A stretch of DNA of 19,705 bases, taken from Clostridia bacterium. GTDB lineage: Bacteria; Bacillota; Clostridia; Christensenellales; Aristaeellaceae. The translations under genes and the position numbers were made by a program. The number at the start of each line of letters is the position of its first letter. The first letter of the stretch is position 1. The notes beneath the pieces were generated by a model. The model was not told the DNA's origin. It was given only the letters and a program-made list of their open reading frames with translations, and made no database searches. The stretch lies in assembly GCA_045599485.1 (NCBI GenBank), contig JAZRWA010000043.1, positions 1 through 19,705 on the forward strand. The letters are read 5' to 3'. Positions 1 to 19,705 of this stretch are shown here, one piece after another.

Positions 1-1796
1 GCGAAGACGTCGTGGCCGGCGTTCGTACTCCCCAGCCCATTGCTGAAATGGCTGAGAAGTTCCCCGAGGCTTATGCCCAGTTCATCGCCGTGTGCGACAA
101 GCTGGAAGCCCACTATCATGACATGCAGGACATGGAGTTCACCGTTGAAAACGGCAAGCTCTACATGCTGCAGTGCCGTAACGGCAAGCGCACCGCTCAG
201 GCCGCTCTGAAGATCGCCTGCGATCTGGTGGATGAAGGCATGAAGACCGAAGCCGAAGCCGTTGCCATGATCGATCCCCGTAACCTGGACACCCTGCTGC
301 ATCCCCAGTTCGACGTGGCTGCCCTGAAGAAGGCCGAAGCCATCGGCAAGGGCCTGGGTGCTTCCCCCGGCGCTGCCTGCGGTAAGATCGTCTTCACTGC
401 CGATGACGCTGTGGAATGGAAGGCTCGCGGCGAAAAGGTCGTTCTGGTTCGTCTGGAGACCTCTCCCGAAGACATCACCGGCATGAAGTCCGCTCAGGGC
501 ATCCTGACCGTGCGCGGCGGCATGACCTCCCACGCGGCCGTTGTGGCCCGCGGCATGGGCACCTGCTGCGTTTCCGGCTGCGGCGACATCGTGATGGATG
601 AGGAGAACAAGAAGTTCACTCTGGCCGGCATCGAGTTCCACGAGGGCGACGAGATCTCCATCGATGGTACCACCGGTAAGATCTATCAGGGCATCATCCC
701 CACCAAGGACGCCACCATCGCCGGTGAGTTCGGCCGCATCATGGCTTGGGCCGACAAGTATCGCCGCCTGAAGGTTCGCACCAATGCGGATACCCCCCGC
801 GACGCCAAGAAGGCCCGCGAGCTGGGCGCCGAAGGTATCGGTCTGTGCCGTACCGAGCATATGTTCTTCGATGAGGAGCGCATCGCCGCTTTCCGCGAGA
901 TGATCTGCGCTGACACCGTTGAAGAGCGCGAGGCCGCCCTCGACAAGATCCTGCCCTATCAGCAGAGCGACTTCAAGGCCCTCTACGAGGCCCTGGAAGG
1001 CACTCCCGTTTGCATCCGCTTCCTGGATCCCCCGCTGCATGAGTTCGTGCCCACCGAAGAAGCCGACATCGAAAAGCTGGCTGCTGCTCAGGGCAAGAGC
1101 GTTGAATCCATCAAGGCCATCATCCAGGGTCTGCATGAATTCAACCCCATGATGGGTCATCGTGGCTGCCGTCTGGCTGTTACCTATCCCGAAATCGCCA
1201 AGATGCAGACCAAGGCCGTCATCCGCGCCGCGATCGAAGTCAAGGCTGAGCATCCCGATTGGGACATCAAGCCCGAGATCATGATCCCCCTCGTTGGCGA
1301 AATCAAGGAACTGAAGTACGTCAAGAACTTCGTCGTTGAGACCGCCGATGCCGAGATCAAGGCCGCCGGTGTTGAGATGGAATACGAAGTGGGTACCATG
1401 ATCGAGATCCCGCGTGCCGCTCTGACCGCGGATGATATCGCCAAGGAAGCTGACTTCTTCTGCTTCGGCACCAACGACCTGACCCAGATGACCTTCGGCT
1501 TCAGCCGTGACGACGCCGGCAAGTTCCTGGGCGCCTACTATGATGCCAAGATCTATGAGTCCGATCCCTTCGCCAAGCTGGACCAGACCGGCGTTGGCAA
1601 GCTGATGGATATGGCCATCAAGCTGGGCCGTCCCGTCAACAACAAGCTGCACGTGGGTATCTGCGGCGAGCATGGCGGCGATCCTTCCTCCGTCGAGTTC
1701 TGCCACAAGATCGGCCTGGACTATGTGTCCTGCTCTCCCTTCCGTGTGCCGATCGCCCGTCTGGCTGCTGCCCAGGCCGCGATCAAGGAAATGTAA
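1..1796 (+). CDS. ppdK: Pyruvate, phosphate dikinase, C-terminal ~595 codons. The 5' end lies outside the window; codons are in phase with position 3. The stop is TAA.
   Basis: The translation reads ...EDVVAGVRTPQPI... and carries the phosphohistidine motif GGMTSHAAVVARGMG. It also has the PEP-utilising C-terminal motifs LCRTEHMF, FFCFGTNDLTQMTFGFSRDD and GICGEHGGDP. Confidence 0.95.
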   Translation, partial: EDVVAGVRTPQPIAEMAEKFPEAYAQFIAVCDKLEAHYHDMQDMEFTVENGKLYMLQCRNGKRTAQAALKIACDLVDEGMKTEAEAVAMIDPRNLDTLLHPQFDVAALKKAEAIGKGLGASPGAACGKIVFTADDAVEWKARGEKVVLVRLETSPEDITGMKSAQGILTVRGGMTSHAAVVARGMGTCCVSGCGDIVMDEENKKFTLAGIEFHEGDEISIDGTTGKIYQGIIPTKDATIAGEFGRIMAWADKYRRLKVRTNADTPRDAKKARELGAEGIGLCRTEHMFFDEERIAAFREMICADTVEEREAALDKILPYQQSDFKALYEALEGTPVCIRFLDPPLHEFVPTEEADIEKLAAAQGKSVESIKAIIQGLHEFNPMMGHRGCRLAVTYPEIAKMQTKAVIRAAIEVKAEHPDWDIKPEIMIPLVGEIKELKYVKNFVVETADAEIKAAGVEMEYEVGTMIEIPRAALTADDIAKEADFFCFGTNDLTQMTFGFSRDDAGKFLGAYYDAKIYESDPFAKLDQTGVGKLMDMAIKLGRPVNNKLHVGICGEHGGDPSSVEFCHKIGLDYVSCSPFRVPIARLAAAQAAIKEM

Positions 1797-1840
1797 TTCA
1801 AATCATTCAGCGCGCGTGCTGAACACCGCCTGAATATTTG

Positions 1841-1870
1841 CCCCGGTTCCGCAAGGAACCGGGGTTTTTA
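1841..1870 (+). terminator. Rho-independent terminator of ppdK
   Basis: A perfect 10-bp stem pairs ccccggttcc (1841-1850) with ggaaccgggg (1855-1864) around the loop gcaa. It is followed by ttttta. Confidence 0.85.
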
Positions 1871-2035
1871 CGTGAGAGGGACGAGCAATTGAAAAAATCA
1901 CGCTTTTTGATGTTCAAAGCAGGATTTCCAAGCCTTCCGAGAAAAAGCGGTTTTGTTCCTCTTGGGCAGCTGCGCTCCATCATAACACGATGGACCTTTT
2001 TTGCACATGGCCCTGCATGGCCTTCTATGGTCCTC

Positions 2036-2089
2036 AAAAAAGCAAACAACCTTGCTGTGATGGAATCCTGCCATCTCAACAAGGTTGTT
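2036..2089 (-). terminator. Probable terminator of the minus-strand met operon
   Basis: The 10-bp arms aacaaccttg (2045-2054) and caaggttgtt (2080-2089) enclose an inner gatgg/ccatc helix. On the minus strand the stem is followed, after 3 nt, by UUUUUU (plus-strand A-run 2036-2041). Confidence 0.55.
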
Positions 2090-2133
2090 ATTTGGAATAT
2101 AAAAATCAGCCTTTTCTCCAAGAGGTGGTGAAA

Positions 2134-2179
2134 GGGGGAGAGGGATGCTTCTCGGCTTCGAAAAGCGTACCTCTCCCCC
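2134..2179 (-). other. GC-rich hairpin directly downstream of the M20 gene stop. It could be an RNA-stability element or a weak terminator.
   Basis: gggggagagg (2134-2143) pairs with cctctccccc (2170-2179), and an inner gcttctcg/cgaaaagc helix extends the stem. Only a short U stretch follows on the minus strand. Confidence 0.35.
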
Positions 2180-2189
2180 TGAAAAAACC

Positions 2190-3383
2190 TTACGACTCCT
2201 GTGCGGCGACAACGGCGGCGTGCTCGTGCTTGATGCTCTCCAGCAGCGCGGGGTCGAGGATCAGGTCGAGCGCCGTCAGCGCCAATGCTTCACTGCCGGT
2301 CAGAATGGAGCGCAGCCCCATCTCGGAACGGCAGGCTTCGCGCTTTTCAAGGGTGTGACCGGCCAGAGATACTTCACTGATGCGGATCATGGGCTGAATG
2401 ACGGGAATGCACTGGCTGACATTGCCGACATCGGAGGAGCCCAGCGGCGCGTGCTTGGGGTTGTGGTACTCCTCGCCCAGGGAAAGCAGGTTTTTGAGGT
2501 ACACCGCGTCAAAGGAGGGCGTGGGCAGAATGTTATCCACCACGTTCTGCGTCAGCTCCATGAGCCCGGTGCAGCCCGTTTGAAGCGCCGCGCCTTCCAC
2601 GATGTGCTCCAGTTTGCGGTACACCGCCATCATGCGCTTCACATTGGCGGCACGTACATAGAAGCGGCCCTCGGTGTAATCGGGAATGATGTTGGGGGCG
2701 TCTCCGCCTTTGGTGACAATGCCGTGGATGCGTACATCCTGAGGCAGCTGTTGGCGCAGAAGACCGATGGCGTTGAAGACCATGATGAGCGCGTCAAGGG
2801 CGTTGATGCCCTCCTGCGGGTTGGCGGCGGCATGGGAGGCACGGCCTTTGAATTCCACACGGAAGGGGGCACAGGCGATCTCCTCATGCGTCAGCTCATG
2901 CTCGCTGGAGCCGGGATGCACGCACAGGGCGGCATCCACATCCTTGAAAAAGCCCTCGCGAACAAAACTGCCCTTGGCGCTGCCATTTTCGCCGCCCTCC
3001 TCGCCGGGGGTGCCGTACACACGCACTTCGCCGCCAATCTCGTCAATGACCTGCTTGAGGCACACGGCGGCAAGCAGAGAGGTGGCACCGAAAAGGTTGT
3101 GTCCGCAGCCGTGTCCCAGACCGGCCAGGGCATCGTATTCCGCCAGAAAAACCAGCACGGGACCGGGCTTTTGTGCCTTGTAAACAGCAGTGAAGCCGGT
3201 GGGATGACCGGCGACATCGGTCGTTACGGCAAAGCCTTCGGTCTTCAGCTGCTCCGACAGGAGGTTGCAGGCAAAATACTCGTGATTGCTGGTTTCGGGA
3301 TGCGCGTGGAGGTCCAACGCGATCCGGCGATAGACGGGAAATTTTTCTTCAGCGCATTGAAGGATGCGGTCACGCAGCGTCAT
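2190..3383 (-). CDS. M20D-family amidohydrolase/peptidase (AbgB / YxeP / HmrA-like) and last gene of the met operon. The stop is TAA.
   Basis: The 397-aa product has an N-terminal LHAHPETSNHE motif, the metal-ligand region GLGHGCGHN, and GTPGEEGG. ATG 3383 follows AAGGAA with a 9-nt spacer. Confidence 0.85.
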   Translation of the reverse strand: MTLRDRILQCAEEKFPVYRRIALDLHAHPETSNHEYFACNLLSEQLKTEGFAVTTDVAGHPTGFTAVYKAQKPGPVLVFLAEYDALAGLGHGCGHNLFGATSLLAAVCLKQVIDEIGGEVRVYGTPGEEGGENGSAKGSFVREGFFKDVDAALCVHPGSSEHELTHEEIACAPFRVEFKGRASHAAANPQEGINALDALIMVFNAIGLLRQQLPQDVRIHGIVTKGGDAPNIIPDYTEGRFYVRAANVKRMMAVYRKLEHIVEGAALQTGCTGLMELTQNVVDNILPTPSFDAVYLKNLLSLGEEYHNPKHAPLGSSDVGNVSQCIPVIQPMIRISEVSLAGHTLEKREACRSEMGLRSILTGSEALALTALDLILDPALLESIKHEHAAVVAAQES

Positions 3384-3403
3384 GGCAGAGGATTCCTTTC
3401 GTA

Positions 3404-4108
3404 TCAGTGCTTGATGGTGATCAGGCCGCGGTTGGTGGCGCGGCGGCTGAGCAGGTTGCCCAGGGACTGCATGATGAAAACAATGACCAGCAGGATCAGC
3501 ACGCAGGCATCCACGATGTCCTGATGGTTTTGATTCTGACCGTAGTTGATGGCAAAGCTGCCGATACCGCCTGCACCGACGGCACCAGCCATGGTGGTCA
3601 GACCGATGAGGCTGATGGCGGTCACGGTGGTTACACGGATCAGCTCAGGCACGGCTTCGTGCAGATAAACGCGGAAGATGATGCCGAAGGTGCTGCTGCC
3701 CATGCTGCGGGCCGCTTCGATCTTGCCCTCATTGATGCTGCTCAGCGCCACTTCCACCTGACGGGTATAGAAGGGAACACAGCCGAATACCAGGGGAATG
3801 ATGGCGCCCTTGACGCCGATGGCGGTGCCCACGATACTGCGGGTCAGCGGGATGAGGAAGATGAGCAGAATGACGAAGGGAATGGAGCGGAACACGTTGA
3901 TGACAAAGTTGGTGATCTGATAGATGATCATATTCTGGCGGATGCCGCCCTTGCGGAACACCACCAGCATGATGCCAAACAGCAGACCCAGCACAAAGGC
4001 GATGGCGCCCGCCTTGAAGAACATTTCACCGGTGGCCGAAAGGCTGGACCAGAAACGGGTGCGGTAGGCATACAGGTTGGGGGCAATTTGTTTAATGAAG
4101 GCGTCCAT
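3404..4108 (-). CDS. metI: Methionine ABC transporter permease. The stop is TGA.
   Basis: The protein is multi-TM and has the EAA-loop-like segment IEAARSMGSSTFGIIFRVYLHEAVP. The track ORF begins at TTG 4114, but ATG 4108 sits 9 nt after GGAGG (4122-4118), so I chose 4108. The gene overlaps the metN 3' end by 17 nt. Confidence 0.9.
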   Translation of the reverse strand: MDAFIKQIAPNLYAYRTRFWSSLSATGEMFFKAGAIAFVLGLLFGIMLVVFRKGGIRQNMIIYQITNFVINVFRSIPFVILLIFLIPLTRSIVGTAIGVKGAIIPLVFGCVPFYTRQVEVALSSINEGKIEAARSMGSSTFGIIFRVYLHEAVPELIRVTTVTAISLIGLTTMAGAVGAGGIGSFAINYGQNQNHQDIVDACVLILLVIVFIMQSLGNLLSRRATNRGLITIKH

Positions 4109-5165
4109 CGGCAATTTCCTCCGTAATCACATGGTTTTCGGTCAGGTACGCGATGGCGGCGGCGATGTTTTCGGGCGAACCCTCCAGCAGACCGATCATG
4201 CCGCCAAGAGAGGCCCCCTGCAGGATCTCCACATTGGCCAGAACCACGTTGAAATTGATATCAAATTTGCGGGCTGCCATGGTGATGAGCGGCTCGCCGG
4301 CGCAATCCTTGCGGAAGGTGAGACGGACCAGTTTGCCGTGGGAACCGGTGAACTGGGAATCCTCCTTCAGCACCTTGTCGATGCGGCTGAGCGGGGAAGC
4401 GGAGGCCACAAAACGGGCGGCGATGTCGGTTTGCGGATCGGCAAACACATCGTACACTTCGCCTTCTTCCACCACACGGCCTTTTTCCATGACAGCGACA
4501 CGCTGGCAGATGGACTTGATGACCGCCATCTCATGCGTGATGAGCACAATGGTCAAACCAAGCTTGCGGTTCAGATCCTTGAGCAGCGCCAGAATGGCTT
4601 CGGTCGCTTCGGGGTCAAGAGCGCTGGTGGCCTCGTCGGAAAGCAATACCGCTGGGTTGTTGGCCAAAGCGCGGGCGATGGCGACACGCTGCTTCTGACC
4701 GCCGGAGAGCTGGGAAGGATACACATTGATCTTATCGCTCAGACCGACCAGCTCCAGCAGCTCCCGCACACGGGCGGCGATCTGCTTTTTGCTCATGCCG
4801 GTAAATTTGAGGGGATAGGCGACATTATCAAAAACGGTGGAACGATCCAGCAGGTTGAAATGCTGGAAGATCATGCCGATGCCGCGGCGCAGGGTGTTGA
4901 GCTGCTTTTCTCCCATCGGCTTGCCGCCCTGCATGGCGACACCGTTCTTCATGGTGATCTCGGCGTTGCTGCCTACCTTGAGCGTGCCGCTGTCCGGCAC
5001 TTCAAGCAGGTTGATGCAGCGCACCAGGGTGGATTTTCCGGCACCGGAATAACCGATGACACCGTAAATGGTGCCATCGGCAATGCTGACAGACACATCC
5101 TCCAAAGCACGGACATCGCCCGTCTTGAGGTGGAAGGTCTTGTTCATGTTTTTAATCTCGATCAT
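4092..5165 (-). CDS. metN: Methionine ABC transporter ATP-binding protein with a C-terminal NIL domain. The stop is TAA.
   Basis: Motifs present are Walker A GYSGAGKST, signature LSGGQKQRVAIARAL, Walker B VLLSDEATSALD and H-loop ITHEM. The C-terminal ~100 aa are NIL-like (FDINFNVVLANVEILQGASLGGMIGLLEG). A GGAG lies 7 nt before the ATG. Confidence 0.95.
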   Translation of the reverse strand: MIEIKNMNKTFHLKTGDVRALEDVSVSIADGTIYGVIGYSGAGKSTLVRCINLLEVPDSGTLKVGSNAEITMKNGVAMQGGKPMGEKQLNTLRRGIGMIFQHFNLLDRSTVFDNVAYPLKFTGMSKKQIAARVRELLELVGLSDKINVYPSQLSGGQKQRVAIARALANNPAVLLSDEATSALDPEATEAILALLKDLNRKLGLTIVLITHEMAVIKSICQRVAVMEKGRVVEEGEVYDVFADPQTDIAARFVASASPLSRIDKVLKEDSQFTGSHGKLVRLTFRKDCAGEPLITMAARKFDINFNVVLANVEILQGASLGGMIGLLEGSPENIAAAIAYLTENHVITEEIADGRLH

Positions 5166-5226
5166 GCTGTTGCTCCGTCACGATTTCTTGAGTGAGCCCC
5201 TGGGGGAGTGACCCCGCCGGACCCAT

Positions 5227-5262
5227 GAAAAACCGGTGCCGACGGCTTTGTGTCGGCACCGG
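5227..5262 (-). terminator. Intra-operon intrinsic terminator between metQ and metN
   Basis: On the minus strand, CCGGUGCCGAC (5262-5252) pairs with GUCGGCACCGG (5243-5233) over 11 bp around an 8-nt loop. UUUUUC follows (plus gaaaaa, 5227-5232). Confidence 0.8.
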
Positions 5263-5273
5263 CGCGATCAAAA

Positions 5274-6194
5274 TTACTTCATCAGACCGGCGGCATCCTT
5301 GATGGCGTCGATGGAAGCGTAGTTGTTGCTGTACAGGGTCAGGGGGGCGATCAGGGTATCGGCGATGACGGTCAGGTCATAGCCGAAGGAGGCCATTTCC
5401 TTGGCCAGATAGGCCTTGTGCTGGAAAGCGTTCAGGTCCAGATCCTTGGCAACACGGTTGTTCAGGGCGTCGTTGGGCAGGTTGTAGTTGTCCAGCACGA
5501 CCAGCTCGACATAGATGCCGGCATCTTCCTGATCCAGGATCCACTGCACGGCGGCGAACATATCGTTCTTGGTGCCGCACACACCGACCTTGACAACGGT
5601 CTTGCCGGCGGGGGAGGCCACGTTGTAGTAGTAATCCTTCAGCTCAGCCACCTTGGCGGCGTCCACCACCAGGTTGGGATCCGCTTCGTACTCGAAGGCG
5701 GGATAGTAGGCTTCGTTGTACTCCAGCAGCATGAACTCGGCCACCAGCTGGGTGTGGTAGGCGTCAACGATCTTCTGATAGATCTCGTTTTCGGCATCCT
5801 CGGTGCGGGCCACCAGGATGTTGACGTAGGGGTTCTCGCCGCCTTCAGCCTGCTGTTCCACGATCAGACCATCCTTGGAGGGGATCAGGCCCACGGTGGT
5901 GGCCCAGGTGCCGTTGATGACGGCGCCGGCGTAGTCGCGCAGGGTGGAGGTCAGGGTGTTGGCCGCCACGGGAACCACTTCGATATCGTAGATGTAATTG
6001 GTGATGTCCTTGATCTCGGGGTTGTAACCGGCGGCGGGATCGACCTCGATGAAGCCGGCGGTCTCCAGCAGCTTGATGGCGCGGGCGAGGTTGGTGGCGT
6101 CATCGGGCGCGGCGATCTGCAGGGTCTGGGCAGAAGCGGCAGCGGTGCTCAGGATCAGTACCAGAGCCAGGGCAAGGGTCAGAAAACGCTTCAT
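5274..6194 (-). CDS. metQ: MetQ/NlpA-family methionine-binding protein. Its segment order is circularly permuted and its signal peptide is of the type-I kind. The stop is TAA.
   Basis: The 306-aa product starts with MKRFLTLALALVLILSTAAASAQ. Family motifs occur in the order IAAPDDATNLARA (res ~27-39), NPYVNILVAR (121-130), KVGV (202-205), DLNAFQHKAYL (253-263). A GGAG lies 9 nt before ATG 6194. Confidence 0.85.
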   Translation of the reverse strand: MKRFLTLALALVLILSTAAASAQTLQIAAPDDATNLARAIKLLETAGFIEVDPAAGYNPEIKDITNYIYDIEVVPVAANTLTSTLRDYAGAVINGTWATTVGLIPSKDGLIVEQQAEGGENPYVNILVARTEDAENEIYQKIVDAYHTQLVAEFMLLEYNEAYYPAFEYEADPNLVVDAAKVAELKDYYYNVASPAGKTVVKVGVCGTKNDMFAAVQWILDQEDAGIYVELVVLDNYNLPNDALNNRVAKDLDLNAFQHKAYLAKEMASFGYDLTVIADTLIAPLTLYSNNYASIDAIKDAAGLMK

Positions 6195-6218
6195 GATGTT
6201 TTGCTCCTTTAATATGAT

Positions 6219-6302
6219 TTATCGTTTGGGATGCGCGGTGTGAATGACGGAAAACGGGATGCGGCGCATTCGGTCCGTCGCGCGGCCAAAGTGCTGCTTC
6301 AT
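6219..6302 (-). CDS. Leader sORF2, 27 aa: MKQHFGRATDRMRRIPFSVIHTAHPKR. The stop is TAA, 24 nt before the metQ ATG.
   Basis: GAAAGGAGGAAG is present, with GGAGG (6315-6311) placed 8 nt before ATG 6302. The sORF sits between the leader terminator and metQ. I recognise no homology. Confidence 0.4.
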   Translation of the reverse strand: MKQHFGRATDRMRRIPFSVIHTAHPKR

Positions 6303-6322
6303 CGGGTCTTCCTCCTTTCTTT

Positions 6323-6362
6323 CGTAAAAAATAAGGGATCAGCGTGTGCTGTCCCTTATTTC
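6323..6362 (-). terminator. Strong intrinsic terminator (attenuator) inside the met operon leader
   Basis: The minus-strand RNA reads AAAUAAGGGA-CAGC-ACAC-GCUG-A-UCCCUUAUUU followed by UUUAC. That is about a 14-bp stem with one bulged A and a 4-nt loop, running into a run of U. Confidence 0.8.
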
Positions 6363-6377
6363 AGGAATGCCGGGGTT

Positions 6378-6470
6378 TCAGTTCCGGCAGCAGACACACG
6401 GCAAATAACGGCACATGCACATGTACATGCCCCAACGCATCATCTTGCCGGACGCGGTGCGATTGACCAT
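6378..6470 (-). CDS. Leader sORF1, 30 aa: MVNRTASGKMMRWGMYMCMCRYLPCVCCRN (6 Met, 5 Cys). The stop is TGA.
   Basis: GGAAGGAGG (6487-6479) lies 8 nt before ATG 6470, immediately downstream of a sigma-A-type promoter and immediately upstream of the terminator. Codons 15-20 form the tandem hexamer repeat ATGTAC ATGTGC ATGTGC. Confidence 0.55.
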   Translation of the reverse strand: MVNRTASGKMMRWGMYMCMCRYLPCVCCRN

Positions 6471-6503
6471 GATGTCTGCCTCCTTCCGAAATAAGGTAGA
6501 ATT

Positions 6504-6533
6504 ATCTTACCATATGGATGATAGATACGTCAA
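6504..6533 (-). promoter_or_regulatory. Sigma-A-type promoter of the met operon leader
   Basis: On the minus strand: -35 TTGACG (6533-6528), an 18-nt spacer ending in TGg, and -10 TAAGAT (6509-6504). The predicted 5' end near 6497 lies just upstream of the sORF1 SD. Confidence 0.6.
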
Positions 6534-6595
6534 GCATTACGGATGTATTTTGCCTGTTTTTACAAAATATTCGTCTTTCTGTACAGCAAAAACAG

Positions 6596-6625
6596 TTGTG
6601 CCGCTGCCCGGTTCCCTGTTATAAT
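6596..6625 (+). promoter_or_regulatory. Sigma-A-type promoter of the ATP-grasp / MBL gene pair
   Basis: -35 TTGTGC (6596-6601), an 18-nt spacer, and an extended -10 TGtTATAAT (6617-6625). It lies 30 nt upstream of ATG 6656. Confidence 0.6.
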
Positions 6626-6655
6626 GAAAAAAAGCGGTGCAAAAGGAATGACGGT

Positions 6656-7870
6656 ATGAATTTTATTTTTATTTCGCCCCATTTTCCGCGCAGAACGTGG
6701 CAGTTTTGCGAACGGTTGAAGAGAAACGGGGTAACTGTGCTGGGCATCGGCGACGCGCCCTATGACGCGCTGGATCCGAATGTACGGGACAGCCTGAACG
6801 AATACTATTATCTGCCGAGCCTGGAAAACTATGACGCGGTGTACCGGGCGGTGGCGTTCTTTGCGTTCAAATACGGGCGGATCGACTGGATCGAATCCAA
6901 CAACGAGTACTGGCTGTAGCAGGACGCCATGCTTCGAAGTGATTTTAACATTCAAAGCGGTGTGAATGCGAAGGATATCCGCTATTTCAAGAGCAAAGCC
7001 GCCATGAAGGAAAAATATGCTCTGGGACAGATCCCGACCGCCCGCAGCCATGTGATCGAAACGGAAGCGGATACCCGGGAATTTATCACTTCGGTTGGTT
7101 GGCCGGTCATTATCAAACCGGAAAACGGCGTGGGCGCGGCGGACACCTACAAGATCCATAATGAATCGGAGCTGCAGGCGTTTTTTGAAGACCAGCCCGA
7201 GGGGCCCTGCGTGTGCGAGGAGTTCATTGAGGGCGATATCTGCTCCTATGATGCCATCGTGGACAGCCGGGGCGAGCCGCTGTTTGAATCAATGACGGTG
7301 TGGCCGCCTTCCAGTGCCGATATCGTCAACCTCGATCTGGACCTGAGCTATTATGTCAGCCCCACGATGCCGGACAGCCTGCGGACGCTGGGACGGCGTA
7401 CCGTCAAGGCCTTCCATGTGTTCAGCCGCTTCGTTCATCTGGAGTTTTTCAGGTTGACCCATGACCGGGAAGGGCTGGGCAGGCAGGGCGATTTTGTTGC
7501 CCTGGAGGTCAATATGCGCCCCGCGGGCGGCTACACGCCCGATATGATCAACTATGCGCACAGCACCGACGTGTACCGTATCTGGGCGGACATGGTGACC
7601 TTTGATCGCACGGAATGGCAGCCGGCCGACCGGGAATACTGCTGCGCCTACGCGGGGCGAAAGAACAGCAAAAGGTATCTGCTCAGTGATGAGGAAATAT
7701 GGAACCGCTGGGGCGGTAAGATCACAATGTGCGAGGAGATGCCGCCCATGATGGTGCGTACCATGGGCAACAGAATGTACACAGCAAGGCTGGACAGCGT
7801 GGAGGAGGCGCAATGCTTCATCCGCGATGTGCTGAAAACGGAGGGGGACAAGCATGAACCGGAGGAGTAA
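6656..7870 (+). CDS. ATP-grasp domain protein (404 codons) with an in-frame TAG at 6917-6919. The final stop is TAA.
   Basis: Track ORFs 6518-6919 and 6929-7870 share a frame and are separated only by TAG (…IESNNEYWL*QDAMLRSDFNI…). The upstream piece is a pre-ATP-grasp region. The downstream piece is the ATP-grasp fold (WPVIIKPENGVGAADTYKI, EEFIEGDICSYD, ALEVNMRPAGG) and has no SD or start of its own. ATG 6656 was chosen because the TATAAT box lies inside the longer ORF. Confidence 0.8.
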
Positions 7871-8720
7871 TCGGTGGATCGCCCTGCTGCTGGTATTCGT
7901 GCTTTTGCTGCCATGCGGCGGCATCGCGGAGCAGCTGGTGTTTGACAAGGGGAAGGCACCGGATTTTGAGAAAGGAACGCCTACGCTGGACATCCACGTG
8001 GTGCCCATGATCGGCGGCGACTGCCTGATCCTGCGCTGCGACGGACAGGTGATGCTGGTGGACATGGGCAAGGAGAACGAGTACGAGACCATCAAGTCGG
8101 AGTTTGAACGGCTGGGAATTGATAAAGTGGATATCGCCTTCAACAGCCATCCGCATGATGACCATCTGGGCAGCATGATACACATTGCCGAGGACTATCC
8201 GGTGGGGCTGTTCCTGACGGCTTTTGATGAGGATTATGATGACGGCTTCTGCGATCAGGCGGAGACCATTTCATTCCTGCGGGAAAAGAATGTGCCCATC
8301 CGCCGCGTGGGGGATATGGATACCTTTGAATTTGCGTCCTGCCATTGCACGGTGTATCAGATCCTGGATGTTCCCGTCTGCAATTACATGAGCGCGGTGC
8401 TGATGATCGAGTACGGCGAGAGGCGCGTGCTGATGACAGGGGATTTTATTGATGAGGTGCAGCGGGAGCTGGCACAGAGCGGGCATGACATCCGGGCGGA
8501 GATCGTCAAGCATCCGCATCACGGGCTCCAACCCATGTATCATGATTTCATCCGTGCCATCGCCCCTTAGTACGCGATCATCACCCACAACTACAGCTGC
8601 TCCGCGGTGGCGAGGGACCGGCTGAATGATTACCGCATCCGCTATGGCATTGCCGCGTGGGGTCCGCTGCATCTGGCGACGAACGGGGCATACTGGCTGG
8701 TGGATCAGCTGCGCAACTGA
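7854..8720 (+). CDS. Secreted ComEC-type MBL-fold metallo-hydrolase (288 codons) with an in-frame TAG at 8568-8570. The final stop is TGA at 8718-8720.
   Basis: It has the signal-like N-terminus MNRRSNRWIALLLVFVLLLPCGG, then LILRCDGQVMLVDMG, HPHDDHLGS and KHPHHG. After the TAG the same frame continues for 49 codons as YAIITHNYSCSAVARDRLNDYRIRYGIAAWGPLHLATNGAYWLVDQLRN, the usual C-terminal end of this family. GGAGGGGG precedes ATG 7854. Confidence 0.8.
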
Positions 8721-8722
8721 AC

Positions 8723-8751
8723 TTGCCAAGCACGTAAAAAAGCGTTATAAT
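8723..8751 (+). promoter_or_regulatory. Near-consensus sigma-A promoter
   Basis: -35 TTGCCA (8723-8728), a 17-nt spacer, and -10 TATAAT (8746-8751). Confidence 0.7.
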
Positions 8752-8785
8752 ATCACTGTTTTTGTTTGGAAGGGAGGGACACGGA

Positions 8786-9079
8786 ATGAAGGGAAGACTG
8801 CTGTTTGCCCTGGCTTTCTGTGCCCTGATCCTGTTGGGCGTGCGTGCCCTGCCCAAGACAGGCGAGGTCAAAGCGCCGCTGCTGCTTCGGGTATCCAACC
8901 GATGCGCGCCTGCCGCGGCCTTGCCCGAAAGCAGCCCCGAGGTGACCGTTACGGAGGTGCGGGGCGCTGTGCCTGTTACGGCACCGCAGCGGAGCACGGC
9001 CTGTACCATCCCGCAGCTGCGCATGCCCTTCTATCGTATGGCGTACGGTGTGTTCCATCTGCAGGATAAAGCCGGGTAA
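8786..9079 (+). CDS. Small hypothetical secreted or membrane-anchored protein, 97 aa. The stop is TAA.
   Basis: ATG 8786 follows GGAAGGGAGGGA and the promoter above. The N-terminus MKGRLLFALAFCALILLGVRALP looks like a signal peptide. I recognise no family. Confidence 0.5.
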   Translation: MKGRLLFALAFCALILLGVRALPKTGEVKAPLLLRVSNRCAPAAALPESSPEVTVTEVRGAVPVTAPQRSTACTIPQLRMPFYRMAYGVFHLQDKAG

Positions 9080-9135
9080 CGGCGATGCGGTTCCGTAAAA
9101 GCATTTCAATACATTACATGAGGAGAAAAATCAAA

Positions 9136-10440
9136 ATGAAAAACAATGCTGTCAACAAGATCATCAGCATCGTGGTGCTGGTGGCTCTGCTGGGCGCCAC
9201 GGTGTTTGGCGCATATGCCGGCCTGATGGGTCTGAATACCCAGATGGTGACCGTCCGTGAGAATGGCACCGATGTGCAGAAGGCTCTGTACCGCATCGTG
9301 TCGTTCATTCCCAACACCCTGAACAACAGCTGGCAGGAAGTCGTTCAGCCCGATACCACTTTGGGCGGCGGCTACAGCTATGTGCTGACTGCTCCCGACG
9401 GCGTGAAGGCCGAAGACATGAACAAGGCCGCACAGGTGATCCGTGCCCGTGCCGACATGCTGGTCGGCGGTGCCGTGACCAAGGTGGAGGGCAGCACTCT
9501 GACCCTGACCGTGCCCGGCAAGGACTATGACACCTCCATCGCCGCTGTGCTGCAGCCCACCGGTCAGGCGACCTTTGCCCTGTATGACGATGATACCGGC
9601 CTGTTCGGCGACTCTCTGCTGGATGGCAGCATCGCGGACGGCACCTACTACTACCGGGGCGAAAATGGCTACAACATTCAGCTGCACCTGAGTGCGAAGG
9701 GCGCCGCTGCCCTGCGTCAGGTCATTGCCGAACACAGCTTTGAATACCTGTACCTGCTGCTGGATGGCGAACCCGTTGGCTACAGCCCCCTGTATGACGG
9801 CATCATTACCGAAGGCAGCACCGTGGACTTTGCGTCTCCCGATGCCAGCAGTGCTTTTGTGACCGCGGTCACGATGCGCGGCGGCGCCCTGCCCTGCGTG
9901 CTGACGATGATCTCTGATGGTGCGGCGGCGGCGTCCTCCTCCCTGATGAATGTGGGCATCATCGTGTTTGCCTGCCTGCTGCTGCTGGCTTGCGTGTACA
10001 TGATCGCCCGCAGCGTCAAGGCGGGTCTGCTGGGCACCTGGGCGCTCATCGCCGGCGTGGTGCTGGCGGCTCTGCTGAATGCGCTCATCGTGGTGGATAC
10101 CATCTGGGTCGTCACCGTGCTGAGCGGCATCGTGGTGTTCCTGTGCCTGGTTGTGATGGCCGTTAGCGTGGTGATGGTGGTCAATAAGGCTGCCGGCTTC
10201 GTCCGTGCCGGCCGTGAGACCGCTGCCTCCGTTTCTGCCGCCATCGGCAAGAACGGCAAGCTGGTGGCTATGGTGAACGGCATTCTGATGGCCATCGGTC
10301 TTATCCTGATGTTTGCCTTCCAGAGAAACGCCGTGGGCATCATGGGCCGTGTCGTGGCCGCCGATGCGCTGGTGACCCTGGTCATGGTGTTCATTTTCCT
10401 GCCGGTGGTAACCGCCTGCATCAAGTCTCTGCGTAAGTGA
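9136..10440 (+). CDS. SecD-family (protein-export membrane protein) homologue, divergent in its transmembrane core. The stop is TGA.
   Basis: An N-terminal TM is followed by a P1-head-like domain (LGGGYSYVLTAP, VIRARADMLVGG, LTLTVPGKDY, YLYLLLDGEPVGYSPLYDGIITEG, MRGGALPCVL) and five C-terminal TMs. Its position upstream of recJ-relA-dtd matches Firmicute secDF synteny. GAGGAG lies 10 nt before ATG 9136. Confidence 0.7.
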   Translation: MKNNAVNKIISIVVLVALLGATVFGAYAGLMGLNTQMVTVRENGTDVQKALYRIVSFIPNTLNNSWQEVVQPDTTLGGGYSYVLTAPDGVKAEDMNKAAQVIRARADMLVGGAVTKVEGSTLTLTVPGKDYDTSIAAVLQPTGQATFALYDDDTGLFGDSLLDGSIADGTYYYRGENGYNIQLHLSAKGAAALRQVIAEHSFEYLYLLLDGEPVGYSPLYDGIITEGSTVDFASPDASSAFVTAVTMRGGALPCVLTMISDGAAAASSSLMNVGIIVFACLLLLACVYMIARSVKAGLLGTWALIAGVVLAALLNALIVVDTIWVVTVLSGIVVFLCLVVMAVSVVMVVNKAAGFVRAGRETAASVSAAIGKNGKLVAMVNGILMAIGLILMFAFQRNAVGIMGRVVAADALVTLVMVFIFLPVVTACIKSLRK

Positions 10441-10445
10441 TTTTC

Positions 10446-10474
10446 GTTTCCCCGGGGCCGCTCCCCGGGGAAAC
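10446..10474 (+). other. Perfect 12-bp GC-rich hairpin after the SecD-like gene, with no U-tract
   Basis: gtttccccgggg (10446-10457) and ccccggggaaac (10463-10474) pair around the loop ccgct. Confidence 0.6.
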
Positions 10475-10480
10475 CTCTTG

Positions 10481-10517
10481 AGGCAAGGCGTTCGAAAGGG
10501 CGTTTTGCCTTCTTTTC
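10481..10517 (+). terminator. Possible intrinsic terminator
   Basis: aggcaa (10481-10486) pairs with ttgcct (10505-10510) and is followed by tcttttc. The loop is large, so the prediction is weak. Confidence 0.4.
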
Positions 10518-10532
10518 AATCAAAGGAGTTCT

Positions 10533-12785
10533 ATGCAGCAGCTGATTCAAAGAGGAAGAACGGGAAGTATTCCTGGGAGGAAAGATGTTCTGTCCCGGCT
10601 GCTTTTCGCGCGCGGAATCGAAACGCCTGAGGAGGCGCAGCGATTTTTGCATCCCTCGACCGAACAGCTGCTGGATCCTATGACGCTGCCCGGGGCGGCA
10701 CAGGCGGTGGAGATCATTCGCCGCCACATTGCCGATGGCAGCCGCATCACCGTCTACGGCGATTATGATTGCGACGGCGTCTGTGCCACGGCCCTGCTGA
10801 CGGAGATTTTGACGCAGGCGGGGGCCGGGGACGTGCGCAAGTACATCCCCTCCCGCGAGGAGGAAGGCTATGGCCTCAACTGCGCTGCGGTGGAAAAGAT
10901 CGCCACGACCGGCGGACTGCTCATCACCGTGGACTGCGGCATCACCAGCGTGACCGAGACGGCTTTGGCAAAAAGCCTGGGCATGGAGGTCATCATCACC
11001 GATCATCATACCATTCCCGATCCGGTGCCGGAGGCAGATGCCATTGTGCACAGCGCGCTGGAGGGATACGGCTGTCCCTTCCTGTGCGGAGCGGGTACGG
11101 CCTGGAAACTCGGCTGCGCGCTGCTCGGGCACATTGCTTGGGATCAGATCGAACTGGCGGCGCTGGCGACCGTGGCGGATATGGTGCCGCTGCGGGGAGA
11201 AAACCGCGTCATTGCCGCTTTGGGTCTGGAAAAGGCTGCGCACACCGAACGCCCGGGGCTGAAGGCCTTGATGGAAATTTCCAAGGTGCCCTTTGATAAG
11301 CCCATCAGCGGAACGGATACCGGCTTTAAGCTGGGACCGCGGATCAATGCCTGCGGACGGTTAAAATCGGCGGACATTGCCTTTGAAATGCTCACCACGC
11401 AGGATACTGCCGTGGGCAGAGCCCGTGCCGAAGAAGCAAACCGGCTCAACACCGAACGCAAAGACGCGGAAGAAAGCATTCTGCAACAGGCGGAAAGCCA
11501 ATTGCGGCAGCTGAACCTGTGCCGGGAGCAGGCGGTGGTTATTGCGGGCAAGGAGTGGCCCAAGGGCGTGGTGGGGCTGGCGGCCGGACGCATCAGCAAC
11601 AATTATGGCTACCCGACGGTAGCACTGAGCCTGCACGATGGACTGGCGGAGGGCAGTGCCCGTGCCGCCAGCGGGGTGGATATCTATCGGGCCCTGACGG
11701 AGTGCGGCGATATCTTTGTCAAGTTTGGCGGCCATCCGGCGGCAGCGGGCATGACCCTTCGGGAAGAAAATGTGCCGCTGCTGAGGGAGCGGCTCAACGA
11801 AGCCGTACGAAAGCAGCTGAACGGACGGGCGCCCATGCCGGTGCTGGAATATGACTGTGAGCTGCGCCTGAATGAGATCAGCGAAACGCTGATCGAGGAG
11901 CTGGCACAGCTGGAGCCCTGCGGAACGGGCAATCCTTCCCCGGCGTTTTTAATGCAGGACGTCAATGTGATCAAAACAGAGATCATGGGCGCGAAACGCA
12001 GCCATCTGCGCATGACCCTCGAGGAGGACGGACTGCAGATGGGTGCGGTCGCCTTTGGTATGGCGGAGTGGGCAGATCGTTTGGGCGACGGCGCCGGGTT
12101 CATCTGTGTGCCAACAGTCAACAGCTTCCGCGGCAGCAACACGCTGCAGTGCATGGTGCAGGCCATTACGGCAGGCGGTGGCTTTCATCTGACCCGGTCG
12201 ATGGAAGGGGAGCGGATGATCAGGCTGCTCAAGGAACTGTGCCAGGGCCCCGCCATGAAGGCGGACCCGGGGGAACTGCCCGAAACCATAGCCGACCAGG
12301 GCACATTGCTGGTCTGCCATACGGTGGAGACAGCGCGTGCGCTGAAACAGCTGTATCCGCATCTGGATGCGGAAGCGGCATCCATCCCCGATCCGAGAGC
12401 GTACAGCCGTATCTGGCTCTGCGACCGCTTCGAAAAGCAGGGACCGTATGAGCACATCGTGCTGGCGGACGGCGCTGTGGCGCCGGAGGAGATCTTCCGT
12501 CTGCACAGCCTGTATCCCGAGGCGAAGCTGACCGTGCTGCCGCAATCGCAGAACCTGAAGCTGCTGTTGGACAGCCTGCGGCCCACCAAAGATGAAATGA
12601 GAGCGCTCTATGTTGAAATAAAAGAAAACAGGGCGCGTCTGGACACGATGAAAAAGCGCATGGCGGCGGAGATACTGGGTCATATGGGCCTGATCAACGT
12701 GAAATCGCTGACGCTGAAAGAAATAAAAAAAGCCGATCCCGCACAGGACGGCCTGTATCGTTTGTTGAACCCGGAGAGTGATTGA
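10533..12785 (+). CDS. recJ: Single-stranded-DNA-specific exonuclease RecJ. The stop is TGA.
   Basis: DHH motifs DYDCDGV, TVDCGI and ITDHH are present, along with the DHHA1 motif GGHPAAAG. AAGGAG lies 6 nt before the ATG. Confidence 0.95.
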   Translation: MQQLIQRGRTGSIPGRKDVLSRLLFARGIETPEEAQRFLHPSTEQLLDPMTLPGAAQAVEIIRRHIADGSRITVYGDYDCDGVCATALLTEILTQAGAGDVRKYIPSREEEGYGLNCAAVEKIATTGGLLITVDCGITSVTETALAKSLGMEVIITDHHTIPDPVPEADAIVHSALEGYGCPFLCGAGTAWKLGCALLGHIAWDQIELAALATVADMVPLRGENRVIAALGLEKAAHTERPGLKALMEISKVPFDKPISGTDTGFKLGPRINACGRLKSADIAFEMLTTQDTAVGRARAEEANRLNTERKDAEESILQQAESQLRQLNLCREQAVVIAGKEWPKGVVGLAAGRISNNYGYPTVALSLHDGLAEGSARAASGVDIYRALTECGDIFVKFGGHPAAAGMTLREENVPLLRERLNEAVRKQLNGRAPMPVLEYDCELRLNEISETLIEELAQLEPCGTGNPSPAFLMQDVNVIKTEIMGAKRSHLRMTLEEDGLQMGAVAFGMAEWADRLGDGAGFICVPTVNSFRGSNTLQCMVQAITAGGGFHLTRSMEGERMIRLLKELCQGPAMKADPGELPETIADQGTLLVCHTVETARALKQLYPHLDAEAASIPDPRAYSRIWLCDRFEKQGPYEHIVLADGAVAPEEIFRLHSLYPEAKLTVLPQSQNLKLLLDSLRPTKDEMRALYVEIKENRARLDTMKKRMAAEILGHMGLINVKSLTLKEIKKADPAQDGLYRLLNPESD

Positions 12786-12787
12786 AA

Positions 12788-14977
12788 ATGAGTACCGCTT
12801 ATGAATGCATGTCGCTGGAACAAATGGTGGCGCGCATGCGTCACTTTCATCCGAACGCCGATGCCGCGCTGATCGAAAAGGCCTATGCCTTTGCCGAAAA
12901 GGTACACGGCGGTCAGCGCCGTTTGAGCGGCGAACCCTATATTGTGCATCCCGTTTATGTAGCCAGCATCCTGACCGAGATCGGCATTGACGCCCCGACG
13001 GTAGCGGCGGGTCTTTTGCACGACACGGTGGAGGACTGCAAGGATGTGACGCTGGAGACCATCGAGAGCGAATTCGGTCCCGAGGTCGCGCGTCTGGTGG
13101 ACGGCGTGACCAAGCTGAGCAAGCTGGACTTTACCAACCGTGAGGAGCAGCAGGCGGAGACGCTGCGCAAAATGATCCTGGCCATGGGCAAGGATATCCG
13201 TGTGGTGCTGATCAAGCTGGCGGACCGCCTGCACAACATGCGCACCCTCAAATTCAAATCGCCTGAACGGCAGGTGGCCATTGCCCACGAAACGCTGGAT
13301 ATTTATGCGCCGCTGGCGCACCGCCTTGGCGTTTACACCATCAAGGCGGAGCTTTAGGACCTGTCGCTGCGCTACATCGATCCGGAAGGCTATCAGGAAG
13401 TGGCGCGCAAGGTGGGCATGAAGCGGGCTGAACGCGAGGCCAACATCCAGATCGTAATGGAGGAGCTGTCGCAGAAGCTGACGGAGATGGGCATCAAGCA
13501 TGACATCGCCGGCCGCCCCAAGCATTTGTACAGCATTTACCGCAAGATGGTGCTGCATAACAAGCCGTTTGAGCAGATCTACGATCTGATTGCCATCCGC
13601 GTGCTGGTGCGCTCCATTCCCGAATGCTATACCGTGCTGGGCGTGTGCCATACGCTGTGGTCGCAGGTGCCGGGACGCTTCAAGGATTATATCTCGGTGC
13701 CCAAGAACAACATGTATCAGTCGCTGCATACCACGGTGGTGGGCGGCCGCCGCATGCCCTTCCCCTTTGAAATTCAGATCCGTACCTATGAAATGCACCA
13801 TGTGGCGGAATACGGCATCGCCGCGCACTGGCGCTACAAGGAGGGCGGCGGCGCGGAGGACGGCTTTGACAAAAAGCTGTTCTGGCTGCGTCAGATCCTT
13901 GACTGGCAGAACGAGACCCGGGACAGTCAGGAGTTCCTGGACGGCCTGAAGACGGATCTGTTTTCCGAGCAGGTATTTATCTTTACGCCCAAGGGCGACA
14001 TCATCGATATGCCCCGCGGTGCCACCCCGCTGGACTTTGCCTATCGTGTGCACAGCGCCGTGGGCAACAGCTGCGTGGGCGCCAAGATCAACGGCCGCAT
14101 CGTGCCGCTGGATACCCCGCTGGAAACGGGCGACCGCGTGGAGATCATGACCTCCTCCAGCTCCAAAGGCCCCAGCATGGACTGGCTCAAGATCGTTAAA
14201 ACGCAGGCTGCCCGCAGCAAGATCCGCCAGTATTTCCGCAGGGAGCTGCGCGGCGAGAACGTGGAAAAGGGCAAGGATCTGCTGGACCGCGAGGCCAAGC
14301 GCCGCGGACTGGTGCTGGGTTCGCTGCTCAAGGACGAATATGTGCAGCCGCTGCTGCAGCGCTACTGCTTTGCCGATATTGAAGATATTTACGGCGCGGT
14401 GGGCTCCGGCATGGTGGCTTCGGCTTATGTGATCTCCCGACTGTTTGAGGAACAGCACAAGAGTCAGGAGGCGCAGGAAGTCAAGCTGCCGCCTCAGCTG
14501 ACCGAGGAAAAGCAGGCGCAATTGCAGCAGGGTAAGCCCACACAGGGCATTTACGTGGAAGGCGATTCCGGCTTGCTGGTGCGCTTTGCCCGCTGCTGCA
14601 GTCCTGTACCCGGCGATGACATTGTGGGCTATATCACGCGCGGACGCGGTGTGACGGTGCACAAGTGCGACTGCGTCAACGCCAATAACGAGCCGGAACG
14701 TCGGGTCAATGTGTCGTGGGCGCATCAGAATACCGGACGGTTCAATACCACGCTCAGCGTGATCGCCTACGACCACGAGGGGCTGCTGGGCGAAATGACC
14801 GTTTATGTGCAGGATAGCGGTGCCCCCATCAGCGCGGTCAACGTCAAGGTCAATCCCAACAAGACCTGCTCCATCACCATGGTCATTCAGGTCGAGAGCA
14901 GAGAACAGGTGGACGCCGTGCTCCGCCGGCTGCAGAAGCGGCCGGACGTCATCGAGGCGTTCCGCATCGGAGGCTGA
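12788..14977 (+). CDS. relA: Bifunctional (p)ppGpp synthetase/hydrolase Rel (729 codons) with an in-frame TAG at 13355-13357. The final stop is TGA.
   Basis: The HD hydrolase domain (HDTVED) is followed in the same frame after the TAG by the synthetase domain ([22 protein letters not shown]), a TGS domain ([28 protein letters not shown]) and a C-terminal ACT-like domain. The summed length equals a normal long Rel protein. Confidence 0.9.
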
Positions 14978-14979
14978 GT

Positions 14980-15429
14980 ATGCGCGCAGTAGTACAACGT
15001 GTCACCGAGGCATCCGTAAAGGTGAACGGCGAGGTCGTGGGCAGCATCGGTCAGGGGCTGATGGTGCTGCTGGGCGTCAAGACGGGGGATACCGAAAAGG
15101 ACGCCCTGTATATGGCGGACAAAATTCTCAAGCTGCGCATCTTTGAAGATGAGAACGGCAAAATGAACCGTTCGCTGAAAGATATCGGCGGCAGTGTGCT
15201 GTGCGTGAGCCAGTTTACGCTGCTGGGGGACTGCCGCGGTCAGAACCGCCCGGGCTTTACGCAGGCAGAGGCGCCGGAGAGGGCCAACGAGCTGTATGAG
15301 CGTGTCTGTGCCCGCATGCGCGAACAGGATGTGACCGTGGAAACGGGCATTTTCCGGACCGATATGAAGGTGGCGCTGGTCAATGACGGCCCCATCACCA
15401 TTCTGGTGGACAGTGAAAAAACATTTTAA
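14980..15429 (+). CDS. dtd: D-aminoacyl-tRNA deacylase. The stop is TAA.
   Basis: The product is 149 aa with [16 protein letters not shown] and the NRPGF motif. A GGAGG inside the relA 3' end precedes the ATG. Confidence 0.95.
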
Positions 15430-15441
15430 GGAAACACAAAC

Positions 15442-16023
15442 ATGCTGATTGAAAAGCTTTCCCTGGGGGAACTGATGACCAACTGCTATCTGGTAGCCCG
15501 CGATGAAACGAGTCCGCTGGTGGTGATCGATCCCGGGGATGATGCGAGCCGCCTGCGTCAGACCATCGGGCAGCGTCCGGTGGCGGGCGTGCTGATCACG
15601 CACGCTCATTTTGACCATATTCTGGGGCTGGAAGCGCTCACAGGCGCGCCCGTCTATGTGCATGAAGCGGATGCGGAATCGCTGTGCAATGAAACGGCGG
15701 CGGCTGGTTATGGCCGTGTGAACCGTGTGCCGGCGACCGATACCGTGCATGAGGGGGATACGATCTCCCTCGGCGGGCTGGAGTTTACGGTGCTGCATAC
15801 GCCGGGGCATACGCCCGGAAGTGTGTGCTATCAGTGCGGCGATACGCTTTTCAGCGGCGATACATTGTTTGCCACAGGCTGGGGGCGTACCGACCTGCCC
15901 GGCGGTGATGAGGCGGCGATGATGAAATCGCTGCGGCGCCTGCTGCGGCTGCCAGCCAAACTGCGTGTGCTGCCCGGTCATGGTGCCGGCACCACGCTGG
16001 CCTGCATCAGGGGGAAAGAATGA
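15442..16023 (+). CDS. MBL-fold metallo-hydrolase (glyoxalase II-like). The stop is TGA.
   Basis: The THAHFDHILG motif, HTPGHTPGS and a C-terminal PGHG are present. The position after dtd is conserved in Clostridia. Confidence 0.9.
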   Translation: MLIEKLSLGELMTNCYLVARDETSPLVVIDPGDDASRLRQTIGQRPVAGVLITHAHFDHILGLEALTGAPVYVHEADAESLCNETAAAGYGRVNRVPATDTVHEGDTISLGGLEFTVLHTPGHTPGSVCYQCGDTLFSGDTLFATGWGRTDLPGGDEAAMMKSLRRLLRLPAKLRVLPGHGAGTTLACIRGKE

Positions 16024-17477
16024 AAACAGTATCCCTATTTACCGCATAGACGGCGCTTTCCAACGATATGGCGGAGGTGCTGCGCCTGTTTATGGGCAGC
16101 ATTGAGCTGCTTGTCAACGAAGCGGGCGGCGAGATCACCCTGCGCCATGAGGAAAGCATTGCGGACAATGTGCGTACCGTTCGTGTGACGGACGGAGAAC
16201 AGGCAGCGGAGACCCGGGAAGCGATCACCGGGGACGCGGTGGTGGATAAACGGCTGCGTCGCCGTCAGGCCAAGCTGGGGGTATACAGCCTGATGAAGCG
16301 CCGCTTTGGTTATGCTCCGCCGTGGGGCAGCCTGACGGGGATCCGTCCCACCCGGCTGCTGTATGCCGGGCTGGAAAAAGGACTGTCCATGGAGGCGGCG
16401 GCGGACGAGGTGCGGCGTACCTTTGACGTGAGCGAGGAAAAGCTGGCGCTGATGCACGAGATCGTTCAGGTGCAGCAGCGGGAGATTCCGATGCCGGACA
16501 CGGACATGGCGGATATCTATATCGGCATTCCCTTCTGCGTTTCCCGCTGTGCCTACTGCAGCTTTTTATCCGGCGAGGTGGGCAAAGGTACACAGCTGGA
16601 GCCCTATACCGCCGCTCTTGAAAAGGAGATCGCCCGGGGCATTCGTCTGGCGGACGAGGCGGGTTATCGCCTGCGTGCCTTTTATATGGGCGGCGGAACG
16701 CCTACGGCACTGCCGGCATCGCTGCTGGACAGGGTGCTGACCGCGGCGAGACCGCTCATGGAGCGCTGCGGCGAGGTAACGGTGGAAGCGGGACGTCCCG
16801 ATACCATTGACCGGGAAAAGCTGCAGGTGCTGCTTGACCATGGGGTGACCCGCATTTCGGTCAATCCGCAGACGGGACACGACCGCACGCTGGAGAGGAT
16901 CGGTCGGCGTCATACCGTGGCACAGACGGAGCAGGCATACCTGCTGGCACGCGGCATGGGCTTTCATCACATCAATATGGATCTGATCGCCGGCCTGCCC
17001 GGGGAGAACGCCGACGACTTTGAGCAGACGCTGGCATGGATCAAACGTCTGGCACCCGAAAGCATGACGGTGCATACGCTGTCCATCAAGCGCAGCAGCC
17101 TGCTGCATTTGTGGGAGGCGGAGCTGCCCGACGGCGACATGGTCTCGCACATGGTGCGAGCGGGCTATGAAGCGGCGCGAAGCATGGAGATGCAGCCCTA
17201 TTATCTGTATCGCCAGAAGTACATGGCCGGCAATCAGGAAAACGTGGGCTATGCTTTGAAGGATCACAGCTGCATTTACAATGTGGACATGATGGAGGAG
17301 ACCTGCTCGGTGCTGGCCATGGGGGCCGGTGCCGCCAGCAAACGGGTCTCCAATGAAAAAGGCGTCATTCGCCGTGCCTTCAATGTGTCGGATATCCGTC
17401 AATACGTGGAACGTGTGGACGAAATGGCGGAACGCAAGGAAGCGCTGTTTTTGCGCGGAGAGGAAAGCAAATGCTGA
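16020..17477 (+). CDS. hemZ: HemZ-like oxygen-independent coproporphyrinogen dehydrogenase family radical SAM protein (485 codons) with an in-frame TAG at 16047-16049. The final stop is TGA.
   Basis: The radical SAM motif is CVSRCAYCSF, and GGGTPT is also present. The start was placed at ATG 16020, which overlaps the upstream TGA as ATGA and follows AGGGGGA. This restores the roughly 20-aa N-terminus that precedes the conserved LF. The alternative ATG 16068 has no SD. Confidence 0.8.
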
Positions 17478-18187
17478 TCTGGGTTGCCGCGACCTTTTTG
17501 TCTTCCATGGTGAAGGGGCTGTGCGGCTTTGCAAACGCGATCGTATTCAATGCCATGCTGAACTTTGCCAATAACCCGGTGGAGATCTCACCGGTGTGCC
17601 TGCTGATCGGCGCACCCACCAATATGGTGCTCAGCTGGAAGGGACGGAAGCTGATCCGCAAGGAGCTGGTGGCGCTTCCGGTGCTGCTGATCCTGATCGG
17701 CAGCTTTCTTGGCGCCATGGCTTTGAAAAACGGTGATGCGCGTATCATCAAAATGATCTTTGGCTTTTTTATTGCGGCGATGGGCTGCAGTATGCTGCTG
17801 AAACGCAATAAAAAAGAACAGAAAAAGCCGGGGAAGCTTTTTCTGTACGGTGTTGGACTTTTGTCCGGCCTGTTGTGCGGCCTGTATGGCGTCGGGGCGA
17901 TGATGAGCGCGTATTTCAGCCGTGTGACGGAGGATACCGCCAGCTTCAAGGCCAATATGTGCTTTGTGTTTGCGATCGAAAACGTGGTACGGCTGGTGAC
18001 TTATGCGGTATCCGGACTGATGACCGCCGGGGTACTGCTGAAAGGCGCGGTGCTGCTGCCCGTATCGTTCCTGGGACTGGCTGCCGGCATGCTGATGGCA
18101 AAAAAACTGGATGAAAAGAAGGCAAAGCTGCTCATCTATGTGCTGCTGATCATTTCCGGTGTGGTGCTGATCGCACAGAATCTTTAA
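17471..18187 (+). CDS. TauE/SafE (DUF81) family anion/sulfite exporter-like membrane protein. The stop is TAA.
   Basis: The 238-aa product is polytopic and hydrophobic, with two halves joined by a basic loop (KRNKKEQKKPGK). Its ATG overlaps the hemZ 3' end by 7 nt. Confidence 0.8.
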   Translation: MLIWVAATFLSSMVKGLCGFANAIVFNAMLNFANNPVEISPVCLLIGAPTNMVLSWKGRKLIRKELVALPVLLILIGSFLGAMALKNGDARIIKMIFGFFIAAMGCSMLLKRNKKEQKKPGKLFLYGVGLLSGLLCGLYGVGAMMSAYFSRVTEDTASFKANMCFVFAIENVVRLVTYAVSGLMTAGVLLKGAVLLPVSFLGLAAGMLMAKKLDEKKAKLLIYVLLIISGVVLIAQNL

Positions 18188-19014
18188 GTTTCCATGCCGA
18201 TAAACACGGCATTGCGCTCTCCGTAATAGCTGGTCAGGCCGCGCGCCTCGGCGATGCGGCCCTCCGCGGCGGGGAAGCGGCTTCTCAGGGCATCCAGCAC
18301 CGTGCGGGCAAGATCCTCGTTGCAGGTGTGGGTCACCAGCAGCTTTTTGGGCGTCAGCGCCTGTTTTTCCAGCTGACGCAGGATCTCGGCAATGGCGCCC
18401 TTATCGTTGCGGCATTTGGACAGCGGCTGAAGGGTGCCTTCCGCCGACGCCATGCCCATGATGCGGATGCCCAGCACGCCCACGGCGGCGGCGACCGCCT
18501 TGCTGACACGGCCGTTTTGCGCAAAATTATGCAGGGAACGGAAAATAAAGAAGATCCTGGTCTTCTTCATATAGGCTTCCACTTCGGCACAGATGTGCTC
18601 GAACGGAAGCCTTTTTTGTTTCAGCTCGTTGATCTTTTCAACAATGAGCCGCAGGGCGGGGCCGGTCGTCAGCGAATCGAATACATGGATGCGGCAGTTC
18701 GGGTGGGATTCCAGATAGATCTCACGGGCATTCATCGCGGCGTTGTAGGTGCCGGAGATGGTGCCGGTCAGCACGGGCACATAGATCTCGTCTGCCCCCT
18801 CAAAGGCATTCAGCCACAGACCGGTACCGGGGCAGGCGGTGTGGGAGGGCCCCTTGAAAGCAGCCAGGGTATCCAGCATATCGTTGACGTTCAGGTCGGC
18901 GTTGTCTGTCCATTCATTTTCACCGGCGCTGATGGTCAGCGGGACGGAAACAAAATCGGCATTGTCCAGATGCGTGAGATCACAGGAAGAGTCACTGACG
19001 ATGCGTGTAATCAT
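18184..19014 (-). CDS. DegV family fatty-acid-binding protein. The stop is TAA.
   Basis: The N-terminus MITRIVSDSSCDL is typical of DegV, and the 276-aa length is typical too. The track ORF starts at TTG 19032; I preferred ATG 19014, which follows GGAGG (19023-19019). Confidence 0.9.
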   Translation of the reverse strand: MITRIVSDSSCDLTHLDNADFVSVPLTISAGENEWTDNADLNVNDMLDTLAAFKGPSHTACPGTGLWLNAFEGADEIYVPVLTGTISGTYNAAMNAREIYLESHPNCRIHVFDSLTTGPALRLIVEKINELKQKRLPFEHICAEVEAYMKKTRIFFIFRSLHNFAQNGRVSKAVAAAVGVLGIRIMGMASAEGTLQPLSKCRNDKGAIAEILRQLEKQALTPKKLLVTHTCNEDLARTVLDALRSRFPAAEGRIAEARGLTSYYGERNAVFIGMET

Positions 19015-19042
19015 AATGCCTCCATGAAACAAATGCTCAGAG

Positions 19043-19129
19043 TCAAAAACACTTTCATCGGTTTTTGAATAACCGTTGACGGGATTATATCACGGTTTTT
19101 GAAAATTGTAAACAAGCTTTTCAAAAACC
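19043..19129. repeat. Repeated 8-11 bp motif GGTTTTTGAA / TTCAAAAACC in the degV-DUF1836 intergenic region (candidate operators)
   Basis: cggtttttgaa occurs at 19059-19069 and 19093-19103. The inverted copy ttcaaaaacc is at 19120-19129, and a partial inverted copy tcaaaaac is at 19043-19050. Confidence 0.6.
19084..19112 (-). promoter_or_regulatory. Sigma-A-type promoter of degV
   Basis: On the minus strand: -35 TTTACA (19112-19107), a 17-nt spacer, and an extended -10 TGaTATAAT (TATAAT at 19089-19084). Confidence 0.65.
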
Positions 19130-19132
19130 TGT

Positions 19133-19161
19133 TTGCAATGCGGGCGTGGATGTTATACAAT
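19133..19161 (+). promoter_or_regulatory. Sigma-A-type promoter of the DUF1836 gene
   Basis: -35 TTGCAA (19133-19138), a 17-nt spacer, and -10 TACAAT (19156-19161). Confidence 0.6.
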
Positions 19162-19183
19162 AGACCCGTGGAAGGAGCATTGT

Positions 19184-19705
19184 ATGAACGAAGCATTTGA
19201 AAGCCGCCTGCGGCAGACGGTGGAGGGGTTTCATCTGCCGCGCTATACGGAGATCCCCGATATCGGTCTATATCTGGAGCAGGCGGTGCGCTGGATCAAC
19301 CGTTACACCCCCATTTTTTCCGAAAATGAGGTTACGGCCAGTATGATCTCCAATTATGTCAAGCACCATATCATTCCGGGCCCCAAGGGCAAAACCTACA
19401 GCCGGGACGCGCTGGGGCACCTTCTGTTTGTCTGTCTGATGAAGACCACCATGCCCCTGGAAGAGGTTCGCTTCATGTTTCGCATGCAGCAGCGCAGCTA
19501 TGAGCTTCGGGTGGCGTATGATTATTTTTGCGAGGAATTTGAAAATCTGCTGGCCGTTGCCTTTGGTCTGAAACAGCAGCCCGACCCGGTGGGGCATGAC
19601 AGCACGGTGGAAAAGGAGCTGCTGCGTTCGGCACTGCTTTCGGCGGCATATCACATCCGTCTGCAGCAGTATATCCGGCTTCTCAAAGAGAGTGCGGAGT
19701 CGTAA
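19184..19705 (+). CDS. DUF1836 domain protein, commonly paired with degV. The stop is TAA at the window end.
   Basis: ATG 19184 follows GGAAGGAG, and the promoter lies inside the longer track ORF. The 173-aa product contains FHLPRYTEIPDIGLYLEQ and TASMISNYVKH, which I recall as DUF1836-like. Confidence 0.75.
   Translation: MNEAFESRLRQTVEGFHLPRYTEIPDIGLYLEQAVRWINRYTPIFSENEVTASMISNYVKHHIIPGPKGKTYSRDALGHLLFVCLMKTTMPLEEVRFMFRMQQRSYELRVAYDYFCEEFENLLAVAFGLKQQPDPVGHDSTVEKELLRSALLSAAYHIRLQQYIRLLKESAES

What the first reader, a model, noticed from the sequence alone, without database searches (positions are those of the whole stretch)
6303..6533. A Met/Cys-rich leader peptide with terminator and anti-terminator pairings upstream of the methionine transporter operon
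Seen directly, in order on the minus strand: a promoter (TTGACG, 18 nt, TGgTAAGAT); GGAAGGAGG; then a 30-codon ORF MVNRTASGKMMRWGMYMCMCRYLPCVCCRN. That ORF has 6 Met and 5 Cys, so 11 of 30 residues contain sulphur, and includes the tandem repeat ATGTAC ATGTGC ATGTGC. After its TGA, 16 nt further on, comes a strong intrinsic terminator. The very 5' end of the transcript, CCUUAUUUCGG (6496-6486), is complementary to CCUGAAAUAAGG (6365-6354) through 9 Watson-Crick pairs plus one GU and one GC. That second segment is the 5' arm of the terminator. The terminator 3' arm (UCCCUUAUUU, 6338-6329) carries the same CCUUAUUU as the 5' end. The two pairings are therefore mutually exclusive: A:B acts as an anti-terminator and B:C as the terminator. 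A short GC helix, UGCCGG (6389-6384) with CCGGCA (6373-6368), places the sORF stop codon in its loop, about 13 nt upstream of element B. A ribosome reaching the stop would abut B, whereas one stalled at the Met/Cys cluster would leave A:B free. I could not recognise SAM-I (S-box) or T-box core sequences, which are the usual Firmicute controls for met genes. Inference: this is ribosome-mediated attenuation that senses Met and/or Cys tRNA charging. To my knowledge that mechanism has not been described for metNIQ.
Basis: partly seen in the sequence, partly recalled or inferred. Interest (0 to 1): 0.75.

Follow-up and report, generated by a model that had tools for sequence, protein, structure and literature searches.

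The report
Methionine-rich leader peptide attenuator of metQNI
The 5' leader of a gut Clostridia methionine-transporter operon encodes a conserved 30-codon peptide packed with Met and Cys codons, followed by a terminator. It most likely switches the operon on when methionyl-tRNA runs low, a leader-peptide control that is rare in Firmicutes and barely documented for methionine.

Summary

No Rfam family matches the region, even at E<=10.

Twenty-four orthologous metQ leaders from uncultured Christensenellales-like Clostridia keep the same layout:
- a TTGACA-17-TAnnnT promoter and a 24-39 nt 5'UTR (mostly 24-32);
- a strong SD and a 23-42 codon ORF;
- an intrinsic terminator 12-28 nt after the stop.

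Over 20 distinct peptides, Met is 19.8% and Cys 13.7% of residues. ATG triplets number 114 in frame against 5 and 4 out of frame.

Two alternative pairings are conserved with covariation:
- SD/start region with the 3' end of the ORF (1:2);
- 3' end of the ORF with the top and loop of the terminator (2:3).

This is a classical-type leader-peptide attenuator. How a stalled ribosome favours 2:3 is not resolved.

It is not entirely unprecedented. A Met/Cys-rich 'metL' peptide upstream of metNIQ was annotated in Streptomyces lividans.

A second conserved short ORF lies downstream (6302-6219). It has an invariant rare-codon pair CGA-AUG, is more widespread than the first ORF, and is unexplained.

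The parts
6504..6533 (-). Sigma-70-type promoter: TTGACG (6533-6528), 18-nt spacer, extended -10 TGgTAAGAT (-10 hexamer 6509-6504). The inferred transcription start is near 6497.
   Evidence: An equivalent TTGACA-17/18-TAnnnT promoter sits at the same distance from the ORF in 19 of 22 related leaders.
6466..6487 (-). SD GGAAGGAGG (6487-6479) and start codon. Segment 1 (GGCAGACAUCAUGGU, 6480-6466) pairs with the 3' end of the ORF.
   Evidence: For the 1:2 helix, 84% of cells are paired against 22-50% when slid. Cross-locus permutation gives p<5e-5.
6378..6470 (-). sORF1, the leader peptide: 30 codons plus TGA, MVNRTASGKMMRWGMYMCMCRYLPCVCCRN (Met at 1, 10, 11, 15, 17, 19; Cys at 18, 20, 25, 27, 28).
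   Evidence: It is conserved as an ORF in 24 loci. ATG triplets are 114 in frame against 5 and 4 out of frame.
6410..6431 (-). Met-cluster hairpin GGCAUGUACAUGUGCAUGUGCC at the apex of the leader fold. It may act as a pause hairpin (inferred).
   Evidence: 81% of cells are paired and 4 pairs show double changes.
6386..6402 (-). Segment 2: GCCGUGUGUCUGCUGCC (codons 23-29). It pairs either with segment 1 or with the terminator top and loop (segment 3).
6368..6389 (-). Small GC hairpin UGCCGG/CCGGCA with the sORF1 stop codon (6380-6378) in its loop.
   Evidence: It is only weakly conserved (61-70% of cells paired, in a gappy alignment).
6326..6362 (-). Intrinsic terminator GAAAUAAGGGACAGC-ACAC-GCUGAUCCCUUAUUUU plus a U run. 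Segment 3 is GGGACAGCACAC (6355-6344).
   Evidence: -18.9 kcal/mol. 20 of 22 related leaders have a terminator, in all but one starting 12-28 nt after the stop. The loop covaries with segment 2.
6486..6496 (-). Element A (CCUUAUUUCGG) at the 5' end of the transcript. It is complementary to the terminator 5' arm (6365-6354). This is a lineage-specific extra pairing.
   Evidence: -15.4 kcal/mol in the window. It is not conserved.
6219..6302 (-). sORF2: SD AAGGAGG (6317-6311), then MKQHFGRATDRMRRIPFSVIHTAHPKR. It carries the invariant codon pair CGA (6272-6270) and AUG (6269-6267).
   Evidence: It is present in about 50 of 86 loci, including loci without sORF1. No conserved RNA structure was found.
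2190..6194 (-). The regulated operon: metQ (6194-5274), metN (5165-4092), metI (4114-3404) and an M20 peptidase/amidohydrolase (3383-2190).
   Evidence: Pfam hits to Lipoprotein_9, ABC_tran+NIL, BPD_transp_1 and M20. The same gene order is found in relatives.

Best explanation
The region is a ribosome-mediated (leader-peptide) transcription attenuator of the metQ-metN-metI-M20 operon. It reads the supply of charged tRNA-Met, and possibly tRNA-Cys.

Transcription starts near 6497 and a ribosome loads at once on the strong SD of sORF1.

Met plentiful: the ribosome follows the polymerase to the stop codon. There it covers segment 2 (the last ~7 codons), so the terminator (3:4) forms and transcription stops at about 6326.

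Met-tRNA scarce: the ribosome stalls in the Met cluster (codons 10-19), upstream of segment 2. Segment 2 is then free to pair with the upper 5' arm and loop of the terminator (2:3). This blocks hairpin nucleation and lets the polymerase read into sORF2 and metQNI.

No translation: segment 2 is captured by the SD/start region (1:2) and the terminator forms.

Shown: the parts, their conservation, and the covariation of 1:2 and 2:3.

Inferred: the direction of regulation, and how a ribosome stalled between segments 1 and 2 keeps 1:2 from forming. Two possibilities are steric blockage by the ribosome sitting in the would-be loop, or a second ribosome occupying the SD.

In this particular lineage the 5' end of the transcript (A) can additionally pair with the base of the terminator 5' arm.
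For: Anatomy:
- The anatomy in the window is as described.
- The downstream genes are a MetQ/MetN(NIL)/MetI transporter.
- No Rfam family matches in the window or in 40 related loci.

Conservation:
- 24 orthologous leaders, with MetQ 56-66% identical, keep the promoter, the 24-39 nt UTR, the SD, an ORF of 23-42 codons with 4-12 Met and 1-6 Cys, and a terminator 12-28 nt after the stop.
- The peptide sequences themselves diverge freely.
- ORF length varies by whole codons.
- ATG triplets are 114 in frame against 9 out of frame. Met is 19.8% and Cys 13.7% of 575 residues.

Alternative pairings:
- 1:2: 84% of cells paired. Own-locus duplexes average -19.6 kcal/mol against -16.4 for cross-locus pairs, p<5e-5.
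- 2:3: 84% of cells paired, and 0 of 500 shuffles reach the covariation score. Column pair 120:176 is CG in 5 sequences and UA in 5. The own-versus-cross test gives p=0.0016.
- All cluster Met codons lie upstream of segment 2.

Precedents:
- S. lividans metL upstream of metNIQ (PMC8079986).
- Cys-rich sensory sORFs in mycobacteria (bioRxiv 10.1101/834739).
- Leader peptides in Firmicutes are known but rare (PMC2965389).
Against: - There are no expression data.
- The regulatory codons lie between segments 1 and 2, not on segment 1 as in the trp, his and leu leaders.
- Equilibrium folding with ribosome footprints does not distinguish a ribosome stalled at the Met codons from one at the stop.
- The terminator fold is always the more stable one, by 3-20 kcal/mol. 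Only occupying the SD/start region shifts the balance, by about 3.8 kcal/mol. The switch must therefore be kinetic, and its logic is inferred.
- Part of the Cys enrichment, and the GCAUGYGC repeats, can be explained by RNA pairing needs.
- In one relative (L088) sORF1 has lost its stop codon and reads through the terminator.
- One AT-rich relative (L041) has no clear terminator.
Confidence: 0.7

Rival explanations
1. The anti-terminator is the pairing of the transcript's 5' end (A, 6496-6486) with the terminator 5' arm (B, 6365-6354), stacked on the SD:ORF-end helix. A ribosome at the stop codon breaks that long helix so the terminator wins. A ribosome stalled at the apex leaves the helix intact.
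For: - A:B is -15.4 kcal/mol in the window and ranks first among all cross-locus partners.
- In the truncated transcript the minimum-free-energy fold pairs the terminator 5' arm with the 5' UTR. This holds in the window, L001, L009, L017, L018, L022 and L025, and weakly in L005.
- A:B is coaxial with the conserved 1:2 helix.
Against: - A:B is not conserved. 47% of cells pair, equal to the shuffled and slid controls, and the permutation test gives p=0.12.
- It is absent in L004, L011, L024, L035, L065 and L076, which still have the ORF and terminator.
- In equilibrium A:B persists whether the ribosome is stalled or at the stop, so it does not discriminate by itself.
- It would make 1:2 an anti-terminator, the opposite of its role in the 2:3 model.
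Confidence: 0.2
2. The leader is a ligand-binding riboswitch of an undescribed class (for SAM, Met or a related sulphur compound). The open reading frame is a by-product of AUG/UGC-rich helices.
For: - The leader is strongly structured (z = -5.1).
- Several helices are conserved with some covariation.
- met transporters in Firmicutes are usually under S-box or T-box control (established knowledge).
Against: - There is no Rfam hit, even at E<=10.
- The SD and start codon sit at a fixed short distance from the promoter in all loci.
- The frame stays open despite indels, and 114 of 123 ATG triplets are in that frame.
- The number and arrangement of Met codons vary greatly: 7 consecutive AUG in L017, MMGMMMRM in L004 and MCMC repeats elsewhere. 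This is the opposite of a conserved ligand pocket.
- Outside the helices there are no conserved unpaired nucleotides.
Confidence: 0.07
3. sORF1 encodes a functional small Met/Cys-rich protein (for example a metal- or redox-active peptide, or a modified-peptide precursor). It merely shares a promoter with metQ.
For: Cys/Met-rich short peptides can bind soft metals or be RiPP precursors (general knowledge). The ORF has a strong SD and is conserved as an ORF.
Against: - Only composition is conserved, not sequence (mean column identity 44%, and only M1 and M15 invariant).
- A terminator always separates it from metQ.
- The ORF's 3' end is locked into pairings with the SD and with the terminator.
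- No maturase, radical-SAM or metal-handling gene is nearby.
- Pfam gives no hit.
Confidence: 0.05

Closest known systems
Classical leader-peptide transcription attenuators (trpL, hisL, leuL, thrL, pheL, ilv leaders of Proteobacteria; trp/ilv/leu leaders of Actinobacteria; the His leader of hisS/hisZ in bacilli)
   Same: - A short SD-led ORF at the 5' end of the mRNA, enriched in codons of the cognate amino acid.
- An intrinsic terminator before the structural genes.
- Three overlapping pairings, 1:2, 2:3 and 3:4.
- A stop codon placed so that a terminating ribosome covers segment 2.
   Different: - The sensed amino acid is Met (plus Cys), which the classic comparative surveys do not report (PMC1262725 found no met element).
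- The host is an uncultured Clostridia lineage. Leader peptides are rare in Firmicutes (PMC2965389).
- Segment 1 is the SD/start region itself, and the regulatory codons sit between segments 1 and 2 rather than on segment 1.
- The operon is a transporter, not a biosynthetic operon.
Streptomyces lividans TK24 'metL' leader peptide upstream of metNIQ (Droste et al. 2021, PMC8079986)
   Same: - The same regulated operon type (MetNIQ importer).
- A peptide of about 29 aa whose C-terminal part is Arg/Met/Cys-rich (…GARCMCRRMCAF). This resembles CMCR, RMC and MCMC in the present family.
   Different: - The Streptomyces transcript is leaderless, and no rho-independent terminator was found.
- It was reported only as an annotation, from one genome, without comparative or functional tests.
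- Homology to the present family was not tested here, because no Streptomyces sequence was available.
Polycysteine leaderless sORF attenuators of mycobacteria (Canestrari et al., bioRxiv 10.1101/834739; predicted earlier in PMC1262725)
   Same: Sulphur-amino-acid sensing through ribosome stalling on a codon run in a short upstream ORF, where the stalled ribosome prevents an inhibitory RNA duplex.
   Different: - Those elements are leaderless and Cys-only.
- They act on translation by unmasking the downstream ribosome-binding site.
- They have no intrinsic terminator.
S-box (SAM-I) riboswitch and Met T-box leaders of Firmicute met genes
   Same: They occupy the same regulatory niche, premature termination in the leader of methionine uptake and biosynthesis operons. 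The read-out is sulphur amino-acid status.
   Different: Those elements sense SAM or uncharged tRNA-Met directly by RNA and have conserved cores. No such core is present here (Rfam negative).

Membership tests
Leader-peptide (ribosome-mediated) transcription attenuator | A short ORF with its own ribosome-binding site as the first translated element of the transcript. | tested here: met
   The SD GGAAGGAGG lies 8 nt before the ATG, and the inferred 5' UTR is 27 nt. The same holds in 19 of 22 relatives that have a recognisable promoter.
Leader-peptide (ribosome-mediated) transcription attenuator | The ORF is enriched in codons for the amino acid relevant to the regulated genes, and the enrichment is conserved while the rest of the peptide drifts. 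| tested here: met
   Met is 19.8% and Cys 13.7% over 20 distinct peptides. ATG triplets are 114 in frame against 5 and 4 out of frame. Peptide column identity is 44%. The operon is metQNI.
Leader-peptide (ribosome-mediated) transcription attenuator | An intrinsic terminator between the leader ORF and the structural genes. | tested here: met
   -18.9 kcal/mol hairpin plus a U run, starting 15 nt after the stop. 20 of 22 relatives have one.
Leader-peptide (ribosome-mediated) transcription attenuator | Mutually exclusive pairings 1:2, 2:3 and 3:4, supported by conservation or covariation. | tested here: met
   1:2: 84% of cells paired, p<5e-5. 2:3: 84% of cells paired, 0 of 500 shuffles, p=0.0016. 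3:4: own -20.2 against cross -10.0 kcal/mol.
Leader-peptide (ribosome-mediated) transcription attenuator | A ribosome stalled at the regulatory codons masks segment 1, so that the anti-terminator forms. | tested here: inconclusive
   The Met cluster lies between segments 1 and 2. Footprint-masked folding shows no difference between stall and stop. Only masking the SD/start region favours 2:3, by about 3.8 kcal/mol.
Leader-peptide (ribosome-mediated) transcription attenuator | Read-through responds to charging of the cognate tRNA and needs translation of the leader ORF. | not testable with these tools
   This needs Term-seq, reporter or in vitro coupled assays.
SAM riboswitches (SAM-I/S-box, SAM-II to VI, SAM/SAH) and T-box leaders | A match to the family covariance model (conserved core sequence and structure). 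| tested here: not met
   There were 0 hits at gathering thresholds in the window and in 40 related loci. In 6100-6750 at E<=10 the only hit is a spurious miRNA match.
Actinobacterial leaderless Cys/Met sensory sORFs (mycobacterial Cys attenuators, S. lividans metL) | A leaderless transcript starting at the sORF start codon. | tested here: not met
   The promoter geometry gives a 24-39 nt UTR containing a strong SD.
Actinobacterial leaderless Cys/Met sensory sORFs (mycobacterial Cys attenuators, S. lividans metL) | Control without an intrinsic terminator (RBS sequestration or Rho). | tested here: not met
   For sORF1 a canonical terminator is present and conserved. This feature may instead apply to sORF2, which was not resolved.
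Metabolite- or starvation-sensing arrest/sensor uORFs (TnaC-like), considered for sORF2 | A conserved peptide or codon context at a fixed stall site near the stop, followed by an untranslated C-rich spacer before the regulated gene. | tested here: inconclusive
   - The motif G[GR]xx[DSNE]-R(CGA)-M, followed by a stop or by UGY/UGG, occurs in about 30 distinct versions.
- CGA is invariant, although it is 0 of 54 Arg codons in the operon genes.
- No conserved RNA structure was found.
- The spacer has C:G = 433:309.
- Stalling itself is untested.

The most novel reading that the evidence does not exclude
The leader is a two-stage translational sensor. Its more widespread part is sORF2, not the Met-rich sORF1.

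sORF2 is a 12-30 codon ORF with a conserved peptide context (…G-G/R-x-x-D/S/N) that ends in an invariant rare-codon pair, CGA-AUG, usually followed by a stop.

The reading is that sORF2 is a new kind of minimal methionine sensor. The inosine-decoded CGA in the P site, together with the nascent peptide, makes decoding of a single AUG (or release after it) acutely dependent on Met-tRNA, or on Met or SAM. The stalled ribosome then controls metQ through the C-rich spacer, either by Rho access or by RBS access.

sORF2 occurs alone in front of metQ in many loci that have no sORF1 and no terminator.
Probability: 0.25. Interest if true: 0.8.

Novelty: new member of a known kind. Interest (0 to 1): 0.6.

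Why it matters
Methionine genes in Firmicutes are textbook examples of RNA-only sensing (S-box, T-box). Here a whole clade of gut Clostridia (Christensenellales-like MAGs from human, horse, rumen and bioreactor samples) appears to use a translated Met/Cys-rich leader peptide instead.

This would extend leader-peptide attenuation to an amino acid and a phylum where it is almost undocumented. It would also link up with a single, untested 'metL' annotation in Streptomyces.

The conserved 1:2, 2:3 and 3:4 pairings give directly testable mutations.

The architecture is unusual: the SD serves as segment 1 and the regulatory codons sit at the apex of the hairpin. It poses a clear mechanistic question about how a ribosome stalled inside a loop controls long-range RNA pairing.

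The second ORF, with its invariant CGA-AUG pair, is a candidate for a new minimal sensory uORF.

In practice, these unannotated ORFs should be annotated as regulatory leaders rather than as hypothetical proteins or empty intergenic DNA.

Tried and rejected
- Known RNA families. I ran Rfam at gathering thresholds on the window and 40 loci, and at E<=10 on 6100-6750. There were no hits except a spurious mir-7386 match to a small hairpin at 6546-6569.
- The A:B anti-terminator as a family feature. It is rejected.
- Spacer, or Met-cluster region, pairing with the terminator as the anti-terminator. Own-locus pairs show no excess over cross-locus pairs (p=0.63 and 0.59).
- Equilibrium folding with ribosome footprints to show the switch. 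It does not discriminate, and the terminator fold is always the more stable.
- sORF2 as an RNA motif. RNAalifold on 18 diverse copies predicts 0 pairs. CGAAUG is not preferentially unpaired (0.46 against a background of 0.50).
- sORF2 as a read-through extension of sORF1. Its frame relative to sORF1 is 0, 1 or 2 in different loci.
- Searching the protein database with the leader-peptide alignment.
- Exact look-up of the window's MetQ. It is not on record.
- The genome-contig scan with MetQ. It returned only one close relative (L001) and two irrelevant loci.
- Met count alone as a statistic. Antisense frames of GC-rich genes also give Met-rich ORFs: 118 of 3274 ORFs have at least 4 internal Met. 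I therefore used frame bias, position and conservation instead.
- Literature. Eight full-text searches found no Met leader-peptide attenuator in Firmicutes.
Full report
**1. What is in the window**

On the minus strand the intergenic region between metQ (6194-5274) and a divergent ATP-grasp gene holds the following features.
- A promoter: TTGACG at 6533-6528, an 18-nt spacer and TG-g-TAAGAT with the -10 hexamer at 6509-6504. It is the only promoter-like site in 5000-7500.
- A strong SD, GGAAGGAGG (6487-6479).
- A 30-codon ORF at 6470-6378, MVNRTASGKMMRWGMYMCMCRYLPCVCCRN.
- A -18.9 kcal/mol hairpin followed by a U run, starting 15-16 nt after the TGA.

The leader folds much better than shuffles (z = -5.1).

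The downstream genes are MetQ (NlpA lipoprotein family), MetN (ABC plus NIL domain), MetI and an M20 peptidase.

**2. Not a known RNA element**

Rfam 15 gives no hit at gathering thresholds in the window or in 40 related loci. At E<=10 in 6100-6750 it gives nothing but a spurious miRNA match to a small hairpin.

**3. Relatives**

One 95%-identical locus came from a horse-faeces Clostridia MAG (L001). MetQ homologues at 56-66% identity are abundant. I fetched their loci by exact look-up and by a metagenome scan with a MetQ alignment.

Twenty-four of these loci carry the same leader. Twenty-two were analysed in detail. L088 (Candidatus Ventricola) and L089 (Christensenellaceae) add two more. The shared features are:
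- a near-consensus TTGACA-17-TAnnnT promoter that gives a 24-39 nt UTR, mostly 24-32 nt;
- a strong SD;
- an ORF of 23-42 codons with 4-12 Met and 1-6 Cys;
- a stop codon;
- an intrinsic terminator, present in 20 of 22 and in all but one starting 12-28 nt after the stop.

Examples of the peptides are MRTIMTGVMMGMMMRMYMRCYSLCVCRR, MVNRSVMMMMMMMRGMRMCMTDFLPCVCMGG, MAYQARGMMMCMGMCMSMCSCFPCACRR and MTNRMTMEMCRHQMCRCLPCGSA.

The peptide sequence itself drifts (44% column identity), but the composition is held. Over 575 non-initiator residues Met is 19.8%, Cys 13.7% and Arg 12.7%. ATG triplets are 114 in frame against 5 and 4 in the other frames.

Met-rich ORFs do occur by chance in antisense frames of GC-rich genes. 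The evidence therefore rests on frame, position and conservation, not on composition alone.

**4. Alternative pairings**

I tested pairings in two ways. The first asked whether each locus's own partner segments pair better than partners taken from other loci, using a permutation test. The second counted pairs on a 12-sequence alignment (A2). The results were as follows.

- Segment 1 (SD to start) with segment 2 (last ~7 codons). Own-locus duplexes average -19.6 kcal/mol against -16.4 for cross-locus pairs, p<5e-5. 84% of cells pair, against 22-50% when slid. Divergent loci show clear compensatory versions, such as GGCUGGGC:GCCCAGC in L022 and CUGGUUUCAUGA:UCGUGAAUCCAG in L024.
- Segment 2 with segment 3 (upper 5' arm plus loop of the terminator). 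Own -15.2 against cross -13.4 kcal/mol, p=0.0016. 84% of cells pair, and 0 of 500 shuffles reach the covariation score. Column pair 120:176 is CG in 5 sequences and UA in 5. In effect the terminator loop (ACAC, GCACG or GCAUG) tracks the codons CCGUGUG, ACGUGCG or CCAUGCG.
- The terminator itself (3:4). Own -20.2 against cross -10.0 kcal/mol.
The permutation test gives p=0.12, and 47% of cells pair, equal to the controls.
- Spacer or Met-cluster region against the terminator. No excess over cross-locus pairs.
- The Met-cluster hairpin. 81% of cells pair.
- The stop-codon hairpin. Only weakly conserved.

**5. Mechanism**

The parts fit a classical 1:2 / 2:3 / 3:4 attenuator.
- A ribosome that reaches the stop covers segment 2, so the terminator forms.
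- With no translation, the SD/start region captures segment 2, so the terminator also forms.
- A ribosome stalled on the Met cluster, which is always upstream of segment 2, should leave segment 2 free for segment 3, giving read-through.

The weak point is that the regulatory codons lie between segments 1 and 2.

Footprint-masked equilibrium folding does not distinguish stall from stop. The terminator fold is always more stable than the alternative. Only occupation of the SD/start region shifts the balance, by about 3.8 kcal/mol on average.

The switch must therefore be kinetic. Either the stalled 70S in the would-be loop hinders closure of 1:2, or a following ribosome occupies the SD. This step is inference.

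The late Cys codons (25, 27, 28) lie inside segment 2 and are at least partly structural. Met is the consistent signal.

In this window and in L001 the extra A:B pairing could reinforce anti-termination, but that is a lineage-specific feature.

**6. Comparison with what is known**

The system works like the trp, his and leu leader-peptide attenuators and meets their structural criteria (see the membership table).

Eight full-text literature searches found no Met leader peptide in Firmicutes. The relevant papers are these.
- Naville & Gautheret noted that leader peptides were essentially unknown outside Proteobacteria and Actinobacteria until a His leader was found in bacilli (PMC2965389).
- Seliverstov et al. 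found no met element in Actinobacteria, but did find Cys leader peptides (PMC1262725).
- The Cys leader peptides were later shown to be Cys-responsive translational attenuators in mycobacteria (10.1101/834739).
- Droste et al. annotated 'metL', MSTTSDRTPATEATTTPGARCMCRRMCAF, upstream of metNIQ in S. lividans. It is leaderless, has no clear terminator and is untested (PMC8079986).

I file this as a new member of a known kind. It is a well-supported, terminator-based, SD-led Met/Cys leader-peptide family in Clostridia.

**7. Second ORF**

Directly after the terminator comes a second SD-led ORF, sORF2 (6302-6219, MKQHFGRATDRMRR…).

It is present in about 50 of 86 loci. These include many loci where a promoter is followed by sORF2 and metQ with no sORF1 and no terminator, for example MLFHPGGSRSRMC*.

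About 30 distinct versions share the motif …G-[GR]-x-x-[DSNE]-R-M, followed by a stop (mostly UGA) or by UGC, UGG or CGN.
- Flanking codons vary synonymously: ACG/ACC/ACA, GAC/GAT and GCG/GCC.
- The start-to-RM distance is 10-12 codons in most versions, or 17-19 in a few.
- The Arg codon is always CGA. No version with another Arg codon was found. Yet CGA is 0 of 54 Arg codons in the window's metQ, metN, metI and M20 genes.

Several observations argue against an RNA-level or read-through explanation.
- RNAalifold finds no consensus structure.
- CGAAUG is not preferentially unpaired.
- The frame of sORF2 relative to sORF1 is random.

The spacer to metQ is C-rich relative to G (433:309, against 836:970 in the sORF1 leaders).

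I could not establish what sORF2 does. My speculative reading is a sensitised single-Met-codon sensor or an arrest peptide. That idea rests on my own knowledge of inosine-decoded CGA inhibitory codon pairs in yeast. It acts on metQ through Rho or through RBS access.

**8. Verdict**

The general interpretation is supported by strong comparative evidence. The specific anti-terminator is revised, and novelty is moderate. Expression experiments are needed to establish the direction and the signal.

Noticed in passing
window 6219-6302 (-); also L012, L020, L038, L054, L021, L008, L027 and others: There is a second conserved SD-led short ORF (sORF2) with the motif …G[GR]xx[DSNE]-R-M. The Arg codon is always the rare CGA, and it is usually followed by a stop or by UGY/UGG. 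sORF2 is found in about 50 of 86 metQ loci, including many that have no sORF1 or terminator. No conserved RNA structure explains it.
   Followed up: partly
window 6270-6272 compared with genes at 2190-6194: CGA is used for 0 of 54 Arg codons in metQ, metN, metI and the M20 gene (CGC 33, CGT 19, CGG 2). It is nevertheless invariant before the Met codon of sORF2. The CGA-AUG pair also occurs inside several divergent sORF1 peptides (L015, L056, L068, L086).
   Followed up: partly
L088 590-830 (Candidatus Ventricola sp., GCA_051886775.1): In this relative the usual sORF1 stop codon is CGG. The ORF therefore reads through the terminator and runs in frame into sORF2 (…CSRARVGAAHLPETGAAHAAPLFFGRKGWSLMRRKLPIRATDRM*). 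This may be a decayed attenuator, an altered one, or an assembly error.
   Followed up: no
window 5232-5263 (-): A strong terminator-like hairpin (12 bp, 9 of them GC, followed by TTTTT) lies between metQ and metN. This is the usual way to over-express the binding protein relative to the permease and ATPase.
   Followed up: no
window about 6541-6569 (-), upstream of the -35: An A-rich stretch, CAAAATACAT, sits just upstream of the -35 hexamer. It recurs in L001, L004, L009 and L017 and, more loosely, in L006 and L011, so it could be an UP element or an operator. The adjacent small hairpin UAUUUUGUAAAAACAGGCAAAAUA gave the spurious mir-7386 hit.
   Followed up: no
L005, L006, L007, L021, L030, L090: Many relatives have two met transporter gene sets in tandem (metN-metI-metQ1, then metQ2-metN-metI-M20). 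The leader, or only sORF2, or nothing, lies between metQ1 and metQ2. L090 keeps only a GGAGCAGCACACGG remnant that resembles the terminator arm.
   Followed up: no
window 6303-6503 (-): In the full-length minimum-free-energy fold the terminator forms, and the 5' end of the transcript (ACCUUAUUUCG) pairs with the sORF2 SD region (CGAAAGAAAGGAGG, about 6324-6311). This could couple the state of the first attenuator to translation of sORF2.
   Followed up: no
L041, L044, L045: An AT-rich relative has a Met/Cys-rich leader ORF (MANRKLICNTVNMMCSSSMMMPCWA). It has no recognisable sigma-70 promoter match, no clear intrinsic terminator and no sORF2.
   Followed up: no

Follow-up and report, generated by a model that had tools for sequence, protein, structure and literature searches.

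In-frame TAG codons in conserved genes of an uncultured Clostridia genus and their probable reading as glutamate

Genes of the window and their TAG codons

The window, meaning the whole stretch of 19,705 nucleotides that was analysed, is chromosome of an uncultured Christensenellales-like Clostridia genus. The gene order RecJ-Rel-Dtd-MBL-HemZ is also found in those loci of relatives that hold several of these genes, and for this reason the contigs of the genus are considered bacterial chromosome. Genes on the minus strand of the window include those for an M20 peptidase, MetI, MetN, MetQ, and DegV. Four genes on the plus strand have a TAG in frame.

6656..7870, plus strand: gene of an ATP-grasp enzyme (Pfam ATP-grasp_3/4), 404 aa when read through, TAA at the end
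6917..6919, plus strand: in-frame TAG, codon 88 of the ATP-grasp protein; CAG in species B
7854..8720, plus strand: MBL-fold gene MBL1 (Lactamase_B, Pfam PF00753), 288 aa when read through, TGA at 8718-8720
8568..8570, plus strand: TAG, codon 239 of this secreted ComEC-like metallo-beta-lactamase-fold protein; CAG in sister genomes
12788..14977, plus strand: gene of Rel, the bifunctional (p)ppGpp synthetase/hydrolase, about 730 aa when read through, TGA at the end
13355..13357, plus strand: TAG, Rel codon 190, the second Glu of the 'AELEDL' motif of relatives; GAG in species B
16020..17477, plus strand: gene of a HemZ-like radical SAM protein (Pfam Radical_SAM), 485 aa when read through, TGA at the end
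16047..16049, plus strand: TAG, codon 10 of the HemZ-like protein; CAG in contig L001, variable column

All four TAGs named in an initial annotation of this DNA are present, and at each of them the translation stays in the same protein. The ATP-grasp protein, if read through, is collinear with 118 full-length homologues, and its column 88 is Glu in 100 of them. The sister protein P0001 is 404 aa long with no interruption and is 90% identical; 3' of the TAG, 70 synonymous and 36 non-synonymous differences separate the gene from that of contig L081. Residues 84-284 of MBL1 align to solved ComEC beta-lactamase-like domains across the TAG at 239, and its sister orthologue has 286 aa with no interruption. 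Read-through Rel is collinear with Rel from about 160 related loci, and its column 190 is Glu in 153 out of 153 outgroup loci. Compared with L001, aa identity of Rel is 98% both upstream and downstream of the TAG, with 45 synonymous and 3 non-synonymous differences upstream and 113 and 8, respectively, downstream. The ATG of the HemZ-like gene overlaps the TGA stop of the preceding gene (ATGA). The nine codons before its TAG encode MKTVSLFTA, an N-terminus kept in the orthologues, and the whole protein is 92% identical to that of L001.

The sites had been described as four pairs of adjacent ORFs sharing a frame. At the second site, the ORF 8626-9069 proposed as the continuation lies in the wrong frame and is no gene; the true continuation is 49 more codons, up to the TGA at 8718-8720. 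At the fourth site (HemZ), what precedes the TAG is just nine codons, not a long ORF of its own. Plus-strand ORFs 2145-6494, 8626-9069, and 18328-19068 are antisense or intergenic shadows, and the genes there are on the minus strand. Several of the 19 ORF ends counted earlier (11 TAA and 8 TGA) were shadows, and TAG is absent also from the corrected set of 16 genes, which stop at nine TAA and seven TGA. As had been reported, the 16 genes are free of frameshifts and of internal TAA or TGA codons. The lack of TAG among 16 stops is not significant taken alone, and the weight rests on the sister genomes.

TAG codons and terminators across the genus

Three more species-level lineages of the same genus were recovered from independent assemblies, each with its own in-frame TAGs. 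Contigs of the genus come from NCBI (L001 and L166), ENA (L081, L163/L164/L168, L169, and L170), and Logan (L167); the NCBI MAG 'Clostridia bacterium Horse_feces223' (GCA_024404275.1) is a member, and all the genus sequences are metagenome assemblies. In total, 16 in-frame TAG, no TGA, and one TAA were found in about 25,000 codons of the four lineages. Four of the TAGs are in the window and twelve in the sister genomes, where they lie in genes for DegV (two sites), DUF1836, RecJ, Rel (codon 446), RecN, LivM, an RluD-like protein, YjbR, and a giant surface protein. The lone TAA is in the giant repeat surface-protein gene of species C. Five of the sister sites have the following counterparts in the window.

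11139..11141, plus strand: RecJ codon 203, TGG in the window; TAG in L081, TGG in its conspecific L167
14123..14125, plus strand: Rel codon 446, GAA in the window; TAG in L167, GAG in its conspecific L001
18439..18441, minus strand: DegV codon 198, GAA in the window; TAG in L001; Glu is the plurality residue of the family (48/123)
18358..18360, minus strand: DegV codon 225, GCG in the window; TAG in L001; Gly in 84/123 of the family
19250..19252, plus strand: DUF1836 codon 40, GAG in the window; TAG in L001

The loop around DegV codon 225 has diverged within the genus.

That this organism reads TAG through, as first proposed from the window, agrees with the presence of own in-frame TAGs in other conserved genes of the sister genomes. 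At the four window sites the sisters have GAG or CAG, which the initial annotation would have taken for a sign of consensus error, yet they carry their own TAGs elsewhere. Therefore, consensus error is not the explanation, and a TAG that is sense in the whole lineage predicts such a pattern. Two samples with contigs that differ in 1.4% of bases have one and the same LivM TAG, and RecN is split at its TAG also on a second contig. Aligned orthologues of the genus have no frameshifts, and on either side of the TAGs synonymous differences far outnumber non-synonymous ones. The TAG-bearing genes of the four lineages are intact and under purifying selection, which acts also downstream of the TAG. 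No common sequence context was found when the TAG flanks were compared, in line with the earlier observation that the window sites share no motif, and thus a local signal similar to SECIS or PYLIS is absent. None of the nine TAG sites comparable across species or strains is common to two species, so the TAG codons are either young or mildly deleterious. Codons of the nearest relative at these nine sites are GAG/GAA (four), CAG (three), TGG (one), and GCG (one).

No TAG was identified as a gene end among about 58 genes of the genus, a value not significantly below the 3.5% of TAG stops in the nearest clade (P about 0.13). TAA is the most frequent stop, with 26 of the 50 gene ends that were counted. 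TAG represents 3.5%, 8.9%, and 11% of gene ends in relatives at increasing distance, and this fall toward zero in the genus is what a codon-capture model expects. The outgroup was scanned for internal TAGs in 157 loci (611,080 codons), and 35 were flagged. In 29 cases the TAG precedes a Shine-Dalgarno-like motif and start codon, and these therefore look like gene junctions. Only one isolated TAG, at a Glu column on a low-coverage contig (L103) of a distant relative, was convincing as internal. The trait is coherent with phylogeny, as it is present in four lineages of one genus and, except for the L103 candidate, not in the outgroup.

Amino acid meaning of TAG and competing explanations

TAGs at conserved alignment columns fall on Glu. 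Besides Rel190 and ATP-grasp88, this is the case for column 210 of RecN (Glu in 119/119) column 198 of DegV (Glu as plurality), and column 446 of Rel (Glu in 74/159), and in the giant protein the paralogous repeats show D/E at one TAG position and E at another. Gln was counted zero, zero, and two times in the Rel190, RecN210, and ATP-grasp88 columns, respectively. In a down-weighted likelihood scored over seven columns, Glu led all alternative residues, with a margin above 4.7 log10 units. About 0.07% of the codons in the genus are TAG, which corresponds to about 1% of its putative Glu codons. The initial annotation named no amino acid; glutamate comes from the present column data. TAG is thus probably a rare sense codon in this genus, no longer a terminator, and its most probable meaning is glutamate.

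Untranslated TAGs, due either to sequencing or assembly errors or to nonsense mutations in decaying genes, are effectively excluded. All sequences are indeed short-read metagenome assemblies, the giant gene of species C has its TAA, and L103 is of low coverage, but the bias of 16 TAG to no TGA and one TAA is seen in four species, in no fewer than five samples, and with three different assembly pipelines (NCBI MAG, ENA MEGAHIT, and Logan). One of the TAGs is identical in two samples, the excess of synonymous differences on either side and the lack of frameshifts do not fit decay, a systematic miscall would leave a common context, and the same data type gave a single candidate in the whole outgroup scan. 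Pyrrolysine read genome-wide with the help of pylTSBCD, which would parallel the archaeal 'Code 34' in a bacterium, is very unlikely. It is the sole natural UAG-decoding system known in bacteria, some Firmicutes included, and archaea reading all TAGs as Pyl were described. However, the TAGs are on invariant or majority Glu columns and not on Lys/Arg-like or unconstrained ones, the contigs have no signs of methylamine metabolism and those read carry no pyl genes, and the Code 34 authors themselves state that the code is unseen in bacteria.

Glutamine is a more serious candidate, although still an unlikely one. TAG would be sense, with a meaning known from recoded gut phages (code 15) and several eukaryotes, and its decoder would be a tRNA-Gln(CUA) or, with RF1 gone, the near-cognate tRNA-Gln(CUG) through G36-U wobble. 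In favour of this, three window sites (ATP-grasp88, MBL1-239, and HemZ10) are CAG in the nearest relative, two ComEC domains of known structure have Gln in column 239 of MBL1, CAG to TAG needs one transition, and Gln is the commonest result of TAG reassignment elsewhere. Mostly synonymous CAG-to-TAG changes at Gln columns would then be predicted, and this is not the pattern: TAG is on the invariant Glu columns of Rel and RecN and on the ATP-grasp column with 85% Glu, TAG (L167) alternates with GAG (L001) at Rel446 inside species B, and the likelihood of Gln in the seven-column scoring is about 6 log10 units under that of Glu. Ambiguous or partial decoding also has a low probability. RF1 could compete with a suppressor tRNA, possibly borne by a mobile element, or several near-cognate tRNAs could put in different residues, among them Glu, Gln, and Trp; the TAGs would then be tolerated, slightly deleterious polymorphisms and not a clean reassignment. 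Consistent with this are the lack of sites common to species, the mixed codons of the nearest relatives, the rarity of TAG with none in the highly expressed PPDK gene, the non-significant deficit of TAG stops against the nearest clade, and the isolated TAG at a Glu column in L103. On the other side, TAGs are present in Rel, RecN, RecJ, and LivM, genes in which a termination rate of even 50% should carry a cost, the LivM TAG is stably inherited between strains, and no TAG terminator has appeared so far in the genus.

Possible mechanism and comparison with known recoding systems

If TAG is read as glutamate, a tRNA with anticodon CUA would be charged with Glu, by analogy with bacterial UGA reassignments, in which RF2 was lost and tRNA(UCA) gained. 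Its origin could be a tRNA-Glu or, alternatively, a tRNA-Gln-like molecule that the non-discriminating GluRS charges and that is then not amidated. GluRS normally reads C36, and because of this a Glu-tRNA(CUA) calls for explanation. RF1 would be lost or disabled, and RF2 alone would terminate at TAA and TGA. As to history, codon capture is proposed: TAG stops, already rare in the nearest relatives, would have disappeared, and TAG codons would re-enter genes by point mutation, chiefly from GAG and CAG. ARAGORN and Rfam searches over the reachable contigs of the genus gave no hit, so that no tRNA is present on them, a GGQ-motif scan of the first 163 loci found no class-I release-factor gene, and in the later loci no called gene belonged to a release-factor Pfam family.

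In the literature searched, up to 2026, no bacterial TAG reassignment was found, in agreement with the earlier remark that such recoding was undescribed for a Clostridia-like bacterium. It seems rather likely that this genus is the first natural bacterial lineage in which UAG has come to stand for a standard amino acid, glutamate, throughout the genome, and in which RF1 is dispensable. If so, its genetic code would be new for bacteria and still at an early stage, with about 1% of Glu codons affected and sites turning over between species, and codon capture would have produced it in gut Clostridia whose genome is GC-rich and not reduced.

Among bacterial codes, UGA is Trp in code 4 (Mycoplasmatales, insect endosymbionts, and Eggerthellaceae MAGs) and Gly in code 25 (Gracilibacteria/Absconditabacteria). 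Similar to these, a stop would have been turned into sense across a monophyletic bacterial clade, in-frame stops are present in conserved genes, the codon did not appear as a terminator among about 58 gene ends, and the nearest relatives with the standard code use it less as a stop. In contrast to them, the codon is UAG and the putative residue Glu; the dispensable factor would therefore be RF1 and not RF2. The genome is also GC-rich (0.56-0.63) and has no signs of reduction.

TAG is Gln in gut phages (crAss-like and Lak; code 15), which carry suppressor tRNAs, and both TAA and TAG are Gln in ciliates and green algae. The amber codon is read as sense there, as is probable here, and the evidence is of the same kind, namely in-frame TAGs and better gene models with TAG as sense. 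Unlike phages and eukaryotic nuclei, the present case concerns housekeeping genes of a bacterial chromosome with conserved synteny, and in its columns the support for Glu is about 6 log10 units above that for Gln. TAA and TAG are both Glu in peritrich ciliates (code 30) and Blastocrithidia (code 31), which have tRNA-Glu with mutated anticodons. The putative assignment of UAG to Glu is shared with these codes; however, UAA is reassigned there along with UAG and eRF1 terminates, whereas here TAA is still the most frequent stop and termination belongs to the bacterial system of RF1 and RF2.

In the archaeal 'Genetic Code 34' all TAGs are pyrrolysine, and numbers of TAG codons were taken as a clock since the switch; this code was said not to be observed in bacteria (Kivenson et al., preprint, 10.1101/2024.09.30.615893). 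As is proposed for the genus described here, a prokaryote has internal TAGs in ordinary genes across the genome and only two stop codons. Code 34 is archaeal and linked to methanogenesis from methylamines, and it needs the Pyl machinery, whereas in this Clostridia genus the TAGs are on Glu columns.

Gene content and in-frame TAG codons of the window

The window represents bacterial chromosomal DNA with G+C content of 0.52-0.62. Sixteen genes were accepted on it according to their translations and Pfam matches; the six-frame ORF list is rich in antisense shadows.

Genes accepted in the window (coordinates, strand, product)
12-1796, +, C-terminal part of PPDK
2190-3383, -, M20 peptidase
3404-4114, -, MetI
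4092-5165, -, MetN
5274-6194, -, MetQ
6656-7870, +, ATP-grasp protein
7854-8720, +, MBL1, secreted ComEC-like MBL protein
9085-10440, +, membrane protein
10533-12785, +, RecJ
12788-14977, +, Rel
14980-15429, +, Dtd
15442-16023, +, MBL2, MBL hydrolase
16020-17477, +, HemZ-like radical SAM protein
17471-18187, +, TauE
18184-19032, -, DegV
19133-19705, +, DUF1836 protein

Nine of the genes end with TAA, seven with TGA and none with TAG. The initial annotation had listed 19 ORF ends lacking TAG; the number was wrong, the absence of TAG stands. Plus-strand ORFs 2145-6494, 8626-9069, and 18328-19068 were rejected as genes, being Gly/Ala/His/Gln-rich nonsense translations of high-GC DNA. The first and the last shadow genes on the minus strand (M20 peptidase, metNIQ transporter, and DegV), and 8626-9069 mostly fills the interval between MBL1 and the membrane protein gene. 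Neither a tRNA nor an Rfam family was matched in this 364-bp gap (8721-9084); gene callers put an ORF of 97 aa without Pfam hits at the corresponding place in three related contigs (L081, L166, and L167). The PPDK is 87-93% identical to Lachnospiraceae PPDKs (Acetatifactor, Eubacterium; database proteins P0123-P0240), and the adjoining genes reach only 45-80% identity, even inside the order. Either extreme conservation or horizontal transfer could account for the similarity of PPDK.

TAG was found in frame at 6917-6919 (ATP-grasp codon 88), 8568-8570 (MBL1 codon 239), 13355-13357 (Rel codon 190), and 16047-16049 (HemZ codon 10), as reported initially, and each read-through results in a full-length protein. 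The ATP-grasp product is collinear with 118 homologues and Rel with the Rel proteins of about 160 related loci. Residues 84-284 of MBL1, spanning the TAG at residue 239, align to solved ComEC beta-lactamase-like domains, and the nine HemZ codons 5' of TAG agree with the conserved N-terminus of orthologues. Two details of the initial annotation did not hold: MBL1 continues past 8570 for 49 codons to TGA at 8718-8720 and not as ORF 8626-9069, and the upstream piece of HemZ is not a separate long ORF, its length being nine codons only.

When the window was compared with its sister species B, synonymous differences far outnumbered non-synonymous ones both before and after each TAG, for example 45 versus 3 upstream and 113 versus 8 downstream in Rel, and 70 versus 36 downstream in ATP-grasp; the genes are therefore regarded as translated through TAG. 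No motif was shared by the 30 bases flanking the codons on each side, and a local recoding signal was rejected on this ground; a SECIS- or PYLIS-type element is unlikely. It is very probable that TAG is translated as sense in the genus of uncultured Christensenellales-like Clostridia, which comprises the window lineage, species B, species C, and a fourth lineage.

Sister genomes, their TAG codons, and stop-codon use

A scan of the C-terminal part of Rel against one genome per GTDB species revealed locus L001 (JAKSQG010000059.1 of MAG Horse_feces223), with 87.6% DNA identity to window 12821-19699. Other members of the genus were obtained through protein searches and contig look-ups. PPDK was too conserved (87-93% even to Lachnospiraceae) and was dropped as a genus probe; its matches P0123 and P0124 nevertheless led to species C, whose PPDK is 90% identical to that of the window at the DNA level. 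The top PPDK matches, P0121 (1,030 aa) and P0122 (985 aa), were discarded as chimeric, about 150 residues of the PEP-utilizer region being duplicated within them; probably they are two-strain assembly chimeras and not real proteins. No genus-level contig was found by the Rel scan of the metagenome collection (best match 79% identical), and the RecN search gave column statistics only and no further member of the genus.

Further contigs of the genus
Species B: L081 and L082, ENA ERZ27247129 and Logan ERR6929691
Species B: L166, second contig of the Horse_feces223 MAG, 97.6% identity to L081
Species B: L167, Logan SRR27361835, 95.9% identity to L081
Species C: 41-kb contig of ERZ27234651, 37 kb of it read as L163, L164, and L168
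Species C: L165 and L169, ERZ27234656, 98.6-98.8% identity to the ERZ27234651 contig
Fourth lineage: L170, 87% identity to species C

These further contigs of species B are 88.5-89.5% identical to the window. At the window TAGs in Rel and HemZ, L001 has GAG and CAG, respectively. Sense codons in a sister had been named initially as a refuting result, but L001 has three in-frame TAGs elsewhere, at codon 198 of DegV (GAA in the window), codon 225 of DegV (GCG), and codon 40 of DUF1836 (GAG). The sister genomes are the decisive evidence, and the interpretation, proposed initially, that TAG is read through as sense is supported.

Other in-frame TAGs of the genus
RecJ codon 203: TAG in L081; TGG in L167 and the window
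Rel codon 446: TAG in L167; GAG in conspecific L001
RecN codon 210: TAG in species C
RluD-like pseudouridine synthase codon 166: TAG in species C
LivM codon 185: TAG in species C
Giant Big_2/LRR surface protein: three TAGs in species C
YjbR-family gene codon 30 (L170, 914-1276, -): split by in-frame TAG

In total, 16 TAG sites, no in-frame TGA, and one TAA were recognized in about 25,000 codons of the genus. The LivM TAG is common to two samples, although 62 mismatches separate their contigs over 5.5 kb, and the split RecN product was found again on another contig (P0513). Some of the TAGs, at least, are therefore inherited, and their assembly was independent. Annotation under code 11 fragments Rel, RecN, RecJ, LivM, and DegV in MAGs of the genus, and such fragmentation can distort later uses of gene calls, e.g., in protein databases.

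The giant secreted Big_2/LRR_5 repeat protein of species C (L163 14328-22322, -) is about 2,665 aa long. That its three TAGs terminate tandem paralogues was rejected, as they lie mid-module with no start or ribosome-binding site after them; they align with D/E of the sister repeats. The single TAA, the sole internal stop other than TAG seen in the genus, is situated in the same gene (L163 20487-20489), midway through a repeat module and opposite Tyr of 'WERTY'. The next piece begins four codons on and has no signal peptide. This TAA seems to be a nonsense mutation or a gene split of recent origin.

As a control, a simple gene caller based on codon usage, with TAG set as sense, was run on 157 outgroup loci (611,080 codons). 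On genus contigs, the same caller placed TAGs deep within coding sequence. Among the outgroups, 35 TAGs were flagged, and 29 of these look like terminators between same-frame neighbours because a Shine-Dalgarno-like motif and a start codon follow within 25 codons. The flagged TAGs were rejected as a sign of wider recoding, since inspection or an automatic test showed mostly gene junctions. Only one of the remaining six is convincing. It lies on L103 (ERZ842401 NODE_53274; 2,623 bp, 2.65x coverage, 70% Rel identity), at the Rel codon equivalent to window 13913-13915, in a column with Glu in 152/161 sequences. TAG is absent from L018, the closest relative of this contig (92% nt identity). The L103 codon is either due to a sequencing error or hints at TAG-to-Glu suppression beyond the genus.

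Gene ends in the genus were 26 TAA and 24 TGA, plus eight TAA/TGA in L168. Outgroups were binned by Rel identity to the window; the nearest standard-code clade includes L002-L012, L050, and L083-L096.

TAG-terminated genes in the genus and in outgroups by Rel identity
Genus: 0/~58
76-83% (nearest standard-code clade): 8/229 (3.5%)
66-76%: 81/907 (8.9%)
Below 66%: 23/209 (11%)

The difference between the genus and the nearest clade is not significant (P ~0.13). The falling gradient of TAG stops towards the genus agrees with the prediction of codon capture.

Amino acid assigned to TAG

Residues of homologues at the TAG sites
Rel190: Glu 153/153
RecN210: Glu 119/119
ATP-grasp88: Glu 100/118; G 11, A 4, Q 2
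DegV198: Glu 48/123, plurality
Rel446: Glu 74/159, Gln 41/159; TAG/GAG inside species B
Two giant-protein TAGs: D/E and E in paralogous repeats
DegV225: Gly 84/123; loop divergent in this genus
HemZ10 and RecJ203: variable columns
MBL1-239: Gln in two ComEC structures and species B

A likelihood was computed from seven columns; pseudocounts were heavy, and the effective depth was limited to 30. Glu exceeded any other residue by more than 4.7 log10 units and Gln by about 6. Gln as the meaning of TAG is a minority option: it would pile TAGs on Gln columns, but two TAGs occupy invariant Glu columns, and Glu is favoured for this reason. The three sites where TAG is paired with CAG in a sister genome are compatible with one transition each, between TAG coding for Glu and a Gln codon, where the position tolerates the change. 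ATP-grasp88 is a Glu position in the family, with a rare Gln in species B and TAG in the window; in one reading, an ancestral TAG may have changed to CAG in species B. Mixed decoding and pyrrolysine are likewise minority options. A clean reassignment of TAG to Glu is moderately probable, and the most likely reading is a new bacterial code variant, UAG=Glu, restricted to this single uncultured genus of Christensenellales-like gut Clostridia.

Putative mechanism, age, and relation to known codes

No tRNAs, RNA families, or release-factor genes were identified on any genus contig reached, and the first 163 loci retrieved had no release-factor genes either. Where bacteria have reassigned UGA, they lack RF2 and have gained a tRNA(UCA). 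By analogy, a tRNA(CUA) charged with Glu would decode TAG here, and RF1 would be lost, with RF2 left to read TAA and TGA. Clostridia usually form Gln-tRNA via the GluRS/GatCAB route, so a CUA species derived from tRNA-Gln and escaping amidation would deliver Glu; such an origin is a speculation. Only about 0.07% of codons are TAG (4 TAG versus 425 GAG and GAA in the window), PPDK has none, and no TAG site is common to different species, which fits a young reassignment or codons still slightly disfavoured.

If true, bacterial UAG=Glu would give the engineered, amber-free E. coli strains deleted for RF1 a counterpart in nature and would show that RF1 loss is evolutionarily accessible. A young reassignment would open the order of codon depletion, tRNA change, and release-factor loss to study, and a natural tRNA for amber decoding, together with the enzyme that charges it, could be obtained from the genus. 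It would also be relevant to phage-host biology, because gut ecosystems commonly hold TAG-recoded phages.

According to Shulgina and Eddy, all known bacterial stop reassignments concern UGA. The preprint on archaeal Code 34 (10.1101/2024.09.30.615893) states that the TAG=Pyl code was not observed in bacteria, where TAG is otherwise stop. No TAG case is among the known and suspected bacterial reassignments given in a 2026 preprint, for which about 2.7 million assemblies were screened; a 2026 paper dealing with the UGA=Trp code of Eggerthellaceae is in line with this. In the literature searched, reports of UAG reassignment are confined to phages, eukaryotes, organelles, and, with pyrrolysine as the meaning, archaea. 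A targeted search found none in Christensenellales or other bacteria, in agreement with the initial remark that TAG recoding is undescribed in a Clostridia-like bacterium. Of the closest cases known, the bacterial UGA codes follow the same logic as the genus, but with a different codon and release factor. Phage code 15 uses the same codon, with the meaning Gln, and is not cellular. Archaeal Code 34 also uses this codon, for Pyl, while the eukaryotic TAA/TAG=Glu codes have the same meaning as that proposed for the genus, but there it is coupled to TAA.

What the first reader, a model, noticed from the sequence alone, without database searches (positions are those of the whole stretch)
13340..13402. 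relA is interrupted by TAG at the position of an invariant Glu in the hydrolase-synthetase linker
The sequence reads ...[28 protein letters not shown].... From memory, long RelA/SpoT/Rel proteins have K-x-E-L-E-D/E at this point (B. subtilis IKWELEDTALRYLNP, E. coli RelA LKWELEDYCFRYLHP). The TAG therefore aligns with a conserved Glu, one G-to-T step from GAG. If the TAG were a true stop, the cell would make a 189-aa HD-only fragment. It might also make a synthetase-TGS-ACT fragment restarting at GTG 13400, which has GGAAGG 10 nt upstream. That split would cut through a conserved helix. This is the most informative of the four sites for the identity of the decoded residue (Glu or Gln-like) and for telling read-through apart from a split Rel.
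Basis: partly seen in the sequence, partly recalled or inferred. Interest (0 to 1): 0.7.

Follow-up and report, generated by a model that had tools for sequence, protein, structure and literature searches.

The report
In-frame TAG decoded, probably as glutamate
The TAG "stop" inside the stress-alarmone gene rel is one of about sixteen in-frame TAGs found only in a few related, uncultured gut Clostridia, so these bacteria very probably read TAG as an amino acid (best guess glutamate), which has not been described for any bacterium.

Summary
A 729-codon bifunctional rel gene (12788-14977) has one in-frame TAG at 13355-13357. It aligns with a Glu that is invariant in 133 of 133 fetched loci and in B. 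subtilis, mycobacterial and E. coli structures.

It is not an isolated lesion. The window holds four in-frame TAGs in otherwise intact genes, and no gene ends in TAG. Four further genomes, all related at PPDK or synteny level (Horse_feces223 MAG and three ENA assemblies), carry 12 more at other positions. There are no in-frame TGA or TAA codons and no frameshifts. In contrast, 71 outgroup loci (84,738 aligned codons) have no in-frame stop at all and use TAG as a terminator 16% of the time.

The rel dN/dS is 0.015 before the TAG and 0.022 after it. No shared context or RNA structure follows the TAGs. The SD-like GGAAGG before GTG 13400 is simply Pro-Glu-Gly coding and also occurs in intact relatives.

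Best reading: TAG is a sense codon across this lineage and Rel is made full length. Conserved columns point to Glu (rel, the M24 metal ligand, RecN, ATP-grasp, MBL). Gln, pyrrolysine or ambiguous decoding remain possible. The tRNA(CUA), the RF1 status and protein-level proof could not be examined.

The parts
12788..14977 (+). Complete bifunctional long RSH gene (rel). It has the HD hydrolase, RelA_SpoT synthetase, TGS, AH/RIS and ACT domains, and is 729 codons long if the TAG is read through.
   Evidence: Pfam hits on both halves. phmmer against PDB gives E = 8e-202 to B. subtilis Rel, with the alignment running straight across the TAG. It is 98% identical to the full-length Rel P0121 of the sister genome.
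13355..13357 (+). In-frame TAG at codon 190 of rel, aligned with an invariant Glu (GAG in the nearest relatives).
   Evidence: Glu in 133 of 133 loci.
13384..13402 (+). I judge it not to be a dedicated signal.
   Evidence: The sequence is present. The same stretch encodes Pro-Glu-Gly in relatives with an uninterrupted rel and is equally or more SD-like there (CCGGAGGGC in L003).
6656..7870 (+). ATP-grasp gene of 404 codons with an in-frame TAG at 6917-6919 (...NNEYWL*QDAMLR...).
   Evidence: Full-length homologues of 393-404 aa span the TAG. The column is Glu in 19 of 20 outgroup homologues and CAG (Gln) in sister L006.
7854..8720 (+). Metallo-beta-lactamase-fold gene of 288 codons with an in-frame TAG at 8568-8570 (...AIAP*YAIITH...).
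   Evidence: The sister L006 has a 286-aa uninterrupted orthologue with CAG at this codon. In 79 distant homologues the column is Glu 33, Gln 10, with Glu in the 8 nearest.
16020..17477 (+). HemN-like radical SAM gene of 485 codons with an in-frame TAG at 16047-16049 (codon 10). Its ATG overlaps the upstream stop (ATGA).
   Evidence: Relatives start at the same ATGA overlap and align across the TAG (MKTVSLFTA*TALSNDMAEV against MSTVSLYAASETLLSDMAEV). The codon is CAG in sister L005 and Ser or Ala in outgroups.

Best explanation
In the organism this contig comes from, and in a small group of related uncultured gut Clostridia, TAG is not a termination signal. It is a rarely used, apparently disfavoured sense codon. 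The ribosome therefore reads through TAG 13355 and makes a normal full-length, roughly 83-kDa bifunctional Rel. The inserted residue is most likely glutamate, which would leave the invariant Glu of the K-x-E-L-E-D helix unchanged.

Shown: in-frame TAGs are lineage-restricted, are the only kind of in-frame stop present, and occur in many genes. TAG terminators are absent. The genes concerned are under purifying selection on both sides of the TAG. No local recoding signal is shared.

Inferred: the machinery. I expect a tRNA with anticodon CUA, plausibly derived from tRNA-Glu and charged by GluRS. A non-discriminating GluRS tolerant at anticodon position 36 would make this easy. The only support for that pathway is a GatA/GatB operon with an AspRS-GatC fusion in L145, a non-recoded locus with a similar PPDK. 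I also expect loss or weakening of RF1.

My confidence that TAG is translated here is about 0.85. My confidence that it is Glu is about 0.55-0.6. The confidence figure given for this explanation (0.6) refers to the whole statement, including Glu.
For: (1) Window: four in-frame TAGs in intact genes with conserved sequence on both sides, and none of 16 genes ends in TAG.

(2) Other genomes carry in-frame TAGs of their own at different sites.
- L005 (Horse_feces223): DegV twice and DUF1836.
- L006: recJ.
- L141: RluA-like, RecN and three in giant surface proteins.
- L142: M24B peptidase, YkuD and an SH3 protein.
- Total 16, plus one ambiguous, in about 83 kb. There are no in-frame TGA or TAA codons and no frameshifts.

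(3) Controls.
- 71 outgroup loci with 84,738 aligned codons have no in-frame stop.
- Two loci from the same ENA accession series, L144 and L145, have none in 12 and 21 genes and end genes in TAG.
- By hand: if all 8 events in window/L005/L006 orthologues fell in the clade's 11% share of codons by chance, P would be about 3e-8.

(4) If these were random nonsense mutations, TAG would make up only 56-62% of them. P(all TAG) is then 5e-5 to 3e-4.

(5) TAG ends 54 of 338 (16%) outgroup orthologues but 0-1 of about 50 genes in the TAG-bearing genomes. By hand, P is about 0.008.

(6) rel dN/dS against L005 is 0.015 upstream and 0.022 downstream of the TAG, with dS about 0.4-0.5.

(7) There is no common flanking context and no common downstream structure; z-scores are +1.7, -1.0, +1.5 and -2.9.

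(8) Evidence for Glu, from outgroup columns.
- rel: E 131/131.
- ATP-grasp: E 19/20.
- MBL1: E 33/79, and the 8 nearest are all E.
- M24B: the TAG lies on the Glu of GIRIEDD, which is E406, a metal ligand of E. coli aminopeptidase P (position; ligand role from established knowledge).
- RecN: E in D. radiodurans and in L144.
- A crude Codetta-style log-odds gives Glu +7.1 nats. The next best are Ser -4.1 and Gln -4.5. The result survives leaving out rel or M24.
Against: - No tRNA gene lies in any TAG-bearing locus. RF1, pyl genes and proteomes could not be examined.
- None of the 8 TAG sites in regions shared by two of these genomes is shared. TAG is also about 5-10 times rarer than a neutral synonym of GAG or CAG should be (4 TAG against 229 GAG and 164 CAG; expectation by hand). 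So decoding may be inefficient, ambiguous or recent.
- Sister genomes have CAG (Gln) at three of the four window sites.
- One conserved column does not fit Glu: the R/K of the RluA-family R.v.K.Y motif.
- Other sites align with Trp, Ala or Ser, or with variable columns.
- The relationship of L141 and L142 to the window rests only on PPDK (87-90% nt). L145, which is equally similar, is not recoded.
- Only about 83 kb was sampled.
Confidence: 0.6

Rival explanations
1. TAG is a lineage-wide sense codon that encodes glutamine, as in code 15 of recoded phages and many eukaryotes. It would be read by a tRNA-Gln(CUA) or through G-U pairing by tRNA-Gln(CUG). Rel would then carry Glu-to-Gln at the invariant position.
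For: The sister genomes have CAG at three of the four window TAG sites. CAG-to-TAG is a single transition. Gln is the usual outcome of UAG reassignment and of natural amber suppression (established knowledge; PMC8629427, PMC9523058).
Against: No TAG site lies in a Gln-dominated outgroup column. Five of nine scored columns are Glu-dominated, including an invariant Glu in Rel and a metal-ligand Glu in M24B. The log-odds for Gln are 11.6 nats below those for Glu.
Confidence: 0.13
2. TAG is an unassigned or leaky codon. RF1 would be lost or weakened without a dedicated tRNA, so TAG is read slowly and ambiguously by near-cognate tRNAs (Gln, Glu, Lys, Tyr, Trp). A weak suppressor would give the same picture. 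In-frame TAGs would then be mildly deleterious mutations that persist for a while, and Rel would be made full length at reduced yield with a mixed residue.
For: TAG sites turn over fast (0 of 8 shared) and are strongly under-represented. The aligned residues (E, Q, K/R, W) are mostly one-step neighbours of TAG. TAG terminators are absent, as expected if TAG terminates poorly. RF1-free E. coli with an unassigned UAG is viable (PMC4434889).
Against: Glu columns are over-represented against the mutational expectation of 15-25% (5 of 9 scored columns). Two sites fall on functionally critical Glu residues, where mixed decoding should be selected against. Roughly a quarter of the genes carry such a codon.
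Confidence: 0.12
3. TAG encodes pyrrolysine genome-wide. This would be a bacterial counterpart of archaeal Genetic Code 34, using pylTSBCD.
For: The pattern resembles Code 34 archaea: internal TAGs in many unrelated genes, positions not conserved between relatives, TAG still rare, and few or no TAG terminators (10.1101/2024.09.30.615893). Some Firmicutes do encode Pyl.
Against: TAG sites are enriched on Glu columns, including an invariant Glu and a metal-ligand Glu, where a bulky Lys derivative would be disruptive. [quoted passage not shown] No pyl gene or methyltransferase was seen in about 83 kb, though that is a weak test.
Confidence: 0.07
4. The TAG is a true stop. Either rel is a recent pseudogene, or it is split into a stand-alone HD hydrolase (189 aa) and a synthetase-TGS-ACT protein restarting at GTG 13400 or ATG 13418.
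For: This is how the public record annotates it (P0123 of 189 aa and P0069 of 519 aa). Small stand-alone alarmone hydrolases and synthetases exist as families (established knowledge). A very recent mutation would leave no trace in dN/dS.
Against: It would have to be one of about 16 independent TAG-only disruptions confined to these genomes. The cut falls inside a conserved helix. No relative is split. The SD-like motif is ancestral coding sequence. dN/dS is 0.02 on both sides.
Confidence: 0.05
5. It is a sequencing, assembly or binning artefact.
For: The source is a MAG contig, and the reads could not be inspected.
Against: The same TAG-only pattern appears at different sites in six assemblies from at least two sources. 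Loci from the same ENA accession series (L144, L145) lack it. There is no shared sequence context that would suggest a systematic base-calling error. An artefact would not remove TAG terminators.
Confidence: 0.02

Closest known systems
Archaeal Genetic Code 34 (all TAG = pyrrolysine; Kivenson et al., bioRxiv 10.1101/2024.09.30.615893)
   Same: This is a prokaryote-wide reinterpretation of TAG as a sense codon. It was detected as internal TAGs flanked by homologous sequence in many unrelated genes. TAG positions are not conserved between relatives, TAG remains rare, and termination relies on TAA and TGA.
   Different: It is known in archaea only and depends on the Pyl machinery. Here the host is a bacterium, and the TAG columns point to a standard amino acid (Glu), not to a residue with no column preference. 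The density also seems higher: about a quarter of the sampled genes carry a TAG, against at most 191 proteins per Code 34 genome.
TAG-to-Gln recoding (code 15) in crAss-like, Lak and other gut phages
   Same: TAG is used as a sense codon by prokaryote-associated genomes from gut habitats, and it is found through in-frame TAGs in conserved genes (PMC9523058, PMC7886860, 10.1101/2021.08.26.457843).
   Different: Those are phage genomes, which often carry their own suppressor tRNA. Their hosts use the standard code, and the residue is Gln. Here the genes are chromosomal housekeeping genes (rel, recJ, dtd, PPDK, RecN) and the columns favour Glu.
Bacterial UGA reassignments (code 4, UGA = Trp; code 25, UGA = Gly)
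   Same: These are lineage-restricted reassignments of a stop codon in bacteria. Their recognised signatures are in-frame stops at conserved columns, loss of the codon as a terminator, a cognate tRNA and loss of the matching release factor (PMC13462651, PMC8629427).
   Different: They affect UGA and RF2, usually in small, AT-rich or symbiotic genomes. Here the codon is UAG (hence RF1) in a genome of about 58% G+C. The papers I read, up to August 2026, list only UGA reassignments in bacteria.
UAR-to-Glu nuclear codes (peritrich ciliates, Blastocrithidia nonstop)
   Same: They are a precedent for a UAG codon meaning glutamate (PMC12153298 abstract; peritrich code 30 from my own knowledge).
   Different: They are eukaryotic, UAA is reassigned together with UAG, and the release-factor system (eRF1) is different.
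RF1-deleted or amber-suppressor E. coli (C321.deltaA-type strains, supE-type suppressors)
   Same: These are bacterial cells in which UAG no longer terminates efficiently and is read by a suppressor or by near-cognate tRNAs. TAG terminators have to be removed or tolerated (PMC4434889, PMC11903333).
   Different: They are laboratory constructs or single suppressor alleles, not a natural lineage-wide state with purged TAG terminators.

Membership tests
Long RSH (Rel/RelA/SpoT) bifunctional alarmone enzyme | Domain order HD hydrolase, RelA_SpoT synthetase, TGS, AH/RIS, ACT in one polypeptide. | tested here: met
   Pfam finds HD_4 on 12782-13354, and RelA_SpoT, TGS, RelA_AH_RIS and ACT_4 on 13358-14974. 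This is one reading frame interrupted only by the TAG.
Long RSH (Rel/RelA/SpoT) bifunctional alarmone enzyme | Catalytic motifs of both the hydrolase (HD...ED) and the synthetase (conserved EIQIRT region) are intact. | tested here: met
   LLHDTVED and FEIQIRT are present and align with B. subtilis Rel 6yxa.
Genome-wide stop-codon reassignment (alternative genetic code) | In-frame occurrences of the codon at homologous positions in many unrelated, otherwise intact genes, restricted to one lineage. | tested here: met
   16 in-frame TAGs occur in 5 genomes, against none in 84,738 outgroup codons and none in the L144/L145 controls. Only about 83 kb was sampled.
Genome-wide stop-codon reassignment (alternative genetic code) | The codon is no longer used as a terminator. 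| tested here: met
   0-1 of about 50 gene ends in the TAG-bearing loci are TAG, against 16% in outgroup orthologues.
Genome-wide stop-codon reassignment (alternative genetic code) | The residue at aligned columns is consistent, implying a single decoded amino acid. | tested here: inconclusive
   Glu dominates 5 of 9 scored columns, with log-odds of +7.1 nats. However, one site lies on a conserved R/K column and others align with W, A or S.
Genome-wide stop-codon reassignment (alternative genetic code) | A cognate tRNA with anticodon CUA. | not testable with these tools
   No tRNA gene lies in the window or in the TAG-bearing loci. The rest of these genomes could not be fetched.
Genome-wide stop-codon reassignment (alternative genetic code) | Loss or alteration of the release factor that reads the codon (RF1, prfA). 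| not testable with these tools
   prfA is not in any fetched locus, and no tool retrieves a named genome.
Pyrrolysine decoding (Pyl cassette, Code 34) | Presence of pylS, pylT and pylBCD. | not testable with these tools
   None was seen among the called genes of the fetched loci, but this covers only a few per cent of a genome.
Pyrrolysine decoding (Pyl cassette, Code 34) | TAG positions show no preference for any standard amino-acid column. | tested here: not met
   The sites are significantly enriched on Glu columns, including catalytic or invariant Glu residues.
Site-specific programmed recoding (SECIS/PYLIS-like element or read-through context) | A shared downstream structure or sequence context at the recoded stops. 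| tested here: not met
   The 13 contexts listed show no shared motif. Downstream folding z-scores are +1.67, -1.01, +1.51 and -2.87. There are no Rfam hits.
Split alarmone system (stand-alone SAH hydrolase plus separate synthetase) | Two genes, each with its own start signal, with the arrangement conserved in relatives. | tested here: not met
   All 120 listed homologues except the source's own fragment are single chains. The sister genome has GAG. The SD-like motif is ancestral coding sequence.
Pseudogene | Relaxed constraint (raised dN/dS), together with a mixture of frameshifts and different stop codons. | tested here: not met
   dN/dS is 0.015 and 0.022 on the two sides of the TAG. Only TAG occurs and there are no frameshifts. 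A very recent event cannot be excluded for a single gene.

The most novel reading that the evidence does not exclude
A natural bacterial genetic code in which UAG is a sense codon for glutamate, presumably with a tRNA-Glu-like tRNA(CUA) and loss or weakening of RF1. It would be present in a genus-level group of uncultured herbivore-gut Clostridia with normal G+C content. This would be the first UAG reassignment to a standard amino acid in a cellular prokaryote, and possibly one caught at an early or inefficient stage, because TAG codons are rare and turn over fast.
Probability: 0.5. Interest if true: 0.92.

Novelty: new variant of a known kind. Interest (0 to 1): 0.85.

Why it matters
- If confirmed, this would be the first bacterial lineage that reads UAG as a standard amino acid. 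The bacterial stop reassignments listed in the papers I read (to August 2026) all concern UGA. UAG is reassigned only in phages (Gln), archaea (Pyl) and eukaryotes.
- It occurs in a free-living, G+C-normal gut anaerobe, not in a reduced symbiont. That bears on how code changes start.
- The rarity and rapid turnover of TAG codons suggest an intermediate stage. This would make the 'ambiguous intermediate' and 'codon capture' models directly testable.
- There are practical consequences. Standard table-11 annotation splits or truncates roughly a quarter of the genes in these MAGs, including rel. It also lowers completeness estimates and hides the code, because coding density barely changes.
- A natural tRNA(CUA) and synthetase pair, together with an RF1-independent host, would interest people working on genetic code expansion. 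It also matters for phage-host relations, because TAG-recoded phages are common in the gut.

Tried and rejected
- An automated all-against-all 'mini-Codetta' on six-frame ORFs was swamped by conserved antisense (shadow) ORFs of these G+C-rich genes. I abandoned it and used tblastn with curated real proteins instead.
- Exact-sequence look-ups of the window's own proteins found no indexed contig. The source MAG is not among the GTDB representatives either, so its other contigs (tRNAs, prfA) could not be reached.
- The metagenome scan with Rel found no further close relatives.
- PPDK was a poor probe. It is so conserved (88-93% identity across unrelated Clostridia) that identity does not define the group. 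The two top hits were chimeric assemblies. It did nevertheless lead to L141 and L142 (TAG-bearing) and to L144 and L145 (controls).
- A methylation-motif or base-calling artefact was rejected, because the TAG sites share no context.
- A damage or mutator signature was rejected, because the implied changes are mixed: C>T, G>T and G>A.
- A PYLIS/SECIS-like element was rejected.
- The absence of TAG terminators in the window alone is only weakly informative. By hand, 0 of 16 at 13-16% gives P of about 0.06-0.1. It becomes significant only when pooled over about 50 genes.
- PDB searches gave nothing useful for YkuD and showed that the DegV columns are variable.
- Literature searches for a bacterial UAG reassignment found none. 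The library does not cover most subscription journals.
Full report
**1. The observation**

Window 13340-13402 reads ...ATC AAG GCG GAG CTT TAG GAC CTG TCG CTG CGC TAC..., that is [25 protein letters not shown]. The TAG (13355-13357) is the only interruption of a 729-codon frame running from ATG 12788 to TGA 14977.

- Pfam places an HD hydrolase domain before the TAG. After it come the RelA_SpoT synthetase, TGS, AH/RIS and ACT domains.
- A phmmer search of PDB aligns straight across the TAG to B. subtilis Rel (E = 8e-202), to the mycobacterial enzyme and to E. coli RelA.
- The column is Glu in 16 of 16 close homologues and in 133 of 133 fetched loci.
- The nearest relatives have GAG at the codon, or GAA in two cases.
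- The public record from which the window comes annotates two fragments, of 189 aa and 519 aa.

**2. The TAG in rel is not alone**

Treating TAG as sense gives three more long frames in the window.

- An ATP-grasp gene with a TAG at 6917.
- A metallo-beta-lactamase-fold gene with a TAG at 8568.
- A HemN-like radical SAM gene with a TAG at 16047. Its true start (ATG 16020, overlapping the preceding stop as ATGA) is fixed by comparison with relatives.

In every case full-length homologues span the TAG. None of the 16 real genes in the window ends in TAG. There is no tRNA gene and no Rfam match in the window.

**3. Relatives**

The source genome itself is not indexed. Two sister genomes, 87-89% identical at the nucleotide level, cover most of the window between them.

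- L005 (= L008) is MAG 'Clostridia bacterium Horse_feces223', GCA_024404275.1.
- L006/L007 come from ENA assembly ERZ27247129.

At the window's four TAG sites the sisters have GAG (rel) and CAG (the other three).

The sisters also carry in-frame TAGs of their own where the window has ordinary codons.

- L006 has one in recJ, where the window has TGG.
- L005 has two in DegV, where the window has Glu and Ala.
- L005 has one in DUF1836, where the window has Glu.

Two further assemblies reached through PPDK show the same thing.

- L141 (ERZ27234651) has TAGs in an RluA-family synthase, in RecN and three in giant surface proteins. Every gene call that ends in TAG continues in frame.
- L142 (ERZ27247138) has TAGs in an M24B aminopeptidase, in a YkuD protein and in an SH3 protein, plus one ambiguous case.

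**4. Controls and statistics**

I ran tblastn with the 16 curated window proteins against all fetched loci.

- 71 outgroup loci (84,738 aligned codons at 50% identity or more) contain no in-frame stop of any kind.
- The only in-frame stops found are the TAGs of L005 and L006.
- By hand, the chance that all 8 events fall in the clade's 11% share of codons is about 3e-8.

Two loci from the same ENA accession series serve as controls.

- L144 (G+C 45%) has no in-frame TAG in 12 genes, and one gene ends in TAG.
- L145 (G+C 57%, with PPDK as similar to L141 as L142 is) has no in-frame TAG in 21 genes, and one gene ends in TAG.
- This excludes a project-specific artefact. It also shows that the trait is not shared by everything with a similar PPDK.

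Three further figures:

- Given the window's codon usage, random single-base nonsense mutations would give TAG only 56-62% of the time. P(all TAG) is then 5e-5 to 3e-4.
- Outgroup orthologues end in TAG in 54 of 338 cases, whereas the TAG-bearing loci do so in 0-1 of about 50 genes. By hand, P is about 0.008.
- rel is under equally strong purifying selection on both sides of the TAG (dN/dS 0.015 and 0.022 against L005; dS 0.4-0.5).

**5. Local mechanisms**

- The 13 contexts listed share no motif. The base after the TAG is G six times, A four times, C twice and T once.
- The 120 nt downstream of the four window sites show no consistent structure.
It is simply CCG-GAA-GGC (Pro-Glu-Gly). Relatives with an intact rel have CCC-GAG-GGC or CCG-GAG-GGC at the same place, which are at least as Shine-Dalgarno-like.
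- There is therefore no evidence for a dedicated recoding element or for a reinitiation site.

**6. Which amino acid?**

The sister codons (three CAG and one GAG in the window; Glu, Glu, Ala and Trp at the sisters' own sites) do not separate Gln from Glu, because either assignment implies a similar number of replacements. The outgroup columns do separate them.

| Site | Outgroup column |
|---|---|
| rel | Glu 131/131 |
| ATP-grasp | Glu 19/20 |
| MBL | Glu 33, Gln 10 of 79; the eight nearest homologues all have Glu |
| M24B (L142) | TAG on the Glu of G-I-R-I-E-D-D |
| RecN (L141) | Glu in D. radiodurans and in L144 |
| radical SAM | variable (Ser, Ala) |
| recJ (L006) | variable |
| DegV (L005) | variable |
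| RluA-like (L141) | conserved Arg/Lys |

The M24B Glu is E406, a metal ligand of E. coli aminopeptidase P. The position comes from the alignment; the ligand role is established knowledge.

A crude Codetta-style sum gives Glu +7.1 nats, with Ser (-4.1) and Gln (-4.5) next. Glu still leads when rel or M24B is left out. Glu columns (5 of 9) also exceed the 15-25% expected if TAGs merely recorded their mutational precursors.

I therefore favour Glu, with real uncertainty.

**7. What does not fit**

- None of the 8 TAG sites in regions shared by two of these genomes is shared.
- TAG is several-fold rarer than a neutral synonym of GAG or CAG should be at this divergence (expectation by hand).
- TAG thus behaves as a disfavoured, short-lived codon. 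That is compatible with inefficient decoding, with residual competition from RF1, with a recent change or with ambiguous near-cognate reading.
- The Arg/Lys column in the RluA-like protein fits no candidate residue.
- The machinery (tRNA(CUA), RF1, pyl genes) could not be examined with the tools available, and there is no protein-level evidence.

**8. Comparison with what is known**

- The closest described phenomenon is archaeal Genetic Code 34, in which all TAG codons are pyrrolysine. It shows the same genomic signature: internal TAGs in many genes, non-conserved positions and rare TAG. It depends on Pyl, and its authors state that it is confined to archaea.
- Phage code 15 (TAG = Gln) concerns phage genomes, not their hosts.
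- Bacterial reassignments listed in the papers I read, up to August 2026, are all of UGA.
- UAR = Glu is known only in eukaryotes.
- Literature searches found no report of a bacterial UAG reassignment to a standard amino acid, within the limits of the library.

**9. Verdict**

- The most likely explanation is that Rel is made full length, because TAG is a sense codon in this lineage and probably means Glu.
- The rivals, in order, are TAG = Gln, unassigned or leaky TAG, TAG = Pyl, a true split or pseudogene, and an artefact.
- The finding is a new variant of a known kind (stop-codon reassignment). It would be of high interest if whole-genome and proteomic data confirm it.

Noticed in passing
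window 6917-6919, 8568-8570, 16047-16049: Three further in-frame TAGs lie in otherwise intact genes (ATP-grasp, MBL-fold, radical SAM). The public annotation evidently truncates or splits these genes, as it does rel (for example P0126 of 313 aa and P0365 of 238 aa).
   Followed up: yes
window/L005 and window/L006 overlaps (window 2521-11528 and 12821-19699): No in-frame TAG site is shared between sister genomes (0 of 8), although dS is only about 0.2-0.7. TAG codons seem short-lived and several-fold under-represented.
   Followed up: partly
window 13352-13357 and 8565-8570: In rel and in the MBL gene, the codon before the TAG also differs from the sister and ends in T (CTG GAG to CTT TAG; CCG CAG to CCT TAG). 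This could be a tandem double substitution or a coincidence.
   Followed up: no
window 16020-16023: The radical SAM start codon overlaps the stop of the upstream MBL-hydrolase gene (ATGA), as in relatives. The mechanical ORF start at 16068 lies downstream of the TAG.
   Followed up: yes
window 6518-6655: The mechanical ORF of the ATP-grasp gene starts at ATG 6518, but all homologues start at MNFIF (ATG 6656). The 46-codon upstream extension has no homologue.
   Followed up: partly
window 16047-16166: The 120 nt after the radical SAM TAG fold unusually well (z = -2.87; 2 of 200 shuffles fold as well). The other three TAG-downstream stretches do not.
   Followed up: no
L142 4330-5598: The M24B aminopeptidase with the TAG on the Glu406-equivalent ligand also has Asp in place of the Glu383-equivalent ligand (CIDVGVY against EPGLY). 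It may be a variant enzyme.
   Followed up: no
L141 1204-1206: The TAG in an RluA-family pseudouridine synthase sits on the conserved Arg/Lys of the R.v.K.Y motif. It is the one conserved-column site that fits neither Glu nor Gln.
   Followed up: partly
L001 7730-9996 and 10001-12190 (GCA_037069485.1): In this outgroup MAG, recJ is split into 644 + 111 aa and Rel has short out-of-register stretches. These look like indel-type assembly errors and are unrelated to TAG.
   Followed up: partly
P0245, P0246 (ENA proteins): These PPDK proteins of 1030 and 985 aa contain an internal duplication of about 200-300 residues. They are probably chimeric assemblies.
   Followed up: partly
L145 1-4853: This non-recoded locus with a similar PPDK encodes an AspRS-GatC fusion followed by GatA and GatB. 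That implies the indirect (transamidation) route to Asn- or Gln-tRNA, which is relevant to how a Glu- or Gln-inserting tRNA(CUA) could arise.
   Followed up: no
window 6500-19705: Nearly all genes from 6.5 kb onwards are on the + strand and the GC skew is positive. This is consistent with a leading-strand segment. Gene order recJ-rel-dtd is as in other Firmicutes.
   Followed up: no
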